Part shown: positions 1 through 64,000 of the stretch, one piece after another | Layout: each line of letters opens with the position of its first letter | How positions within the stretch are numbered: position 1 is the first letter of the stretch | Source of the DNA: an uncultured Gammaproteobacteria bacterium | Lineage (GTDB): Bacteria > Patescibacteriota > Patescibacteriia > UBA9934 | DNA: 64,000 nt | NCBI GenBank assembly: GCA_964344415.1 | Contig: CAYFMS010000002.1 | Coordinates: forward strand, 64,142-128,141 | Direction: 5' to 3' | The notes under the pieces: generated by a model | Told to the model about the DNA's origin: nothing | What the model saw: the letters and a program-made list of their open reading frames with translations, nothing else | Database searches by the model: none | Program-made: the position numbers and the translations under genes

Positions 1-222
1 TCCATTGTGTCTAATTTGCCAGGGGTTAGAACATTAGTTCAGGATGGTGTAACGGGATGGATTGTTGAGCCAGGGTCCATGTCTGATCTCGAGCGATGCA
101 TCGAAGTGGCATTATCGTCAGATCTTAAAAAAATGGGGGAAGCAGCTCGCAGGCGAGCGGTGGATGTATATAGCGAAAGCGATTTAGGAAAAAAACTCAC
201 AAAAATCTACGAATCGCTTTAG
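1..222 (+). CDS. glycosyltransferase family 1 (GT4-type), C-terminal fragment; 5' end lies outside the window
   Basis: ORF runs off the window start. C-terminal GT1-type region ('GVTGWIVEPGS', acidic/Lys-rich tail). Confidence 0.55.
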   Translation, partial: SIVSNLPGVRTLVQDGVTGWIVEPGSMSDLERCIEVALSSDLKKMGEAARRRAVDVYSESDLGKKLTKIYESL

Positions 223-268
223 ACGGCATCCTTGTTGCGTATCTATTCGTCATGTTAAGCTACATTCG

Positions 269-1474
269 ATGAAAATTGGAATCATTACAAATTTATATCC
301 ACCATATGCCCGTGGAGGTGCGGAGAATGTTGTTGTTCGCACTATTGAAGAATTGACGCAGCGTGGTCATGACGTTTTTGTAATTACGGCTATGCCGGCC
401 AGAAAAAAGCGACGCATTGTTCTTTACACGAATGCTGTTGAGCGTATTTATCAATTCTCACCAGGAAACATTTACTTCACGCTTGATGATCATAAATATC
501 ATGCCTTCATCAGATTCTTTTGGCATGTGATTGATGCATTTTCCTTTAAGACACCTTCATATATTCGTGAAATTTTACAAGATGAGCGACCTGATGTGGT
601 TATCACGCATAATTTGAAAGGTATCGGACTTCGCGCAGCTCGAGCCGTTCAATCGCTCGATATTCCGCATGCGCATGTTGTTCATGATTTGCAGCTTATT
701 ATTCCATCAGGGCTAAAATTTGCTGGCCGCGAGCAACCGAATATATTTGTTCGGGCATCTCACAGCGTATACCGATTCTTTACTCGCCATTTAATCGGTA
801 AACCAAATCTCGTGATTTTCCCCTCAAATTATTTGAAAAAAGAATACACGGATTTTGGATTTTTTAAGGAGAGTGATATTCAAATGATGCCAAACCCGGC
901 TCCAGATTTTGCCGTACTGTCTCACAAACAAAGAGGGGATGGACCTTTGAATCTTCTATTCGTTGGACAGCTCGAGGATCATAAAGGGATCAATTTCCTC
1001 CTAGATAGTTTTCAAAATGGTGACTTAAATGCAAATCTGATTATCGCCGGTGAAGGGGCATTAGTTCGCAAGGTAAAGAAAGCAGCGGACAATGATAAAC
1101 GTATTACCTATCTTGGATTCATTGCAATGGATCAGCTATTGAATTGCTTTGAAATTGCGGATGCTCTTGTTGTTCCATCGCTTTGTTATGAGAATTCTCC
1201 AACGGTTATTTATGAAAGTTTACAGGCGGGCATTCCGGTGCTTGCATCGAATATCGGTGGTGTTGGTGAATTGGTTGAGGACAAAAAGAATGGATTTCTT
1301 TTCAGAGCTGGTTCCAAAAAAGACTTTCTAGCTGCCATTCAGAAATTGAAGCAGAAGCGTGAGTATTTTGCATCAAATAGAGATGAGATTCGAAACACGG
1401 TTAATAAACATGCACTTGCAGGTTATACAAGTCGACTTGTTCGCATGCTGCAAGAAATTACGGATAGTAAATAA
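269..1474 (+). CDS. glycosyltransferase family 1 (GT4)
   Basis: 401-aa ORF with a typical GT-B C-terminal donor-binding motif 'ENSPTVIYESLQAGIPVLASNIGGVGELVEDKKNGFLF'. Confidence 0.8.
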   Translation: MKIGIITNLYPPYARGGAENVVVRTIEELTQRGHDVFVITAMPARKKRRIVLYTNAVERIYQFSPGNIYFTLDDHKYHAFIRFFWHVIDAFSFKTPSYIREILQDERPDVVITHNLKGIGLRAARAVQSLDIPHAHVVHDLQLIIPSGLKFAGREQPNIFVRASHSVYRFFTRHLIGKPNLVIFPSNYLKKEYTDFGFFKESDIQMMPNPAPDFAVLSHKQRGDGPLNLLFVGQLEDHKGINFLLDSFQNGDLNANLIIAGEGALVRKVKKAADNDKRITYLGFIAMDQLLNCFEIADALVVPSLCYENSPTVIYESLQAGIPVLASNIGGVGELVEDKKNGFLFRAGSKKDFLAAIQKLKQKREYFASNRDEIRNTVNKHALAGYTSRLVRMLQEITDSK

Positions 1475-3455
1475 ATATTGTGACAGATTCGTCATGCACG
1501 GCAAACCAATCATCGGCATTTTGTTTTGCATCTTCAAAGATTTTATCCGAATTCCACCAATAGTCATTCAAAACAAAGTACAGAGTTTCTGCTCCGGTTA
1601 ATGCATGCGCCTCGTCTATAACTGCCCGACTCGGCGCCTCGTCCACCATACGCAAATACAAATGATACAGTTCACCACCCGTCGGGATAGGGTAGTAAAA
1701 TATATCTCCTGAATAGTATTTTTTAAATCCAAATTCCTGAAGAGCAGCCGCCGAAACAGCCTGGTTCGCAAGAACGGCAATATCGGCATCACCAGCATGC
1801 TCATGAATGGCCCAAACAGCATCAATATCAGCCATGCTCACATTAAAACCGCGCTCGCGCACAAAGCCGTCATCACGAGGATACGCCGTATATGCATTGC
1901 CGGAAAAGAAAATCATGATAAGCAGTAGTATTGGGATCCCGGCTCGATTGATATATTTGGCCGAAAAAAGCTGCGCAATAACTGGAAGGGCAAAGATATG
2001 CATTAAAATAAGCAATCGATTTGTATAATTTAATCGCTCATACTCAACAAGAAAACTGAACTCAATGCTCGTAGACAGTATGTGATAATTCACGGTAAGA
2101 ATTCCAATAAAAATGGCATAGATCATCCAAGTTCTCTTCCTTGTTCGTATGATATGTATGCATCCACAAATGAAGAGGGCTGCAAGAATGAACCATAGAT
2201 TATTTTGGAAGAAGTAAAAAAGGTCGAGCCAAGCATCAAAATGATTTTTGAAATCAATTTGTGCATTTGGGAGCATGAAAAGCTGTTTGAAATTTGTATG
2301 TATTTCCAAATGCGAAAGAGATGCTTGTAATAAGAAAATGGTAGGTATTGATACAGCGCCGGCAAGCGATGTTAATGTGATGAGCGCCGTTGATGCAGCA
2401 TTGCTTTGCAGGCTCGCGAAGCTCAGAAGTGTTAAGAAAATAAGAGCTGGAATACCAGATAGAGGATGGATGATTGCCGAAGTGATGGCTAGCATCCATA
2501 AAATCCAGAGCGGTATATCGCGATGTTCAATGTAGCGGAATGATAAAAATGCTATCGACGCTGCGAAGGCGTAGGAAAGAGCTTGTGGTGTTGTGCTGAT
2601 AAAGGCTCCGATGGGTAGAAGAAATAAAATGAGTAATTTTGCTGAATGTTTGAAGCTCAAAAATACCGACGCAGTCATAATCATCATTCCAAGAATCGGT
2701 ACAAATACTGTGTTAAAAGCCTGAATTGAAATGCCAAAATTGAGTCGAGCAATAAGTTCAATGGCATAATCGCCAATATAATAAAATGGCTTCGGGTCAA
2801 TACTTCCAAAATTCACAATATGTTCCAACGTCGCCTTGTGAATGAATGGATCGAATCCATACCCAATGCTGTATGCTGCCCAAGCAAGTCCTGCTGCAGA
2901 AATGACGGTCAGCCCAGTTAATATGCCCCCAAGAGGACTTTTCTTATAAAGAAGTAATGTACTTGCGCCGGCAGCGAGAGCGATTCCAAGCAAAATGATA
3001 GGGTCAATAAATGACCATGGAGATCTAACCGCATCAGTAATATCAACTTGTAAAATCGTCGCCCACCATGCAGTCAATCCAATAATTCCTACAAGAAATA
3101 CTGCCCAATGCTTTATAACTATGCGTGGAATAGAGAATTTGATAGATGGGGCTTCAAAAAAGAGTGCGGGTAATAGAAGTCCTGCAATAATTAAAAGCAA
3201 TGTCCACGTCGTTACAGGTAGAGTGTAATAGATGATGCTTCCAGCGACAGAAAATGTGCAGACGGTGAACAAAAATCCCAAAATAAGATGATACTTCTTG
3301 AAAAGGGTATGTCCATATGCATATGACATGATGAGCGTGAAAAGGGCAAAAACAAAAAATCCAATCATGTTTATTTGGAAAAATAGAGCATTCGCCAAAC
3401 CGACAAGCGCAGAAAAGACAGCTAATTGTTTTATAAATAATGGTTGAATTCTCAT
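1458..3455 (-). CDS. multi-pass membrane protein, GT-C-fold glycosyltransferase-like (family unassigned), with a C-terminal soluble domain
   Basis: 665 aa with about 12-14 hydrophobic helices over 500 aa, then a roughly 150-aa soluble C-terminal domain ('DYWW' region). Sits in the glycosylation gene neighbourhood. Confidence 0.5.
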   Translation of the reverse strand: MRIQPLFIKQLAVFSALVGLANALFFQINMIGFFVFALFTLIMSYAYGHTLFKKYHLILGFLFTVCTFSVAGSIIYYTLPVTTWTLLLIIAGLLLPALFFEAPSIKFSIPRIVIKHWAVFLVGIIGLTAWWATILQVDITDAVRSPWSFIDPIILLGIALAAGASTLLLYKKSPLGGILTGLTVISAAGLAWAAYSIGYGFDPFIHKATLEHIVNFGSIDPKPFYYIGDYAIELIARLNFGISIQAFNTVFVPILGMMIMTASVFLSFKHSAKLLILFLLPIGAFISTTPQALSYAFAASIAFLSFRYIEHRDIPLWILWMLAITSAIIHPLSGIPALIFLTLLSFASLQSNAASTALITLTSLAGAVSIPTIFLLQASLSHLEIHTNFKQLFMLPNAQIDFKNHFDAWLDLFYFFQNNLWFILAALFICGCIHIIRTRKRTWMIYAIFIGILTVNYHILSTSIEFSFLVEYERLNYTNRLLILMHIFALPVIAQLFSAKYINRAGIPILLLIMIFFSGNAYTAYPRDDGFVRERGFNVSMADIDAVWAIHEHAGDADIAVLANQAVSAAALQEFGFKKYYSGDIFYYPIPTGGELYHLYLRMVDEAPSRAVIDEAHALTGAETLYFVLNDYWWNSDKIFEDAKQNADDWFAVHDESVTIFIYYP

Positions 3456-3479
3456 GTTTTTTGCTATGATATCTACATT

Positions 3480-4052
3480 ATGTCATATAAGCATCTTGAA
3501 AAGCTATTGCCGCATGATTATCTTGTTAGGCCTTTTCTTTTCTTTATTCCAAAATGGGTCAGGCCGAATCATCTTACTGTACTTCGCTTTCTTTTGACAC
3601 CAGTTTGTATTTGGCTATTTGTAATAGGGAATTACAAAGTGGGAATTCCGGTTTTTATTTTTGCATCGCTGACAGATTTGCTCGATGGTTCACTCGCGCG
3701 CATACGCAAACAGGTAACGGCTTGGGGGGTTTTCTATGATCCGGTCGCGGATAAATTACTTATCGCATCGGTTCTGATTGTGGCAGCTATTCAATATTTG
3801 AATATTTGGGTATTACTCGGGCTTATTGTCATGGAGCTTTCAATTTTGATTGGGGGACTTATGCGGAATAAAAAAGAGTTGCCAGCAGCGAATTTATGGG
3901 GTAAATGGAAGATGGTAATGGAATTCGTTGCATTAACCATACTGCTTATTGCAATCGCGACTCAGTTCTTAGCTCTTATTCCTGTCGCGACGGCGCTATT
4001 TATCATCGCCATTCTTCTTGGTGTGATTTCTCTGTTAACATATAGCTTGTGA
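3480..4052 (+). CDS. CDP-alcohol phosphatidyltransferase family protein
   Basis: Motif D-x2-D-G-x2-A-R-x8-G-x3-D-x3-D is present ('DLLDGSLARIRKQVTAWGVFYDPVADKLL'). The protein is multi-TM. The ORF track starts at TTG 3444; the ATG at 3480 is preferred. Confidence 0.75.
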   Translation: MSYKHLEKLLPHDYLVRPFLFFIPKWVRPNHLTVLRFLLTPVCIWLFVIGNYKVGIPVFIFASLTDLLDGSLARIRKQVTAWGVFYDPVADKLLIASVLIVAAIQYLNIWVLLGLIVMELSILIGGLMRNKKELPAANLWGKWKMVMEFVALTILLIAIATQFLALIPVATALFIIAILLGVISLLTYSL

Positions 4053-5632
4053 AAAAGCTTTCAATTTTTCTTCTGATCATCGGGGTGCTCATTTATTTTA
4101 TCTCCACATTGTGGCTTTCTTTTGATGTTCCACTTTTTAATTCTCCCGATGAGAATGCAGCATTTTTTGCAGCGTATTCATTTGCAGAAGGTGATTTGCC
4201 GAGGGTGAAGGAAATGGCGAATTGGGCAGTTGGTGGTGCTATTCATCCACGCAGTATGATTGCGGTAGAGGATTATATTGTGCCGGGGAGTTTCCTTGGT
4301 TTACCGATTTATTTTGGGGCGCTTGGGTCTATATTCGGCGCTTGGGTTCTGAAAATATTGACGCCTCTTCTCTTTATTCTATCCGGTTTAGCATTTTATA
4401 AACTTGTAAGAGTATTCGCCGGATCGAAAGAAATAGCGCTCTATTCGACGATTTTCTATATATGCCATCCGGCCATGTGGTATTACGCTGGCAGGACAAT
4501 GATGCATAATGTTCCATTTATTTCTTTTGCCGTTTTCAGTGCATTCTTTCTCTATGTGAAGCCTATATCGCGCAGATGGATGAATTGGCTTGCGGCCGGG
4601 TGCTTTTTAGGAATATCAATCAGCATGCGCAGTTCTGAAATTATCTGGCTCATTCCTCTCTTCGCCGCTTTTGTGGGTATGCTGATGTGGAGAGATGGAT
4701 GGAGGCATGCGCCAATATTTCTGTTCGGAATTATTCTCGCAATCATCCCAATACTCCTTCACAATCAATCATTGTACGGATCGGTACTTGAAACGGGCTA
4801 TACAATTGACTTCAATTATCCAAGGTTGAACCTTGATGTGGATAACCCCGACTCAAGGTTAAACCTTGATGTGGATAAATCGAGCTTTTTGCCATTTGGA
4901 TTCCATGAAAAGGCAATTCTGCGTCATATTTGGCAATATGGATTTCTGCTTTATCCTTGGATGACCGTCTTTGGTGCAGCTGGGATAGTGATTGCCCTAT
5001 TTAGGCCCAAGAATAAAAAATGGTTTTACTTAGCAATTGCGACACTTTTCGTATCAGCTTGGCTCGCCATTCTCTACGGTAGCTGGGTTATACATGACAA
5101 TCCGGATCCAAATGCGATTACAATAGGAAATTCATACGCGAGATATTGGATTCCAATTTTTACACTTCTTGCGCCATTTGCTGGACTCGCCATTTCCATC
5201 ATGCTCAACCATCTAAAAAAATGGAAGTTATGGGCCGCGTCTGCATGTATGGCATGTATCATTCTTTTATCCAGCTTTGTTGTTTTTGGCGGGGAGGATG
5301 GATTCATTCAAACACGCCAGCGGCTTCTTGCTGAGCAGGAAATGATTGATTCAATTCTTGAAAAAACAGAATCTGATAGCATTATTATCACGGATTTTTC
5401 AGATAAACATCTTTTCCCAGCAAGGCGCATCGTTCATCCACTTCGCGACGAGCATGTTTATGAGAATCTAGGTAATCTATTTAATCAAGCGCCACTTTAT
5501 TATATTGGAATCACATTCCCTGATAGCGATCTAGATTTTTTGAGAGAGAATAGACTGACGCCTCATGGAATAGATATTGAACTTATTGAGCAGTATCATC
5601 ATCAATCTTTATATAAATTCATTGAACAATGA
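4049..5632 (+). CDS. GT-C-fold membrane glycosyltransferase (PMT/ArnT-like, GT39/GT83-type)
   Basis: 527 aa, multi-TM, with a 'SPDENA' acidic motif in the first extracytoplasmic loop after TM1 and a C-terminal soluble domain. Contains the in-frame 33-bp tandem repeat listed below. Confidence 0.6.
   Translation: MKKLSIFLLIIGVLIYFISTLWLSFDVPLFNSPDENAAFFAAYSFAEGDLPRVKEMANWAVGGAIHPRSMIAVEDYIVPGSFLGLPIYFGALGSIFGAWVLKILTPLLFILSGLAFYKLVRVFAGSKEIALYSTIFYICHPAMWYYAGRTMMHNVPFISFAVFSAFFLYVKPISRRWMNWLAAGCFLGISISMRSSEIIWLIPLFAAFVGMLMWRDGWRHAPIFLFGIILAIIPILLHNQSLYGSVLETGYTIDFNYPRLNLDVDNPDSRLNLDVDKSSFLPFGFHEKAILRHIWQYGFLLYPWMTVFGAAGIVIALFRPKNKKWFYLAIATLFVSAWLAILYGSWVIHDNPDPNAITIGNSYARYWIPIFTLLAPFAGLAISIMLNHLKKWKLWAASACMACIILLSSFVVFGGEDGFIQTRQRLLAEQEMIDSILEKTESDSIIITDFSDKHLFPARRIVHPLRDEHVYENLGNLFNQAPLYYIGITFPDSDLDFLRENRLTPHGIDIELIEQYHHQSLYKFIEQ
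4823..4886 (+). repeat. in-frame tandem repeat (about 1.8 copies of a 33-bp unit) inside the GT-C gene, encoding 'RLNLDVDNPDS RLNLDVDKSS'
   Basis: 'aaggttgaaccttgatgtggataaccccgactc' is followed by 'aaggttaaaccttgatgtggataaa'. Each unit carries a 13-bp odd-centred palindrome AAGGTT(G/A)AACCTT. Confidence 0.85.
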
Positions 5633-7059
5633 AAAAGATAGCCATCATTTTGATATACCTGATTCCGATCGCCATACTTTCGTGGTTGTTATTTCTTGAT
5701 ATTCGTCCGGCGGGAATCCTCGAATCTGCAATCAAGCCTGGAGATATATCACCATTCATAGAAACACCTTTACCAAGTAGTCGAGTTGACATGACTGATG
5801 AATTCTTCAGCATCCATGGCGATCCGGTTTATTTTGCAGTTCACAAACCTCAAACGGAATTTGAAACGGTTGAAGTGGAGGTGAAATTTGCAATTGAGAA
5901 CCAGCCCATTTTTGAAATTGGTCCTCAAATGGACATATTTACGGGCGCGGCAGATTTAAAGCCACTATATTTTGAAGGACTGGGCGAGGGGATGTTTGCT
6001 ATTAAAGTGCGAGGAAAAACGCTTTTTACGGATAATCAATATGAATCCATTGATGATTTTCTTGCCGAAAATCCGGATAGGAACGACATCGGTCTTTATA
6101 AAGCGGATTTAAATAATTCTTATCGGGATGAACAGTATCGGTCATTGTCAGGCATAAAAACATATGAAACGGATTTGCGCGGTTCATATAAAATTGCAAC
6201 ATATATCAAAAATGAAGATCTCGATTTTCGATTTGTACTAACGGATATGAATCGAACGATTGGGGTCGATGATATTACGGCGCGACTCTTCGATGAAAAT
6301 GCGCAGCTTCTCGACGAATTTTTCATCGCTGATGATGAAAATGATCGTCAAGATCAAAAAATGTCTCGGCATGATCTTCATATACAAAAGAGTCATTTGC
6401 CGGAGGGGGTTTACTATATTGAACTTATTGTGACGAGTGATATTTTCACTCGTCAAATCGAGACAGCTCAGCGATATATGAGCTTTGTAAATGGATTCAC
6501 GGTTGGGGATACGGTTGGGTATCGTGACGGCGCGAAGCCTGCTCGGCTCTACACGAATTCACATATTTTTACATTTGAAACACTGCATTCCGAGGCTCTA
6601 CAAACCATATCGGTGGATGGTGATACGGTGGACATTGATGCAACGCATGAAAAAATACATCATATCTCGACCTCGAATGACATAAAAAGAGTTGATATTC
6701 CGCTTGGCGACATGAAAGTAACGGTGAATGGAAAAGTATCATTTGATCGGGATTCTTTCTTCGAACCAGATCCTGTGAAATTGGATGCGTATACAAATTG
6801 GAAGAATCTCGCTGGTATTATCACGAGCTATGAAATTCCCAAATCTAACGGAAATTATTTTGTCGCAAGTCAGAAATTTGATTTGGATACGATTCCGTCT
6901 GATGGCGAAGCGATTCGCTTTGTTATATCTGCACCATTTATTGAGAGCTTTGATGGCCGAGTTGATATTCGTCGAATTACGGTGCGCTTTGAAAAAGATA
7001 AGTTGCAATTTGTGGACTTTTGGCGAGAAGTATTACATCGATTACCATTTGGATTATGA
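5629..7059 (+). CDS. hypothetical membrane-anchored extracytoplasmic protein
   Basis: 476 aa with an N-terminal TM helix followed by a large acidic soluble domain. Start overlaps the upstream stop (ATGA); no recognisable domain. Confidence 0.55.
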   Translation: MKKIAIILIYLIPIAILSWLLFLDIRPAGILESAIKPGDISPFIETPLPSSRVDMTDEFFSIHGDPVYFAVHKPQTEFETVEVEVKFAIENQPIFEIGPQMDIFTGAADLKPLYFEGLGEGMFAIKVRGKTLFTDNQYESIDDFLAENPDRNDIGLYKADLNNSYRDEQYRSLSGIKTYETDLRGSYKIATYIKNEDLDFRFVLTDMNRTIGVDDITARLFDENAQLLDEFFIADDENDRQDQKMSRHDLHIQKSHLPEGVYYIELIVTSDIFTRQIETAQRYMSFVNGFTVGDTVGYRDGAKPARLYTNSHIFTFETLHSEALQTISVDGDTVDIDATHEKIHHISTSNDIKRVDIPLGDMKVTVNGKVSFDRDSFFEPDPVKLDAYTNWKNLAGIITSYEIPKSNGNYFVASQKFDLDTIPSDGEAIRFVISAPFIESFDGRVDIRRITVRFEKDKLQFVDFWREVLHRLPFGL

Positions 7060-7382
7060 TATTCAGACATGCAAAACATGCGACGATTCTTCTCTTTTTT
7101 CTGCTTATGACGGCAGAGTTTATGAGGTCGGGATTCGTCGGGAATTATCTTTTATTCGCTCCAATTCTTATCCTCGCATTGATTTTTGGATTGCTAGATC
7201 ATTCAAAAAGCAAGAATATTGCTACTTGGATTAGTGTTTTCTGGCGATGCATTCTTATTTTCTTAGTGATATATGTTTCCCTTGAATTGTCTGACAGGCT
7301 TGGAATTTGGGCTGAGCTACTCGGATTTTCTTCGGCTGCATTGATTTGGTTCACGCCTTCTTTCTTGAAAGAAGATGCATGA
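7056..7382 (+). CDS. small membrane protein (about 3 TM), hypothetical
   Basis: ATGA overlap with the upstream stop, consistent with translational coupling; hydrophobic throughout. Confidence 0.45.
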   Translation: MIFRHAKHATILLFFLLMTAEFMRSGFVGNYLLFAPILILALIFGLLDHSKSKNIATWISVFWRCILIFLVIYVSLELSDRLGIWAELLGFSSAALIWFTPSFLKEDA

Positions 7383-7391
7383 TATAGCAAG

Positions 7392-7805
7392 ATGGTTCAT
7401 ATGGAAGATTGTCTTTTTTGTAAAATAATTCAGGGTGAAGTTCCTTCGCATGCTTTATATGAAGATGAACATACATTTGTATTCCTCGATATCTTCCCGG
7501 TATCGCGGGGCCATATGCTAGTGGTGCCGAGAGAGCATTCGAGGGATTTGACGCATGCATCGCATGAAGCGGCGGGCGCGATAATGGCGACCGTGCACCA
7601 TATTGCTCCAAAAATCATGAAAGCGCTTGGCGCGAGCGGATATAATCTTGGAATGAATCACGGGGAAGACGCTGGGCAAATCATTTGGCATACGCATATG
7701 CATATTATGCCTCGCTATGCAGGCGAGCCTCGAAATTTTGAAAAAACAAAGCCGAGTGATGAAGAGTTGAAAGAAATTGCAGACATTATTCGGCAAGGAT
7801 TATGA
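7392..7805 (+). CDS. HIT (histidine triad) family hydrolase
   Basis: Histidine triad 'HTHMHIMPR' and N-terminal 'CLFCKI' zinc-ribbon-like motif. Confidence 0.85.
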   Translation: MVHMEDCLFCKIIQGEVPSHALYEDEHTFVFLDIFPVSRGHMLVVPREHSRDLTHASHEAAGAIMATVHHIAPKIMKALGASGYNLGMNHGEDAGQIIWHTHMHIMPRYAGEPRNFEKTKPSDEELKEIADIIRQGL

Positions 7806-8344
7806 ATATTATTGAAACGGGAATTGAAGGGCTTTTAGTAATTGAGCTACGTATTTTTGAAGATGATCGAGGCCTCTTTTTTGAAAGTTATAATCAGAAA
7901 CAATTTGAAGAAGCTGGGATTCAAACGAATTTTGTTCAAGATAATCATTCTCAGTCGAAGGCTGGTGTATTACGCGGCTTGCATTATCAATTACCGCCGC
8001 ATGGACTCGTGAAATTAGTACGATGCACGCGCGGACGGATTCTAGATGTCGCTGTTGATGTGCGAAAAGAATCGCCAACATATTTAAAGTGGTTTTCACT
8101 TGAATTATCAGCCGATAATAAAAAACAGCTTTATATTCCCGAAGGATTTCTGCACGGGTTTTATACAATCGAGGATGCTGATGTTCAGTACAAGGTTTCC
8201 GATTTTTATTATCCCGAACTCGACGGGTCAATCCGATTCGACGATGAGCAAATATCCGTAGATTGGGGATATGACGACAAACCCGTACTTTCGGATAAAG
8301 ATACAGCAGCGCCAAATTTAAAAGACGCAAATCTTCCATTTTGA
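7802..8344 (+). CDS. rmlC: dTDP-4-dehydrorhamnose 3,5-epimerase
   Basis: RmlC cupin signature 'DDRGLFFESY...LHYQ...GFLHGFYT'; about 180 aa; 4-nt overlap with rmlD. Confidence 0.9.
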   Translation: MNIIETGIEGLLVIELRIFEDDRGLFFESYNQKQFEEAGIQTNFVQDNHSQSKAGVLRGLHYQLPPHGLVKLVRCTRGRILDVAVDVRKESPTYLKWFSLELSADNKKQLYIPEGFLHGFYTIEDADVQYKVSDFYYPELDGSIRFDDEQISVDWGYDDKPVLSDKDTAAPNLKDANLPF

Positions 8345-8345
8345 T

Positions 8346-9191
8346 ATGAAGGTATTAATTACGGGCGCCCATGGAAATCTCGGGCAGGATTTGATGCAGG
8401 TTTTTGAGCAGGCTGGTCATGAAGTGCTTGCGACAGATAAAGCGGATCTTGACATCACAAATCTTGTGGCAGTTCTCGATTATGTCCAGAATCAGAAGCC
8501 AGACCTGATTATAAATTCGGCTGCATATAATGCTGTCGATAATGTTGAGGATGATGAATACTATCCTCTTGCTTTCTCAATCAATGCTGGTGGGCCGAGG
8601 AATTTAGCAAATGCCGCGAAGCAGGAGAATATTCCTATCATTCATTTCAGCACGGATTATGTTTTTGACGGGGCGAAGAAGGAGGGGTATGCCGAGGATG
8701 ATGCCATGCATCCGATTTCAAAATATGGCCAGACAAAGGCGGCGGGTGAGCGTTTTGTTCGTGAAAGTGGCGCAAAGTACTATATTTGCCGGCTTTCAAA
8801 GATTTTTGGAAAACCCGGTAAGAGCGAGGTGTCTAAAAAGAGCTTTGTTCAGGTGATGCTCGATCTTGCTAAGGAAAAAGAGTATTTGGAAGTCGTTGAT
8901 GAAGAAATTGGAATGCCGACATATACGGCAGACATTGCCGCGGCGGTTTTGAAGCTTACGAGAGGGGATTTCGAGGCAGGTGTATATCATTTGGTAAATG
9001 AAGGTCCGGGAGTAACTTGGTTTGAATTTGCCAAGGAGATTTTTGAAATTGCGCAGGTAGATATTGAAATAAGGCCTGTACCTTCCTATGATCGGCCGGC
9101 TGATCGGCCAAAATTCGCCGAGCTGAAAAATACAAAATTCCCAAAATTACGCTCGCGCAAAGATGCACTGCGAGATTTCCTAAGCTCCTAA
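8346..9191 (+). CDS. rmlD: dTDP-4-dehydrorhamnose reductase
   Basis: N-terminal Rossmann 'MKVLITGAHGNLG', SDR fold, 281 aa, immediately after rmlC. Confidence 0.85.
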   Translation: MKVLITGAHGNLGQDLMQVFEQAGHEVLATDKADLDITNLVAVLDYVQNQKPDLIINSAAYNAVDNVEDDEYYPLAFSINAGGPRNLANAAKQENIPIIHFSTDYVFDGAKKEGYAEDDAMHPISKYGQTKAAGERFVRESGAKYYICRLSKIFGKPGKSEVSKKSFVQVMLDLAKEKEYLEVVDEEIGMPTYTADIAAAVLKLTRGDFEAGVYHLVNEGPGVTWFEFAKEIFEIAQVDIEIRPVPSYDRPADRPKFAELKNTKFPKLRSRKDALRDFLSS

Positions 9192-9225
9192 GTCCGACTT
9201 AAATCAATGGTTTTAAGTCCGATTT
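9189..9225. repeat. pair of AAGTC(C)GACTT palindromes (13-bp TAAGTCCGACTTA and degenerate AAGTCCGATTT), centres 25 bp apart
   Basis: Read directly; same motif and spacing as the pair at 9583-9620. Confidence 0.7.
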
Positions 9226-9235
9226 AGATCATAAA

Positions 9236-9262
9236 TAAAAAAAACTCCCGACGGGCGGGAGT
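9236..9262 (-). terminator. rho-independent terminator for the small minus-strand gene
   Basis: On the minus strand: CTCCCG-CCCGT-CGGGAG hairpin followed by T8. Confidence 0.6.
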
Positions 9263-9286
9263 GTTGAGGGCGATTCGTGTCGAGGA

Positions 9287-9502
9287 CTAGGTTTGTGTCT
9301 TAGCAGGTCCGCATTTGATGACCAGAAGCATGGCGCCGCTCATTGCGTATGCGGAGAGCGCCATGTAAATCAGCGGCATATGCGCAGTAGAGCTTCCGTT
9401 CAGAAAAAAGATGATTGTGAGTAGTTTTCCGACTGCATACAATGCTGCGGCAAATGCGAGGGCGGCGGTTTCCTGCTTTATCACTTCTTCTGGTGTATTC
9501 AT
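9287..9502 (-). CDS. small membrane protein (72 aa, 2 TM), hypothetical
   Basis: Strong RBS AAGGAG 6 nt before the ATG (complement of 9500-9502). Own sigma70-like promoter and own terminator. Flanked on both sides by palindrome pairs. Confidence 0.55.
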   Translation of the reverse strand: MNTPEEVIKQETAALAFAAALYAVGKLLTIIFFLNGSSTAHMPLIYMALSAYAMSGAMLLVIKCGPAKTQT

Positions 9503-9533
9503 GCACGACTCCTTAGCTAAATGTGCTCGATGG

Positions 9534-9562
9534 ATACTAAGACATTTTAACGAAAATGTCAA
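9534..9562 (-). promoter_or_regulatory. sigma70-like promoter TTGACA-N17-TAGTAT for the small membrane protein gene
   Basis: Read on the minus strand; spacing is 17 nt. Confidence 0.45.
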
Positions 9563-9582
9563 TGCTTCGTGCTTGGTAAAAA

Positions 9583-9620
9583 TTAAGTCCGACTTAAAAC
9601 AGCAGATTAAAGTCGGACTT
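9583..9620. promoter_or_regulatory. pair of palindromes TTAAGTCCGACTTAA and AAGTCGGACTT, centres 25 bp apart, just upstream of the -35
   Basis: 15-bp perfect odd-centred palindrome plus an 11-bp palindrome; the position suggests an operator or activator site. Confidence 0.5.
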
Positions 9621-9631
9621 AATTTGTGGAT

Positions 9632-9658
9632 AAAAAAACCGCGCTTTGTTCAGCGCGG
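9632..9658 (-). terminator. rho-independent terminator for the 9685..10269 gene
   Basis: On the minus strand: CCGCGCT-GAACAA-AGCGCGG hairpin followed by T7. Confidence 0.55.
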
Positions 9659-9684
9659 TGTACGTACGAGATGGGTCTGTGAGA

Positions 9685-10269
9685 TCACTTTTCGGGAAGT
9701 GACCTACCCTGATTCGTGATCTGTGGCCTGGGCACTTCCGATACCAGCCCCTCTTTCGACGGATCGAGCTGCGATGTGTCGATTTCGAGCTTCAGCCCGC
9801 CGCGGATGACTTCGAATCTCACTTGCTCGGATTCCGCATGGGTGTCCGAGGCTGATTCGAGAGAAAGCGCGCGTAGCCCATTCGCTTCGATGTATGTGGT
9901 GATGAACCACTCAATCATTTTCTTGTCTGCATCGATTGGAAAGCATTTGAGGAATACTCTGCCATGACCCTGTCGAATGACTTCGATAGTCCAGCTTGCG
10001 GCCTCGATCTCCGCCTCCACGATATCACCATCGATGGGGATGAACTCATGTACCGGCCTTGCAGAGCGCAATGTTTTTTCGGCAATCCCTCCGAACAGGA
10101 TGGGCAGGGTCATGATCAAGATGTCCCTGATTGATACGGTGCCTCCGGACATGATGAGTCTGGTAAGCAAAGCGCCGAAAAGTACAGAATAGATGCCAAT
10201 CTGTGCAAGTAACAGACACCAAAGCATTACCAACCTAGACTCTTCAATAAGTCGCATTTTCACCTCCAA
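9685..10269 (-). CDS. membrane protein, hypothetical (N-terminal 2-3 TM plus a soluble C-terminal domain; possibly DUF421/YetF-like); GC-rich relative to its neighbours
   Basis: 194 aa with a GC-rich third codon position, unlike the flanking genes. Confidence 0.45.
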   Translation of the reverse strand: MEVKMRLIEESRLVMLWCLLLAQIGIYSVLFGALLTRLIMSGGTVSIRDILIMTLPILFGGIAEKTLRSARPVHEFIPIDGDIVEAEIEAASWTIEVIRQGHGRVFLKCFPIDADKKMIEWFITTYIEANGLRALSLESASDTHAESEQVRFEVIRGGLKLEIDTSQLDPSKEGLVSEVPRPQITNQGRSLPEK

Positions 10270-10317
10270 AAGTTAGCGACGATTCAATGTATGTCGAAAA
10301 TGTGCAAAAGTCAATAC

Positions 10318-11634
10318 CTATTTTGTAATTTCGATGGAGAAAATGCCATAAGCTTCACCGCGATTTCCAAGGAAATAAAGCGTTTTTCCAGATGCAGAAA
10401 CCCACATATCCTCGACAGATACATTTTCCACAATGGTGTCAGTGTCTCGATCTTCAGCGAGTAGGAATGTATCAAATGCTTCAATGCTATTCTCGTCGGC
10501 AATAAAGAACCTTGCACCGCTTGGGTGGAATGCAACATCATGAATACGATCAGATTGCCGTGTTAAAAACTCGATGGTATTGGTCGACCGGTTGTAGAGA
10601 TTTAATTCGATCTCATCCGAATACAAAATCAGCTCACCGCGGGAAAGTATGTCAAAATCTGTGGCATCGGCTTTAAATCGAATAGGAGTTTCGGCACGTA
10701 AGTCGATTGTGTAGAGCTGACCATGATTATTTGAAAGCAAAATAAAGTTGTTAATGAGCGCCTCGATCTGATAGTCACCGCGCGGCAAAATCGTAATAAA
10801 ATTAGACCCATCATTTGTATCTCTAATAAGCGTCAAATTTCCGCCCTGTATTTCTGTACGCAACAATTCACTGTCGTTTAGGCGCAATAGAACATCGTCG
10901 GCCAGGGTCTCGATAGTGCGGTCGTCAATATTCATTTCACTGGTAGAATCCTCGTCATCAAGGTAGAGAAAATGATCAATGCTTGGATGCCAGCTTGCAG
11001 ATATGATTTGATCCGGCATTTCTTCAGGGAGTACTAACTCTTTCCCGTCATCGGTGTAGACGGCAATAGTATTCGATCCCAGAACAGATATATGATTTCC
11101 ATCCGCGGACCAGTCGATAGCGATATCTTCTGGCGCCATTGCCAGTCTGCCGATATTCTTCACATCTTGATTTTTCAATTTCATGAGCCAGACATCGGTC
11201 CAGCCGGCCTCTTGTGTGCTGTAAACAATATGCGTTCCCTTCGGGTGTACGGAGAGGGCGCCCGGCGGAGTCGTTATGAGTTCGGGTTCATTGTCGAGTA
11301 GAAGAAGCGCGTCTTGAATATATGTTGTGATGCCTTCTTGAATATCGACCTTGCCCGTCCAAGGATGATAATTGTCTTTTGCTAGCTCGACGATATATTC
11401 GCCGGACGCGAGCCGCTTAAACACTTGCTGTGTCTGTTCATCTGTATAGCTTCCATTCAAAAAAATCATTGCATTTCTTGGTGCAGAAGTGATGGAGAGG
11501 CCGCCAGATCGAATGACTTGCCCCGCTTTTAAATTGTATCGATAGCCAGCCGTGTATAAAACAAGGAGTGGCGCTGCGATAAAAAAGAAAAGGGAAAAGA
11601 TAATAAAAAGCGCCGTGCGAAATCGTAAACTCAT
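10318..11634 (-). CDS. membrane-anchored periplasmic protein with a PEGA-like domain and a TolB-like beta-propeller
   Basis: N-terminal TM, PEGA-type motif 'YIVELAKDNYHPWTGKV', and repeated propeller-like 'DWSADGNHISV' and 'SWHPSIDHFLY' blades. Start taken at the internal ATG 'MSLRF' (complement of 11632-11634). Confidence 0.5.
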   Translation of the reverse strand: MSLRFRTALFIIFSLFFFIAAPLLVLYTAGYRYNLKAGQVIRSGGLSITSAPRNAMIFLNGSYTDEQTQQVFKRLASGEYIVELAKDNYHPWTGKVDIQEGITTYIQDALLLLDNEPELITTPPGALSVHPKGTHIVYSTQEAGWTDVWLMKLKNQDVKNIGRLAMAPEDIAIDWSADGNHISVLGSNTIAVYTDDGKELVLPEEMPDQIISASWHPSIDHFLYLDDEDSTSEMNIDDRTIETLADDVLLRLNDSELLRTEIQGGNLTLIRDTNDGSNFITILPRGDYQIEALINNFILLSNNHGQLYTIDLRAETPIRFKADATDFDILSRGELILYSDEIELNLYNRSTNTIEFLTRQSDRIHDVAFHPSGARFFIADENSIEAFDTFLLAEDRDTDTIVENVSVEDMWVSASGKTLYFLGNRGEAYGIFSIEITK

Positions 11635-11701
11635 ATTGCTGTTATGATACCAAGGTTTGATGATGTTGTGGATAAGCGGCACTGTGATAGAATGGGCGGG
11701 T

Positions 11702-12937
11702 ATGAAGGAGTTTTTAAAGCGGATAAAGGAAAAAATTTCGCCAAGTATACTCATTTTCGTTATCACATTGATGGTGGCAGTCTTTTATGTTGGATTTGCA
11801 GCGGGTGCAATGGTCGAATCAAATACGAACGGGCAGGTGTCGATTGGAGATTTAGTAAATCGAGATAATCGTGATTTTTATTCTGAAGACGTAGATTTTA
11901 ATCTCTTTTGGCAGGTTTGGGATGTGGTAAAGGAATCATATCTTGAACAGCCAGTTCCGGACCTCGATCTATTTTATGGATCGCTTCATGGAATGGTTGA
12001 GGGGTTAAATGATCCGTATTCTGTTTTCTTTGATCCTGAAGAAACCGAGGAATTTAATCAGGATCTTGATGGAACATTCTTTGGAATTGGTGCGGAAATC
12101 GGCATGCGGGACGATGTGGTTGTCGTTGAAGCTCCACTTCCGAATAGTCCGGCGAGCCAGGCGGGCGTGCTCGCCGGCGACATCATCCTTGCGGTTGATG
12201 GCGAAGATACATTCGGTTGGTCCGTCTACGATGCTGTGCAGAATATCCGCGGTGAACGCGGCGTTCCTGTGACATTGACTTTGCTTGCAGAATCAGATGA
12301 TCAACCGCGAGACATTGTTATCGTTCGTGACGAGATCGTGATCGACAGCGTTGAATGGGAAATCCGTGATGATGAAATAGCAATTGTCAGCGTATCCATG
12401 TTCAATTCGGACACCAATCGATTATTCAATCAGGCTGTTCAGGACATCTTGCGCGAGAATCCACAAGGGCTTATTATCGATGTAAGAAATAATCGCGGAG
12501 GATTGCTAGACGCAGTGATTCGCATGGCCGACTTCTGGATTGACGACGATGTTGTTGTCGTTGAACGTATGAAGGATTCAGAATTCACATTGCAAACAAA
12601 TCCCGGTTCCGTGCTTGCCGATATCCCAACCGTTGTTTTGATTAATGGCGGAAGTGCATCTGCGTCAGAAATTCTGGCGGGAGCTTTGCAGGATTATGGC
12701 CTCGCAACACTCATTGGCCAAACAAGCTTCGGAAAAGGAGTCGTTCAAGAGTATCAAGAGTTCTCGAATGGATCAGCTGTTAAAATAACAGTGGCGGAAT
12801 GGCTTACTCCAAAAGGACGAGCAATTAATGAAGTAGGAATTGAACCAGATATTCAGGTTGAATTCACAGTAGACGATTTCAATGAAGGAAAAACACCACA
12901 ACTCGACGCGGCGATTGATTACCTCACGGGGCGGTAA
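11702..12937 (+). CDS. ctpA: carboxyl-terminal processing protease (S41) with a PDZ domain
   Basis: S41 signatures 'NGGSASASEILAGALQD' and 'TLIGQTSFGKG', a PDZ region and an N-terminal TM. Confidence 0.8.
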   Translation: MKEFLKRIKEKISPSILIFVITLMVAVFYVGFAAGAMVESNTNGQVSIGDLVNRDNRDFYSEDVDFNLFWQVWDVVKESYLEQPVPDLDLFYGSLHGMVEGLNDPYSVFFDPEETEEFNQDLDGTFFGIGAEIGMRDDVVVVEAPLPNSPASQAGVLAGDIILAVDGEDTFGWSVYDAVQNIRGERGVPVTLTLLAESDDQPRDIVIVRDEIVIDSVEWEIRDDEIAIVSVSMFNSDTNRLFNQAVQDILRENPQGLIIDVRNNRGGLLDAVIRMADFWIDDDVVVVERMKDSEFTLQTNPGSVLADIPTVVLINGGSASASEILAGALQDYGLATLIGQTSFGKGVVQEYQEFSNGSAVKITVAEWLTPKGRAINEVGIEPDIQVEFTVDDFNEGKTPQLDAAIDYLTGR

Positions 12938-13427
12938 AAAACGCGAGCATTCTCGAATAGAGGTTTCCGCCGGCGGTATTGTGTTTAAAAAAACTCGGCG
13001 GGGGATCTTTTTTGCAATGCTTAAGGACTCTTATGGAAAATGGACATTTCCAAAAGGGCATGTCAGGCGCGGCGAATCGCATGAAAAAGCTGCCGAGAGA
13101 GAAGTTGGCGAGGAAATGGGTATTCATAATATGCATCGCATAAAAAAACTCGGCACCATCGATATTTGGTTCCGTGATCGTTTTGTTTTCAAAGGAAAGC
13201 TTATTCACAAATATATTCACTATTTTCTTTTTGAGGTGACAGATAATATTCGGCTTCGACCGCCCAAGCCTAAAAAAGGTGGCGAGAAGATTCAGGGCGT
13301 TGCCTGGGTCCCGGCGCAAGATGTCATGAATCGCTCCAATTATAAAGACATGAAAACAATTATCCACCGAGCATTCGACCACTTAAACTTAGAAGTGAAG
13401 GAAAAAAAGCGAAAGATTTTTAAATAA
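12882..13427 (+). CDS. NUDIX hydrolase
   Basis: Nudix box 'GHVRRGESHEKAAEREVGEEMGI'. The 5' end is uncertain: the ATG at 12882 overlaps ctpA by 56 nt. Confidence 0.7.
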   Translation: MKEKHHNSTRRLITSRGGKKREHSRIEVSAGGIVFKKTRRGIFFAMLKDSYGKWTFPKGHVRRGESHEKAAEREVGEEMGIHNMHRIKKLGTIDIWFRDRFVFKGKLIHKYIHYFLFEVTDNIRLRPPKPKKGGEKIQGVAWVPAQDVMNRSNYKDMKTIIHRAFDHLNLEVKEKKRKIFK

Positions 13428-13496
13428 GTTTTCTTACATTCATATTTTTGCTAAGCTGATGCGAGTACACAGAAAAACCAAATGATTGAGTGAAGT

Positions 13497-13934
13497 ATGA
13501 AAGTCATTTTACTGGAAGATGTAAAACAACTTGGATTGAAGGGAGACGTTGTCACTGTGGCCGAAGGGTATGCTCGGAATTTTTTGTTTCCGCAGCATTT
13601 GGCGGTCGAAGCGACGGAAGGAAAGGTGAGGCAAATGAAAGAAAAAGAAGAAGCGGAAAATCGTCGTAAGAAAAAGGAAAAGAAAGGCGAGCGGCAGCTT
13701 GCGGCAAATTTGGATGGACAGGAAGTGATCATTCAAGCGAAAGCGGACGGTATCACGCTATACGCAGCTATTTCTCCAAAAGATGTCGCAAAACAGCTCA
13801 AAAATCTCGGATTTTCTGTAAAATCGGACCTTATAAAAATGGATGTTATAAAAGAAACGGGGGAATATGAAGCGTCAATTCAATTCTCATCAGGTTTCGA
13901 ATCTCATATTCAAATAATTGTTGAAGCAGCATAA
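13497..13934 (+). CDS. rplI: 50S ribosomal protein L9
   Basis: '[37 protein letters not shown]' matches the L9 N-terminal domain; 145 aa. Confidence 0.9.
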
Positions 13935-13938
13935 AACT

Positions 13939-15564
13939 ATGGATCATAAATTTGTCTTTATTGTAGGAGGGGTAATGAGTGGAGTTGGAAAAGGGACGTC
14001 GACGGCGGCGCTGGCCCTAACGCTAAAGTCAAAAGGGGTGAATGTAACGGCGATAAAGATTGATCCATATGTGAATGTCGATGCCGGAACAATGAATCCG
14101 GTGGAGCATGGTGAAGTATTTGTGACGGTTGATGGCGATGAGACAGATCAGGATATTGGTACATATGAACGATATTTGAATGTCGACATTACGCGAACGA
14201 ATTACATGACAACAGGGCGTGTTTATCAATCTGTGATTGAGCGCGAGCGTAATTTGGAATATGGCGGTAAATGCGTGGAGGTTGTCCCGCATGTCCCGCA
14301 AGAAGTGATTCGACGTATTGAAACAGCGGCACATGATGCAAATGCAGATATCACACTTATCGAGGTCGGTGGTACGGTTGGTGAGTATCAGAATATTCTT
14401 TTTCTTGAAGCTGCGAGAATGATGGCGATGCGCTATCCGGGAAAGGTTGGTTTTGTTCTTGTGAGTTATTTACCAATTCCTCCGTCCATCGGTGAAATGA
14501 AAACAAAACCGACGCAATATGCGGTGCGGACACTTAATAGTGCTGGTATTCAGCCTGATTTTATTATTGCGCGTAGTGTTCGAGCTCTTGACGAACCTCG
14601 GCAGGAAAAAATCGCCCAGTTCTGTGGCGTGCCAAAAAATCGAGTGATTGCAGCACCGGATGCTCGCAGTGTCTATGATATTCCAGAAGAATTTGAAAGG
14701 CAGCATTTTGCTGATTCTGTTCTTGATTTATTTGATATGAATCCTGAGGGGGGCGAGGGGCTTGAAAAATGGCGTGATTTCACTCGTCGCGCAACGGAAG
14801 CGACAGATGAGGTGCAGATTGGCGTTATCGGAAAGTATTTTTCAACAGGAGATTTTACACTTTCAGACGTATATATTTCAGTTCTTGAAGCGATTAAACA
14901 TGCTGCAGCTTCTCACAATGTAAAGGCTAAAATTGCGTGGCTTAATAGTGAGGAATATGAAAAGAATCCTGAGAAGCTTGAAGAATTAAAAAATTATCAG
15001 GGCATTTTGATTCCTGGGGGGTTTGGCTCGCGTGGAATCGAGGGGAAGATTGCAGCCATAGAATATGTGAGAAAAAATAAGATCCCGTATCTTGGGCTTT
15101 GTTATGGTATGCAATGCGCGGTTATTGAATATGCTCGTAATGTAGCGGGGCTTGCCGATGCGAATACGACGGAAATCAATGAACAAACACCGCATCCGGT
15201 TATTCATTTGCAAGAAGGGCAGGAAGACAATGTGGATGGTGGAAAAATGGGTGGAACAATGCGACTGGGGTCCTATCCTTGTGCACTGGCGCCAGATACG
15301 GTTGCGCGACGCGTGTATGGAAGTGAGGAAATTTCAGAACGTCATCGGCATCGATATGAATTTAATAATGCATATCGTGATCAATTGAAGGAAGCGGGCC
15401 TCGTTATTTCAGGTAGCTCGCCAGATAATCATTTTGTAGAAATTGTAGAAATAAAGGATCATCCATTTTTTGTAGGTGTTCAATTCCACCCAGAATTTCA
15501 ATCAAGGCCCTTGTCCGCTCATCCGCTCTTCGCAGGATTTATCAAGGCTGCAAAAGAATTATGA
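13939..15564 (+). CDS. pyrG: CTP synthase
   Basis: 'KFVFIVGGVMSGVGKGTSTAALALTLK' N-terminus and a C-terminal glutamine amidotransferase region ('GLCYGMQCAVIEYARN'); about 540 aa. Confidence 0.95.
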   Translation: MDHKFVFIVGGVMSGVGKGTSTAALALTLKSKGVNVTAIKIDPYVNVDAGTMNPVEHGEVFVTVDGDETDQDIGTYERYLNVDITRTNYMTTGRVYQSVIERERNLEYGGKCVEVVPHVPQEVIRRIETAAHDANADITLIEVGGTVGEYQNILFLEAARMMAMRYPGKVGFVLVSYLPIPPSIGEMKTKPTQYAVRTLNSAGIQPDFIIARSVRALDEPRQEKIAQFCGVPKNRVIAAPDARSVYDIPEEFERQHFADSVLDLFDMNPEGGEGLEKWRDFTRRATEATDEVQIGVIGKYFSTGDFTLSDVYISVLEAIKHAAASHNVKAKIAWLNSEEYEKNPEKLEELKNYQGILIPGGFGSRGIEGKIAAIEYVRKNKIPYLGLCYGMQCAVIEYARNVAGLADANTTEINEQTPHPVIHLQEGQEDNVDGGKMGGTMRLGSYPCALAPDTVARRVYGSEEISERHRHRYEFNNAYRDQLKEAGLVISGSSPDNHFVEIVEIKDHPFFVGVQFHPEFQSRPLSAHPLFAGFIKAAKEL

Positions 15565-16910
15565 ATATAATACTTGGTATTTTATCCGGAGGATCGGGTA
15601 CCAGACTTTGGCCGCTTTCTCGAAAGAGATTCCCGAAACAATTTCATGATTTGGCAGGAACCGGCAATCCCTTGCTTGTTGATACCATTGATCGATTGAT
15701 GCCACTTGGAAAGCCGGTTATTTTGACGGGCGAACATTTACGGGCGCCGACAATGACAATGCTGCATCGTATGGGGCGATCGGACCTTGATTTGGTAATT
15801 GAACCAGCTGCAAAGGATACGGCTCCCGCTATTGCTCTTTTGACAAAGCAAGCTCTTGATGAAGATGCGGATGCGATTGTGGGTATTTTTCCTGCCGACC
15901 ATGCAATTACGGATGTGGAAGGATTCCGTAAAACAATTCAGAAGGCAATTGATGTAGCGGGTCGAAATCGGGCCATTGTAACCGTTGGAATTAAGCCAAA
16001 TCATCCGGCGACGAATTATGGATATATAAAAACGAATGGTGACGGCGATGCTTTGCAAGTCAAATCGTTTATTGAAAAACCCGATCTTGCAAAGGCAGAG
16101 GATTTGATCAGAGATGAACATGTTTTTTGGAATGCTGGGATATTTATTTTCCCCGCGAAGAAAATGGCAGACCTTTTCAAAGAGCATGCGCCAGAAATCT
16201 GGAATGGCATCGAGGCAGGACAAAATTGGGATGAAATGCCGAGCATTAGCATTGATTATGCTGTTATGGAAAAGGCGAATGATTTGCTTTGCGTTCCAGC
16301 TGAATTCGATTGGACGGATCTTGGTAGTTGGGAAGAGATTGCTTTGCGGCGCGGAAGTTCAGACACGCTCATAGGAATCGAATCGAAAGGGGCTGTTTTC
16401 CGGCATCTGCATCCAATGCAGAAAACGGCTGTGATTGTCGGTGTGGATGATGTGATTGTCATTGATACGCCAGACGCTCTTCTTGTTATGAAGTCTGGTG
16501 AAGGACAGACATTGAAAAAGGCGGGCGCTGAGCTGAAAGAAAAATCAGATGCGCAATTGCATGAACATCGTTTTGAAGAACGTCCATGGGGCCGATTCGA
16601 GGTTCTGCTTGATACAGATAATTTTAAAAGTAAACGTCTTGTTCTCTTTCCCGAGAAACAGTTTTCTTATCAGAGGCATGCTCGGCGTAAAGAGCATTGG
16701 ACGATTGTAAAAGGGTCGGCGCGTGTTCGGCTCGATGATGAATGGACAGATTTGAATGCTGGAGATTCCGTTACGATCGAGAAAGGTCAGAAACATCAGC
16801 TTTATAATCCATCTAAAACAGAAATGCTCGAAGTGATCGAGGTTCAGACAGGCGATTATTTTGGCGAGGATGACATCGAACGCTTCGAGGACGACTTCGG
16901 CCGCGCTTAG
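15561..16910 (+). CDS. manC: mannose-1-phosphate guanylyltransferase / mannose-6-phosphate isomerase (bifunctional ManC/CpsB-type)
   Basis: N-terminal nucleotidyltransferase 'ILSGGSGTRLWPLSRKRFPKQF' and a C-terminal cupin; ATGA overlap with pyrG. Confidence 0.85.
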   Translation: MNIILGILSGGSGTRLWPLSRKRFPKQFHDLAGTGNPLLVDTIDRLMPLGKPVILTGEHLRAPTMTMLHRMGRSDLDLVIEPAAKDTAPAIALLTKQALDEDADAIVGIFPADHAITDVEGFRKTIQKAIDVAGRNRAIVTVGIKPNHPATNYGYIKTNGDGDALQVKSFIEKPDLAKAEDLIRDEHVFWNAGIFIFPAKKMADLFKEHAPEIWNGIEAGQNWDEMPSISIDYAVMEKANDLLCVPAEFDWTDLGSWEEIALRRGSSDTLIGIESKGAVFRHLHPMQKTAVIVGVDDVIVIDTPDALLVMKSGEGQTLKKAGAELKEKSDAQLHEHRFEERPWGRFEVLLDTDNFKSKRLVLFPEKQFSYQRHARRKEHWTIVKGSARVRLDDEWTDLNAGDSVTIEKGQKHQLYNPSKTEMLEVIEVQTGDYFGEDDIERFEDDFGRA

Positions 16911-17488
16911 TGTCGACGAAGCTCATTTAGAAAATTTTCAAATTTATTATCGAAGCTGGTACCGCTTATTTCAACAAGGTTTGGATGCGCGCTCCAGATT
17001 TCTTTCGTGTGTAGGCTGCGCGCGAGGGCCGTTTCATAATCTTCATAGCGCACGGGATTATTCATGACTTTTTCCTCATAAATAGTGCGCGGGGGAAGAT
17101 CGAACCAGAATACTTTGTCATAACGAAGAACATCTTTTTTAATATCGATTCCAGTGAGTGATTCGTATTCTTCATCTCCACCAGGAAGATATGCGATGCC
17201 GTCGAGAATACCTCTATCTGCAATAACATACTGTTTATTCATCTGCTCAGCTCGAATCAATGCAAGGTCTTCTGAAAGCATTTGCTGTTTTGCGAGTAAA
17301 TGCTGAAAACGTCTTTGAATTTCAATATTCACAAATTCCGATCCCTGTATTTCATGCTCTTTTAATATGATCGTTGCAGCTTCGGGAATGAGGAAATAAT
17401 CAGAAAAGTGCTCACGAAGACGACGAATTGTTTTTGTCTTTCCGCTGCAAGGACCTCCGGTAATGACGAATAATTTTGGAATACTCAT
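16907..17488 (-). CDS. P-loop NTPase, AAA_28 / NadR-like kinase-family ATPase
   Basis: Walker A 'ITGGPCSGKTKT'. Start taken at the internal ATG 'MSIPKLF' (complement of 17486-17488). Confidence 0.55.
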   Translation of the reverse strand: MSIPKLFVITGGPCSGKTKTIRRLREHFSDYFLIPEAATIILKEHEIQGSEFVNIEIQRRFQHLLAKQQMLSEDLALIRAEQMNKQYVIADRGILDGIAYLPGGDEEYESLTGIDIKKDVLRYDKVFWFDLPPRTIYEEKVMNNPVRYEDYETALARSLHTKEIWSAHPNLVEISGTSFDNKFENFLNELRRH

Positions 17489-17556
17489 GTGATCATTGTA
17501 CATGAAAGCAAGTATGGATCCTGCTGTGGATATTGGGAATAACATACCAACTTGGA

Positions 17557-17585
17557 TTGACAATGAGGGAAATTGCTGCTAGTCT
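17557..17585 (+). promoter_or_regulatory. promoter TTGACA-N17-TAGTCT, followed by RBS AGGAGG at 17599-17604
   Basis: Consensus -35 and 17-nt spacing; the RBS lies 5 nt before the TTG start at 17610. Confidence 0.4.
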
Positions 17586-17609
17586 GCTCATACCAAATAG
17601 GAGGTCGTT

Positions 17610-17993
17610 TTGCGTGTACATCAGGATTGTATCGACAAAGAAGGTGATGCGTTGGAACGGGATCGTGCAAAGATCGATGTGGGCTACGATAGAGCTCATG
17701 TGATGGGAAAAATCGGAAAATCCACCTTCAATTTCGGCATTGTACTCATCGCGAGCGGTGCAGTTGTGTTCTTTGCTCAGCCATACGTCCCAGAAATGGT
17801 TGCTGCGAATATGGAGACTGCGCGTCAGATTCTCTTCATCAGCATTGTCGTGAACTTTGCTATTGCAGCGCTTTGCTACGTATGCGGCCAGAAGATGTAT
17901 GACAATCTGAGGGTGCGTCGAGAGAGGCATGAGAGGCAGGTGAAGATTTTCGAGGCATACTGCACGGCACGTGATCGTCGTTACGCCTCCTAG
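17610..17993 (+). CDS. small membrane protein (127 aa), hypothetical; GC-rich relative to its neighbours
   Basis: TTG start with a strong AGGAGG RBS; own promoter and own terminator. Confidence 0.45.
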   Translation: MRVHQDCIDKEGDALERDRAKIDVGYDRAHVMGKIGKSTFNFGIVLIASGAVVFFAQPYVPEMVAANMETARQILFISIVVNFAIAALCYVCGQKMYDNLRVRRERHERQVKIFEAYCTARDRRYAS

Positions 17994-18017
17994 GCGTTAC
18001 CCGCCTCACTCAAGCTA

Positions 18018-18052
18018 CTGTCTTATGACAAGTAGTTTTTTATTTTTTAACA
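18018..18052 (+). terminator. rho-independent terminator
   Basis: 'ctactgtcttatgacaagtag' hairpin followed by T6AT6. Confidence 0.6.
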
Positions 18053-18135
18053 AATTAAAGCCCATGACTGCATGTGTGCTTGGGCATTAATGAATACATA
18101 GATGATGTTTTTGCTCGATGTCAAGAAAAATACGG

Positions 18136-18164
18136 TTGACATTCACGTCTAAATCCATCATAAT
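18136..18164 (+). promoter_or_regulatory. atp operon promoter TTGACA-N17-CATAAT
   Basis: Lies about 12 nt upstream of the atpZ-like start. Confidence 0.5.
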
Positions 18165-18175
18165 GCTCGCGATTT

Positions 18176-18409
18176 ATGAAAATGTTTACTTGGCAGCAGA
18201 GAATGGTGATTTGGACGACTGCGATCGGGTCTCTCCTTGTATTTGGAGCAATGGGGTATGGGCTTGATGCCCTTTTTGGAACATGGCCAATTATCTTTGT
18301 TATCGCACTTCTCTTGTCTTTCCCGGTAGCAATAGCGGTTGTTATCAAGCGTCTTCAACCTATTATTAAAAAGGACCTTGCGCGCCTTGAAAAAGAAATC
18401 AAAGAATAG
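18176..18409 (+). CDS. AtpZ/AtpI-like small membrane protein (putative ATP synthase protein I)
   Basis: 77 aa, 2 TM, immediately upstream of atpB; 'GxxLDxxFGTxP' type motif. Confidence 0.55.
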   Translation: MKMFTWQQRMVIWTTAIGSLLVFGAMGYGLDALFGTWPIIFVIALLLSFPVAIAVVIKRLQPIIKKDLARLEKEIKE

Positions 18410-18411
18410 AT

Positions 18412-19218
18412 ATGGCATTTCCAACAGCTGAACTTCCAGAAATTACTCTCGCAGCGCGACCACTTTTTCATATTGGTCCCGTGCCAATTACAGATGCTTT
18501 TTTTGGAGCGGTCCTCGTTTCATTGACGCTTATATTCTTTTCCATTGCGGCAGCACGAAAATTTAGCATTATTCCAACGCGCATTCAGGCACTTTTTGAA
18601 ATGATTGCTGAATATCTTCTCGAACAGCTCGAGGGCGCATTCGGTTCAAAAACAGAGGCTCGAAAATTCTTCCCGCTTGTATTTACACTACTTCTCTTTA
18701 TCGTCGTTGCGAATCAGTTCACGCTTATTCCTCTTATTTTCGAGGTAACACAAGGCGGTCTCGATGTTCTTCGTCAGCCAACATCTGATTTAGCTGGAAC
18801 GATTGCATTGTCTCTCATGGTTATTGTCATTGCGAATATTCTTGCGCTCCGTATCTCACCAATTGGTCATTTGAAAAACTTCTTCCCAATTCACAAAATC
18901 TTTCAAGCTCGCAGTATCGGGGAGCTTTTTAATGCCGGGATTGATATGTTTATTGGTGTTCTAAACATCATCGGTGAATTTGCAAAAATTGTATCGCTTG
19001 CAGCTCGTCTTTTTGGAAATATCTTTGCTGGAAATGTCATGGTCGCGGTTATTGCAAGCCTTGCGGCATTCACGCAATTTATTGTTCCAATTCCATTTAT
19101 TGCCTTGAGCGTATTTTCTGGATTCATTCAGGCATTTGTCTTTATGCTTCTCTCTATGCAATTCATTGCAATGAGCATTGAAGGGGCGAAGCCTGAAATG
19201 GAAGAGGCAATTGCATAG
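18412..19218 (+). CDS. atpB: ATP synthase F0 subunit a
   Basis: 'ARLFGNIFAGNVMV' subunit-a signature with the conserved Arg. Confidence 0.9.
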   Translation: MAFPTAELPEITLAARPLFHIGPVPITDAFFGAVLVSLTLIFFSIAAARKFSIIPTRIQALFEMIAEYLLEQLEGAFGSKTEARKFFPLVFTLLLFIVVANQFTLIPLIFEVTQGGLDVLRQPTSDLAGTIALSLMVIVIANILALRISPIGHLKNFFPIHKIFQARSIGELFNAGIDMFIGVLNIIGEFAKIVSLAARLFGNIFAGNVMVAVIASLAAFTQFIVPIPFIALSVFSGFIQAFVFMLLSMQFIAMSIEGAKPEMEEAIA

Positions 19219-19326
19219 CAGATTGCTATCTCATTCAATGTGTGGATCACATATTGAGCGAGATGTCAATCTCTACAGACTTGACAGGGTGGAATGCTTT
19301 ACTATCATTCCGCGCGTAACATTTAA

Positions 19327-19590
<264 letters not shown>

Positions 19591-19594
19591 ATCT

Positions 19595-20092
19595 ATGGAA
19601 GCACTACAAAATCTCGGACTCGATCTCTGGGGCATTATTTTGTACCTTGTAAATTTCGGGGTGATTTTATATGTGCTTCATCGATGGGTGTATAAGCCGC
19701 TTTTGAAGCATATCGACGAACGTCGTGAAGTCATTCGTAAGAATGTGAAAGAAGCGGAAATGCTTCGAAAGAATTTTGAGTCAGAGGCGAAAAAGCAAAA
19801 GGCTGAAAATGAAGCATATATCACAGATGCTCGTGCAAAAATAGCCGAGGCAACAAAGTTTGCTAAGCGCGGAGCGAAAGAAATCATTGCTGACGCCGAC
19901 GAACGTCGTGAAGCAATGCTTGCGGAAGCAGCGGAGCAGATCGAATCAATGAAATCAGGCATTGTAAAAGCATCAGAGTCTGAAATGAAGCAGCGCATTG
20001 AGCGTATTGTTTTGCATGTTCTTCAGAATTCAGTTCCTGAAAAGGCAGTAAAGCAAAGCGTTGATGACGCTGTGAAGGCAGTGCTGAAATAA
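19595..20092 (+). CDS. atpF: ATP synthase F0 subunit b
   Basis: N-terminal TM followed by a long charged coiled coil. Confidence 0.85.
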   Translation: MEALQNLGLDLWGIILYLVNFGVILYVLHRWVYKPLLKHIDERREVIRKNVKEAEMLRKNFESEAKKQKAENEAYITDARAKIAEATKFAKRGAKEIIADADERREAMLAEAAEQIESMKSGIVKASESEMKQRIERIVLHVLQNSVPEKAVKQSVDDAVKAVLK

Positions 20093-20094
20093 AT

Positions 20095-20682
20095 ATGATT
20101 ACTGATTTGCTTGCAAAAACGGTATTTCATGCCCTTCAAACTACGCAGCAAAAAGACTTCTTTCAAAAGAAGGCTGGCGCGCGCAGCAAAATAATGAAAG
20201 AGGCATTGCCGAATGACTATCCAAAGCCACTTCTTGCATATCTTGAAACAATTTCTGAAGAAGGATTTGTTAAAGATATGGATGAGCTTTTGCCTATGCT
20301 CGGAAAGAAACGATCTATTCTATCGATGGGTTCAGCAAAACAGAATGGATTTGTTGCAGCATTTGCAGCGGGGCTTAAAGAACAAATACAGTCAGATACC
20401 GATGATGCGTCTGCAAAAAAACGCTCAAACCGAATCTTGAGGCGTGAAGCACAAATGCTTCTTATGCAAGTAAAAGGTGAAGAGTCTGCACTTGTGCAGC
20501 TCGCAACGGATCCGGATAAGGCCACCAAGGAAAAACTAGAAGAGGCATTTGCAGAAAAAGGAGGAATCCCTCAATTCATTGTCAGTCAGGAATTGATTGG
20601 CGGCCTCAGGCTTTTCTCGGGCGGAAAACTTACAGATGCCAGCTGGCGTGCAAAGGTTAATCAGATATTTTCAAAACTTTAA
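20095..20682 (+). CDS. atpH: ATP synthase F1 subunit delta (OSCP)
   Basis: Position in the operon and C-terminal 'ELIGGLRLFSGGKLTDASWRAKV'. Confidence 0.8.
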   Translation: MITDLLAKTVFHALQTTQQKDFFQKKAGARSKIMKEALPNDYPKPLLAYLETISEEGFVKDMDELLPMLGKKRSILSMGSAKQNGFVAAFAAGLKEQIQSDTDDASAKKRSNRILRREAQMLLMQVKGEESALVQLATDPDKATKEKLEEAFAEKGGIPQFIVSQELIGGLRLFSGGKLTDASWRAKVNQIFSKL

Positions 20683-20684
20683 TT

Positions 20685-22205
20685 ATGGAAACCAAGGAAT
20701 TACGAAAATTTTTCAATGCTGTCGATACCGCAATCGGTTCACTTGACGGTGGTGAAGTAAAGGAAAAAAATGCGGGTATCATTCGCAGTGTTAAAGATGG
20801 CGTTCTGCATATTGACGGACTCACTGGACTAAAAATGGGTGAAGTTGTGACGGTTGAGGGCAGTGATGTTTCGGCTGTAGTGATGGAACTTGATGGCCGC
20901 AGCGCCTATGCGGTTATGCTTGTGAATGATCTAACGGTAAAGGAAGGGCAGGCCGTTTTTGCGAGTGGAAATTTCCTTGGTATTTCTGCAAGCGAAGATA
21001 TGCTTGGTCGTGTTGTGGATCCACTTGGTGTAGCTATCGACGGCGCAGGTGAAATCAAGAAAGGTGAATTCATGCCAATGGAGCGCATTGCTCCGGGTGT
21101 GATTACGCGTGAACCGGTGAGTGAACCGGTACAAACGGGTATTGTTGGAATTGATTCAATGATTCCAATTGGGCGCGGGCAGCGTGAACTTATCATTGGA
21201 GATCGTCAAACAGGAAAAACAACGGTTGCGATCGACACGATTCTGAATCAGAAAGGGCAGGACATGATTTGTGTTTATGTTGCGATTGGACAGCGCGAAT
21301 CAAGTACAGCTGCTGTATTTGAAACATTACGTGAAGGCGGAGCGCTTGATTATACGGTTATTGTGAATGCGGGTGCATCGAAAGCGGCGGTATCGCAATT
21401 CCTTGCCCCATATGCAGGAACAGCGATTGCGGAATATTTCCTTGGTAAAGGAAAGGACGTACTTGTGATTTATGATGATCTTTCAAAGCATGCGGTAGCG
21501 TACCGAGAATTGTCACTTCTTCTTCGTCGTCCACCAGGACGTGAAGCGTATCCGGGAGATGTATTCTATCTTCACTCTCGACTTCTTGAGCGTGCTGTTC
21601 GATTGAATGCAGATTATGGCGGGGGAAGTATTACGGCTCTTCCAATTATTGAAACACAGGCGGGAGATGTTTCGGCATATATTCCAACAAATGTTATTTC
21701 GATTACTGACGGTCAGATTTTCCTCGAATCTGGATTATTTGCTAGCGGAATTCGCCCAGCGATCAATATCGGTATTTCGGTATCTCGTGTAGGTGGAAGC
21801 GCACAAACGCATGTGATGAAAAAAGTAGCTGGAACAGCGAAGCTCGACCTTGCGCAGTATTATGAACTCGCAGCCTTCTCTCAATTTGCTTCTGAACTTG
21901 ATGATGCGACAAAGCAGCAATTGACGAGAGGTGAGCGTGTGCAGGAAGCGATGAAGCAGCGACAAAATGCGCCATATGAATTATGGCAGGAAATTGTTGT
22001 TCTTCGCGCCGCAACATCAGGATTCCTCGACGCTGTGGAAGTGAAAGATGTTCAACCGCTTCTCGGTCAGCTTCTAAACCATATTGAGGCAAATGAACAG
22101 GATCTCGTTTCTGGAATCATGAATGAGAAGAAGCTTACGGATGAAATCAAGGAAACGCTAGATAAGGCAATCGAAAGTGGCGTGAAGGCGCTAACTAATA
22201 AATAA
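20685..22205 (+). CDS. atpA: ATP synthase F1 subunit alpha
   Basis: Walker A 'GDRQTGKTTVAIDTI'; 506 aa. Confidence 0.95.
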   Translation: METKELRKFFNAVDTAIGSLDGGEVKEKNAGIIRSVKDGVLHIDGLTGLKMGEVVTVEGSDVSAVVMELDGRSAYAVMLVNDLTVKEGQAVFASGNFLGISASEDMLGRVVDPLGVAIDGAGEIKKGEFMPMERIAPGVITREPVSEPVQTGIVGIDSMIPIGRGQRELIIGDRQTGKTTVAIDTILNQKGQDMICVYVAIGQRESSTAAVFETLREGGALDYTVIVNAGASKAAVSQFLAPYAGTAIAEYFLGKGKDVLVIYDDLSKHAVAYRELSLLLRRPPGREAYPGDVFYLHSRLLERAVRLNADYGGGSITALPIIETQAGDVSAYIPTNVISITDGQIFLESGLFASGIRPAINIGISVSRVGGSAQTHVMKKVAGTAKLDLAQYYELAAFSQFASELDDATKQQLTRGERVQEAMKQRQNAPYELWQEIVVLRAATSGFLDAVEVKDVQPLLGQLLNHIEANEQDLVSGIMNEKKLTDEIKETLDKAIESGVKALTNK

Positions 22206-22340
22206 AAACTTTGTCCGTGAAGAATACTGAATGATATTTGCTTGAAGTTCAAGGACCGGAGCGGAGTGTACTGATGGGTACATGAAGCGAGGACCAAAGA
22301 ACTGAGGGCAAAGATCGTCAGTAGACAAGCGGATGACCGT

Positions 22341-24651
<2,311 letters not shown>

Positions 24652-24654
24652 TCT

Positions 24655-25074
24655 ATGTCGAGTGATGTGTTTCATTTTCGATTACTTGCGCCGACGAAAG
24701 ACTGGTTTTCTGGGCCGGTTGACTCGGTTCATTTTGCGACAAAATCTGGGGAAATGGAAATTCTCCCAGGTCATGTGTCACTTGTAGGTATTATCGATTT
24801 TTCTCTTGTAAAGATTCGAAAGAATGGACATATCGATGAATTTCTCATTCGGCATGGTGCCGTTTCCATTGATCCAGAAGGAGAGGGCGCTCGCATCATG
24901 GCCCAGGATGTGCAAGATAGAAAGCATCTCGATAAGAAGAGCTTGAAAGAATACCTAGATTTCGTTACGGAGAAATTGAAAAAGCCGGATGAATTGTCAA
25001 AATTCCAAATTGATTTCCTTGAAGAGCAAAAAGGCTCACTCGAAAAATCCTTCCAAATCCTTGAACAGAAATAA
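24655..25074 (+). CDS. atpC: ATP synthase F1 subunit epsilon
   Basis: Last gene of the atp operon; 139 aa. Confidence 0.85.
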   Translation: MSSDVFHFRLLAPTKDWFSGPVDSVHFATKSGEMEILPGHVSLVGIIDFSLVKIRKNGHIDEFLIRHGAVSIDPEGEGARIMAQDVQDRKHLDKKSLKEYLDFVTEKLKKPDELSKFQIDFLEEQKGSLEKSFQILEQK

Positions 25075-25100
25075 AAAAAACAGCCAGATGGCTGTTTTTT
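25075..25100. terminator. bidirectional rho-independent terminator between atpC and rpmA
   Basis: A8-cagcca-ga-tggctg-T6: a hairpin with an A-run on one side and a T-run on the other. Confidence 0.7.
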
Positions 25101-25374
25101 ACTTATCAATTCGGACAAATGTTTTCATTTTGAGTGCACCGTGGAAATTTGGAACCTTCTTTTTGAAGAATTTCACTTTTCCAGCTACGAGTGCAAACAA
25201 TGTGTCATCAGATCCTTTTCCTACATTCGCTCCGGGACGATATTTTGTTCCGCGCTGTCGGATAAGGATTTGACCAGCTTTCACTGCTTGTCCATCTGTC
25301 TTTTTCAGTCCGAGTCGTTTTGCTTTCGAGTCTCGGTTGTTTTGGGTAGAACCCTGTGCCTTTTTCTTTGCCAT
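25099..25374 (-). CDS. rpmA: 50S ribosomal protein L27
   Basis: '[26 protein letters not shown]' matches L27. Confidence 0.9.
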
Positions 25375-25531
25375 AAGTTCATTTCACAGCCGACTTAATC
25401 GCATCTCCCTTCGGGATGACCGAAATCCTCGACTCGTATTGAATTACGGCGAAATATTACAAAAATAGGCAAGAAATGTCAAGTATATGAACACTTCCAT
25501 GTTGATGAATGCTAGGATATACTATGACTGT

Positions 25532-25759
25532 ATGGAAAAGCGTATAGAAGAATTACTGGAAATGGTTCGGCCTCGGCTGGCAATGCATGGTGGAAATGTA
25601 AGCTTGATTGGCTATGATGAGAAGAGTGGCGTCGTTCAAGTAAAAATGGAGGGGGCATGCAGTGGATGCCCATTGTCGCAAATGACGCTAAAAGGTGGCA
25701 TTGAGGCGCTTATCGTGTCAGAGCTCCCGCAGGTAAAAGAAGTGATAGCAATTTCATGA
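25532..25759 (+). CDS. NifU-like (Nfu) Fe-S cluster domain protein
   Basis: 'GGNVSLIGYDEKSGVVQVKMEGACSGCPLS' matches the NifU C-terminal domain. The ORF could start at 25487. Confidence 0.75.
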   Translation: MEKRIEELLEMVRPRLAMHGGNVSLIGYDEKSGVVQVKMEGACSGCPLSQMTLKGGIEALIVSELPQVKEVIAIS

Positions 25760-26148
25760 ATATTTTAGACCGAATAAAGGGCGGTAAGCGCATTGGAATA
25801 GATGCAAAAATGAAGCAAATAACGGTCATTGTTTCTTTTTTGTTTGTCACATTGTCTCTTGTGATTTTGTATTGGCAACTATTTCCAGAATTGAGTCAGC
25901 AGATTGCAATTCCTCTGCATTACAATATTCATTCGGGCGTTGATCAATTCGGCCCATGGTGGAAAATTTTCACCATCCCAGCCGTCGCTCTTGGTATACT
26001 GACTCTGAACCTTGTTCTCGCAAAATTATTCGCTAAAAAAGATGAAATCTTGCCCGTATTCTTTTATGCAGTGACATTGATGGCACAAGTGATTCTTTTC
26101 TTGGCGATGATATTCGTTATCCTTCTCAATATTTCATATTATGGTTGA
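25756..26148 (+). CDS. small membrane protein, hypothetical
   Basis: 130 aa with 3-4 TM helices. Confidence 0.45.
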   Translation: MNILDRIKGGKRIGIDAKMKQITVIVSFLFVTLSLVILYWQLFPELSQQIAIPLHYNIHSGVDQFGPWWKIFTIPAVALGILTLNLVLAKLFAKKDEILPVFFYAVTLMAQVILFLAMIFVILLNISYYG

Positions 26149-27193
26149 TACATTCGTGATTGCAAAAATTCTTACGCTGACGACAATTGCTTTTATTTTG
26201 ACAATTCTCTGGACGCCAGTATGGACTCAGCTTCTGTATGAGTATCGAATGGGGAAGTCTCTGCGGAGTTCGAAGCAGGCGCCTATTTTTAACAAAATGC
26301 ATAAAAAGAAGGCTGGCACCCCAACAATGGGAGGTGTTCTGATTTGGGGGACAGTCCTTTTTATGGCAGTTGTTTTCTTTTCAATTGCGAATCTGGCGCC
26401 GGAATCATTTATTGGTAGGCTCGAGTTTTTGACGCGCGGACAAACACTTCTTCCTCTGGCTTCTTTGGTGGCGGCTGGACTTGTTGGGCTTATTGATGAT
26501 TATTTCAATGTACGCGGGATTGGAAAAAACGGAGGTGGGGTCGAGGTTCAGCATCGGATGATTCTGTACACCTTGATCGCTATTGTCGGCGCATGGTGGT
26601 TTTTCTTTAAGCTCGATTGGGATTTATTGCATATCCCATTCTTTGGAGATTTTAATATTGGTCTTTGGTATATTCCATTATTCATTCTTGTCATTGTCGC
26701 GACATCTTTTTCGGTTAATCAGACAGATGGACTTGATGGATTAGCTGGCGGAACGCTTTTGTCGGCTTATGCCGCCTATGCTGTTATTTCGCTTCTGCAG
26801 GGGCGATTTGAATTAGCGGCTTTTTGCGGAGTTGTGGCGGGCGCCTTGCTGGCATTTTTATGGTTTAACATTTATCCGGCTCGATTTTTCATGGGTGACA
26901 CAGGCGCCATGTCTCTTGGTGTAACGCTCGGAATTGTCGCCATGCTGACAAATACGGCATTAGTACTGCCAATTATTGGAATTGTTTTTGTTATTGAAGC
27001 ACTTACAACAATCATACAATTAGCATCGAAAAAGATCAGAGGGAAAAAGGTATTTCAAGTTGCGCCAATTCATCATCATTTCGAAGCACTTGGCTGGCCA
27101 GAGCCAAAGGTTGTGATGCGTTTCTGGGTCATTTCTTGGATTGCGGCCGCTATTGGAATTGTTATTGTCATTCTAGATTTATCGCTTGCATAA
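26141..27193 (+). CDS. mraY: phospho-N-acetylmuramoyl-pentapeptide transferase
   Basis: 'VNQTDGLDGLAGG' and 'NIYPARFFMGDTGAMSLG'. Confidence 0.95.
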   Translation: MVDTFVIAKILTLTTIAFILTILWTPVWTQLLYEYRMGKSLRSSKQAPIFNKMHKKKAGTPTMGGVLIWGTVLFMAVVFFSIANLAPESFIGRLEFLTRGQTLLPLASLVAAGLVGLIDDYFNVRGIGKNGGGVEVQHRMILYTLIAIVGAWWFFFKLDWDLLHIPFFGDFNIGLWYIPLFILVIVATSFSVNQTDGLDGLAGGTLLSAYAAYAVISLLQGRFELAAFCGVVAGALLAFLWFNIYPARFFMGDTGAMSLGVTLGIVAMLTNTALVLPIIGIVFVIEALTTIIQLASKKIRGKKVFQVAPIHHHFEALGWPEPKVVMRFWVISWIAAAIGIVIVILDLSLA

Positions 27194-28306
27194 ATGCGCG
27201 AATTACTTCGAAAAATCGATCTTCCATTTGCACTCATATTCCTGGGACTTCTTTTTTTTGGTCTTATTATGCTTTCATCGGCATCGGGGCCGATTGGCTT
27301 TGAACGATTCGGTGATAGTTTTTATTTCATAAAGCATCAATTATTGCAGGGACTATTACCCGGGGCTCTTGCATTCTTCATTGGATTTACAATTCCGTAT
27401 AAAACATGGAAGCGCTATGCATTTCCTATGCTCCTCTTATCTATCATTCTTCTGATTTTGGTGTATATACCTGGAATTGGGACGGATTTTGGAACTTTTG
27501 CGCGTAGCTGGGTAAGTGTTGGTGCCTTTTCATTTCAACCATCAGAGATTGTAAAACTGACATTCCTATTCTATTTAGCAGCTTGGATGGAGAAACAGGG
27601 TGGGGGATTGAAATCATTTCAAGATGGCCTCGTTCCTTTCTTGGTTATTTTGGCTTTCGTTGGAGGCCTGATCTTTTTTCAGCCGGACCTTGGAACATTG
27701 TCCATTATTCTTGCCATGTCACTTGTCGTCTTCTTTGTAGCTGGGGGTTCTGTGGCACATTTAATTGGACTTGGCGCTGTCGGTCTTGTTTTCTTTGGGC
27801 TCGCAATCCGATTATCGCCGTATCGAGCAGCACGATTGATGACATTCCTCCATCCGGAACTAGACCCTCAGGGAATCGGTTATCAAATCAATCAAGCATT
27901 GCTTGCGGTCGGATCGGGAGGTTTATTCGGCAGAGGCTACGGACATTCCTTACAGAAATTTCAATATTTACCTGAAGTGATCGGTGATTCTATTTTCGCC
28001 GTACTTGCGGAAGAGCTGGGATTCATCTTTACGGCGGCATTCATTATCCTCTTTCTAGTATTTGTACTTCGCGGCATAAGAATTGGACATTTAGCAAAGG
28101 ATGCATTCGGAAAATATGTCGCCATTGGCGTGATGACTTGGTTTGGAGTTCAGGCATTTGTAAATATCGGAGCCATGCTCGGCATCCTCCCTTTAACGGG
28201 CGTACCGCTCCCATTTTTGAGCTATGGTGGAACATCTCTTATTATTTCAATGATGGCTGTTGGCGTTGTATTAAATATTTCGAGATCTTCAAATGGGTAT
28301 GCGTAA
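27194..28306 (+). CDS. ftsW: SEDS-family peptidoglycan glycosyltransferase FtsW/RodA
   Basis: 'GYQINQALLAVGSGGLFGRGYG' and 'PEVIGDSIFAVLAEELGF'. Confidence 0.9.
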   Translation: MRELLRKIDLPFALIFLGLLFFGLIMLSSASGPIGFERFGDSFYFIKHQLLQGLLPGALAFFIGFTIPYKTWKRYAFPMLLLSIILLILVYIPGIGTDFGTFARSWVSVGAFSFQPSEIVKLTFLFYLAAWMEKQGGGLKSFQDGLVPFLVILAFVGGLIFFQPDLGTLSIILAMSLVVFFVAGGSVAHLIGLGAVGLVFFGLAIRLSPYRAARLMTFLHPELDPQGIGYQINQALLAVGSGGLFGRGYGHSLQKFQYLPEVIGDSIFAVLAEELGFIFTAAFIILFLVFVLRGIRIGHLAKDAFGKYVAIGVMTWFGVQAFVNIGAMLGILPLTGVPLPFLSYGGTSLIISMMAVGVVLNISRSSNGYA

Positions 28307-29384
28307 AATGAAACATCATCACATATTGATGACAGGAGGAGGTACATTGGGACCTGTGACTCCGCTGCTTGGAATTATTGATGTATGGAAGGAGATGGAC
28401 GAACAAACGGAGTTTTCTTGGATTGTGACGCCTCGTGGAGTCGAGAAAGATCTCTTGCGATCGGAAGGAATGAGATTCCAAACGCTTTATGCTCCAAAAT
28501 TATCAAGGCATAAAAAATGGCAATGGATTGCTACGCCTTTTTTACTAACCGCGAGCGTGATGAGAGCGATGCAGATCTTGAGAAAAATACGGCCAAGCAT
28601 GGTATTTACGGCAGGGGGGTATGTAAGCGTACCTGTCGTGATTGCGGCGAAAATGCAAGGCATTCCCATTTGGGTGCATCAATTAGACTATCTTCCGGGG
28701 ATTGCAAATAAGGTGATGGCGCCATTTGCTACGCGTATTACAACGACATTTGAAAAGTCCGCTGAGAAATTTCCTGAATCTAAAACGGAAACGGTTGGCG
28801 CAGTGCTTCGTGCACGGCTGCGCATTTCGTCAAAGGAAACATTATTGCAAAAGTATGGCCTCGATCCTCAAAAAATGACGATACTGATTACTGGTGGGGG
28901 AACTGGCGCTGTGCAAATTAATGATGCGATGGAGGTGATAGCGAAAGAATTATCCCTGAAGGCAAATATTATTCACTTGACTGGGAAGGGAAAAATGACA
29001 AATGAATTGCAAGAAATAGCCCCGAATTATTGCGCGATTGAAATGGTGACGCATGAAATGCATGAATTATATTCATTGGCGGATATAGTTGTTTCGCGGG
29101 CTGGGCTCGGTACAATGATGGAGCTTGTTTCATATAAAAAGCCTGCTATTATCATTCCAATCAAGAATTCTCATCAGGAATTGAATGCAGCGGTTCTCGC
29201 CGAGGCGGGGGCGGCTCATGTCATTTGGGATATGAATCCACAGGTTTTAAAGCAGGCAATCTCGAAAATGATCGATGATGACGATCGTCGCAATGCATAT
29301 GCGCGGGCGATTGGCGAAGTTATGGATCGGTCCGGTGCAGAGAAAATCGCGAAAGAAGCGATTGATGTTTTGGGTGGGGGGTAG
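28293..29384 (+). CDS. murG: undecaprenyldiphospho-muramoylpentapeptide beta-N-acetylglucosaminyltransferase
   Basis: 'MTGGGTLGPVTP' and 'ILITGGGTGA'; GT28 fold. Confidence 0.9.
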   Translation: MGMRKMKHHHILMTGGGTLGPVTPLLGIIDVWKEMDEQTEFSWIVTPRGVEKDLLRSEGMRFQTLYAPKLSRHKKWQWIATPFLLTASVMRAMQILRKIRPSMVFTAGGYVSVPVVIAAKMQGIPIWVHQLDYLPGIANKVMAPFATRITTTFEKSAEKFPESKTETVGAVLRARLRISSKETLLQKYGLDPQKMTILITGGGTGAVQINDAMEVIAKELSLKANIIHLTGKGKMTNELQEIAPNYCAIEMVTHEMHELYSLADIVVSRAGLGTMMELVSYKKPAIIIPIKNSHQELNAAVLAEAGAAHVIWDMNPQVLKQAISKMIDDDDRRNAYARAIGEVMDRSGAEKIAKEAIDVLGGG

Positions 29385-29394
29385 GTTACCGTTA

Positions 29395-29520
29395 CGAATT
29401 TACGGATAATACTGATATGCGGATTGACGGCTACGAAGTAAGTAGTCGTATTGCTTAGATCCTTCGACAGGCTCAGGATTTCGAATGGGTACACGAAGTC
29501 CGACTTTCTTTTCGTCATAC
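29395..29520. repeat. mosaic intergenic repeat, inverted orientation (modules G, C and D and a single AAGTCCGACTT copy)
   Basis: 'cttagatccttcgacaggctcaggatttcgaa' is the reverse complement of module C at 59085 and 60335. 'cgaagtaagtagtcg' is the reverse complement of module G. Confidence 0.7.
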
Positions 29521-29595
29521 AAAAGTAATCTCTTTAATCTCCTCCATCTCTTTCATGCATCTCAGCCACTAACTTCCCTTACTTTTTACACAATA

Positions 29596-29628
29596 AAAAA
29601 AGAGGCCTCAGTGACCTCTTTTTGGTTT
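29596..29628. terminator. bidirectional terminator
   Basis: A7-GAGGCCTCAGTGACCTC-T5. Confidence 0.5.
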
Positions 29629-29629
29629 A

Positions 29630-29911
29630 TTACATTTCTGATTCACCACCTTCTTCGGATCCGCCTTCATCGCCAGATTCCTCGGCTGCATCGTCCATGC
29701 CTTCGTCACCCCCTTCCATTGGAGCTTCCTCAGCCGGTTCTTCCGCCGGCATCTCTGCTGGAGCCTCCTCCATTGGAGCTGCTTCGGTCATTGGTTCGGC
29801 TGCTGGAGCTTCTTCCATGCCTGTGTCGGCATCATCGGACCCGCCTTGCATTCCCATATTAGCGTCTGCCTGATCATCCATCATGTCGGCATCATTATTC
29901 ATGTATGTCAT
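29630..29911 (-). CDS. highly acidic low-complexity protein (93 aa, E/D/A/P/M-rich), hypothetical
   Basis: The terminator lies directly downstream. The antisense Ser/Pro-rich ORF 29622..29873 would start inside a T-run. No clear SD. Confidence 0.35.
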   Translation of the reverse strand: MTYMNNDADMMDDQADANMGMQGGSDDADTGMEEAPAAEPMTEAAPMEEAPAEMPAEEPAEEAPMEGGDEGMDDAAEESGDEGGSEEGGESEM

Positions 29912-30003
29912 AATTTTATTTTAAGAATTATCAATTCCACTGTAGCAAATTGACAGATCTTAAAAAGGTTTAATGTGGAAAGTTGATTTTTGGGTATGGG
30001 GCT

Positions 30004-30032
30004 TGATTTTTTTACTAAAAAATGATATAAAT
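30004..30032 (+). promoter_or_regulatory. promoter TTGATT-N17-TATAAA upstream of tRNA-Lys
   Basis: Read directly; about 50 nt upstream of the tRNA. Confidence 0.4.
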
Positions 30033-30083
30033 GCGTCACCAATGAGCAAATGTAACAAGTGGCAAGACTTAAATTGCAAGCAT

Positions 30084-30159
30084 ACGCCGGTAGCTCAGTT
30101 GGTAGAGCGAGGGCCTTTTAAGCCCGAGGTCGTGGGTTCGAGCCCCACTCGGCGTACCA
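30084..30159 (+). tRNA. tRNA-Lys (anticodon UUU), CCA encoded
   Basis: Cloverleaf folded by hand: acceptor ACGCCGG/TCGGCGT, 'GCTCAGTTGGTAGAGC' D-arm, anticodon loop CTTTTAA, T-arm GTGGGTTCGAGCCCCAC. Confidence 0.85.
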
Positions 30160-30162
30160 AAA

Positions 30163-30190
30163 AATAGTCAGTTTTCTGGCTATTTTTTCT
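30163..30190 (+). terminator. terminator after tRNA-Lys
   Basis: 'tagtcagttttctggcta' hairpin followed by T6. Confidence 0.5.
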
Positions 30191-30257
30191 TGTTGAAGTG
30201 ATTATTATGTTGAATGCATGATTTTATCCACAGATATTTGACAAAAAAATGTGTTCA

Positions 30258-30374
30258 ATGCAAAGTGTAAAGAGTATGCAAAACATTGCACGCCTCATTA
30301 CAAAGAATATTGCGATGGCAATTGTCTGCCTCGTGGTTGGCTTTGTGCTCATTATTGGATTGAGCGGCGTGTAA
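30258..30374 (+). CDS. 38-aa hydrophobic peptide (type I toxin-like), speculative
   Basis: 'MQSVKSMQNIARLITKNIAMAIVCLVVGFVLIIGLSGV'; own terminator at 30400-30430; not in the ORF track because it is under 60 aa. Confidence 0.25.
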   Translation: MQSVKSMQNIARLITKNIAMAIVCLVVGFVLIIGLSGV

Positions 30375-30399
30375 GATTTTGTTAAAACATCAAACAAAA

Positions 30400-30430
30400 C
30401 AACGCTGCTCAGTGATGAGTGGCGTTTTTT
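30400..30430 (+). terminator. rho-independent terminator
   Basis: 'cgctgctcagtgatgagtggcg' followed by T6. Confidence 0.5.
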
Positions 30431-30475
30431 CTTGAGCTGAAGAAGGAAAGGAGTAGCATCTTCTTCAGCTCAAGA
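30428..30475 (+). repeat. hairpin repeat copy 1 (15-bp perfect stem, 14-nt loop 'gaaaggagtagcat')
   Basis: 'cttgagctgaagaag-gaaaggagtagcat-cttcttcagctcaag'. Confidence 0.8.
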
Positions 30476-30730
30476 AGCTGAGGCTCAAAGGGGGAAGCAT
30501 GTCCAAAGTGACTCTCGGAAAGGATACTGTGAATAGTGGTGTAACTACTATTCGTGGTAGTAACCGGTCCAAGCGGCGCAATGACTCGATCGATCAGGTT
30601 GATGTTCCGCGCCCGTCTCTGCAAATCGTACCTCGCGCTGATTGCGACAAAAACAATCGGCATCCTTGGTGGCGATAGCAGAACATCCCGTCCGACTGCA
30701 TTCATCTGTAGTCGGACGGAGAAATGTTTT

Positions 30731-30770
30731 CTAGATTGAAGAAGGAAAGGAGTAGCATCTTCTTCAGTCT
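30731..30770 (+). repeat. hairpin repeat copy 2 (13-bp stem with one G·U, identical loop)
   Basis: 'tagattgaagaag-gaaaggagtagcat-cttcttcagtcta'; shares a 31-bp identical core with copy 1. Confidence 0.8.
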
Positions 30771-30820
30771 ATGAAGACTGAAAAACGAAAATTCTGCCCG
30801 AAAAGGGCTTTGGAGGAATC

Positions 30821-31273
30821 ATGTGTGAAGGAAGGAATGAAGGTTATGCATCTGCGATCGATACGTTGAATCGGAGGCGGCTTCTGCCGGATTCTACTAT
30901 GGAATCTGAGCTGAGCCCCGACGAGGACACGGCGGAGCTCGAGCGAAGCATGCAGAGGGCACGCGATGTGGTTCGGGAAGCGAACCTCGACGACACGGGT
31001 CCGGAGATCGGAACGGATGCATGGCGTCTGCAGATGATGCGGAATCAAGAGCGCGCTCTCGACTGCCGTGTGGACGTCGACGATGCCGACGATGTCATCG
31101 TCCGAAGGACGGTGCCTGACGGTTCCGTGCAGGACATCGATCCACAAGTCGTCGCTGAAGATGCGGGAGTCATGTCTGATGAGCTCACCGACTTCGAGGA
31201 GGAACCTGAGTGGACAGACAACTTCGGTCGTCCGATGGGCGACGCTTCGATGTGGAGTAGTTTCCTGTCGTAA
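30821..31273 (+). CDS. acidic hypothetical protein (150 aa) in a GC-rich insert next to tRNA-Lys
   Basis: RBS GGAGGA; strongly GC-rich third codon positions unlike the host genes; terminator downstream. The antisense ORF 30764..31318 is rejected. Confidence 0.55.
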   Translation: MCEGRNEGYASAIDTLNRRRLLPDSTMESELSPDEDTAELERSMQRARDVVREANLDDTGPEIGTDAWRLQMMRNQERALDCRVDVDDADDVIVRRTVPDGSVQDIDPQVVAEDAGVMSDELTDFEEEPEWTDNFGRPMGDASMWSSFLS

Positions 31274-31295
31274 TTCGCTGAGCACCGACGCCGAT

Positions 31296-31330
31296 ACGCG
31301 CCCGCAATGCAAGAGCATCGCGGGCTTTTT
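31296..31330 (+). terminator. rho-independent terminator
   Basis: GCCCGC-aatgcaagagcatc-GCGGGC followed by T6. Confidence 0.6.
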
Positions 31331-31335
31331 TATTT

Positions 31336-33873
31336 ATGCGTTATAATAGTGCCATGCGAGGGGAATTGATTCATGCCCATGATGTGCCAAAAAAGGAATT
31401 GATTGAGGTGCTCGATGCCTCACTTTTAGGATTGTCTCCCGAACAAGTTGGCCATCAAAGAGAAAAATTTGGATCAAATAAGAAGCGTGAAAAGAAAAGG
31501 GTGACATGGTTGGCAATATTGGCGCGTCAACTCATGGGCCCATTTATTATCATTCTCATCATCGCTGCAGGTATCAGCATTGTACTTCAGGAATTTTTTG
31601 ACGCTTTTGTGATTGGTATCGCCGTCCTTATCAATACGGCACTTGGATTCATCGAGGAATTCAAAGCTGATAGATCACTTGCGAAACTTGAAACATATTT
31701 GCCAGTTCAGGCGCGGGTTCTGCGTGATGGCAAGCAAAAAATGATATCTGCAGAGGAGATTGTTGTTGGTGATATTCTTCTTCTACGTAGCGGGGATAAA
31801 ATTATTGCCGATGCACGCATATTGAATCACGCCAATCTTGAAATTGACGAATCCACATTAACGGGAGAATCGAATCCTGTAATCAAAAAAGATGATGTTC
31901 TTGATAGAGAGGTGTCCGTTCCAAATCGGAAAAATATGGTTTTTGCTGGAACGGCTGTTGTTGCTGGTGAAGCAAAATGTCTTGTAACGGCAGTTGGTGA
32001 CCAAACACAGATCGGCCAAATTGCAGCATTGGTTCAAGATGTAAAGGATGAATCAACGCCACTTCAAAATCAATTGAAAACCCTTGCGAAATGGATCGGT
32101 ATTGCCGTCCTTATTTTGGGAGGAATCATATTTCTTATCGGTGTTCTACGTGGGCGCGCTGCCCTTGAAATGCTTTATATTTCCGTCGCACTTGCCGTTG
32201 CAGCAGTTCCTGAGGGGCTTATTGTTGCTTTGACCGTCATTTTGGCAATCGGAATGCAGAGAATTTTGAAGAAAAAAGCATTGGTTCGAAAATTGGTTGC
32301 AGCAGAAACGCTCGGGGGCGTTTCGGTTATTTGCATGGATAAAACAGGGACGATCACAACGGGTGAAATGACAGTCACGGGAATTACACAAAAGGAAGGA
32401 GAGGATTATGAAGATGTCATGCGGGCGATTGCGGCATCTTCAAAAAATGGAAACTCTCCAACCGATAAAGCGATTACCTCCTTTGTCGATCATCAAAAGG
32501 GGCATGAAATAACTGATCTGCATGTCGTGAAATATCTTCCATTTGATTCACGATATAAATTTTCAGCAAGCATTTTGAATCGTGATTCGGAAAAAGTTTT
32601 ATTTGCTGTTGGAGCTCCTGAAATTCTCTTTGATCGATCAGACATGAATGAGGAAGATGAGATTTGGTATCGAAATCATGCGGAGACGCTTGCAAAAAGC
32701 GGGCGGGTTATTGCGGTCGCACGGGGAAATGCGGTTTCTGATTTATCTCCCGATCATGTACGCGGTCTAAGCATCATTGGCCTACTATTTATTGAAGATC
32801 CTGTTCGGCCGGATGCGAAAGAATCAGTTCGCATTGCTCGCGAAGCGGGACTGCACCCAGTCATTATTACGGGTGATCATCCGCATACAGCGTCTTATAT
32901 TGCTAAAAAAATTGAATTAGATCATGGTCAAATCATCACAGGCAGAGATCTCCAGAATATGAGCGATGCTGATTTGCGCCAAGAAATCAAAACAACAAAT
33001 GTATTTGCGCGTGTACTTCCGCGTGATAAATATCGCATTGTGAAGGCTTGGCATGAACAGGGTGAATCGGTTGCTATGACGGGAGATGGGGTGAATGATG
33101 CACCTGCTATTAAGGCAGCAGATATAGGAATTGCTGTTGTGAGCGGGACGGAAGTTGCAAAAGAAACGGCGGATATGGTTCTGCTCGACAATAGTTTTAA
33201 AACGATCATTTCTGCCATTCGTGAAGGTAGAATCATTTTCGATAATATTCGAAAAGTCGTGGTGTATTTGCTTATTGATAGTTTTAGTGAGATGGTTCTT
33301 GTTTTTGGCGCCCTCATTTTTAATACACCACTCCCGATTTTGCCGGCTCAGATTCTCTGGATTAATCTGATTACAGATGGGCTTCCAAGCCTCGCTCTTA
33401 CCATGGAGCCGGGTGAAGACGGAATTATGAAAGAGGGGCCGCGCCGAAGAAATGAACCAATACTTTCGGGGGAAATGAAGGCACTGATTTTCGGTATAGG
33501 TACACTCACAGCTTTTACACTTTTTGTCATGTATCTCTATCTCATCGGGCAAAAACTTGATATTGACCATATTCGTACATTTATTTTCTTCGCGCTTGGA
33601 ATCGATTCGCTCGTATATGTATTTGCAACGCGCACATTCAGAAAAAGCATTTTCCGAAGTAATCCGTTCAAAAATCGATATCTTATCGGTGCCGTTTTTG
33701 CGGGGCTGCTCATTCAATTTATTCCATATGTCATCCCAAGTCTGCGCGCGGCATTCCGATTAACAAATCTTTCAACGATTGAATGGGTGATTATCGGCAT
33801 TGTTGCTGTATCTCAATTGCTACTTATCGAGATAGTAAAGGAAATATTCAATCATAGAAAAAACAGAAAATGA
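31336..33873 (+). CDS. cation-transporting P-type ATPase (type II, PMCA/SERCA-like Ca2+/Mg2+ pump)
   Basis: 'ICMDKTGTITTG' phosphorylation motif, 'MTGDGVNDAPAIKAADIGIAV', 10 TM, 845 aa. Confidence 0.9.
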   Translation: MRYNSAMRGELIHAHDVPKKELIEVLDASLLGLSPEQVGHQREKFGSNKKREKKRVTWLAILARQLMGPFIIILIIAAGISIVLQEFFDAFVIGIAVLINTALGFIEEFKADRSLAKLETYLPVQARVLRDGKQKMISAEEIVVGDILLLRSGDKIIADARILNHANLEIDESTLTGESNPVIKKDDVLDREVSVPNRKNMVFAGTAVVAGEAKCLVTAVGDQTQIGQIAALVQDVKDESTPLQNQLKTLAKWIGIAVLILGGIIFLIGVLRGRAALEMLYISVALAVAAVPEGLIVALTVILAIGMQRILKKKALVRKLVAAETLGGVSVICMDKTGTITTGEMTVTGITQKEGEDYEDVMRAIAASSKNGNSPTDKAITSFVDHQKGHEITDLHVVKYLPFDSRYKFSASILNRDSEKVLFAVGAPEILFDRSDMNEEDEIWYRNHAETLAKSGRVIAVARGNAVSDLSPDHVRGLSIIGLLFIEDPVRPDAKESVRIAREAGLHPVIITGDHPHTASYIAKKIELDHGQIITGRDLQNMSDADLRQEIKTTNVFARVLPRDKYRIVKAWHEQGESVAMTGDGVNDAPAIKAADIGIAVVSGTEVAKETADMVLLDNSFKTIISAIREGRIIFDNIRKVVVYLLIDSFSEMVLVFGALIFNTPLPILPAQILWINLITDGLPSLALTMEPGEDGIMKEGPRRRNEPILSGEMKALIFGIGTLTAFTLFVMYLYLIGQKLDIDHIRTFIFFALGIDSLVYVFATRTFRKSIFRSNPFKNRYLIGAVFAGLLIQFIPYVIPSLRAAFRLTNLSTIEWVIIGIVAVSQLLLIEIVKEIFNHRKNRK

Positions 33874-33888
33874 TATACTAGATACACT

Positions 33889-35346
33889 ATGGATTTGAGC
33901 AAAATAGATAATTTTCAAGATGCCGTTGTTACGGTGATGGGGCTTGGGAGGTATAAGCAGGGAAGTGGACTTGGTGCAGCAAAATGGTTAATCCGTCATG
34001 GAGCGCAAACAATTATTACGGATTTGAAGGATGAAGAAGAGCTTGAAGAATCGATGGATCTTGTCATGCATTGGTATGAGGAGTACCGCAAACAAATGCC
34101 AGACAGGACAATATATCAACCCATTTTTGTTTTGGGAGAGCATAGAAAATCTGACTTCATTGACGTTGATGTTGTTGTGCAGAATCCGGGCGTTCCAAGT
34201 GAAAGTGAATTTATTCAAGAAGCGAAAAAGAATAATGTTGCGATTGAATCTGATGTAAGCCTCTTTTTCCGCTATTGTCCATATCCGATTATCGCTGTTA
34301 CGGGAACGAAGGGAAAGACGACAACGACGAAGCTTATTGGTGAGATTTTGAAGGAAGTAGACGAAAAAGCGGTCATTGCAGGAAATATTAATGTATCGCC
34401 ACTTGAGCATATCGATGAAATATTGAAGCGAGGCGAGCCGACGCCGATTGTCCTTGAATTATCATCATGGATGCTTGAATCTCTGCCAGGTGCTTTTCAG
34501 GAAATGGGCAAGGGTCCCGATATCTCGGTGCTGACAAATATCTATCCCGACCATTTGAATCGTTATCATTCTTTTGGAGATTATATTCATTCAAAAGAAA
34601 TTATTTTTGAGTGGCAGAGTAAGGATCAGTATACGGTTTTGAATTATGATCATCCAATTGTTCAGGAAATGGAGAATGGAGTGGATGGTAGGCTGTTTTG
34701 GTTTTCACGAACCGATATGGAGCATGACGGTTGTTTTGTTCAAGGTGAGAAGATCGTTTACAAAAATGCCCAGTCTACCGAGGAAATCATTGCTGTGAAT
34801 GATCTTGGGTTGAAAGGGGAGCATAATCTCGAAAATATTCTATCTGCAGTTTGCGCAGCGCGACTTGCGAATGTGCCCGTACAGTCAATTGCAAAGGTTC
34901 TGCGTGAATTTAAGGGTGTATCAGATAGGCAGGAATTGGTTCGAGAAGTAGATGAGATTACATATATCAATGACACGACTGCGACGAATCCAGATGCTGT
35001 TATTGCGGCGCTGAAACATTTCGGGGCTGATAGTGATGTCATTCTTATTGCAGGTGGACAGGATAAGAAAATGGAATATGAGAAATTGGCAGAAGAAATC
35101 GTTAAGACCTGCAAACATGTCATTTTATTTGAGGGTGATGCTTCGAAAATGATTGAGGATCTTATCGCGGGACGTGTTCCGGTTGAATCAAATGTGTCGA
35201 GCATGGAAATGGCGGTGAATAAAGCAAAGGCGGTAAGCGCCGTTGGAGACATTGTCATATTGTCTCCGGGGGCGGCAAGTTTCAATATGTTTAAGAATGA
35301 ATTCGATCGAGGTGAGCAATTCCGCGAAGCAGTTAGAAATCTATAA
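33889..35346 (+). CDS. murD: UDP-N-acetylmuramoylalanine--D-glutamate ligase
   Basis: 'VTGTKGKTTTTKLIGEIL' P-loop; Mur ligase architecture. Confidence 0.85.
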   Translation: MDLSKIDNFQDAVVTVMGLGRYKQGSGLGAAKWLIRHGAQTIITDLKDEEELEESMDLVMHWYEEYRKQMPDRTIYQPIFVLGEHRKSDFIDVDVVVQNPGVPSESEFIQEAKKNNVAIESDVSLFFRYCPYPIIAVTGTKGKTTTTKLIGEILKEVDEKAVIAGNINVSPLEHIDEILKRGEPTPIVLELSSWMLESLPGAFQEMGKGPDISVLTNIYPDHLNRYHSFGDYIHSKEIIFEWQSKDQYTVLNYDHPIVQEMENGVDGRLFWFSRTDMEHDGCFVQGEKIVYKNAQSTEEIIAVNDLGLKGEHNLENILSAVCAARLANVPVQSIAKVLREFKGVSDRQELVREVDEITYINDTTATNPDAVIAALKHFGADSDVILIAGGQDKKMEYEKLAEEIVKTCKHVILFEGDASKMIEDLIAGRVPVESNVSSMEMAVNKAKAVSAVGDIVILSPGAASFNMFKNEFDRGEQFREAVRNL

Positions 35347-35354
35347 TCATTTTC

Positions 35355-35915
35355 ATGCAGCTTGGTCATGTAAAATTGGATATTGATGAAGAAGTGCTCG
35401 GCATGATTCATCGAAGTAAAATGGTGCTCATCCCGCGGCTGATTCTTGGTTTTTTCTGGGTTCTTCTCCCATTCTTCTTCTTTTTTCAACTGCTTGCAGG
35501 AGGGATATTGGGTGTATTTTTCTTCGCTCTTATTCTCTGCACGGGGATTTGGTATACATGGATTTCATTCAAAAAATGGCAGGGAACAATGTGGCTTCTG
35601 ACAGAAAGACGCATATTGGACATTGATCAGCAGAATTTGCGCCGCCGTCTAATATCTGAAATTAATTATGACGATATTGATGATATTCAGGTGTCTCAGG
35701 GGCGATTATTCGAAAGAATATTTTCACTACGTACCATTGTGATCAAAACAAAAAAGCGAGAGCATTTTGATTTGGAGCTCGACATGGTACCTCGAGCAAC
35801 GGACATCGCGAATCTTATTCATGATGTACAATACTTAAACGCGGATGCTGGTACGGCATCTGATTATCATAAACAATTCCATGAAACGGGATCGAAGACT
35901 CATAAAAAAGCCTAG
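35355..35915 (+). CDS. membrane protein with a bacterial PH (bPH_2/YdbS-like) domain
   Basis: Two N-terminal TM helices followed by a PH-like domain. Confidence 0.45.
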   Translation: MQLGHVKLDIDEEVLGMIHRSKMVLIPRLILGFFWVLLPFFFFFQLLAGGILGVFFFALILCTGIWYTWISFKKWQGTMWLLTERRILDIDQQNLRRRLISEINYDDIDDIQVSQGRLFERIFSLRTIVIKTKKREHFDLELDMVPRATDIANLIHDVQYLNADAGTASDYHKQFHETGSKTHKKA

Positions 35916-35925
35916 GAAGGTACGC

Positions 35926-36312
35926 ATGATTTTGCTTGCAAATGCTTTGCTTCTCTTTTTTTTGCTACTAGCATTTGGTCGCGAATATGCACGGAATATT
36001 CAGGTGAATCAGGAAATAGCTGCGCTTGAGCGCCAAAAAGCATCTTTAGAATCGCAGAATTTGGAAACACTCGATCTCATAGAAGAATTATCGAGCGAAT
36101 ATTATCTTGAAAAGCAGGCACGTGAAAAACATGGATTAGCTCGCGCGGGTGAAACATTGATTTTGGTAAAGGATGATTTATTCTCGCCTCGAGACGGGGA
36201 TGAGGGGGCAGAAGTTTTGATTGAGAATGTCAGCAATCCAGAAGCTTGGTTTTATTTTTTCTTCATGCATGATCGCTTTGAAGAATTGAGGATATATGCC
36301 GAGAGTGAATAA
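35926..36312 (+). CDS. septum formation initiator FtsB/DivIC-like protein
   Basis: N-terminal TM followed by a coiled coil ('EIAALERQKASLESQNLETLDLIEELSSEYYLEKQAREKHGLARAGE'); RBS GGAAGG. Confidence 0.6.
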   Translation: MILLANALLLFFLLLAFGREYARNIQVNQEIAALERQKASLESQNLETLDLIEELSSEYYLEKQAREKHGLARAGETLILVKDDLFSPRDGDEGAEVLIENVSNPEAWFYFFFMHDRFEELRIYAESE

Positions 36313-37111
36313 TGGGCATCGCGATGTAATTGGAAAATTATTTGTATGCATCTCGATACTCCTTTTTTTATTTGTCGCCATTCGGACAATGGCTCTTCGT
36401 TTGAAGCCAATTCATGGTCCAATTGCCGGCATGGCATCTCTTCTGCCAATTTACCCGATGAGCATTGACGGTTTAGGGCGCATTTCTTATGGCCGCATTG
36501 TAAAACTTGCGCATGTATATGAGCAGCTTGATGTAGAAAATGCATTTGATTACGCACGTTATTTTCTGGCAGTAGGGGAATTGTCGATGGGGCTGTCGAA
36601 TGAATTGGACATCGTAATAGATGAGAGTGATGTTGACGCTTGGATATCTAATCAGCCCGATTCTGATGTCTCTCAGCGACAGCTCGAATATATTGCTCAT
36701 CTGCATTTAGAGCTAAATGCCATTGAAGATAAGGCGCGGCGCGAGGGTTTGTATCAGGATGATGAATGGAGTCGCGTGATGGGCATACAGTCATTCCTCG
36801 ATCTTGGAATTTCATTTGCGGATCTAGCACGTCAATATAGCGAATTTGAAACATCGGCATCTGGCGGGTATATCGGATATGTAGAAAAAAATGATATCGA
36901 TGAAGTGTATTGGGAGTTATTTGAAACTGAAGACGAGATTAGTGTTGTCGAATCAGATCAGGCATATATTATTGCTCGTATTTCTGATCGTATTCTTGAT
37001 GCAGACGATGAAGTTTCAAAAATAGAATTATCGGTTATTGGAATATATAAATCCGGCATCGAGGGCATGCTTGAATCCTATGCTAAGGAGCATGCTGTGA
37101 GGTTTAATTAA
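36296..37111 (+). CDS. membrane-anchored parvulin-like (PpiC/SurA/PrsA-type) peptidyl-prolyl isomerase domain protein
   Basis: N-terminal TM; C-terminal 'FADLARQYSEFETSASGGYIGYVEKND' resembles a rotamase domain. Confidence 0.4.
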   Translation: MPRVNNGHRDVIGKLFVCISILLFLFVAIRTMALRLKPIHGPIAGMASLLPIYPMSIDGLGRISYGRIVKLAHVYEQLDVENAFDYARYFLAVGELSMGLSNELDIVIDESDVDAWISNQPDSDVSQRQLEYIAHLHLELNAIEDKARREGLYQDDEWSRVMGIQSFLDLGISFADLARQYSEFETSASGGYIGYVEKNDIDEVYWELFETEDEISVVESDQAYIIARISDRILDADDEVSKIELSVIGIYKSGIEGMLESYAKEHAVRFN

Positions 37112-37227
37112 GATGAAACAGTAATGCATTTTTCCGACTTATGAAGCGATCGACTCATAAGTCAGAAAAACGGTTTGGCAATGTTTGTGCTTTGAAAGGC
37201 GGTATGCTATAAATTTGCAACAAATAT

Positions 37228-37303
37228 GCCACCTTAGCTCAGTTGGTAGAGCAATACTTTCGTAAAGTAGAGGTCGGCGGTTCAAATCCGCCAGGTGGCT
37301 CCA
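37228..37303 (+). tRNA. tRNA-Thr (anticodon CGU), CCA encoded
   Basis: Acceptor GCCACCT/AGGTGGC, anticodon loop TTCGTAA, T-arm GGCGGTTCAAATCCGCC. Confidence 0.8.
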
Positions 37304-37310
37304 TGAAAAA

Positions 37311-37335
37311 TTCTCAGCTCAGTCTGAGTTTTTTA
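37311..37335 (+). terminator. terminator after tRNA-Thr
   Basis: 'ctcagctcagtctgag' followed by T6. Confidence 0.5.
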
Positions 37336-37374
37336 TTTGAAAAATGAATGCCTGCCTGTGATATAATTTGAATC

Positions 37375-38058
37375 ATGATTAAGCTTAAGGGCGTATCAAA
37401 AACCTATAAGCCCGATGTCCACGCACTCAAATCTGTTACGGTTCATATAGAACCGGGGGAGTTTGTTTCTATTGTCGGTCAAAGTGGGTCGGGGAAATCT
37501 ACATTTGCCAAGCTTTTATTTGCAGAGGAGCGTCCAAGTCGCGGCAAGGTTATCGTCGGTGATTGGGATATTAGCGATATAAAACGCTCAGAAATTCCAA
37601 CATTGCGCAGGCAAATCGGTGTTGTATTCCAAGATTTCAAACTTCTGCCTCGGAAAACGGTATTTGAGAATATCGCCTTTGCTCTTGAAGTGGCGGGCGA
37701 AGCAAAGAAAAATATTCAAAATATTGTGCCTCAAGTGCTTAAAATTGTTGGCCTTGCTGATAAAGCGGGGCGATACCCTCGTCAGCTGTCGGGTGGTGAG
37801 CAGCAGCGTGTGTCTATTGCGCGCTCTCTTGTACATCGTCCAAAAATACTTGTCGCGGACGAACCGACGGGTAATTTGGATGCAATTCATTCTCGGGACA
37901 TTCTCGAACTTCTGAAACGAATCAATAAAATTGGTACGACCATTGTTTTGGTGACGCATGATCGTGATGTTGTGAATGCGCTAAAACGCCGCGTAATCAC
38001 AATTGAGGATGGTGAAATTGCGAGCGATGTTAAGCACGGTAAATACGTTTTGTCATGA
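37375..38058 (+). CDS. ftsE: cell division ABC transporter ATP-binding protein
   Basis: Walker A 'GQSGSGKST', signature '[15 protein letters not shown]', Walker B '[12 protein letters not shown]'; followed by ftsX. Confidence 0.9.
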
Positions 38059-38966
38059 GTACACTGATTTCATCATTCCGTATCGTCAAATTTGCATTGC
38101 AGAATATTTTCCGCAATATTTGGCTTTCACTCGCAACAATTACCATTTTTGTCCTGACACTTATTACGGTGAATGCGGTACTTTTCGTATCCACGGTTGC
38201 AAATTCGGCGGTGAAATCCGTTGAAGAAAAAGTGTCGGTGACTGTTTATTTCAAGCCCGAAGTATCTGATGAAATTGTAAAATCAGCTCAGGAATATGTG
38301 CAGGGACTTGTTCAGGTTCGGTCCGTTCAATTTAAGAGTGCTGAAGATAATCTCATTGATTTCAAGCAAAATTTTGCCGGAGATGCACTTGTTCTTGAAT
38401 CACTGGAAGAAATCGATGAAAACCCTCTTGGCGCATCTCTCATAATTTCGGCTGATGATTCAGAAGACTTTGCATTCATCCTAGAATCACTCGAAACGCC
38501 GGAATTTGCGGACAGTATTCGATCGCGAGACCTCGACGATAATGCGGGAATTATTCAGACAATTCAGGATGTTAGCAAGCGAATTCGGCTAGGCGGACTT
38601 GTGCTTGCACTCTTCTTCGCCATCGTCGCATCTCTCATTATCTTCAATACTGTTCGTGTGGCTATTTATGTGCATAGAGATGAAATTACCATCATGAAAT
38701 TGGTGGGCGCGAGTGATTCATTTGTGCGCGGTCCATTCCTTATTGAAGCAATTATTTATAGTCTCGTTGCGACATTAATCGCTTGCGTGCTGGTTTTGAT
38801 GGTCATGTTCGCCCTTCAATCAACGCCAGATTGGTATATTGATCCGAGCGTTCCTGAATTTTTCTTGCAAAATGCATTTACGGTATTTGGATTGCAGGCG
38901 CTCGGACTCTCATTGCTTAGCGTCATTACCACGATACTCGCAACGTATCGCTATTTACGAGTCTAG
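38055..38966 (+). CDS. ftsX: cell division permease
   Basis: N-terminal TM, periplasmic domain, three C-terminal TM helices; 4-nt overlap with ftsE. Confidence 0.85.
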   Translation: MSTLISSFRIVKFALQNIFRNIWLSLATITIFVLTLITVNAVLFVSTVANSAVKSVEEKVSVTVYFKPEVSDEIVKSAQEYVQGLVQVRSVQFKSAEDNLIDFKQNFAGDALVLESLEEIDENPLGASLIISADDSEDFAFILESLETPEFADSIRSRDLDDNAGIIQTIQDVSKRIRLGGLVLALFFAIVASLIIFNTVRVAIYVHRDEITIMKLVGASDSFVRGPFLIEAIIYSLVATLIACVLVLMVMFALQSTPDWYIDPSVPEFFLQNAFTVFGLQALGLSLLSVITTILATYRYLRV

Positions 38967-38968
38967 TT

Positions 38969-40453
38969 ATGGCAGATCGCATGGGACAATATGGCCAAAA
39001 TCGTTTTTGGGAAATTCTGCCTGCCGTACTTGCATGGATCACATTTGCATTCGCAATACTTTCATCTTTTTTTGCCCCAACGGTTGCTGTCATTTTTATT
39101 ATCATCTTTGATTTGTACTGGACACTTCGGGTTTTGTACTTCCTGATTCATGTTGCGGCATCCTATCGTCAATATCGGCAAACCATGCATGTGAATTGGT
39201 ATGAGAAAGTGCGGGAAATCGAGGGTTGGCGCGGTGTGTATCATGTTGTTTTGCTGCCAACATATAAAGAGGAGATCAATATTTTGCGAGATGCACTCAA
39301 TGCATTAGTTCGCGGCGCCTATGATAATGATCGATTCATCGTTGTTGTTGGCGGGGAAGAGGGCGACAAGAAAAACTTTTCAAAATATGTAAAAATTCTT
39401 CAGAAGGAATTTGGGGGGCATTTTAATCATTTAATGTTCACGGTTCATCCAAGGGGGCTCGAGGGAGAGATCCCGGGAAAGGGATCGAATTTGAAATGGA
39501 TGGCAGAAAAAGTGCGAACGGTTATTGATAGAAAAAAAATCCCTTATGAAAATATTGTGGTGTCAGCATTTGATGTGGACACGATTGCTGATGATCAGTA
39601 TTTCGCGCGTCTTACTTATTTATTTAAAACGGTAGAAGATCCGCTGCATACCAGTTATCAGCCGTTGACACTCTTTTCAAATAATATTTGGTATTCGAAT
39701 CCAGTCATACGTGTTACATCATTTGGAACAACATTTTGGCTGCTATCGGAACTTATTCGAAGTGAGCGCATGTGGACATTTTCGTCTCACTCTATGCCTT
39801 GGCAAATGCTCGTCGATGTTGGTTATCATGAGCCGGATTTAGTTTCCGAAGATTCACGCATTTTTATGCAAGGATTTCTACATTACAATGGTCGGTACCG
39901 CGTAACGCCGATGTTTATTCCTGTTCATATGGATGCTGTGACAGGCGATGGGTTCTTTTCAAGTGTTAAGGCGCTTTATAAACAGCAGCGTCGTTGGGCT
40001 TGGGGGGTCGAGCATCTGCCGTATATGTTCAGAAAGTTTAAGGAGAATAAGAAAATACCTCGCAGCCAGAAATGGAAATTCATGTTTAATCACATCGAGG
40101 GGATGTATACATGGTCAACGGCTCCGGTGCTTATTTTTATGCTTGGATATTTGCCATTTGCGGTTGCGGGGGATGCGGCAAGCACTTTGGTTGCGAATAG
40201 TCCATTCACGCTTGAGCGCATGATGCAGGTCGCGACTATTGGTGTATTTGCGACAGGAATTATGAGTTTTCTCTTTCTCCCAAAACGTCCAGAAAAAATC
40301 TCAACGCATAATTGGATTATCATGATTTTTCAATGGGCATTACTGCCGATCACATTTACATTACTTGGCGCATTGCCAGCTATTGATGCACAGACGCGCT
40401 TTGCGCTCGGGAAATATCTTGGTTTCAATGTAACCGAGAAAAAACGGAGGTAG
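38969..40453 (+). CDS. processive family-2 glycosyltransferase (membrane-integrated; cellulose/chitin/PNAG-synthase-like)
   Basis: 'QQRRWAWG' QxxRW motif and 'SAFDVDT' D,D motifs, with N- and C-terminal TM bundles. Confidence 0.7.
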   Translation: MADRMGQYGQNRFWEILPAVLAWITFAFAILSSFFAPTVAVIFIIIFDLYWTLRVLYFLIHVAASYRQYRQTMHVNWYEKVREIEGWRGVYHVVLLPTYKEEINILRDALNALVRGAYDNDRFIVVVGGEEGDKKNFSKYVKILQKEFGGHFNHLMFTVHPRGLEGEIPGKGSNLKWMAEKVRTVIDRKKIPYENIVVSAFDVDTIADDQYFARLTYLFKTVEDPLHTSYQPLTLFSNNIWYSNPVIRVTSFGTTFWLLSELIRSERMWTFSSHSMPWQMLVDVGYHEPDLVSEDSRIFMQGFLHYNGRYRVTPMFIPVHMDAVTGDGFFSSVKALYKQQRRWAWGVEHLPYMFRKFKENKKIPRSQKWKFMFNHIEGMYTWSTAPVLIFMLGYLPFAVAGDAASTLVANSPFTLERMMQVATIGVFATGIMSFLFLPKRPEKISTHNWIIMIFQWALLPITFTLLGALPAIDAQTRFALGKYLGFNVTEKKRR

Positions 40454-40477
40454 ACAAGAGGGCTGACTCTCGCTAAA

Positions 40478-41524
40478 GTGCTCTATATGCGTGTATATGT
40501 CCATCTACTTACTTGGAATGGATACCGGTATTTGCCGGACTTTTTTGAATCGCTTAGTTTGCAAACATATCAAGATATCACGCTTCGTATTCTCGATAAT
40601 GGAAGTACGGATGGCACGATCGAATATATCAGACAGCATTATCCGAAGGCTCTGGTAGGGCATAATGTGCGTAATCTTGGTTTTGCGAAAGGGCATAATC
40701 AATTGATGGATTTCACAATGTCTCGGTTAGGTCCGGATGAAGATGCAGCTATTTTGTATGTGAATCAGGATTTGATGCTTGAACCAGATGCTATTGAGAA
40801 TATGGTCGAGGCACTTGAATTAAATCCGGCCATTTCGGCGATTCAGCCGAAACTATATCGAGCATTTGGCGAGGTGAGTATTGAAGATGAACTAGTTAAT
40901 GCGACAAAATCGGATATTTTAGATACGACGGGACTGCTTGTGAAAAAAGGTTGGCGAATGGTTGATCGCGGTGCAGGTGCTTTAGACAAGGGGCAATATG
41001 ACCATGATGTCGATATTATTGCACCGACAGGGACAATTGGGCTATTCCGTGCCTCGGCGGTGAAGGATTTGATAGATGCAGAATCTTTCTTCGACGAAGC
41101 ATATTTTTCATATAAGGAAGATTGCGATTTAGCCTTGCGTTTTGCAAAGCTTGGCTTGAAGGCATTATTCGTCCCAAATGCTATCGCGTACCATCATCGT
41201 GGTGTTTATGGTCCAGAAGAATCTGGCTTAATGAAAAGAATGAAAAATCATCGCTCGCAAAATGCTTTCTTGGCAGCACTTTCTACGCGAAATCATTTTT
41301 ATACACTCATTAAGCATCTGGATATTTTAGATATCATTCTCTATTCTCCATGGCTTTTTGTGGATGTGATTTTGAGGGCTATCTATGTGATTATGTTCGA
41401 GCCTCAGGGGCGCCGCATGCTTTTTTCCCTTCCAGCTTCAATGAGATCACTTTTTGACAAGCGTCGAAGAATCAAAGAGCACACCTTTATAAAAGGGTCA
41501 GAATTACGACAATGGGTGATATGA
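40478..41524 (+). CDS. glycosyltransferase family 2
   Basis: 'ITLRILDNGSTDGT' and DxD regions. Confidence 0.75.
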   Translation: MLYMRVYVHLLTWNGYRYLPDFFESLSLQTYQDITLRILDNGSTDGTIEYIRQHYPKALVGHNVRNLGFAKGHNQLMDFTMSRLGPDEDAAILYVNQDLMLEPDAIENMVEALELNPAISAIQPKLYRAFGEVSIEDELVNATKSDILDTTGLLVKKGWRMVDRGAGALDKGQYDHDVDIIAPTGTIGLFRASAVKDLIDAESFFDEAYFSYKEDCDLALRFAKLGLKALFVPNAIAYHHRGVYGPEESGLMKRMKNHRSQNAFLAALSTRNHFYTLIKHLDILDIILYSPWLFVDVILRAIYVIMFEPQGRRMLFSLPASMRSLFDKRRRIKEHTFIKGSELRQWVI

Positions 41525-42387
41525 TAGATGTTTCGATTATCATTGTTCATGCTTTTGCACGAGAGAAACTGCGTCAAACACTGCGGGGTATTCGTCGTGC
41601 AGCTCCGCAGATGAAATATGAAATTATCATTGTCGACAATACACCAGAAGAGGGGTTTGTTGAGGTAATCGATAATGAATTTTCGGAAATCAAATACATT
41701 TCTATGCCAAAAAATGTCGGTTTTGGCGCAGGGATGAATCGCGGTATTCAAGAGTCGAGTGGTCGCTATATCTTCATTTTCAATCCAGATATCATTGTGA
41801 AGCCAGGATCTATTGAAGGGTTAATGAAATTCATGGATGAAAATACAGATATCGGTATTTGTGGTCCAAAACTTGTTAATCCAGATGGGACATTACAATA
41901 TTCTTGTTATCGATTGCCGACATGGCTATTGCCGGTATACAGACGAACTCCTCTTGGTCGATTGCCGGCAGGTAAGCGCGCTGTGAGTAATTATTTGATG
42001 ATGCATGAGTCGCATGATGAAATGATGGATGTCGATTCGCTTATTGGAGGGGCTTTATTTACGCGCCGAAAAGCGCTCAACGACGTTGGATTATTTGATG
42101 AACAATTCTTCATTTATTACGAAGATAATGATTTATGCAGGCGATTTTGGGAATCAGGCCATCGCATTGTGTATTATCCGCACAGCGAAATGATGCATTA
42201 TCATCGCAGGCAAACGGCGGATGGTAATCTATTCAGGCAATTAACATCTAAAATAACCTGGATACAAATAAGTAGTTTTATAAAATACATGCGCAAATAT
42301 CATAAAAAGCCTAATCCGCGCATTATTTTGAGTGATGATCAGGAGAGGAATGCTGTGATTGGCGCGACAATGAATCGAGAGGTATGA
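41512..42387 (+). CDS. glycosyltransferase family 2
   Basis: 'IIIVDNTPEEGF' and 'IFNPDIIV'. Confidence 0.75.
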   Translation: MGDMIDVSIIIVHAFAREKLRQTLRGIRRAAPQMKYEIIIVDNTPEEGFVEVIDNEFSEIKYISMPKNVGFGAGMNRGIQESSGRYIFIFNPDIIVKPGSIEGLMKFMDENTDIGICGPKLVNPDGTLQYSCYRLPTWLLPVYRRTPLGRLPAGKRAVSNYLMMHESHDEMMDVDSLIGGALFTRRKALNDVGLFDEQFFIYYEDNDLCRRFWESGHRIVYYPHSEMMHYHRRQTADGNLFRQLTSKITWIQISSFIKYMRKYHKKPNPRIILSDDQERNAVIGATMNREV

Positions 42388-43394
42388 GTATGTGGTCAAG
42401 GAAGATAGGTATTGATTTGGGGACGACGAGTGTTTTGGTGTATGTGCCAAAGCGCGGGATTATTATTAATGAACCGTCCGTTGTTGCGATTTCCAAAATT
42501 GACAAGACAGTGCTTGCGGTTGGAAAAGAGGCAAAGGACATGCTTGGGCGAACTCCTGACACAATTGTCGCTAAGCGTCCGCTTAAAGACGGCGTCATTG
42601 CAGATTATAAAACGACAGAAGCCATGCTTCGGTATTTTATTAATAAAGCGCTTGGCGGTATTCGTCTTTTTCGGCCGGAAGTGATGGTGGCGGTTCCGGG
42701 TGGGATTACTTCGACAGAGCGGCGCGCCGTTATCGATGCTGCAATTACGGCCGGCGCAAAATCAGCTTTCATTATTAAGCAGCCCGTTGTTGCGGCAATT
42801 GGAGCAAATATTCCTATTGGGTCCCCATCTGGTCATATGATTGTCGAGATTGGCGGAGGGACGACAGAAATGGCTGTGATTTCTCTTGGTGGAATTGTGT
42901 CATCGGACTCGGTGCGTATTGGCGGAGTGAAATTTGATCATGCAATTACAGAACATATTCGCAAGAAATATAATTTGGCCATCGGTGAGAGGACGGCCGA
43001 GGATATTAAAATCACAGTTGGATCTGCGATGTATTTAGAGGATGCACTTTCTATGGAAGTGAAGGGGCGCGATATGATTACAGGACTTCCAAAAATTGTC
43101 GAGGTTACTTCTGATGATGTTACGGAAGCGATTCAGCCGCTTCTTGAGGGAGTTCTTCAAACATTGAAAGATGTTCTGTATAAAACACCGCCAGAGCTTT
43201 CGGCCGATGTTATGGATAAAGGAATTGTTATTTCAGGTGGATCGTCGCAGCTTCGAAATCTTGATAGATTGATTTCAGAATCGACGGGTGTGCCAACCTA
43301 TGTTGCAGAAGAGCCGCAAATGGCTGTTGCTAGAGGAACGGGAATTGCGCTCGAAAATCTCGACGCATATAAACGCAGCGTCTTCACCAATTAA
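42384..43394 (+). CDS. mreB: rod shape-determining actin homolog
   Basis: 'IGIDLGTTSVLVY' and 'MIVEIGGGTTEMAVIS' actin-fold motifs. Confidence 0.9.
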   Translation: MSMWSRKIGIDLGTTSVLVYVPKRGIIINEPSVVAISKIDKTVLAVGKEAKDMLGRTPDTIVAKRPLKDGVIADYKTTEAMLRYFINKALGGIRLFRPEVMVAVPGGITSTERRAVIDAAITAGAKSAFIIKQPVVAAIGANIPIGSPSGHMIVEIGGGTTEMAVISLGGIVSSDSVRIGGVKFDHAITEHIRKKYNLAIGERTAEDIKITVGSAMYLEDALSMEVKGRDMITGLPKIVEVTSDDVTEAIQPLLEGVLQTLKDVLYKTPPELSADVMDKGIVISGGSSQLRNLDRLISESTGVPTYVAEEPQMAVARGTGIALENLDAYKRSVFTN

Positions 43395-43444
43395 CCCGTG
43401 AACCCACGAGATCTGATCTACTTATCCACAGACAACGTCCGACT

Positions 43445-44563
43445 TTGAATTATATGCTAACAATAGGGATCGATGTACATCCACTTCTGCGCAAGCAATA
43501 TACCGGCACAGAACGGTACCTTTTCGAGTTGATTAATGCGATGATGGCTGATAGTTATCCACAGTCAACGTCCGACGTTGAATTTGTTTTATATGCATCG
43601 AGTCCGGTGGATTCACTTAGGGAATTGCCAAAAAACTGGAGTTGGGAAATTGTAAAATGGAAAGGTCCTGGATACACTCATCTCGGACTTTCAAGGCATT
43701 TTATGCAAAATCCGCCGGATATTCTTTTTGTGCCGGCTCATGAAATCCCACTATTTACCGGAAAAGTTAAAATCGTGACGACAATTCATGACCTGGCTTT
43801 TTATCATATTCCGCAGGCATACTCTTGGTTCAATGTGCTGCGGCAAAAATGGTCTCTTCATCGTAGTGTGCGAAAAGCAGATCGTATTATCGCGATTTCT
43901 CAAAAAACAAAGAATGACATCCTAAAACATACAAAATGTGATGACTACAAAATAGATATTGTACATTTGGGAAACTCAATTCAAAAACCTACCGATAATT
44001 CTATTCAAAATACATTGAACCATTATCATCTCGATGAGCAGGGCTATTTTTTCTATATTGGAAGACTTGAAGCAAAGAAGAATATCGCTATGCTTCTGGA
44101 TGCATTTGAAATATATGCGAAGAATGGCGGGGAAAAGGATTTAGTGCTGGCTGGAAAATGGGGGTATGGATCCGAGAATATAAAACAAAAAATTGAAGTG
44201 TCTAAATTCAAGAATAAAATACGAGTTCTGGGATTTATTCCGCAAGAAGAATTATCGGCGCTCTATGCTGGATCGGAAGCATTTGTATTTCCATCTCTTT
44301 ATGAGGGATTTGGCATGCCAATTCTTGAGGCACTCGCATGCGGGACGAATGTTTTAGCATCGGATATAGCTATTCACAGAGAAATCGGTGGCGATATAAT
44401 ACAATATGCAAAGGTGGATGATGCGGGCGAATGGGCCGTGAAGATGGCTGCAATGAAAAGGGACGTATCAAATACAGAGACGGCGGGTCATTTGAAGAAA
44501 TTTACATGGGATGCGGCTGCGAATAAGACGATGAGCATTCTTCGAGAAACATGGACGAATTAA
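43445..44563 (+). CDS. glycosyltransferase family 1 (GT4)
   Basis: 'EGFGMPILEALACGTNVLASD'. The real start is probably the ATG at 43454. Confidence 0.8.
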   Translation: MNYMLTIGIDVHPLLRKQYTGTERYLFELINAMMADSYPQSTSDVEFVLYASSPVDSLRELPKNWSWEIVKWKGPGYTHLGLSRHFMQNPPDILFVPAHEIPLFTGKVKIVTTIHDLAFYHIPQAYSWFNVLRQKWSLHRSVRKADRIIAISQKTKNDILKHTKCDDYKIDIVHLGNSIQKPTDNSIQNTLNHYHLDEQGYFFYIGRLEAKKNIAMLLDAFEIYAKNGGEKDLVLAGKWGYGSENIKQKIEVSKFKNKIRVLGFIPQEELSALYAGSEAFVFPSLYEGFGMPILEALACGTNVLASDIAIHREIGGDIIQYAKVDDAGEWAVKMAAMKRDVSNTETAGHLKKFTWDAAANKTMSILRETWTN

Positions 44564-45330
44564 TACATCAATTAACAAAGATTGGTTTCGGTGAGAGCGA
44601 GGGGAAATGCTATCTTGCTCTTCTTCAATTTGGATCAGCGACCGTGAGGCAGGTTTCACTTACGACGGGACTTTCTCGGTCAACAGTGCATAGAAAATTC
44701 GAGGATTTAATGCGCAAAGGCGTCATCATGAAGCAAGGGGAGGGCGAAGATGAACAGCGATTCATTGCCGAGCCTCCGGAGCGGTTGCAGTCGCTGATTC
44801 ATCATCAGATTCAGGAGCTTGAATCGCGCAGGCGCATGGTTGACCGCATTCTTGGACGATTGCGAGCTATGCATAATACGGCTTCGGCAAGGCCAAAAGT
44901 TCGGTATATCGAAACGATTGAGGGACTGCGCATGGTGCAGAGACAATTCGAAGAAATGAAAGATGACATGATTCAATTAGTCGGCTATGACACCTTTCTT
45001 GAATTGCATCAAGCTCCCTATGCAGATGAGCATCAGGGGGAATTGGCGCAATCTGTAAGGAAGATTCGGTCTATTTTGATTACAGATAAAGATATTTCTT
45101 TTCCAAGTACGCTTAATATCGAATATGTCATTTTGAGCCCAGAATCTATGCCGGCAACCGGTGAAATGTCTGTTTGCGGAAATCGATTATTGCTCTTTTC
45201 ATATATTTCAGGACTTGCAGCTGTTGAAATTACATCTGCGTCTATTGCTGAAACAGCTCGATTGACGCTCGAGCTTGCTTGGCAGAGAGCAAAAGAGTTG
45301 GGAGAGTATAAGAAAAATCGGCCCAGCTAG
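44551..45330 (+). CDS. TrmB-family transcriptional regulator
   Basis: N-terminal wHTH 'FGESEGKCYLALLQFGSATVRQVSLTTGLSRSTVHRKFEDLMRKG'. Confidence 0.65.
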   Translation: MDELIHQLTKIGFGESEGKCYLALLQFGSATVRQVSLTTGLSRSTVHRKFEDLMRKGVIMKQGEGEDEQRFIAEPPERLQSLIHHQIQELESRRRMVDRILGRLRAMHNTASARPKVRYIETIEGLRMVQRQFEEMKDDMIQLVGYDTFLELHQAPYADEHQGELAQSVRKIRSILITDKDISFPSTLNIEYVILSPESMPATGEMSVCGNRLLLFSYISGLAAVEITSASIAETARLTLELAWQRAKELGEYKKNRPS

Positions 45331-45361
45331 GTAGCGGGGCCGATTTAGTCGGCGATGAGTT

Positions 45362-45937
45362 CTAGGATTCGACGTTGAAGCTGTCTTCTTCGTCGACGTC
45401 CATGCCCCAGTACTTGCAACTGGGGCGGAAATTCACACCGCGCTTGTGCTTGGCCCACTGGGGGCCACGGAAGTCGCGGGTGCGGTCACGTCGGCGAGCG
45501 CGCAGCTTCTCGGCAGGGACCAAGTCCCAGCCGAGCCACAGGGTCCCGTCGAACTGCCGGAAGGCGGCTCGAGTGACACCGTAGTCTCCGTAGAGACGTG
45601 CCTCTCGGACGAGGGAATGGATCTTCGGATGCTTCGCAGCCTCCAGCTCCATGCGCTCCTGCAACGCGTACGGATCATACGCCTCGCCGTCGACCTCGAC
45701 GACCGTCACGGACTCGCTGTCCGTATCGCTGAGGTCCGCCGGGAGCAGGTCGTCGGAATCCTCGACCTCATCGGTCTCCCACGGATTGACCGTGGCGAGC
45801 TCCTCGACATCTCGCCAGTCGCTCTTGTCGGCGAAGGCGACGCCCATGTTCTCGAGGACAAAATCCTCGTGACCCATGGGATTGATGGTCGTAACCGAGC
45901 CAGCCATGACGCTGGCAACAAAAGTGCACAAGTCCAA
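45362..45937 (-). CDS. acidic hypothetical protein (about 190 aa) in a GC-rich insert
   Basis: GC-rich third codon positions; TTG start with RBS AAGGAG; preceded (minus-sense upstream) by copy 1 of the 42-bp element. Confidence 0.5.
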   Translation of the reverse strand: MDLCTFVASVMAGSVTTINPMGHEDFVLENMGVAFADKSDWRDVEELATVNPWETDEVEDSDDLLPADLSDTDSESVTVVEVDGEAYDPYALQERMELEAAKHPKIHSLVREARLYGDYGVTRAAFRQFDGTLWLGWDLVPAEKLRARRRDRTRDFRGPQWAKHKRGVNFRPSCKYWGMDVDEEDSFNVES

Positions 45938-45974
45938 TTCGCTCTCCTTGATTGAATGCGGCCTTTGGCCGCGG

Positions 45975-46016
45975 GTTGAAGTTTCATCTCAGCGCACAGA
46001 ATGCGCTAGGAGAAAC
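45975..46016. repeat. 42-bp element copy 1 ('gttgaagtttcatctcagcgcacagaatgcgctaggagaaac')
   Basis: Identical to 46721-46762. Contains the hairpin AGCGCA-cagaa-TGCGCT and, on the minus strand, 'ATGAAACTTCAAC'. Confidence 0.9.
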
Positions 46017-46067
46017 CCCGGACATGCACCATGTGATGCAGTCCGGGAAGTTCGGCATCGAAGTCGT

Positions 46068-46703
46068 CTACTTCTTTGCCTGTTCGATGCGCCGCTGTTC
46101 TTGTGAGACTGCGGCATGGATCCTGCCGTCACCCAAGGACTTGTGCACATTCTTCGCTGCCATCAGCTGTGCGAATGTGAGTCCATTGAGTCCTTTTAGA
46201 CGCGCACCCTCCAGATTTGCATCCTTCAGATTCGCACCCTCCAGATCCGCACCAAACAGATTTGCGCCCTCAAGATTTGCACCTTTCAGATTCGTACCCT
46301 CCAGAACCGCACCGTCGAGATTTGCACCCATCAGATTCGTACCCTCCAGATCCGCACCAAGCAGAAACACACCGCTCAGTTCCGTACCCGCCAGAATTGT
46401 ATACGCCAGATTTGCATCCTCCAGATTCGCACAAAGCAGAAACGCACCCTCGAGATTTGCATCCTTCAGATTCGCATCCTTCAGACGCGCAGCCATCAGA
46501 CCCGCACCCATCAGATTCGCGCCCATCAGATTTGCGCCCATCAGATTTGCGCACCTCAGATGCGCACCCTCCAGATTCGCACCCATCAGATTCGCATCCG
46601 CCAGATTGATCACTGCAGATGGGTGTTCTTCTCGCCACGCATTGAAGGATTTGACCCCTTCTTCACCTTCACGCAACATCTCCAGCAATTCTTCCTTGGT
46701 CAT
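46068..46703 (-). CDS. pentapeptide-repeat protein
   Basis: About 30 tandem A(D/N)LxG-type pentapeptides ('ANLMGANLEGAHLRCANLMGANL...'); start 'MTKEEL' with RBS GGAGGAGG; GC-rich. Confidence 0.8.
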   Translation of the reverse strand: MTKEELLEMLREGEEGVKSFNAWREEHPSAVINLADANLMGANLEGAHLRCANLMGANLMGANLMGAGLMAARLKDANLKDANLEGAFLLCANLEDANLAYTILAGTELSGVFLLGADLEGTNLMGANLDGAVLEGTNLKGANLEGANLFGADLEGANLKDANLEGARLKGLNGLTFAQLMAAKNVHKSLGDGRIHAAVSQEQRRIEQAKK

Positions 46704-46720
46704 TAAGACCTCCTCCGTAT

Positions 46721-46762
46721 GTTGAAGTTTCATCTCAGCGCACAGAATGCGCTAGGAGAAAC
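46721..46762. repeat. 42-bp element copy 2
   Basis: Identical to 45975-46016; lies immediately upstream (minus sense) of the pentapeptide-repeat gene. Confidence 0.9.
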
Positions 46763-47385
46763 TCCAATCTATAACATCATCTGAGGGTGAGCTTGTATGC
46801 TCGTATGCATACGGCTAGCAGTGACGTAGATACGTATGCCAGCAAGAATCCCTGGCATGTGCCGCCAGTCAGCCGGAGCCGAGTGATGGCACTTGGAATT
46901 CAATAAGCTTATATCACCCAAAAGCGATATATCCTCCATACCTCCCGAGAGGGCTGCATGGAAACTCTCTCCCCCAGATGATGTAATAGATCAGCTGCTT
47001 TTAGCAGACGTACAAATGTAGCAAAAAATGGGCCTTTTGTCAAGGTGTCGTGAAGATTTTTTGGCTAATATTGGGGAATTTATAAAAGTAAGTAAAGCGA
47101 GTAAAGTTAGAAAAGTGAGTAAATAGGGCAGGTAAATCCAGTTTGGGATTACCCTTGTTTGAAATCCCAGCCTACGAGCTGGGATCCACTCGACAAACAG
47201 GGGATTCTCCGCCTTCGCTCGGCAGAGCTACGTCGGGCAAGCAAGGCCGGAATGACGGAAGACAAACTCCTTAAACTCTGTAAACTCATTTAAACTCTGA
47301 GCGAGTGCGCCCTCCTAACCTCCCTAACTTTACTCGCTTTTCTAACTTTTCCACCCCCTAAACCCTATTTTGCTATAATCCTCAT
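46763..47385. repeat. 623-bp non-coding region, GC-rich then mosaic repeat modules (long imperfect inverted repeat around a nested hairpin; modules E, D and F)
   Basis: 'gtaaagcgagtaaagttagaaaag' at 47097 pairs with 'cttttctaactttactcgctt' at 47325. Nested hairpin 'cccttgtttg-aaa-tcccagc-ctacga-gctggga-...-caaacagggg' at 47150-47215. Confidence 0.7.
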
Positions 47386-48207
47386 ATGAAAATTATTGGT
47401 CACAAAAAGCAGCGAATGTATCTTGAGAATGTCATGGACAATGATGCTCTTCATCATGCCTATCTTTTTTCTGGGCCATCTGAGACTGGCAAGAAAACGA
47501 TTGCCTTGGAAATATCTGCAAAATTATTAGGTGTTGATCACCCGAATCAAAGCGTGAATTTCCGCATGATTCAACCTGAAATTGATAAAAAAACAGGACA
47601 GAAAAAATCGTCAATTACTATTTCGCAGATTCAGGATATTCAAACGCTCACATCATCGGGTGGAATTGGATCGGGAAAAAGGATCGTCATTATCGATGAT
47701 GCGCATACAATGACGACGGCCGCGCAGAATGCTCTATTGAAAACGCTCGAAGAGCCATCGGCGAATACACATTTCTTTCTTATTGTGATTGATGATTCAA
47801 AATTGTTACCAACCATACATTCTCGTGCAATGAATTTGCATTTTGGTCTTGTCCCGCACAGCGAATACCCAGATGATTTGAAAGAAGTGTTTACAAAGCA
47901 ATCAGATGAACTGCGCGCGATTATTCATGGTCGCCCAGGAATGGTCATCGATCTGCAGTCAGGACATGATATGATGATTGAGAATGTACAGCGCATTGTT
48001 GATATTCGGTCAGCAAGGCCACATGAGCGAATGATGGCAGCGGAAAAAATGGCAAAAAGCTCCGCTGTAGAAATCGAACATTTCCTTCTAGACTACCTGT
48101 CAATCGCACGGTCAAAAGGGGAAGATATTGAACATGTTCTTACAGCGATGCAGTTACTTAAAATGAATGTAAATAAAACATTAGTCCTTGAAAAAGCAAT
48201 TTTATGA
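47386..48207 (+). CDS. holB: DNA polymerase III subunit delta'
   Basis: 'HAYLFSGPSETGKKTIA' AAA+ clamp-loader Walker A; 273 aa. Confidence 0.8.
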   Translation: MKIIGHKKQRMYLENVMDNDALHHAYLFSGPSETGKKTIALEISAKLLGVDHPNQSVNFRMIQPEIDKKTGQKKSSITISQIQDIQTLTSSGGIGSGKRIVIIDDAHTMTTAAQNALLKTLEEPSANTHFFLIVIDDSKLLPTIHSRAMNLHFGLVPHSEYPDDLKEVFTKQSDELRAIIHGRPGMVIDLQSGHDMMIENVQRIVDIRSARPHERMMAAEKMAKSSAVEIEHFLLDYLSIARSKGEDIEHVLTAMQLLKMNVNKTLVLEKAIL

Positions 48208-49253
48208 AATCAATATTGAAGCCATTTATTATTGTTGCGGGATTGCTCCTGATTGGGCAGGGGTGTTTTGGCGGCACGAGTCGAGCAAATGATGGCGGAC
48301 TATGGCAGTCTGGCGATGCAGGAGAGTCATGGGAGCAGCTTTCAAATTTGCCGCAATTGAGCGGTGTTGCGTCCATTGGTGGCGTAAATGTTCTTGATCT
48401 AGCGATTGATCCGAATGATGATGCTGTTTATTACCTCGGAACAGCTCAAAATGGATTATTCTATACACTTGACAATGCAAAGACATGGCAGCGACCGCGA
48501 CAGAAAGAATTTCAAAGCGGGCAAATATCAAATCTTGTGGTCCATCCAAAAAATAGCTGTATCGTGTATGGATTACGTGGCACAGAAATCATTCAAACCA
48601 TTGATTGCGCTCGAAGTTTTAAAGTTCTTTATCAGCAAACGGGCGGAGATTCTCTTACCGGTCTCGCCGTCGATTGGTTCAATCCAGACATTATCTGGGC
48701 GGGTACGAGCGACGGAGATGTGATTAAAAGTGTTGATGGTGGCCAAACATGGAGCGCGAGCTTGCGAGTCGGTGATGCAATTACGGCGATTGAATTAAGT
48801 AATGCCGACAGTCGAATTGTCATGGTTGGTACCGAAGACAAGGGATACTATTATTCCCAAGATGCTGGTGAAAGTTGGTTTGAATATGAGGACGAATTAA
48901 GTGACTATCGTGGTTCTGATGAAGTCTTTGACTTTTCTCAAACAGAAGATGGATCGCTCGTGGTCATGCTGACTTCTTATGGTTTGCTCGGGTCTCTTGA
49001 TGCCGGTGAGTCATGGGAGGCATTCTCACTTGTTACAGCGCCAGGTGAAATTGTGATCTATGATGTCGAGGTTGATCCAAATGATGCAAGCACCATTTAT
49101 TATGCAACTGACGGGACATTATATATATCGACTGATCAAGGTCGATCCTGGAATACGCAGTCATTACCATCCAGCCGCGCTCTGCTTGATCTGGAAATGC
49201 ATGATCACATCGACGGGCTGCTCCTTGGAGGATTTGCAGCGATTGACGATTGA
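48204..49253 (+). CDS. secreted BNR/Asp-box repeat (sialidase-like or Ycf48-like beta-propeller) protein
   Basis: Signal peptide followed by repeated S-x-D-x-G-x-(T/S)-W boxes ('SGDAGESWE', 'SVDGGQTWS', 'SQDAGESWF', 'SLDAGESWE', 'STDQGRSWN'). Confidence 0.7.
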   Translation: MKSILKPFIIVAGLLLIGQGCFGGTSRANDGGLWQSGDAGESWEQLSNLPQLSGVASIGGVNVLDLAIDPNDDAVYYLGTAQNGLFYTLDNAKTWQRPRQKEFQSGQISNLVVHPKNSCIVYGLRGTEIIQTIDCARSFKVLYQQTGGDSLTGLAVDWFNPDIIWAGTSDGDVIKSVDGGQTWSASLRVGDAITAIELSNADSRIVMVGTEDKGYYYSQDAGESWFEYEDELSDYRGSDEVFDFSQTEDGSLVVMLTSYGLLGSLDAGESWEAFSLVTAPGEIVIYDVEVDPNDASTIYYATDGTLYISTDQGRSWNTQSLPSSRALLDLEMHDHIDGLLLGGFAAIDD

Positions 49254-49427
49254 TAAGATGGATACGCAGAGTTTAAAGGAGTTTAGAAGAGTTTTATAGG
49301 AAATCTATTGCTCATCGACTACTTACTATTTACTACGAACTACTTACTCCTGTCATAATAATTAAAACATTGCAAAAAACATGGCTTTATCATAATCTGG
49401 CGGTACACATAAAGATGCAAAGAACAT

Positions 49428-49970
49428 ATGTCAATAGTAAATGAAGCAGGGCCACAATTTGATAAATCAATAGATCACCTCGCGCAGGAATTGCGAGGAT
49501 TGCGTACCGGAAGGGCGACTCCGACACTTGTCGAAGATCTTCAAATTGAATTATACGGTGCAATGCAGCCACTGAAGGCAGCGGCATCTATTTCAACTCC
49601 CGATGCCAGAACTATTCAGATCGAGCCATGGGATGCGAGTGCTGTTAAGGCAATTGAATCTGCCATTATGAAATCTGATATTGGAATTAATCCGAATGTT
49701 GATGGAAAGACGATTCGTTTGAACATGCCAATGATGACCGATGAAATGCGTCAAGAAATGGTAAAAAAATTAAAGGCTAAGATGGAAGATGCTCGCGTTT
49801 CAATCCGTCGTGTACGTGAGGACGTGAAGAAAAAGATTGAGGGACAAGATGGAATAGGAGATGATGATAAGCATGCTCAATTAGATGAGCTTGAAAAGAC
49901 TGTTAAGCAGTACAATGAACAAATTGATGGGTTGGGCAAAAAGAAAGAAGAAGAGATCACAACTATTTAG
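49428..49970 (+). CDS. frr: ribosome recycling factor
   Basis: 'LRTGRATPTLVEDLQIELYG' and 'AIMKSDIGINPNVDGKTIRLNMP'; 180 aa. Confidence 0.9.
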   Translation: MSIVNEAGPQFDKSIDHLAQELRGLRTGRATPTLVEDLQIELYGAMQPLKAAASISTPDARTIQIEPWDASAVKAIESAIMKSDIGINPNVDGKTIRLNMPMMTDEMRQEMVKKLKAKMEDARVSIRRVREDVKKKIEGQDGIGDDDKHAQLDELEKTVKQYNEQIDGLGKKKEEEITTI

Positions 49971-50088
49971 TCGCTTGTGAGTTAGCGATCTTTGTCCTCG
50001 GTTCTCCGGTCCTCGACACCGTACCTTTCAGTACGGCTTACTCCGGTCCTCGTACCTCGAACAAATCTCATCTAACTCACTGCGCGAC
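49970..50088. repeat. 119-bp TIR-bounded intergenic element, copy A1
   Basis: Left end 'gtcgcttgtgagttag', right end 'ctaactcactgcgcgac' (inverted), internal hairpin 'ccgtacctttcagtacgg'. It starts at the G of the frr TAG stop. Confidence 0.85.
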
Positions 50089-50285
50089 CGAGGTTCGTCA
50101 AAAACCATCCAGCATCCTGTGCGACTACGATTCTCCCATTTTGTCATCTCGAGCGAATGCGAGAGATCTCCTGCATATTGATTAGATTTCTCCATGCGGC
50201 CTTCGGCCTTAGTCGAAATGACGGATGGGAGCAATCTAACCCCTACACCCTAACCCCTACACCCTAAAACCCGTAACTACTCACT
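50089..50285. repeat. mosaic repeat modules (B, E and telomere-like 'cccctacaccctaacccctacaccctaaaaccc') running up to the glyQS start
   Basis: Shared modules with 51660-51903, 58930-59170 and 60208-60485. Confidence 0.7.
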
Positions 50286-51659
50286 ATGCCCGAAATTTCA
50301 ATGGAAAAAATCATGCGACTTTCTAAAGAACGGGGATTCATTTTCCCCGGTTCTGATATTTATGGAGGTCTTGCAAATTCATGGGATTATGGCCCGCTTG
50401 GGTCGCAAATGCGCATGAATGTAAAGAAAGATTGGTGGAAAAAAGTCGTTGAACAGCGGCGCGACATGTATGGACTCGACGGTGCGATCATGATGAATCC
50501 ACGCGTATGGGAAGCATCGGGGCATACATCATCATTTACTGATCCACTTGTCGAGGACAAGGTAACGCATAAGCGTTATCGTGCTGATCATCTCATCGAA
50601 GCAGCACTCCCAGATGTAAATGCTGATGGACTTTCTGTTGCTGAGCTCGATCGTTTGATTACAGAAAACAACATTAAAAGTCCAGATGGAAATGAATTGA
50701 CACCGGTCAAGACATTCAACTTAATGTTTGAAACAGGAATTGGAAAAACCGAGGGTGAAAAAGAGGCTGTGTATTTACGGCCTGAAACAGCGCAGGCCAT
50801 TTTTGTAAACTTCCAAAATGTGTTGAATGCGTCACGTGCACGGCTTCCATTTGGGGTTGCTCAGATTGGAAAGGCATTCCGCAATGAAATCACGCCGGGA
50901 AACTTCACATATCGCACGCTTGAATTCGAACAAATGGAAATTGAATATTTCTGTGAGGAATCAGAGTGGGAACAACATTTTGATGCATGGCAGAAATGGA
51001 TGGCTGATTGGGGTGAGAGCATTGGAATTGATGCTTCAAAACTGCATCCGGAAGACATTGATCCAGAAAAATTGGCGCATTATTCAAAACGCACCGTTGA
51101 CTTTGAATTTGAATATCCATTTGGAAAAAAGGAATTATGGGGTCTTGCATATCGTACGGATCATGATTTGAAAAATCATATGGAGGCGAGCGGAAAATCG
51201 CTTGAATATACAGATCCAAATGACAATGCTCGCAAAATCATTCCACATGTCATTGAACCATCGATGGGAGTTGATCGAACAATTCTTGCAATCATGCTCA
51301 GTGCATATGATGAGGAAGAAGTCGATGGCGATACTCGGGTTGTGATGCGATTTAAGCCTCATATTGCTCCATATCAAGTAGCGGTGCTTCCACTTTCAAA
51401 AAAGCCGGAATTGCAAAAGATCGCTCAGAAATTGAGTGATGATCTGTCTTCGGTGGCGAGAGTGACATATGATGAGACGCAATCCATCGGTAGGCGCTAT
51501 CGTCGTCAGGATGAAATTGGAACACCGTATTGTGTGACAATTGATTTTGACACCATCGATGACCAAGCGGTGACTATTCGTGACCGAGACACGATGCAGC
51601 AAGACCGCGTCAAAATCGATGAATTATCAGCGTATCTTGCACAGAAGTTATCAGGTTAG
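50286..51659 (+). CDS. glyQS: glycine--tRNA ligase (alpha2 dimeric GlyQS type)
   Basis: 'RGFIFPGSDIYGGLANSWDYGPLGSQMRMNVKKDWWKKVV' and class II motifs; 457 aa. Confidence 0.9.
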   Translation: MPEISMEKIMRLSKERGFIFPGSDIYGGLANSWDYGPLGSQMRMNVKKDWWKKVVEQRRDMYGLDGAIMMNPRVWEASGHTSSFTDPLVEDKVTHKRYRADHLIEAALPDVNADGLSVAELDRLITENNIKSPDGNELTPVKTFNLMFETGIGKTEGEKEAVYLRPETAQAIFVNFQNVLNASRARLPFGVAQIGKAFRNEITPGNFTYRTLEFEQMEIEYFCEESEWEQHFDAWQKWMADWGESIGIDASKLHPEDIDPEKLAHYSKRTVDFEFEYPFGKKELWGLAYRTDHDLKNHMEASGKSLEYTDPNDNARKIIPHVIEPSMGVDRTILAIMLSAYDEEEVDGDTRVVMRFKPHIAPYQVAVLPLSKKPELQKIAQKLSDDLSSVARVTYDETQSIGRRYRRQDEIGTPYCVTIDFDTIDDQAVTIRDRDTMQQDRVKIDELSAYLAQKLSG

Positions 51660-51903
51660 GACGGTATAAGTTTCATCTCTAATACTTATGGATCCCCTGC
51701 CTACCGGCAGGCAGGGATCCATCGCTGTCGTATTACGATGGATTCCGGCTCGGAGGCCGGAATGACGCGAAGCTCCTAAATCTCCTCGATCTCTTTTATC
51801 TCCTTCGCACCTAAATCCGTATATCTGTATTATCAGTACATCCGTAACGGTAACCCACTTACTATTTTCTACTAACTACTGACTGTTTATTATCGATTCA
51901 TGT
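51660..51903. repeat. mosaic intergenic repeat (hairpin 'ggatcccctgcctaccggcaggcagggatcc', modules E, D and G)
   Basis: 'cctaaatctcctcgatctcttttatctccttcgcacctaaatccgta' matches 60409-60450. Confidence 0.7.
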
Positions 51904-53181
51904 ATGAAAGTAATGAAATTAAATAACGGCATGCGTGTCCATGTAATCTCCATGCCATCAACATCAGCAATTACGGTACTCGTTCACACAAAGGTCGGTT
52001 CTCGTTATGAACCGAATCATCTATGGGGAGCCTCGCATTTTATTGAGCATCTCATGTTCAAGGGAACGGATCGGCGCCCTTCTACTGTTGATATTTCGCG
52101 TGAACTCGATCAATACGGAGCTCAATTCAATGCCTACACAGGCAAGGATAAGACGGGTTATTATGTAAAAATCGATTCAAAACATGCTGCGCTTGCGGTT
52201 GATTTGCTGCATGACATGATTTTCCATTCTAAGTATGATCCGGTGGAAATCGACAAAGAACGTCGTGTCATTATCGAAGAAATCAAAATGTATGAGGAAA
52301 ATCCAATCATGCATATTCATGATTTAATCGAGGAAGCAATGTTTGATGGCAGTACGCTTGGGAAAAATATTGCAGGAGATGCTGCGTCGATGCTGGCCAT
52401 GAAGCGAGAGGATATTATCGATTTTCGGGATAGAAATTACAATCCAAATCGCATGATTGTGACCCTCGCTGGGAATATTCCAGACAATATTATGGATGTT
52501 CTAGAATCTACATTTGGGACAGTGCCGCAGCGTGACGATGGATCGGACGGGTATTCAGATTTTTCACCCTCGGTCATTGCGAATGCTCCGAACATTTCTT
52601 ATCAACAAAAACCGCTCGAGCAGGTTCAACTTTCTATTGGATTTTATGCACCGGGGCGTCAGGATAAAGACATCTATGCGTCCAAGGTATTATCAACAAT
52701 TCTGGGCGGAACAATGAGTTCTCGATTGTTTATTGAAGTCCGTGAAAGGAGAGGGCTTTGCTATTCGGTTCGGTCCTCTGCAGATGGATATGACGATATC
52801 GGTGGATTTTTGATTAATGCGGGGCTTGATGCAGGTCGACTCGATGAAGCGGCTGAGGCAATCTTTAATGAGGTGCAAAAGGCAAAAAGTGGTGATATCA
52901 AACAAAAAGAGCTCGATTATGTGAAAGACAATATCGAGGGATCATTAAAACTCAGATTGGAAAATTCAACACAAATGGCTGAATTCGTCGGAAAACAAGA
53001 ATTGTGGTTCGATGAAGTTGAATCTCCTGAACAGGTGATCGACCATTATCGCTCCGTAACTCTTGAAGATGTACATAAGGCAGCTGAGCGCATATTCGAT
53101 ATGAATAATGTGTCTATCGCAGCCATTGGCCCTTATGCAAACGAAAATGATTTGATTGAGCATTTCAAGATGGTAAAGTAG
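51904..53181 (+). CDS. M16-family zinc metallopeptidase (insulinase-like)
   Basis: Inverted zincin motif 'HFIEHLMFKGT' (HxxEH); 425 aa. Confidence 0.85.
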   Translation: MKVMKLNNGMRVHVISMPSTSAITVLVHTKVGSRYEPNHLWGASHFIEHLMFKGTDRRPSTVDISRELDQYGAQFNAYTGKDKTGYYVKIDSKHAALAVDLLHDMIFHSKYDPVEIDKERRVIIEEIKMYEENPIMHIHDLIEEAMFDGSTLGKNIAGDAASMLAMKREDIIDFRDRNYNPNRMIVTLAGNIPDNIMDVLESTFGTVPQRDDGSDGYSDFSPSVIANAPNISYQQKPLEQVQLSIGFYAPGRQDKDIYASKVLSTILGGTMSSRLFIEVRERRGLCYSVRSSADGYDDIGGFLINAGLDAGRLDEAAEAIFNEVQKAKSGDIKQKELDYVKDNIEGSLKLRLENSTQMAEFVGKQELWFDEVESPEQVIDHYRSVTLEDVHKAAERIFDMNNVSIAAIGPYANENDLIEHFKMVK

Positions 53182-53186
53182 AGAGT

Positions 53187-53963
53187 ATGAAATACATTAT
53201 CGCTAATTGGAAAATGAATTTGGGTGTGCGTGAAAGTGTTGCGCTTGCACGGGGGATTTTGCGGTATATGCGTGGAAAAGATTCTCTTCCTGATCTTATT
53301 CTATGTCCATCATTTACGGCGCTTAGTGAGGTGTATAAGGCAACGGCTCGCAGTCGCAGTCAATTATGCGCGCAAAATTGTGGTCCTGAATATCGCAATG
53401 GAGCATATACAGGCGAAATTTCGCCATCACAGCTTGAAGATGTTCATGCGTCTTATGTGCTTATTGGCCATTCAGAACGCCGGCAGTTTTTTGGCGAAGA
53501 AGACGATATTATTGTGCAACGATACTGCGCAGCCAATGATTCAAAGCTCATTCCTATTCTTTGTGTAGGGGAAACAAAAGAGGAGCATGGAGATGGAAAG
53601 GCGCAAAATGTAGTCATCGATCAAGTAGCAGCGGTATTAAAGCATGTTGATATTTCTTCAAATAAACCCGTATTTATTGCCTATGAGCCTGTTTGGGCGA
53701 TTGGTAGTGGGTCATTGCCTGCTGCAAGTGAAATTGTCGCGATGCATCAATTGATTCGGCAAAAAGTTGCCATACTTCTTGATAGGGGCGAGGACACAGT
53801 CAAAGTTTTATACGGAGGATCTGTTACAGATGAAAATGCATATACACTTCTTCGAGAGCGTGAAATTGATGGTTTACTGATTGGCGGAGCGAGCCTTCGA
53901 TTACAGTCATTTACCGGCATTATTGATGCAGCTCAAGAAGTGATTACAGCACAGGAAAAATAA
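53187..53963 (+). CDS. tpiA: triosephosphate isomerase
   Basis: 'IIANWKMN', 'GHSERR', 'AYEPVWAIGSG'. Confidence 0.9.
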   Translation: MKYIIANWKMNLGVRESVALARGILRYMRGKDSLPDLILCPSFTALSEVYKATARSRSQLCAQNCGPEYRNGAYTGEISPSQLEDVHASYVLIGHSERRQFFGEEDDIIVQRYCAANDSKLIPILCVGETKEEHGDGKAQNVVIDQVAAVLKHVDISSNKPVFIAYEPVWAIGSGSLPAASEIVAMHQLIRQKVAILLDRGEDTVKVLYGGSVTDENAYTLLREREIDGLLIGGASLRLQSFTGIIDAAQEVITAQEK

Positions 53964-53964
53964 T

Positions 53965-54771
53965 ATGTTTTTTACGATTTTGTTGATTATTCTGACAATA
54001 GGAGGTCTTGCAGCAATTATTTGGCTCGTGTGGAAAAAGTTACCGCAGCTGAGAGTGGTGAATCCAGACACATCTCGTGAATCGCGCGCGCGGCGCAAGA
54101 AAAATGAAATACTGCGTAATCGCATTGAAAGAACGGGCGGAAAAGTTGCGCGTTCAATCAATACTCGCGCAGTGAATCCGACGCTGAAATCCATGCAAAA
54201 CATTATCCGAACCGTTGCAGGGAAATTAACAGCCGTCGAGAGATCATATAAAGAAAAGCAAAAAATCGCTGGGCGCAGCATGACAGATCCATCCGTGATT
54301 CAAGAATTTATCGATGAAGCGGAATTGTATTTAAAGAATGAAGAGTTTGAACGCGCAGAGAAGAAACTGATCGATATTATTGGTCTTGATCAAAAAAATG
54401 CGCATGCATATGAATTGCTCGGGCGTCTGTATTTGCAGCGGCGGGACATTCAATTAGCTGAGGAAACATTCAGATTTTTAACAAAGCTTGCGAAAAATGA
54501 TGCGAGTGCACATGCTTATCTTGGCGAGGTTTTGAGTGATCAAGGTAAGGATACTGAAGCATATACGTATTTCGAACGGGCGATGAAATTAAGTCCAAAA
54601 AATCCGAAATATCTAGATTTTTATATTGATTCTGCCATTCGGCAAATGAAAAAACATGAGGCAATTGTTGCACTCGAACGTTTGCGGCAGGTGAATCCAG
54701 ACAATAAAAAGATTGAGGGGTTTGAGAAAGAGATTGAAGCGTTGCCAAGCTACAAAAAGCACAAAAAATAA
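53965..54771 (+). CDS. TPR-repeat protein with an N-terminal TM anchor
   Basis: TM helix followed by TPR-like repeats ('AHAYELLGRLYLQRRDIQLAEETF'). Confidence 0.6.
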   Translation: MFFTILLIILTIGGLAAIIWLVWKKLPQLRVVNPDTSRESRARRKKNEILRNRIERTGGKVARSINTRAVNPTLKSMQNIIRTVAGKLTAVERSYKEKQKIAGRSMTDPSVIQEFIDEAELYLKNEEFERAEKKLIDIIGLDQKNAHAYELLGRLYLQRRDIQLAEETFRFLTKLAKNDASAHAYLGEVLSDQGKDTEAYTYFERAMKLSPKNPKYLDFYIDSAIRQMKKHEAIVALERLRQVNPDNKKIEGFEKEIEALPSYKKHKK

Positions 54772-54773
54772 TA

Positions 54774-55060
54774 GTCGCTTGTCTGCTGGCGCACTTTGAA
54801 CTCCAATCATCGAATCTATCCTCATCGTACGTTTCAGTACGCCTGCGGTAGATTCTCGATTGTCATCCAAATTGCATCCAGCATCCTTCGCGACCTCGAC
54901 ACTGTGCCTTTCAGTTCGGCTTACTCCGGTTCCAAGTTAAGGTTGAACCTTGACTGCGACTCGGAATAGGTTCAACCTTTCTATGCTCACTGCGCGACCG
55001 AGGTTCATCCAATATCCTGCGCGACTTATCGACTACTACTCACTACTATATAAAGTGCAC
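54774..55060. repeat. composite intergenic element A4 (two degenerate TIR units plus module B and a 'aaggttgaacctt...aggttcaacctt' palindrome pair)
   Basis: Starts 2 nt after the TAA stop with 'tagtcgcttgt'. Contains 'cgtacgtttcagtacg' and 'tgcctttcagttcggcttactccgg'. Ends with 'ctcactgcgcgac'. Confidence 0.75.
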
Positions 55061-55339
55061 TCGCGAATCTGCCGCCACCTGCGAGACTGTCACACTGCAT
55101 GCGGCAGGAGCGAGGAATTGCAAAACAGCCGATAGGAATGAACAGATCAATGTATTAAGAAAAATAAAGACATTCCTACTCTCTGTTTTGCCCGAGCGAT
55201 GACGCTTTATGCATGTGACAAAGCGAGCACTGGCGGCGTTCTTTTGCTTACTTTTCTTTAAAGAAAAGTAAGAAGAAAACAAGAGATCCCTCCCGCCTTC
55301 GCTCGGAATGACGCTTGGCGATGGATACCGTGTCAAAAT

Positions 55340-55372
55340 AAAAAACCGCCGTATTAACGGCGGAACGATCGA
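55340..55372 (-). terminator. rho-independent terminator for the 55391..55897 gene
   Basis: On the minus strand: CCGCCG-ttaata-CGGCGG followed by T8. Confidence 0.6.
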
Positions 55373-55390
55373 CCATGCCGAAGTGACTTC

Positions 55391-55897
55391 TCAATGAACC
55401 GTATGCTGATCAGGAAAGTAGATGCATTCCTTGGGCACGGCGATGATGAAGTGGTCTAGGACATCGATAAAAAGAACATGGAATTCTCGAGAGTGCTCTC
55501 GATTGCCCAAATCGACAATCATTCGATTTGTCAGTGTCCAGTCTTCATAGTTTGCGGGCCTTTCCTCGTGGCAGTAGTCATCATGGATCTCTTTATAGGT
55601 ATGTGGATCAATGATGATATGCTTTACATCCGAATTGCTTCTGCTGATGAAAAACAGCGGCAGGTCGAGGCGGTGGTGAAGCCATTCATGTTCGAACATG
55701 TCGTTCTCGACAAGGAACTCGTCCATCACTGCTGCGAGCTGCTTCTGAGACCAGATGTCGCCCTCACCCAATTCATCAAGGAAAAGTTCAGGAAATCCCT
55801 TCTGCAATCCGCGGACAATGTACGGATCTGTTCCAAGTACGATGATGGTCTGGAGCGGCGACGGCTTCGATTGTAACTCCTTCCAATTGATATGCAT
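55391..55897 (-). CDS. hypothetical protein (168 aa)
   Basis: RBS GGAGGTG 5 nt before the ATG 'MHINWKEL'; own terminator; divergent from nrdA. Confidence 0.5.
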   Translation of the reverse strand: MHINWKELQSKPSPLQTIIVLGTDPYIVRGLQKGFPELFLDELGEGDIWSQKQLAAVMDEFLVENDMFEHEWLHHRLDLPLFFISRSNSDVKHIIIDPHTYKEIHDDYCHEERPANYEDWTLTNRMIVDLGNREHSREFHVLFIDVLDHFIIAVPKECIYFPDQHTVH

Positions 55898-55992
55898 ACG
55901 CACACCTCCTTTCAAGTGGACATACAAGGGTAGCATGGCAGATTCCAAGCGTCAATCATTTTATAAATAAATACACAAAAAATACCACAACC

Positions 55993-56038
55993 ACAATATA
56001 TAGTGTTATCAACAGTTTAACCCCACAATATATTGGGT
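55993..56038 (+). promoter_or_regulatory. tandem NrdR boxes (ACAATATATAGTGT and ACAATATATTGGGT), centres about 32 bp apart; box 2 overlaps the -35
   Basis: Near-palindromic 14-mers matching the NrdR operator consensus acaCwAtATaTwGtgt, upstream of nrdAB. Confidence 0.6.
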
Positions 56039-56056
56039 CATTCAAAAAATATTTAC

Positions 56057-56062
56057 TATAAT
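56057..56062 (+). promoter_or_regulatory. -10 TATAAT of the nrdAB promoter (putative -35 TTGGGT, 18-nt spacing)
   Basis: Followed by a leader of about 130 nt before the nrdA ATG. Confidence 0.4.
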
Positions 56063-56193
56063 GTTCATCGAGCCTGAGACATAATTTTCGCAGACGGTTC
56101 GTCGCCTCTGCTGGTGAACTCGCAGGTGATTAGCATCCCCCGCTAAGCATAAATGGATCCCATTTTGCCGAGCGGTTTTAATTTTCTATTTTT

Positions 56194-58929
56194 ATGAGTA
56201 ATCCTACGATGAATTCCATTTTTGTGACCAATAGACATGGTCAGCGTGTTCCATTTGATCCGGCTCGTATTCGCAAGGCGCTTGAAGCGGCAGCGCGTGG
56301 TTATGAAGGGTATATTAGCCTCGACACAATCATGGAAGATTTTGACATCAATATCTATGATGGGATGTCGACAACGCAGATCAACAAAACGCTTACAATG
56401 GTGCTTGCGTCACGAATCGAACAGGTGCCTGAATATGGAAATATTGCAGCGCGCGTTATCTTGAATGATTTATCAAAAGATATCTTTGAGCGCATTAGTA
56501 GTGACCCGGATTATGAACAGCGTTATCGGGATGCATTCCGGAAGCAGCTATACCGCGCGGTAGAAGAAGAAAGACTCGACCCGCGACTTCTCATGTTTGA
56601 CATCGACCGTTTGTCGCAAGCGCTAAAACCGGAACGCGATAGTTATCTGACATATTTGAGTGTTTCAACATTGAAGGGACGGTATTTGTTGCATACGGCT
56701 GAAAAGGAAATTTTAGAGCTTCCACAATATTTTTGGATGCGTGTTGCCATGGGACTCTCTCTTGATGAGAAAGATCGGAATGAAAAAGCGATTGAGTTTT
56801 ATAATCTCATTTCAGAGCTTCGCTATGTGCCGTCTACTCCAACACTCTTACATTCTGGGACAACGCATCCGCAAATGAGCTCTTGCTACATTATGACAGT
56901 GAGTGACCGCTTGAATAATATTTTCAAGACCTTTGCTGATCAGGCTCAATTGTCAAAATGGTCTGGAGGTGTTGGTAGTGACTGGTCAAGCATTCGAGCG
57001 ACCGGCGCGCATATTCACACCATTAATACGCATAGTCAGGGCGTTATTCCATTCCTTAAGATTGTTGATTCCACAACGGCGGCAATTAATCGTAGTGGAA
57101 AGCGGCGTGGCGCAACATGCGTTTACCTTGAAGCTTGGCATCATGACATCGAAGATTTCTTAGAGCTGCGAAAGAATACGGGTGATGAACGTCGACGTAC
57201 GCATGACATCAGCACAGCGAACTGGATTCCTGACCTTTTCATGAAGCGTGTCATTGCGAATCAAGAATGGACATTATTCTCTCCAGATGAAGCGCCTGAT
57301 TTGCATGAATTGTACGGGCAAGAATTTGAAAAGCGATACGAGGAATATGAACAGAAGGCAGATCGCGGTGAAATCCGATTGTTCAAGCGCATGCCCGCAA
57401 TGGATTTATGGCGCAAAATGCTCACCATGATTTTCTCAACGGGGCATCCTTGGATCACATTCAAAGATCCTTGCAATGTGCGATCGCCTCAGGATCATGT
57501 TGGCGTTGTACGTAGTTCAAATCTCTGCACGGAAATCACATTGAATACTTCAGAAGATGAAACAGCGGTTTGTAATCTTGGTTCTGTAAATCTTTCTCGC
57601 CATGTCGTGAATGGGAAGGTTGATCGCGATATGCTGCGTCAAACGGTGCTCATTGCTATGCGAGCTCTCGATAATGTGATTGATTTGAATTTCTACCCAA
57701 CGGCGGAAGCGAAAAATTCGAATATGCGTCATCGTCCAGTCGGACTTGGAATCATGGGTGTTCAGGATGCGCTGATTAAGCTCGGTATGCACTTTGATAG
57801 CGATGTTGCTGTTCAATTCTCTGATGAGCTGCAGGAATACATTTCTTATTATGCAATTATGGGTTCATCTATGCTTGCACGTGAAAAGGGGACATATTCT
57901 AGCTATCGAGGTTCAAAGTGGGATCGGGGCATTTTCCCAGTAGACACACTTACGCTTCTTGAGCAGGAGCGAGGTGAGGAAATTCAGGTTCCAAAAACGC
58001 AGTCTCTCGATTGGTCTGAAGTTCGTGATCATGTGAAGCGTTATGGAATACGAAACTCGAATACGATGGCGATTGCTCCAACGGCGACGATTGCAAATAT
58101 TTCGGGTTGCTTCCCAACGACAGAACCGATGTACAAGAATATGTATGTAAAGTCGAATCAGGCCGGGGAGTACACGATTATCAATACCTATCTTGTCGAT
58201 GATTTACGAGCGGTGAATAAGTGGAATATCGACATTATCAATAAAATCAAAATTAATGACGGAAATGTTCAGGGTATAGCGGATATTCCGGAAGAAATTC
58301 AGCAAAAATATAAAGGAGTATTCGAAATTGATCCAATATGGGTGATTCGTCACGCTTCGCGCCGTGGAAAATGGATTGATCAGAGTCAGTCAATTAACTT
58401 GTTCTCGACGAGTACTTCAGGAAAATTTTTCAGCGAGATGTACATTAATGCATGGAAACATGGATTGAAGACGACATACTATCTGCGAACGCTTGCTGCA
58501 TCACAGGTTGATCGCGCAACAGTTGATACAACAAGTGAAGGACAGAAATCAGATGCTACTTCGCAGCAGGCTGCTCAGCAGGTCCAACCGGAAACGATTC
58601 CAGTGACACTTCCAAATGTCCAAGTCCCTGAGCCGGTTCCTGCGAGTGCCATTCCTGCCGCATCGAGTCCTGCTCCGACAGTGGCGCAGCCAACTCCCGC
58701 CGCTCCACCGGTTGCTCCTCCAGTAGCTCCGCCTTCATTTGCTGCAGCGCCTCCACTTGCAGCGCAAGCAATGCATACCGCTCCTACATCTTCATCGAGT
58801 CCAATGTCGGTGACAATGCAGGGGGCGGGTCCAGGTGCAATGCATGTCGATGAAAAGGTTGAGGTGGAAGCGGTGAGTGTGCCGAAGTTGTGCAAGATTG
58901 AAGACCCAACCTGCGAAAGCTGTCAGTAG
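56194..58929 (+). CDS. nrdA: ribonucleoside-diphosphate reductase class Ia alpha subunit, with an unusual Pro/Ala-rich C-terminal extension
   Basis: N-terminal ATP-cone, catalytic 'SSNLCTEITL'. A tail of about 110 aa ('PVPASAIPAASSPAPTVAQPTPAAPPVAPPVAPPSFAAAPPLAAQ') ends in 'CKIEDPTCESCQ'. Confidence 0.9.
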   Translation: MSNPTMNSIFVTNRHGQRVPFDPARIRKALEAAARGYEGYISLDTIMEDFDINIYDGMSTTQINKTLTMVLASRIEQVPEYGNIAARVILNDLSKDIFERISSDPDYEQRYRDAFRKQLYRAVEEERLDPRLLMFDIDRLSQALKPERDSYLTYLSVSTLKGRYLLHTAEKEILELPQYFWMRVAMGLSLDEKDRNEKAIEFYNLISELRYVPSTPTLLHSGTTHPQMSSCYIMTVSDRLNNIFKTFADQAQLSKWSGGVGSDWSSIRATGAHIHTINTHSQGVIPFLKIVDSTTAAINRSGKRRGATCVYLEAWHHDIEDFLELRKNTGDERRRTHDISTANWIPDLFMKRVIANQEWTLFSPDEAPDLHELYGQEFEKRYEEYEQKADRGEIRLFKRMPAMDLWRKMLTMIFSTGHPWITFKDPCNVRSPQDHVGVVRSSNLCTEITLNTSEDETAVCNLGSVNLSRHVVNGKVDRDMLRQTVLIAMRALDNVIDLNFYPTAEAKNSNMRHRPVGLGIMGVQDALIKLGMHFDSDVAVQFSDELQEYISYYAIMGSSMLAREKGTYSSYRGSKWDRGIFPVDTLTLLEQERGEEIQVPKTQSLDWSEVRDHVKRYGIRNSNTMAIAPTATIANISGCFPTTEPMYKNMYVKSNQAGEYTIINTYLVDDLRAVNKWNIDIINKIKINDGNVQGIADIPEEIQQKYKGVFEIDPIWVIRHASRRGKWIDQSQSINLFSTSTSGKFFSEMYINAWKHGLKTTYYLRTLAASQVDRATVDTTSEGQKSDATSQQAAQQVQPETIPVTLPNVQVPEPVPASAIPAASSPAPTVAQPTPAAPPVAPPVAPPSFAAAPPLAAQAMHTAPTSSSSPMSVTMQGAGPGAMHVDEKVEVEAVSVPKLCKIEDPTCESCQ

Positions 58930-59047
58930 TTGCTTGTGAGTTAGCGATCTTTGTCCTCAGTTCTCTGGTCCTCGACACCGTACCTTTCAGTACGGCTTAC
59001 TCCGGTCCTCGAACTTCGAACAAATCTCATCTAACTCACTGCACAAC
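58929..59047. repeat. 119-bp TIR element, copy A2
   Basis: 'gttgcttgtgagttag ... ctaactcactgcacaac'. About 90% identical to A1 and begins 0 nt after the nrdA TAG. Confidence 0.85.
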
Positions 59048-59170
59048 TAAATCTCGTCCAAATTGCATCCAGTATCCGTTGTGAATATTCGAAATCCTGA
59101 GCCTGTCGAAGGATCTAAGTGATAAGACTACACCCTATCCCCTAAACCCTACACCCTAATAACCCATGCT
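59048..59170. repeat. mosaic modules B, C and F ('ccctatcccctaaaccctacaccctaataaccc') up to the nrdB start
   Basis: Module C 'ttcgaaatcctgagcctgtcgaaggatctaag' is shared with 60333 and, inverted, with 29455. Confidence 0.7.
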
Positions 59171-60205
59171 ATGCCAATCCAAAAAACAACAGAACGTCCA
59201 AATATCAATCAACGTCGAATTATAAACGGTGAAGATGCTGACGTGATTCAGCTTTTCCCGCTCAAGCATCACTTTGCTTGGGATGCATATCACACTGGGA
59301 ATGCGAATCACTGGCTCCCAACTGAAATCAACATGCAACAGGATGTCGAACAGTGGCGACATCCAACGCTGATTACGCCAGATGAACGACATGCATTCAA
59401 AACGGTTCTTGGATTCTTCACAACGGCTGATTCTATTGCGGCGAATAATATTGTTATTGCGATGTATCCTCACATCACATCACCGGAGGTGCGCATGTTC
59501 CTCCTTCGGCAAGGGTATGAAGAGGCGATTCACACGCAGTCATATCAGCATATTGTGCAAACGCTTGCACTTGATGAGGGTGAAATTTTTAACATGTATC
59601 GCGAGGTAGATGCGATTTACAACAAGGACGCATTCATTCTGAGTTTTAATGAGGGAATTTTTGATAAGAATTTCAAAACAGGGACGCTCGAAAGTGATCA
59701 GCTATTCCTTGAAAATATGATTATTTTCTCGCTGATCATGGAAGGTATTTTCTTCTATTCTTCTTTTGCGGTCATTCTTGGATTCCAGCGGCAGAATAAA
59801 TTGGTTGGTTCTGCTGAGCAGATTCAGTACATTATGCGAGATGAATCAGCGCATCTGAATTTCGGAATCAATTTGATCAATGCAATGAAGGAAGAAAATC
59901 CTGCGCTTTGGACGCCGGCATTCCAGCAGCGTGCAATTGATTTGGTAAAGCAAGGGGTTGAGCTTGAATACACATTTGCCGCTTCAGTATTCCCGAAAGG
60001 AATATTCGGACTAACAGCGGATGGCTTCCGTCAATACATTCAATATATCGCTGATAAGCGATTGAAGGCCATCGGTTTGCCAGCGCAGTACAATAATCAG
60101 AATCCATTCCCATGGATGAGCGAAGCGATTGACCTGCGAAAGGAAAAGAATTTCTTCGAAACGCGAGTTTTGGAATATCAAACTGGCGGAAACCTCGAGT
60201 GGTAG
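59171..60205 (+). CDS. nrdB: ribonucleoside-diphosphate reductase class Ia beta subunit
   Basis: Di-iron ligand region ('EEAIHTQSYQHI', 'DESAHLNF') and the ferritin-like R2 fold; 344 aa. Confidence 0.9.
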   Translation: MPIQKTTERPNINQRRIINGEDADVIQLFPLKHHFAWDAYHTGNANHWLPTEINMQQDVEQWRHPTLITPDERHAFKTVLGFFTTADSIAANNIVIAMYPHITSPEVRMFLLRQGYEEAIHTQSYQHIVQTLALDEGEIFNMYREVDAIYNKDAFILSFNEGIFDKNFKTGTLESDQLFLENMIIFSLIMEGIFFYSSFAVILGFQRQNKLVGSAEQIQYIMRDESAHLNFGINLINAMKEENPALWTPAFQQRAIDLVKQGVELEYTFAASVFPKGIFGLTADGFRQYIQYIADKRLKAIGLPAQYNNQNPFPWMSEAIDLRKEKNFFETRVLEYQTGGNLEW

Positions 60206-60207
60206 GG

Positions 60208-60327
60208 GTCGCTTGTGAGTTGGCGATCTTTCGCTTCAGTTTTCCGTTGCTCATTCACCGTACGTTCCAGTACGCCTCATTCCGCTACTCAAACTTCAAC
60301 GAAATATCATCCAACTCACTGCGCGAC
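60208..60327. repeat. 120-bp TIR element, copy A3 (more diverged)
   Basis: 'gtcgcttgtgagttgg ... ccaactcactgcgcgac', internal 'ccgtacgttccagtacg'; begins 2 nt after the nrdB TAG. Confidence 0.8.
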
Positions 60328-60485
60328 CTTGATCGAAATCCTGAGCCTGTCGAAGGATCTAAGCGACTTCGCTCGGGATGACGACCTACAACCTCACACA
60401 TCTCTCCAACCTCCTAAATCTCCGTTATCTCCTTCGCGCCTAAATCCGTAACGGCAACCCTAAACCCTAATAGCTAACTGTATCT
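60328..60485. repeat. mosaic modules C, E, D and F ('caaccctaaaccctaatagc') up to the xth start
   Basis: Modules shared with 51740-51860 and 59085. Confidence 0.7.
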
Positions 60486-61247
60486 ATGAAACTCATATCT
60501 TGGAATGTAAATGGCGTGCGTGCGGCGGTTCGAAAGGGTTTTCTTGATTGGCTTGAAAATGAGAATCCGGACATTTGTTGCCTTCAAGAAACAAAGGCAC
60601 ATGTCGAACAATTGACGCCCGATGTCGTGCATCCAAATGGGTATATGGGGATTTGGTCGGAAGCCCAGAGGAAGGGGTATAGCGGCACAGCGACATTCAC
60701 AAAAGATAAGCCTCTATTTACACAGTCGAATTTTGATGAGAATTGGCTCGATGAAGAGGGGCGTGTTGTTTTAACGGAACATGAAGATTTTTATCTCTTC
60801 AATGTGTATTTTCCAAATGGCGGCCGCGGCGAAGAGCGCTTAAAATATAAACTTGATTTTTACGATAAATTCTTGGAATACATCGAAAATTATCGAAAGA
60901 AAGGGAAGGGGATTATTGTTTGCGGCGATGTAAATACGGCGCATCATGAAATCGATTTGGCAAGGCCAAAAGAGAATATAAAAACATCTGGATTTATGCC
61001 GATTGAGCGGGAATGGCTTGATAAATTAGTCGATCATAAATATCACGATACGTTCCGCATGTTCAATCAGGAAGGTGAAATGTATAGCTGGTGGGATATG
61101 AAAACACGGGCGCGTGATAGAAATGTTGGATGGCGTATTGATTATTTCTGGGTTTCGGATGAAATAAAAGACCGCGTGAAAAATGCATTTATCATGACTG
61201 AAGTTTTGGGGTCCGATCACGCTCCCGTTGGAATCGAATTCAAATAA
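60486..61247 (+). CDS. xth: exodeoxyribonuclease III (AP endonuclease)
   Basis: 'MKLISWNVNGVRA' and the EEP-family catalytic residues. Confidence 0.85.
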   Translation: MKLISWNVNGVRAAVRKGFLDWLENENPDICCLQETKAHVEQLTPDVVHPNGYMGIWSEAQRKGYSGTATFTKDKPLFTQSNFDENWLDEEGRVVLTEHEDFYLFNVYFPNGGRGEERLKYKLDFYDKFLEYIENYRKKGKGIIVCGDVNTAHHEIDLARPKENIKTSGFMPIEREWLDKLVDHKYHDTFRMFNQEGEMYSWWDMKTRARDRNVGWRIDYFWVSDEIKDRVKNAFIMTEVLGSDHAPVGIEFK

Positions 61248-61272
61248 AAAAATCCGCCAGCTTTGCTGGCGG
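61245..61272 (-). terminator. terminator (functional on the minus strand) for the 61303..61653 gene
   Basis: CCGCCAGC-ttt-GCTGGCGG hairpin; the T7 run lies on the minus strand only. Confidence 0.5.
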
Positions 61273-61302
61273 AAGACGAGTCGAGTTCAACCCACGAAAT
61301 CC

Positions 61303-61653
61303 TCAGTGCCGGTGTGGCATGAAGACATCCCATTCCGTGTCTCTGAAGAACTCTGAAATAGCATGAACGACAATGCTCTTGGCAGCAACAATCTGTTCCG
61401 GTGCGGCGTGTGCAGAAGCGTTGTCGACATACGCCATGACTTTTTTGGGATTGTCCTCCTGGTATTCGGTCACGAATGTGATCACCAGTCCGCGCGATAG
61501 TCCACGTGCTCCGAGATCGCGTTGCAGCACGGTTGTGAGAGCATTCTTCCAGTCTGGATTGACCAATGTGTTGTCCACATTGCCTTGCCCGTCCCGAAGA
61601 TTGACAGTCAAGTGTTTCTCGCTTGGGTGATTATATACTCTGACATGCAACAT
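61303..61653 (-). CDS. hypothetical protein (117 aa)
   Basis: RBS AAGGTG 6 nt before the ATG 'MLHVRVY'. Confidence 0.45.
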   Translation of the reverse strand: MLHVRVYNHPSEKHLTVNLRDGQGNVDNTLVNPDWKNALTTVLQRDLGARGLSRGLVITFVTEYQEDNPKKVMAYVDNASAHAAPEQIVAAKSIVVHAISEFFRDTEWDVFMPHRH

Positions 61654-61767
61654 TTTGGACACCTTGAAGTTGGGGTTTTGTCGAAGTAACGACAATGCTT
61701 TCTATCACGATTATCAAAAAATGTCAATCAAAAAACCGCCGTTTATAGGCGATTTTTTGTTGAGAGA

Positions 61768-62286
61768 TTATTCAACGGTTACTGCGATCGATTCGAAAAT
61801 ACATGACGCATCACCATCGATACAGATGTCAAAGTCTCCACCATATGTTCCAGAATCACCAGCAATTGCTGTAAAGAGAACATCTACCGACTCTCCAGCG
61901 GGGATCATATATTCAAATTCGTGAATATCTTGGTCTAGTCCTTCCAAATAATATTCCTGCGTTGTCGTAGGTTCGATGTCTATAATCGTCATTCCATCTA
62001 GGAAATCTCGACTAATATCTACACTGCGCAATTCCTTTGTTTCATTCGATGTATTTGAAACCTCAACACCAAAAATGAAAATCTCGCCGCTCACAACGGG
62101 CAAATCCGTTCCATAAATAAGTGTCTCTACACCTTCTACCTCGAACAGCGAGAGAAAGTCTTCATCTGCAAATAGGTCATCGATTGAAGGATCGGTTGCT
62201 GGTTGGAAACATCCAGCACCGGCAAGAATTAATGCGCCGCAAAACAGAGCTAGTTTGAACAAATTATTTTTCATAATTAAACTCAT
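61768..62286 (-). CDS. putative lipoprotein, hypothetical
   Basis: Signal peptide with lipobox 'LAGAGC'; acidic mature domain. Confidence 0.5.
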   Translation of the reverse strand: MSLIMKNNLFKLALFCGALILAGAGCFQPATDPSIDDLFADEDFLSLFEVEGVETLIYGTDLPVVSGEIFIFGVEVSNTSNETKELRSVDISRDFLDGMTIIDIEPTTTQEYYLEGLDQDIHEFEYMIPAGESVDVLFTAIAGDSGTYGGDFDICIDGDASCIFESIAVTVE

Positions 62287-62392
62287 TATTTATGTCCCTA
62301 TCTAATCAAATTTTTGATGTTTTGTACATTATGCTGTCGATTAAAGTTTTCAATTGACTTTTTGGCTAGAGTGAAGTAGAATCCGCGAGTTA

Positions 62393-64000
62393 TGGATTTT
62401 AGGAATATTGCAATTATTGCCCATGTTGACCATGGGAAAACAACACTTGTTGATGCCATGCTAAAACAGTCTGGTACTTTTTCTGAACGGGAAGAGGTAG
62501 CGGAGCGTGTAATGGACAGCAATGATTTAGAGCGTGAGCGTGGAATCACGATTTATGCGAAAAATACGGCGATTCAGCTTGGTGATACGAAAATTAATAT
62601 TGTCGACACTCCGGGGCATGCTGATTTCGGTTCCGAGGTTGAGCGTGTGCTCAGAATGGTGGATAGCGTTTTGCTTTTGGTGGACGCGTATGAGGGGCCG
62701 ATGCCACAAACAAAATTCGTACTGCGTAAGTCGCTCGAAATTGGTTTGAAGCCAATTGTTGTGATTAATAAAATCGACAAGTCATCAGCAAGGCCGGATG
62801 CAGTTCTTGATATGGTATTTGATCTCTTTTCCGAGCTTGGAGCAACAGACGAACAGCTAGATTTTCAATTTATTTACACAAATGCAAAGGACGGATTCGC
62901 GATCACAGACCCATCTGAAGCGGGGGAGAATTTGCAGCCTCTCTTTGATTTGATTCTTGAATCTGTGCCTGCAGCGTCAAATGAGACGGAAAAGCCGATG
63001 CGAATGCAGCCGGTAAACCTCGCTTATGACAAATTCGTCGGACGTATGGCGATTGGCCGCATTATCGAAGGTGTTGCGAAGGTCGGAATGCCTGTAACGG
63101 TTGTGAAGCTCGACGGAAATCGTGAAAATCATCGTATTACTAAACTACTTACCTCTCGAGGGCTTGAGAAAGTTGAAGTCGATGAAGCGGTGGCGGGTGA
63201 TATCATTTCGCTTGCTGGAATCCCAAATATTAATGTTGGAGAAACGGTTGCGGAAGAGAAGGATGCCAATGCTCTGCCAGCGATCACGATTGACGCGCCA
63301 ACACTTACCATGAATTTCTTGGTGAATGACTCTCCATTTGCGGGACGCGAGGGGACATATGTTACATCTCGGCAAATTCGCGAGCGTCTAGAGCAGGAGC
63401 TCGAAACAAATGTTGGATTAAAAGTTGATTTTCCAGACGATGCAAATACATTCCAGGTGAGTGGACGAGGCGAGATGCATCTTTCTGTACTTGCTGAAAC
63501 GATGCGCCGCGAGGGGTATGAATTGCAAATCAGCCAGCCGCAGGTAATTATGAAAGAGATTGATGGCGTGATGCAGGAACCGTATGAACATGTGACGATT
63601 GATGTGCCAGATGATATGGCAGGGACTGTGATTGAGCGTCTTGGTAATCGAAAGGGTGAAATGCTGAATATGCATAGCGAGAATGGTTCGACGCGATTGG
63701 AGTACCGTATTCCAACACGCGGGCTGCTTGGTTTTCGAATGGAATTCATCACAATGACAAAAGGCGAGGGAACGCTCGCACATATTTTCGACTCATATGA
63801 TGTCGTGAAGGGCGACATCGAACGCCGAAGCACCGGGTCAATGATTTCTGGTGTCACGGGGAAGGCGATGGCTTTTTCTCTGATGAATCTTCAAAAGCGC
63901 GGATCATTATTCATTGGTCCGGGAACAGAGGTATATGAAGGAATGGTGATTGGCGCGAGTTCGAAGGAGAATATGACTGTGAATCCTACGAAAGGGAAGC
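62393..64000 (+). CDS. typA: translational GTPase TypA/BipA (3' end outside the window)
   Basis: '[16 protein letters not shown]' G1 and 'DTPGHADF' G3 motifs. Not in the ORF track because no stop occurs before the window end. Confidence 0.9.

Follow-up and report, generated by a model that had tools for sequence, protein, structure and literature searches.

The window, by which we mean the whole 64,000-nucleotide stretch of DNA analysed here, holds two minus-strand genes in the gap between a trmB-like gene and holB. One is an acidic 191-aa ORF and the other encodes a 211-aa pentapeptide-repeat protein (PRP). The mean GC of the window is 0.437, and by 500-bp bin the values at the locus are 0.61 (45501–46000), 0.54 (46001–46500) and 0.51 (46501–47000). 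In 100-bp steps GC climbs from 0.44 to 0.67 across 45200–45400 and returns to a lower level by ~47000. Compared with the 56 other ORFs of the window (mean GC3 0.405, sd 0.068), GC3 was 0.80 for the acidic gene (z = 5.8) and 0.54 for the PRP gene (z ~2). A sequence-only reading made earlier had described two GC-rich minus-strand genes with GC3-biased codons and a foreign-looking composition, and these values agree with both descriptions. The same reading had seen no integrase or transposase; likewise, our Pfam scan of the window ORFs found no integrase, transposase, reverse transcriptase or Cas domains.

The acidic gene lies at 45362–45937 on the minus strand. Its GC1/2/3 values (0.66/0.41/0.80) are those of a genuine high-GC gene, whereas an overlapping plus-strand ORF at 45446–45955 shows the antisense pattern (0.80/0.42/0.67). 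This plus-strand ORF is the public gene call at the locus, and the public annotation is thus on the wrong strand. The acidic gene starts at TTG, with AAGGAG (45944–45949) 6 nt before it, and its leader (45938–45974) also contains a GCGGCC-AAA-GGCCGC hairpin at 45958–45972. Beyond the other end of the gene is a two-way intrinsic terminator (45315–45346, both strands; inverted repeat I9, AAATCGGCCC.../...GGGCCGATTT and then Ts), which overlaps the final codons of the convergent trmB-like gene and is predicted to end a putative RNA-PRP-acidic operon.

The product of the acidic gene has a pI of 4.5 and 21% Asp+Glu, and is predicted to be mostly disordered. An AlphaFold2 model made from single-sequence input (pLDDT 42) was not interpretable, the family being too small for a deep alignment. 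Searches of Pfam, PHROGs, PADLOC, NCBIfam and the PDB gave no match to the protein, as did tblastn against phage and plasmid collections and a word-indexed search of 5.8 billion proteins. A full HMMER search of 1.84 billion representative proteins returned one real match, P0122 (BLASTP 2e-10), whose gene lies at the same locus in its own genome; a second match, P0121, was repeat-driven and of doubtful meaning. Two further members were supplied by the related loci L005 and L023, giving a locus-specific family of four that was found only beside the structured RNA R1 described below. All share the invariant motif R..[RK]G[PS]QWA[KT] (in short form RG[PS]QWA[KT]), which in the acidic protein is C-terminal and basic. 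A profile of this family also had no match in the PDB and was absent from IMG/VR viral contigs.

The PRP gene and its ribosome-binding site occupy 46068–46716 on the minus strand. Membership of the pentapeptide-repeat family was judged by tandem A(D/N)LXX five-residue repeats and a score above the Pfam gathering score; the protein reached 124.9 bits against Pfam Pentapeptide PF00805 (cut-off 20.2, E = 7.6e-37), and a 15-nt periodicity in the DNA spans 46151–46660 of the gene. Its ATG is at 46703, with the ribosome-binding site GGAGGAGG (46709–46716) 5 nt before it. The public call, of 221 aa, was started at an ATG within the repeat element E42 (see below). Owing to these differing gene calls, look-ups by exact sequence returned neither the 211-aa nor the 191-aa product. 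With a pI of 5.0, the protein scored 41.4 bits against the Qnr family model NF033086, where the cut-off of 240 was not reached, 20–44 bits against the Qnr subfamily models (cut-offs 425–500), and 51.8 bits against the MfpA model, again short of its cut-off of 360. The match to MfpA in the PDB had an E-value of only 3.9e-4, and the nearest solved structures were consensus-type and cyanobacterial PRPs.

The promoter and the structured RNA R1

A promoter scan placed a sigma-70-type promoter with an extended -10 element at 47015–47043 on the minus strand (TTGACA-17-TGcTACATT, score 10/12 plus TG), one of two extended -10 promoters of this kind in the window. The sequence TTGACAAAAG...TGCTA was kept in seven related loci (L003, L005, L006, L008, L009, L023 and L024), and this promoter probably drives R1 together with the genes downstream of it.

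R1 extends over 46767–46991 on the minus strand and was recognised from an inverted repeat (I2), from its fold and by a covariance model. Its core is 46777–46981, and 25-nt arms at 46767–46791 and 46967–46991 lengthen the closing stem in this genome. The predicted fold had an energy of -136.9 kcal/mol on the minus strand (z = -7.9) and -107.6 kcal/mol on the plus strand. The covariance model gave 132 bits for the window and detected one copy per locus at 15 distinct loci, with those left out of model building scoring 71–122 bits. Across the alignment of 15 sequences, 95.5% of cells were paired and 23/37 pairs showed compensatory changes on both sides, while the covariation score was 0.504 vs 0.174 in shuffles (0/500 as high) and no more than 0.10 in slid controls. 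R1 is a conserved structured RNA, as supported by covariation.

Rfam 15 identified only two tRNAs in the window, and at E-values up to 10 gave nothing credible in 45300–47400 or in the L008 locus; R1 is an RNA family not previously described. In an informal comparison by eye, it did not fit SRP RNA, 6S RNA, RNase P RNA or tmRNA, nor group II intron domain V or several riboswitch cores. IMG/VR viral contigs contained neither the R1 motif nor a 21-nt stretch of R1, and nothing relevant was found in the literature on GC-rich islands and on structured or non-coding RNA in CPR, Patescibacteria or Uhrbacteria. The conserved promoter and R1 (46767–47043), the organiser of the locus, had been overlooked by the sequence-only reading.

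Cargo at the conserved locus in related genomes

Genomes of the CPR (Patescibacteria) are tiny and thought to be streamlined, and their accessory-gene variation is poorly known. The trmB-like/holB gap proved to be a conserved locus in Uhrbacteria-like CPR genomes. We recovered 15 distinct loci, each with the consensus promoter and R1, and the gene order GT4, trmB-like, minus-strand unit, holB, BNR, RRF, GlyRS was seen in L005, L006, L008, L009 and L024. Two of these are empty sites, in which the gap (477 bp in L008, 430 bp in L024) contains the promoter, R1 and a terminator only. The empty site that the sequence-only reading had suggested looking for in relatives thus has a native occupant, R1 with its promoter.

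Eight relatives carry cargo genes just before or after R1, all of them ORFans without detectable relatives. Cargo lies upstream of R1 in L006, L011 and L019, downstream of it in the window, L003/4/22, L005 and L023, and on both sides of it in L009; several cargo genes (in L004, L005 and L023) have a promoter of their own. Scans of up to 12 cargo proteins with PHROGs, PADLOC, NCBIfam and Pfam gave generic PRP matches only, and phage sequences had no tblastn match to two other cargo proteins. At the seven loci measured, GC3 was 0.70–0.95 for cargo vs 0.28–0.72 for the host, with cargo the higher in all. The locus behaves as a flexible genomic island, a single site between conserved core genes whose content varies and includes empty sites, in what is a small sample of 15 distinct loci.

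Three other CPR genomes have a homologue of the acidic gene at this chromosomal position, GC3-rich and without the PRP gene, which was found in the window only. The proposal of a one-off acquisition between trmB and holB does not survive this comparison, as relatives hold GC3-rich cargo there, three of them with an acidic homologue. The sequence-only reading had set against its own proposal the finding of the same genes at the same locus in relatives with native composition; the same gene is indeed at the same locus, but the composition is not native, the cargo staying GC3-rich. Between L003g and L023 the TrmB proteins are 74% identical and the R1 sequences 91% identical, and the acidic proteins are alike at the motif only; the best acidic-protein match to L003g is in the window, a more distant host. 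This suggests that cargo relationships depart from host phylogeny, a result that is indicative and not firm because it draws on four genomes only.

The E42 hairpin and the two-hairpin module

A 42-mer is present in exactly two copies in the 64 kb (45975–46016 and 46721–46762) with up to 3 mismatches allowed, and a repeat of this kind occurred in 0/100 shuffles. The repeat grows to 45 nt with one mismatch. The resulting element, E42, lies on the minus strand as copy A (46721–46765), between R1 and the PRP ribosome-binding site, and copy B (45975–46019), 17 nt and 37 nt 5' of the start codons of the PRP and acidic genes, respectively. The report of an identical 42-bp hairpin before each gene was therefore correct, with two exact copies and none elsewhere in the window. 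E42 folds into a 15-bp interrupted hairpin of -17.0 kcal/mol in gene sense (z = -5.2) and -15.3 kcal/mol on the opposite strand. The pseudo-start that had been noticed within it, ATGAAACTTCAAC, is also present and in frame with PRP at copy A. It lacks a ribosome-binding site; at copy B its frame is not that of the acidic ORF, and in the relative L011 it opens only a 5-codon ORF. It was rejected as a real translation start.

E42 is half of a two-hairpin module placed after cargo genes. The other half, which consists of the conserved GACTTCGATGCCGAACTT and then hairpin 1 (CCCGGAC...GTCCGGG, 46017–46047), follows the PRP gene at 46017–46067 on the minus strand, with copy B as the second half. L011/L012 carry the module after a different gene, again with E42 as its second hairpin, which argues against the private leader that the 42-bp element had been taken for. 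The module begins at the stop codon both of the PRP gene of the window and of the unrelated gene of L011. Between the window and L011/L012 it is near-perfectly identical except in two apical parts, vs a DNA identity of 57–58% in flanking core genes. In L011 the upper stem of hairpin 1 is wholly replaced with pairing retained, and E42 has identical stems around a loop of 5 nt (window) or 8 nt (L011). To judge from these comparisons, the hairpin structure of the module is under selection.

E42 itself is known from two genomes only. TTCCCGG hairpins were found only directly 3' of a cargo gene, twice in L009 and once each in the window, L003 and L011; similar two-hairpin modules follow two genes of L009, and one gene of L003 is followed by a TTCCCGGG hairpin. 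Hairpin 1 with GTTTCTCC was not among the calls of a consensus terminator scan, the E42 pattern was absent from IMG/VR viral contigs, and E42 matched no Rfam family at gathering score or at E-values up to 10. The module is 5' of R1 in L011, and E42 is 3' of R1 in the window; at least one rearrangement is needed to account for this difference.

The 42–45-bp direct repeats bracket a 746-bp unit made up of PRP and one repeat copy, and the GC3 of the PRP gene is intermediate (0.54). PRP looks like a later cassette insertion, and neither a PRP-less variant nor a circular junction was observed. The cassette-type event suggested earlier is the best reading of this 746-bp unit between direct repeats.

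Explanations for the locus and comparison with known systems

Given the observed anatomy, conservation, covariation and compositional pattern of the locus, and the observed mismatch of cargo similarity with host relatedness, we favour, with somewhat better than even confidence, a flexible GC3-rich island inside the R1 transcription unit, in which PRP is a later cassette at a resident E42. The locus would form a single minus-strand transcription unit running from the promoter (47043) through R1, E42, PRP, hairpin 1 with E42 and the acidic gene to the terminator (45346–45315), and R1 and the PRP and acidic genes would be co-transcribed. Its native part is R1 with the promoter, which a clade of Uhrbacteria-like CPR bacteria keeps in the trmB-like/holB gap, and at about half of the recovered loci GC3-rich ORFans would have been inserted within the unit, either in the promoter-R1 interval or in the R1-terminator interval. 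Cargo genes turn over among lineages, and the locus would therefore be a flexible island using the R1 promoter, with the acidic gene as a recurrent partner of R1 in the sub-clade that has downstream cargo.

The 746-bp cassette (E42, ribosome-binding site, PRP and hairpin 1) may have recombined into the resident E42, a route that we infer and that would have left two identical copies; alternatively, the identity of the copies could have been kept by gene conversion and not reflect a recent insertion. As DNA, identical E42 copies would offer homology enough for cassette gain and loss without a dedicated recombinase. E42 would act as RNA, forming with hairpin 1 an intergenic two-hairpin module whose base is conserved in sequence. 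Such a module might give the upstream cistron a leaky 3' end or stabilise it, and might serve the next cistron as a processing site or as a structure that stabilises its 5' end. Hairpin modules between genes may in this way set RNA ends as well as mediate cassette exchange.

A simple flexible-island model leaves unexplained the lasting GC3 of 0.8–0.95 in genomes of GC3 0.3–0.4. Island genes stay far above host GC even in a protein family whose members are now barely recognisable as related, a pattern that recent transfer with later drift to host composition does not account for. The pattern suggests that composition is under selection, that mutation or gene conversion is locally biased, or that the genes come from an unsampled donor pool. 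R1, for its part, represents a new RNA family backed by covariation; its promoter is near consensus, and it is kept beside holB across a clade. Since the public call for the acidic ORF is on the wrong strand, protein databases probably under-represent islands of this type.

We also give a small chance to a bolder reading, that the locus is an undescribed CPR platform for cassette capture and expression. Here the conserved, strongly transcribed R1 and protein-recognised hairpin modules would recruit GC3-rich ORFans to either side of R1 and have them expressed, and the cargo GC3 of 0.7–0.95 (hosts 0.3–0.7) would be kept up actively or supplied by a GC-rich gene pool not yet sampled. If true, this pool could include genes adapted to a high-GC partner organism, in which they would be expressed or with which they would interact.

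An integron-like cassette array is likewise unlikely. E42 or the module would then be an attC-like single-stranded-DNA site, the recombinase would be encoded elsewhere and the R1 promoter would serve as Pc. The structured site does start at the stop codons of unrelated genes and has a conserved base and variable top, direct repeats of it flank PRP, and ORFan cargo of mixed composition lies behind one strong promoter; clusters of attC sites without an integrase also exist. However, neither the scanned window ORFs nor the neighbourhood of any of the 15 loci contained a tyrosine recombinase, several cargo genes have their own promoter, and cargo is found upstream of R1 too. The paired ends of E42 read GTTTC...GAAAC on both strands with GTT outermost, there are no RYYYAAC...GTTRRRY cores, and its GTTGAAG and GAGAAAC do not match attC cores. 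With a core order opposite to RYYYAAC/GTTRRRY, E42 was rejected as an attC site, and its copies share 42–45 bp where an integron crossover leaves ~7 bp.

We consider it improbable that the two genes came recently from a high-GC donor as a module for anti-restriction, gyrase protection or anti-defence, with PRP and an Ocr/ArdA-like protein as DNA mimics behind a shared leader. Both proteins are acidic (pI 5.0 and 4.5), the PRP fold is certain, the composition is foreign-looking and an element is common to both genes; fast-evolving ORFans at a hypervariable site would also fit genes in conflict. Against this, PRP falls far under the Qnr, MfpA and AlbG-type cut-offs and is closest, among solved structures, to consensus-type and cyanobacterial PRPs, while the acidic protein, predicted mostly disordered and with a basic C-terminal motif, has no match in the family libraries, the PDB or the phage and plasmid collections. 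Acidic homologues occupy the same locus in three CPR genomes without PRP, and the pair is therefore not a co-travelling module. We found no positive evidence for the DNA mimicry, anti-restriction or gyrase protection that the sequence-only reading had put forward, the Qnr/MfpA cut-offs being missed and the acidic protein having no matches.

The idea that E42 is a double-stranded DNA operator (AGCGCA-N5-TGCGCT) through which the TrmB-like or another helix-turn-helix protein co-regulates both genes seems very doubtful to us. The half-sites form a perfect palindrome and a regulator gene adjoins, but the gap between the half-sites is 5 nt in the window vs 8 nt in L011 with the same stems, so that a dimeric operator does not fit. 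E42 is also downstream of the promoter and within the transcript, and the trmB-like gene is equally conserved beside empty sites that lack E42.

We give even less credence to E42 as a single unit resembling a CRISPR repeat (36 nt; GTTTC, hairpin, ATGAAAC), at which a Cas6-type nuclease would cut the operon RNA or which would serve as an RNA decoy against CRISPR. Its length, palindrome and GTTTC/GAAAC ends resemble those of many CRISPR repeats, and its stems are conserved in sequence around a variable loop. Two copies 746 bp apart, with no others in 64 kb, are nevertheless not a CRISPR array; no cas genes were found in the window or in related loci, the viral contigs held no E42 match, and L011 has a single copy fused to hairpin 1. 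At least three repeats with spacers of ~25–50 bp would be needed, and with no array and no cas, E42 was rejected as a CRISPR repeat. Finally, an assembly chimera, in which GC-rich DNA of a second organism ended up in a low-GC contig, would suit the abrupt composition jump and the metagenome assembly source but is rejected on the strength of an independent Logan assembly of the same run, which links the trmB-like to the acidic gene and stops within E42, the behaviour expected of an assembly at an exact repeat this long, and of the same architecture in at least eight other samples and assemblers, with both junctions lying within conserved features (the shared terminator, and R1 with its promoter).

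The R1 island has parallels in several known systems. Flexible islands in marine bacteria adjoin tRNA, tmRNA and rRNA genes, and like them the R1 island has a fixed core-gene site beside a stable-RNA gene. Its cargo is lineage-specific, mostly ORFan and compositionally atypical, cargo similarity departs from host relatedness, and an integrase is unnecessary if homology in the conserved flanks mediates the exchange. Unlike those islands, the R1 island has its cargo inside the RNA's own promoter-terminator unit, on either side of R1, and above host GC3 at every measured locus, whatever the host GC; it is punctuated by two-hairpin modules, and its anchor is a new RNA family and not a tRNA or tmRNA.

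With integron arrays the R1 island shares a single platform promoter, ORFs followed by a structured site with conserved base and variable top, ORFan cargo of mixed composition and a cassette between copies of the site. It differs in having no IntI beside the loci, no RYYYAAC/GTTRRRY cores, two hairpins and not one, a repeat of 42–45 bp and not ~7 bp, and some cargo with its own promoter.

For the individual proteins, the window PRP resembles Qnr, MfpA and AlbG in being acidic, ~200 aa long and a member of PF00805, whereas it scores 41–52 bits vs 240–360 and has a neighbourhood without topoisomerase or antibiotic hints. The 191-aa protein is, like Ocr and ArdA, small and strongly acidic (pI 4.5). 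Unlike them, it has no sequence or profile similarity to known families, is for the most part predicted disordered, carries a basic C-terminal motif, and is encoded by a chromosomal gene conserved at one CPR locus and not found in phage or plasmid collections.

The hairpins of REP/BIME, Correia and RUP/BOX elements are co-transcribed repeats that can set mRNA ends and stability and give homology for rearrangement. E42 is, like these, a short palindromic repeat in intergenic DNA. In contrast to them, E42 has only two copies in 64 kb, all known copies lie within this type of island, and its stem sequence is kept across genomes with ~57% core-gene DNA identity.

Composition and products of the two genes

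The sequence-only reading had described an abrupt GC shift, a gene for an acidic protein, a gene for a pentapeptide-repeat protein (PRP), and a 42-mer present twice and containing a hairpin; every element of this observation was confirmed. Mean GC of the window is 43.7%, rising to 0.61 at 45501-46000 and lying at 0.51-0.54 onward to 47000. The minus-strand ORF 45362-45937 has GC1/2/3 of 0.66/0.41/0.80, which is the signature of a genuine high-GC gene, and the antisense codon-position pattern is seen in the overlapping 169-aa plus-strand ORF (45446-45955) that public annotation chose in its place. Compared with the 56 other window ORFs (GC3 = 0.405 ± 0.068), the acidic gene gave z = 5.8 for GC3 and the PRP gene (46068-46703, minus strand; GC3 0.54) z ~2. 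The acidic product has 191 aa and a pI of 4.5. The second, of 211 aa, is unmistakably a PRP by its Pfam match (E = 7.6e-37), which the public gene call begins at an ATG within the 42-bp element (E42), giving 221 aa. These mis-calls suggest that GC-rich islands of low-GC CPR genomes are likely mis-annotated and absent from protein databases.

Both proteins had been proposed to act as DNA mimics in an anti-defence module, and nothing positive was found in support. The PRP scored far below the cut-offs of the Qnr (41 bits; cut-off 240) and MfpA models (52 bits; cut-off 360). By sequence it is a generic pentapeptide-repeat protein, and its closest solved structures were designed consensus PRPs and cyanobacterial PRPs. 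For the acidic protein, a single-sequence model was unusable (pLDDT 42) and a PDB profile search gave no match. The scanned window ORFs and the surroundings of the related loci yielded no domain of an integrase, transposase, reverse transcriptase or Cas protein, which for the window ORFs bears out the earlier remark that integrase and transposase are lacking.

A structured RNA at the trmB-holB site

An independent Logan contig links trmB to the acidic gene, which rules out an assembler artefact at that junction; it stops inside copy one of the 42-bp element, as an exact repeat of that length would lead one to expect. The gene for the trmB-like protein is also on the ENA metagenome contig k127_100043 (ERZ930061; 768 kb). 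The protein has few homologues (n = 14), one of them named Candidatus Uhrbacteria, which places the lineage in a clade of CPR/Patescibacteria. Related loci were retrieved with three queries (a conserved leader 21-mer, a degenerate RNA motif and trmB homologues), together recovering 15 distinct loci. The order GT4, trmB-like gene, minus-strand unit, holB, BNR, RRF, GlyRS was kept wherever flanks were visible. The record of one locus, L005 (GenBank CAYPYH010000004.1), is titled 'uncultured Gammaproteobacteria bacterium'; this contig resembles Uhrbacteria-like ones in its CPR-type gene order and in carrying both the trmB-like gene and the RNA described below, and the label is probably wrong.

The sequence-only reading ended at 46762, and a promoter and an RNA element, here named R1, lie beyond that point, directly upstream on the minus strand. 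A promoter scan identified a near-consensus promoter with an extended -10 at 47043-47015 (minus strand), one of just two of such kind in 64 kb. Inverted-repeat and folding analysis delimited a 225-nt element on the same strand, closed by 25-nt inverted arms (46767-46791 and 46967-46991), with a folding energy of -136.9 kcal/mol on the minus strand (z = -7.9) versus -107.6 on the plus strand. Compensatory changes were present in 19 of the 37 consensus pairs of a 12-sequence alignment. The covariance model found exactly one copy per locus, including loci outside model building (L023, 122 bits; L024, 100; L013, 71), and scored 132 bits in the window at 46777-46981 (minus strand). With 15 sequences, 95.5% of cells were paired and both sides had changed in 23/37 pairs; covariation was 0.504, versus 0.174 after shuffling (0/500 reached the observed value) and ≤0.10 with slid partners. 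R1 had no match in Rfam 15, and its motif was not found in viral contigs. R1 is a real structured RNA family, apparently undescribed.

The trmB-holB gap is 477 bp in L008 and 430 bp in L024, and contains promoter, RNA and terminator only; the native occupant of the site is therefore the RNA, not an empty gap. A low-GC PaaX-like regulator gene lies between the R1 terminator and the trmB-like gene in L006 (5652-6194, plus strand) and L019 (892-1485, minus strand), so native-composition insertions occur at this site too. Several relatives carry an extra conserved structured segment of ~150-250 nt between the promoter and the R1 core (GAUGUG.CG.GGAA.CGUAC-loop-GUACG...; L008 3830-4005 and L006 6650-6900, both minus strand; L013, oriented, about 5570-5700). 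This could represent a second RNA or belong to R1 as a 5' domain. The window, L003, L005 and L023 lack the segment; in L019 its position is occupied by a cargo gene (see below).

The two-hairpin module and the PRP gene

The 42-mer occurs in exactly two copies (45975-46016 and 46721-46762; 0/100 shuffles), extensible to 45 nt with one mismatch, and folds as an interrupted 15-bp hairpin, slightly better on the gene-sense strand. The element is not a private leader, as it also occurs in L011/L012, the closest relative of the window by TrmB identity (60%). There, an unrelated GC-rich gene is followed by its stop codon, GACTTCGACACCGAACTT, a first hairpin (CCCGGAC...GTCCGGG) and then GTTTCTCCTAGCGCA-loop-TGCGCTGAGATGAAACTTGAAC, the module found in the window at 46067-45975, 3' of the PRP gene. 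Apart from two apical parts, the two versions are almost identical, compared with 57-58% DNA identity for trmB and GT4. In hairpin 1 the upper stem has changed throughout in sequence and still pairs; the loop of E42 measures 5 nt in the window and 8 nt in L011. This pattern suggests that selection acts on a folded single strand, with recognition at its base, and the differing half-site spacing speaks against a double-stranded operator. Related two-hairpin modules starting (A)CTTCCCGGG lie 3' of two genes in L009, a similar hairpin lies 3' of one gene in L003, and none was found elsewhere in the about 180 kb examined. E42 is thus half of a conserved intergenic module of such islands.

Between plus-strand genes the host genome also has families of repeated intergenic modules, 100-300 nt long (29381-29486, 47084-47350, 49968-50290, 51779-51858, 54774-55024, 58927-59164 and 60208-60450). 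Several finish in CTAACCCCTACACCCTAA-like runs immediately ahead of the following start codon. The region upstream of holB, with inverted arms at 47084-47119 and 47315-47350, resembles one of these modules. They are unrelated to E42, whose distinct sequence sets it apart from the host's common repeats.

The PRP is absent from every other recovered locus, and its GC3 differs from that of the acidic gene (0.54 vs 0.80). The gene and one E42 copy make up a unit of 746 bp, enclosed by direct repeats (42-45 bp) whose flanking sequences are unrelated. In the simplest history, a unit of E42, ribosome-binding site, PRP gene and hairpin 1 would have inserted at a resident E42 between R1 and the acidic gene, making the PRP gene a putative later cassette; neither a PRP-less allele nor a circle was seen. 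Alternatively, gene conversion could uphold the identity of the two E42 copies.

GC-rich cargo of the R1 unit

Extra genes (cargo) lie on the R1 strand, within its promoter-to-terminator unit, in 8 of the 15 loci: downstream of R1 in the window, L003/4/22, L005 and L023, upstream (between promoter and RNA) in L006, L011 and L019, and on both sides in L009. In the seven loci measured, cargo GC3 was 0.70-0.95 versus 0.28-0.72 for the host, the window PRP being the sole exception. Many cargo proteins are acidic. The PRP apart, those scanned had no match in Pfam, NCBIfam, PHROGs or PADLOC, and those tried against phage and plasmid collections had none there.

Among 1.84 billion representatives, the sole real homologue of the acidic protein was P0122 (L003), found on short contigs adjoining holB, where the same promoter precedes it together with a homologous leader. 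Further members in L023 (185 aa) and L005 (615 aa) bring the family to four. All share a short hydrophobic N-terminus that contains Cys, an acidic middle part and the invariant motif R..[RK]G[PS]QWA[KT]. The acidic gene is therefore a recurrent partner of R1 and not a chance import. L003g and L023 share 74% (TrmB) and 91% (R1) identity, and their acidic proteins are alike at the motif only; the best match to the L003g protein is that of the window, though the window is more distant. This departure of cargo similarity from host relatedness points to genes having been replaced or exchanged from a pool; divergence in place fits less well.

Short low-GC segments resembling the R1 promoter (TTGACAAAAG...TATG.TA) lie within the islands, ahead of the second or third cargo gene (L004, about 1695; L005, about 4522, minus strand; L023, between the 185-aa and 147-aa genes), so the islands are mosaics of host-like promoters and GC-rich ORFs. 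The L005 island ends (2385-2470) in an ~80-nt run of poly-C and poly-G tracts (CCCCCGCCCCCCCCCCGCCGGGGGGCGCCCCGGGGGGGGGGGG...), explicable either as a genuine low-complexity hairpin or as an error of assembly.

A second island, small and built along similar lines, occupies 30160-31330 directly downstream of tRNA-Lys (30084-30159), with a TTGACAAAA promoter-like site at 30238 and ORFs for a 41-aa membrane protein, a 59-aa protein and a 150-aa acidic protein (30821-31273; GC 0.58, GC3 0.64, pI 4.05; no match in Pfam or PHROG). The latter two ORFs are each preceded by a copy of a ~40-nt hairpin repeat (30438-30477 and 30737-30776; 90% identical). A 194-aa membrane ORFan on the minority strand (9685-10269, minus; GC3 0.61, z = 3.0; no Pfam match) adjoins a pair of 55-nt repeats (9189-9243 and 9584-9638) and may be another small accessory insertion.

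Since the acidic family has diverged almost beyond recognition, its composition should have drifted hostward had it evolved neutrally in place. The GC3-rich cargo may be supplied from an unsampled GC-rich gene pool; gene finders mis-call these islands, which leaves them under-represented in protein databases. A local bias tied to very strong transcription opposite to the flanking genes is another candidate: the R1 unit is encoded on the minus strand amid genes that nearly all point the other way, and plus-strand cumulative GC skew climbs across the window, so that transcription of the unit is probably head-on to replication. Selection on mRNA or DNA composition is a third candidate.

The observation is thus confirmed, and the interpretation first placed on these genes is partly supported. 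The window finding is one piece of a larger CPR-clade arrangement, in which the transcription unit of a conserved structured RNA hosts a GC3-rich, hypervariable ORFan island with conserved hairpin modules, and which is apparently undescribed.

Follow-up and report, generated by a model that had tools for sequence, protein, structure and literature searches.

The window analysed here, a stretch of 64,000 nt, belongs to a 768-kb metagenome contig of a Patescibacteria (CPR) bacterium whose nearest NrdB relatives are MAGs of Magasanikbacteria, Uhrbacteria and UBA926 (69-77% identity). We found five full units of ~120 nt in it, at the 3' ends of frr, a TPR-repeat gene, nrdA and nrdB and between atpA and atpG, plus several fragments. 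These and the other repeats of the spacers are:

22215..22335, plus strand: full unit in the atpA-atpG spacer (E 8.3e-15; covariance models 67.3 and 74 bits)
49970..50088, minus strand: full unit 3' of the frr stop (sequence; covariance-model matches)
50106..50125, plus strand: solo right-arm fragment CATCCAGCATCCTGTGCGAC (motif count in the window)
51779..51858, plus strand: other shared spacer modules (D12, I2 and self-BLAST)
54774..54895, minus strand: full diverged unit of a second subfamily, 3' of the TPR-repeat gene stop (E 6.3e-10; covariance models 58 and 74 bits)
54894..55000, minus strand: truncated unit (apex and right arm) with a small inserted palindrome of the CAAGGTTGAACCTTG type (nhmmer)
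55006..55025, plus strand: second solo right-arm fragment (motif count in the window)
58929..59047, minus strand: full unit in the nrdA-nrdB spacer (covariance models 100.8 and 94.4 bits)
59094..59114 (plus), 60338-60358 (plus) and 29459-29479 (minus): short hairpin module ATCCTGAGCCTGTCGAAGGAT (three exact copies versus 0 expected; pairs I1 and I3, family D14)
60208..60327, minus strand: full unit after nrdB, upstream of xth (covariance models 102.5 and 93 bits)

The 119-nt units that the original prediction had described after frr, nrdA and nrdB are real and lie where it had placed them. A tract that it had called degenerate or duplicated (54774-55060) resolved into three parts, namely a full diverged unit, a truncated unit and a solo right-arm fragment, and it had overlooked the fifth full unit, inverted between atpA and atpG (22219-22330). 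By self-BLAST, the frr and nrdA units were 87% identical over 161 nt, and both matched the nrdB unit at 77.5-78.5% over ~120 nt; the nrdB unit differs from these two by a compensated arm change, GAGTTAG/CTAACTC to GAGTTGG/CCAACTC. Two covariance models matched the frr unit at 49973-50083 on the minus strand (105 and 96.8 bits). This is the purine-rich model strand, the C-rich strand being the frr sense, and it folds with -57.1 kcal/mol versus -38.6 for the plus strand. The atpA-atpG unit has the opposite orientation, with the purine-rich strand in the gene sense, and fills the spacer between the genes for ATP synthase alpha and gamma (identified by Pfam), leaving 13 nt to the atpA stop and 10 nt to the atpG start. 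In the truncated unit, nhmmer covered model positions 43-122 (E 2.9e-7), and the covariance-model match was limited to the apex (54890-54932). The small palindrome of this unit recurs at 4821-4878 (repeat family D10). The solo right-arm 20-mer, with three matches in the window versus 0.01 expected, equals the right end of the unit at 54777-54889. CATCCAGCATCCTGCGCGAC, which had been proposed as a module of its own, does recur (three copies), yet it is this solo right arm of the 119-nt unit.

The units had been described as bounded by terminal inverted repeats (TIRs) that enclose a central hairpin. The quoted TIR sequences and the hairpin ccgtacctttcagtacgg are present; however, the TIRs are the outer part, or base, of a single imperfect hairpin extending over the entire unit, and the TIR-bounded anatomy is wrong. 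On the purine-rich strand, read from the outside in, a variable outer stem leads to a bulged A and an internal loop of tandem G.A (in the type found in the window, GGAUGAGAU ... AGAUCGCC). The middle stems, also variable, come next, with purine-rich internal loops between them, and the hairpin ends in a conserved apical stem-loop, GAGCCGUAC-UGAnnn-GUACGGUGA. Between genomes the apex is most conserved and the ends are most variable, the reverse of a classical TIR-defined MITE; this apex conservation is partly built in because most metagenome copies were retrieved via the apex motif, and copies detected without the exact motif still retain CGTAC...GTACG. Compensatory changes, a check put forward with the original prediction, were very strong. 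Double changes occurred at 34 of 38 pairs, 88.8% of cells were paired (56.0% in shuffles), and the covariation score was 0.74, versus 0.18 in shuffles and 0.07-0.11 in slid controls. Copies within a genome are strongly diverged, each individually compensated, and unpaired purines are conserved across copies. The two strands are not equivalent: of 61 copies, 55 fold better on the purine-rich strand (57 with DNA energy parameters), and the mean is -59.2 kcal/mol for that strand versus -47.9 for the C-rich one. Mismatches show the same one-strand bias, with 141 G.U versus 52 A.C and 146 purine-purine versus 30 pyrimidine-pyrimidine.

Our queries for the family were the apical motif and a pair of covariance models. 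The 22-nt apex motif occurred in 62 distinct metagenome contexts, 44 of which are ~120-nt hairpins of one geometry; the covariance models added copies without the exact motif and revealed contigs with several copies (five on L121, four on L105, three on L109). Altogether more than 60 copies in CPR genomes and metagenome contigs, at 29-70% GC, share one common geometry. The copy at 22 kb, two further units within 17 kb to the right of the window on the host contig, and more than 50 copies in other CPR genomes and metagenome contigs identify a dispersed family rather than a local duplication. The units are not rRNA, tRNA or a known RNA family; they matched no Rfam family, phage or plasmid, and our literature search returned no prior description. 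The family appears undescribed and occurs in some lineages of the Patescibacteria (CPR), bacteria with tiny genomes.

Placement at gene boundaries had been noted for the window and is general across the family: one constant end of the element lies flush with a gene boundary, mostly a stop codon, and by our count from the context table the gene-facing end is the same physical end in ~45 of 55 cases. From the start of the stop codon to the first paired base we measured 1 nt for frr, 0 nt for nrdA, and 4 nt for both nrdB and the TPR gene (whose stop is TAA). The proposal that the element supplies part of the TAG therefore stands for frr and nrdA, where the TAG overlaps the stem (in nrdA it is the first three stem bases), but not for nrdB. 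Many copies lie only 10-44 nt from the next start codon. Copies are present even within essential operons. Intra-operon copies include those between nrdA and nrdB and between atpA and atpG in the window, and elsewhere those after rplE, rplF, rplR and secY on L121, after rplF and secY on L109 and after secY on L130. Copies also occur within tRNA clusters. In six cases a tRNA 5' end follows the copy by 5-13 nt, and the purine-rich strand has the tRNA sense; on the window's own contig, a seventh copy precedes an apparent tRNA start. The C-rich strand is the mRNA strand in ~70% of copies; the better-folding strand is then antisense to the upstream gene, which weakens the suggestion of a simple mRNA-stabilising structure. 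On L105, one co-directional gene cluster has copies in both orientations.

The family shows signs of mobility and of retention by selection. The only sequence that L140 and L153 have in common is the 128-130-nt unit, 98.5% identical between unrelated flanks, with 3-4-bp direct target duplications, GAT(A) and TGA(A). Perfect 4-bp duplications were found at 7 of 61 copies versus 2.0 expected (P about 0.006); a test for 3-bp duplications gave the chance level, and most copies, including all five in the window, have no target duplication. L113:843 and L131 are 90% identical and adjoin different tRNA genes. The comparison of relatives suggested alongside the original prediction showed that occupied and empty nrdA-nrdB spacers both exist: 4-75 nt without the element in most relatives, and 157-241 nt with it in the window, L018 and L022. 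Within the window itself, some copies are truncated, nested or reduced to a solo arm. Retention is suggested by the orthologous pair L012:6741 and L018:6156, in which the copies have 93.5% identity, versus 73-75% for the flanking ORFs and 70% for the spacer. No transposase or other recurrent partner gene was present near any copy examined.

The likeness to palindromic MITE-type repeats such as ERIC and Correia was supported. Correia elements (NEMIS) of Neisseria are likewise small, abundant and next to genes; their hallmarks are a fixed TIR of 26 bp and a duplication of TA, whereas the ends of the CPR units follow no TA rule, and the Correia TIR was not found in the window. By their described features, Rickettsia RPE and mycobacterial MIRUs resemble the units as repeats tolerated within or between operon genes, and the ends of MIRUs overlap with stop and start codons of the genes beside them; RPE differ by in-frame insertion inside ORFs, and MIRUs are not long hairpins. 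Integron attC sites (such as the ~124-bp Vibrio cholerae repeats) are also imperfect palindromes, of 60-140 bp, that start from the upstream ORF stop, vary in sequence but keep their structure, and fold on the strand antisense to the ORF. However, the ends of the CPR units, as listed, carry no R'/R'' core boxes, their neighbours are housekeeping operons and tRNAs with no integrase seen, and their apex is conserved where the terminal structure of attC is variable. REP/REPIN-RAYT systems share ~100-nt, long-persisting extragenic hairpins in which structure outweighs sequence and which are presumed to fold as single-stranded nucleic acid. A REP is itself a palindrome of 20-40 nt headed by GTAG or CGTC, and two REPs in inverted arrangement make up a REPIN (PMC3733652). 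The CPR units differ as single long hairpins with a conserved apex, and no RAYT gene was seen in the retrieved loci or in the ~120 kb examined of the host contig. ERIC/IRU of enterobacteria and Yersinia share an imperfect palindrome over the whole non-coding element (~127 bp) and transcribed intergenic sites, including gene 3' ends, in either orientation (PMC10969869). The hosts of ERIC belong to another phylum, in contrast, and the conserved apex with freely varying stems and the strand-asymmetric fold with tandem G.A loops belong to the CPR units, which had no match to the ERIC core as represented by the ERIC2 primer. Copies of both ERIC and Correia are co-transcribed; ERIC affects mRNA fate, and RNase III cuts Correia hairpins (PMC10969869).

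The explanation that we favour, with evenly balanced confidence, is a MITE/ERIC-like mobile palindromic element of ~120-130 bp, non-coding, tolerated or co-opted within transcripts, and not a terminator. Such an element would have spread non-autonomously, moved in trans by a putative enzyme; a staggered-cut transposase would fit the short duplications. Copies would persist mainly at harmless sites, either flush with a stop codon, where the mRNA carries the C-rich strand, or, in reverse orientation, just upstream of a tRNA or ORF start, and the folded hairpin may keep two neighbouring cistrons close together. Some copies may now be under purifying selection, which suggests that they were co-opted as RNA (or DNA) structures between cistrons, for instance as processing or stability elements. 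Several observations count against a mobile element. The conservation of apex over termini is the opposite of transposase-defined MITEs; a symmetric cut-and-paste mechanism predicts neither the strand asymmetry nor the end polarity; and there is no nearby transposase and no duplication at most copies. Moreover, diverged but compensated copies and a well-conserved orthologous copy fit a functional structured element better than selfish DNA in decay.

The last point would be accounted for by a host-functional, cis-acting RNA structure rather than selfish DNA, an appreciable possibility that we nevertheless consider unlikely. Placed between the genes of polycistronic mRNAs and in tRNA precursors, such a module would be recognised by an RNase or RNA-binding protein and would determine how the transcripts of highly expressed operons are processed, stabilised or translationally coupled. 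The covariation, the conserved unpaired purines, one geometry despite the GC range of the hosts, and an orthologous copy better conserved than its flanking genes are consistent with this, as are a hairpin base that brings the upstream stop near the downstream start and recurrent junctions across genomes (after secY, n=3; rplF, n=2; nrdA/nrdB spacer, n=3; nrdB, n=2). However, at ~70% of copies the mRNA bears the worse-folding strand, orientations are mixed on L105, and the corresponding junctions lack the element in most close relatives. Near-identical copies in unrelated flanks with target duplications, and truncated and nested copies, likewise speak for the mobile element.

Rather improbable, in our view, is a single-stranded DNA element whose folded purine-rich strand is moved or recombined by a structure-recognising enzyme, either an HUH/Y1 transposase, as in REP/REPIN-RAYT and IS200/IS605 derivatives, or an integrase, as at integron attC sites. 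Fold asymmetry that persists with DNA parameters, G.T and tandem G.A pairs concentrated on one strand, and variable stems around a conserved structure and apex would fit, and the polar placement, with most copies beginning at a stop codon and the folding strand antisense to the ORF, is attC-like. By eye, though, the ends have no conserved GTTRRRY/RYYYAAC boxes, the neighbours are core housekeeping genes instead of cassettes, and the examined copies have no integrase or Y1 gene nearby. The youngest pair has a target duplication, unlike HUH-type transposition, which leaves none, and the L105 orientations argue against strict coupling to the replication strand.

The tRNA-linked copies, sense for the better-folding purine-rich strand, could also point to a small RNA gene family, a hairpin RNA freed from tRNA leaders by RNase P to act in trans, with the complementary copies inside mRNAs as conceivable targets. 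We regard this as a slim prospect, given that most copies have the reverse sense, with the 22-44 nt to the next gene leaving no space for an antisense promoter, that the purine-rich strand is not preceded by a conserved promoter motif, and that complementarity between tRNA-linked and mRNA-embedded copies of this genome amounts, by eye, to two 7-nt apex segments. The earlier suggestion of Rho-independent terminators, or plain 3'-end stabilisers of upstream genes, is very improbable: stable hairpins do lie directly 3' of stop codons, but they sit between cistrons that need co-transcription, close to the next start, with no U-tract after the hairpin on either strand, and canonical hairpin-plus-T-run terminators exist elsewhere in the genome, one of them between rpmG and a unit.

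The wider claim that most intergenic spaces from holB to xth are built from shared modules was overstated because the unit is present in only four of the eight larger spacers. Among the shorter modules, ATCCTGAGCCTGTCGAAGGAT held up as a recurring sequence and is a small hairpin separate from the 119-nt unit; CGCTCGGRATGACG occurred at chance level when two mismatches were permitted, and CGACTACTTACTATTTACTAC had a single match within three mismatches. Upstream of rpmA, the stretch is only loosely similar to the modules. After murG, short modules do recur at 29381-29486, but the 119-nt unit is absent there. The modules at 51779..51858 had no match to the covariance models of the hairpin family and thus lie outside it; 51779-51821 matches 60408-60450, and 51803-51858 matches 29381-29438 in inverted orientation.

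The original prediction placed three 119-bp units after frr, nrdA and nrdB, and we found all three, at 49970-50088, 58929-59047 and 60208-60327 (units 1, 2 and 3). By self-BLAST, unit 1 and unit 2 shared 87% identity over 161 nt, and unit 3 matched both at 77.5-78.5% over ~120 nt. We used a profile built from the three units to search for further copies.

Further copies of the unit found in the window by the three-unit profile
54774-54895, diverged full unit
~54894-55000, truncated unit
22215-22335, full unit in the opposite orientation, absent from the original prediction

Two covariance models agreed on exactly five full copies in the 64-kb window, which lies on a 768-kb contig from an ENA metagenome assembly. 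The unit is 120-130 nt long, non-coding, multi-copy, dispersed and shorter than ~300 bp, within the size range of a MITE. Pfam identified the neighboring genes as RRF, a TPR protein, the large and small subunits of RNR and an Exo_endo_phos nuclease, and showed that the inverted copy is flanked by ATP synthase alpha and gamma. The second subfamily has the 20-mer CATCCAGCATCCTGCGCGAC as its right arm, and two more solo copies of this 20-mer are present; ATCCTGAGCCTGTCGAAGGAT, with three exact copies, forms a small hairpin of its own. Of two other proposed modules, CGCTCGGRATGACG occurred at chance frequency and CGACTACTTACTATTTACTAC had a single match.

Two more copies lay close by to the right of the window, and none was detected in the 10 kb of contig to its left. 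With 7 copies in ~81 kb of contig and more than 50 in other genomes and contigs, the units form a dispersed family rather than a local duplication of a 15-kb stretch, and the observation itself is confirmed and reaches well beyond the window. The nearest NrdB relatives (69-77% identity) are Patescibacteria MAGs of Magasanikbacteria, Uhrbacteria and UBA926. The exact left-arm sequence had no match among GTDB species representatives; the three-unit profile gave weak matches directly after stop codons in three CPR relatives, with the apical hairpin in common and arms that were quite different. Searching a metagenome collection with a 22-nt apex motif returned 69 loci, and 44 of the 62 distinct contexts were ~120-nt hairpins with the geometry of the window units. 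The first covariance model, built from 12 of these metagenome hairpins, recovered 55 full copies and the second recovered 61, many of them without the exact apex motif. Contigs with several copies were common (five in L121, four in L105 and three in L109). Among 80 GTDB nrdB loci, the element was present at the loci of three CPR genomes and at none of 53 non-CPR loci. Host GC content spanned 0.29-0.70, with CPR origin verified for the GTDB genomes only. Phage and plasmid collections gave no match to the element; the sole viral match to the apex motif, contig L154, was recovered by neither covariance model. We also observed that, among other assemblies of the same population (L002-L004), at least one short frr contig (L003) ends inside the unit, which suggests that the unit breaks short-read assemblies. 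Calls of hypothetical ORFs are inflated by ORFs that read through the unit.

The units had been described as bounded by terminal inverted repeats. These inverted repeats form only the base of one imperfect hairpin that runs the whole length of the unit. In the window units, the minus strand is purine-rich and folds much better than the plus strand (-55.7 to -57.1 versus -37.2 to -41.7 kcal/mol, with z-scores of -7.2 to -9.8 versus -4.2 to -6.4), and where unit 3 differs from units 1 and 2, its two arms have changed in a compensatory manner. Covariance modeling, proposed earlier as the check for compensatory stem changes, showed pairing and covariation far above controls. In a model-based alignment of 55 copies, which was fitted to the structure and whose metagenome members had mostly been selected by the apex motif, standard pairs filled 88.8% of cells versus 56.0% after shuffling, double changes occurred in 34 of the 38 pairs, and the covariation score was 0.74 versus 0.18 for shuffles and 0.07-0.11 for slid controls. 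Sequences of the outer and the middle stems are unrelated from copy to copy and nevertheless pair, and the hairpin geometry is constant across hosts of 29-70% GC.

We set strand orientation by the asymmetric apex sequence and did not use energy. On the purine-rich strand, which carries the conserved apical stem-loop, there were 141 G.U pairs versus 52 A.C, and 146 purine-purine mismatches versus 30 pyrimidine-pyrimidine. This strand was the more stable one in 55 of 61 copies with RNA parameters (mean -59.2 versus -47.9 kcal/mol) and in 57 of 61 with DNA parameters. Near the apex, inspection showed a two-fold symmetric segment in which the conserved unpaired residues make up tandem G.A loops and an A.A mismatch; GTAC or GTAG sits within the apical stem. 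The element ends are inverted repeats in every copy; they are alike within a genome, differ from one genome to another and show less conservation than the apex. In the window, three of the five copies end in GTCGC...GCGAC and all five carry GCTTGT near the 5' end. On three contigs of GC 0.64-0.70 (L126:1309-1510, L097:2859-3111 and L115:1299-1417), a member is enclosed by an extra inverted repeat, CCCGGAAACCCCAGTTGG ... CCAACTGGGGTTTCCGGG. These three have the element alone in common, their flanks differ, and the L097 member has an additional ~90-nt insertion in one arm.

Placement at gene boundaries was polar. In 28 copies, the C-rich strand (the complement of the purine-rich strand) is sense to the preceding gene and the model boundary lies at most 15 nt from the stop codon or tRNA 3' end; only three copies, counted from the context table, are flush in the opposite sense. 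In the 26 copies analyzed in detail, the stop codon mostly starts between 6 nt before and 2 nt after the first paired base. Opposite-sense copies are found 5-13 nt before the start of a gene, which is a tRNA gene in six cases, and an apparent tRNA start on the contig of the window itself adds a seventh. Whichever the orientation class, one and the same physical end faces the adjacent gene, namely the 3' end of the purine-rich strand, and it is the closer end in ~45 of 55 copies (again counted from the context table). The junctions of the copies showed no conserved target motif. Elements in the window lie within transcription units, in the nrdA-nrdB and atpA-atpG spacers. Those of L121 follow rplE, rplF, rplR and secY, those of L109 follow rplF and secY, and that of L130 follows secY; in many copies, the gap to the next start codon is only 10-44 nt. 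L121 and L094 derive from one metagenome sample; in L094, the element and the sequence directly flanking it are identical to the UBA926 locus L012. The metagenome locus L105 has mixed orientations inside one co-directional cluster, so orientation is not simply tied to the replication strand, which weakens the case for replication-strand-specific insertion. In the same locus (L105:6474-6911), a tRNA-Ala / tRNA-Leu pair sits between two inverted units with the same element end toward the tRNAs, in a composite-transposon-like arrangement.

We then considered mobility and retention. The loci L140 and L153 have the unit alone in common (98.5% identity over 130 nt) within unrelated flanks, and show direct duplications of GAT(A) and TGA(A). 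Perfect 4-bp duplications flanked 7 of 61 copies versus 2.0 expected (P ~0.006); the test for 3-bp duplications was at chance level, and none of the five window copies had a target duplication. The copies at L113:843 and in L131 are 90% identical and adjoin different tRNA genes. Comparing orthologous spacers in relatives, as had been proposed, we found that most nrdA-nrdB spacers are short and lack the element. The window holds truncated, nested and solo-arm copies. On the side of retention, the same operon junctions carry the element in distant genomes, and copies within the same genome are highly diverged yet each is compensated. In one orthologous comparison (L012/L018), the copies shared 93.5% identity versus 73-75% for the flanking ORFs and 70% for the spacer, with the element having changed less than the essential genes beside it. 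We saw no transposase in the window, in 20 kb beyond it or in element-bearing loci including L090, and no RAYT (Y1 transposase) gene in ~120 kb of the 768-kb contig. We clustered 884 flanking ORFs all against all in search of a partner gene and obtained housekeeping families only.

The most economical reading is a non-autonomous palindromic mobile element of the ERIC, Correia or REPIN kind. Such an element would persist at sites within transcripts where it does no harm, and some copies at least would have been co-opted. The earlier interpretation is partly supported: its MITE-like part is kept, and the TIR-defined unit and the terminator role are dropped. Unlike a textbook MITE, the element has a conserved apex, a strand-asymmetric fold and polar placement, and these features keep alive two rivals, a host structured-RNA module and an element that acts as folded single-stranded DNA. 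The element may prove to be a structured module that CPR bacteria conserve. We consider it rather unlikely that the element is not selfish at all but a conserved structured Patescibacteria module whose purine-rich strand is active (as RNA from tRNA leaders or operon transcripts, or as folded ssDNA) and is recognized by a lineage-specific protein, organizing core growth operons (ribosomal proteins, secY, ATP synthase, ribonucleotide reductase and tRNAs). If true, this would be a new widespread class of non-coding element in a phylum with almost no known regulatory RNA.

CPR (Patescibacteria) genomes are ~1 Mb and tightly packed and, to our knowledge, almost unexplored for non-coding elements; our full-text literature search turned up no account of such an element in these bacteria. 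It is unusual for a ~120-nt repeat to survive inside ribosomal-protein, ATP-synthase and ribonucleotide-reductase operons, and the repeat could be either a parasite very well adapted to the genome or a structure co-opted for regulation. The strict placement at stop codons or before tRNAs, with fixed polarity, offers a handle on the mechanism of insertion or selection, and the element is a potential marker for strain typing.

A REP or REPIN is a 20-40-nt palindrome with a GTAG/CGTC head, often in an inverted doublet, whereas the element is a single ~120-nt hairpin whose GTAC or GTAG does not occupy the position of a REP head. The ERIC core and the Correia TIR, in the form used for the queries, had no match in the window within 3 mismatches; both comparisons rest partly on a review (PMC10969869). 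We rejected an integron attC site, as inspection of the ends of 61 copies revealed no R''/R' core boxes (RYYYAAC ... GTTRRRY); moreover, attC sites follow promoterless cassette ORFs arrayed near an integrase, whereas the element's neighbors are frr, nrdAB, atpAG, ribosomal protein genes, secY and tRNAs. The suggested terminator role fails because no T-run follows the hairpins, the units lie between co-transcribed cistrons, and canonical terminators occur elsewhere in the genome, one of them between rpmG and a unit; a terminator scan called short sub-hairpins only, inside two units.

The units are not rRNA, tRNA or a known RNA family. At the gathering threshold, Rfam matched two tRNAs only in the window, and up to E = 10 it gave no credible match overlapping a unit in 46700-60500, the sole overlap being a Streptomyces sRNA (13.4 bits, E = 6). 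SRP RNA, 6S RNA and hammerhead showed mere short-word likeness (CCGCAACGC, and GAUGAG with tandem G.A) and had no Rfam support. The GUACGAGGACCGGAGU of the window units is 2 nt off the sarcin-ricin loop sequence, but a 23S fragment was rejected since GUACGAGGACCGGAGU is not conserved in other members and there was no rRNA match. A small ORF on the purine-rich strand was rejected as well: an ATG frame runs through some copies, the ATG is missing in many, and the variation is paired rather than codon-like. An antisense promoter was dismissed, with no conserved motif upstream of the purine-rich strand and a promoter scan of the region at shuffle level (28 versus 27.8 expected).

A pentapeptide-repeat protein gene at 46068-46733 on the minus strand (Pfam E 6.7e-47) accounts for a 15-nt periodicity at 46151-46660 and lies between 45-nt direct repeats (45975-46019 and 46721-46765, 98% identical), an arrangement that would fit insertion or duplication of the segment. 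G-poor CCCTAAA-like runs (ccctaaaccctaa, ctacaccctaa) lie just upstream of start codons at 47340-47385, 50222-50285, 59128-59170 and 60450-60485. At holB, TGCTATAAT stands only 7 nt before the ATG, a position that suggests an mRNA with no leader or a very short one. GC skew is negative in spacer-rich stretches and positive in genes. On the same contig, ~7.8 kb to the right of the window (L156:18276-18510), the intrinsic terminator after rpmG and the first 13 nt of the adjacent unit are duplicated ~180 nt downstream (GCCACATCGAGTGGCTATTTTTTAGATCAGMTACATT), and the second terminator copy is followed by different repeat-rich sequence with iterations of ATCGGATCTC. The nrdA-nrdB spacer of other CPR relatives holds a different long hairpin repeat on GTCATTGCGAGGA...CTCGCAATGAC (L013:9858-9980 and L011:4890-5020). 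Short motifs in the window at 47190-47260, 51735-51770 and 60367-60383 ('...CGGAATGACG / CGCTCGGGATGACG') look like pieces of this widespread hairpin family. Three small repeat or palindrome families unrelated to the unit lie at 30427-30481 and 30727-30781, at 9189-9243 and 9584-9638, and at 4821-4878. They comprise a 40-55-nt hairpin repeat near a tRNA gene, TAAGTCCGACTTAAA palindromes followed by A-runs, and CAAGGTTGAACCTTGATGTGGATAA, which also occurs within the truncated unit at ~54940.
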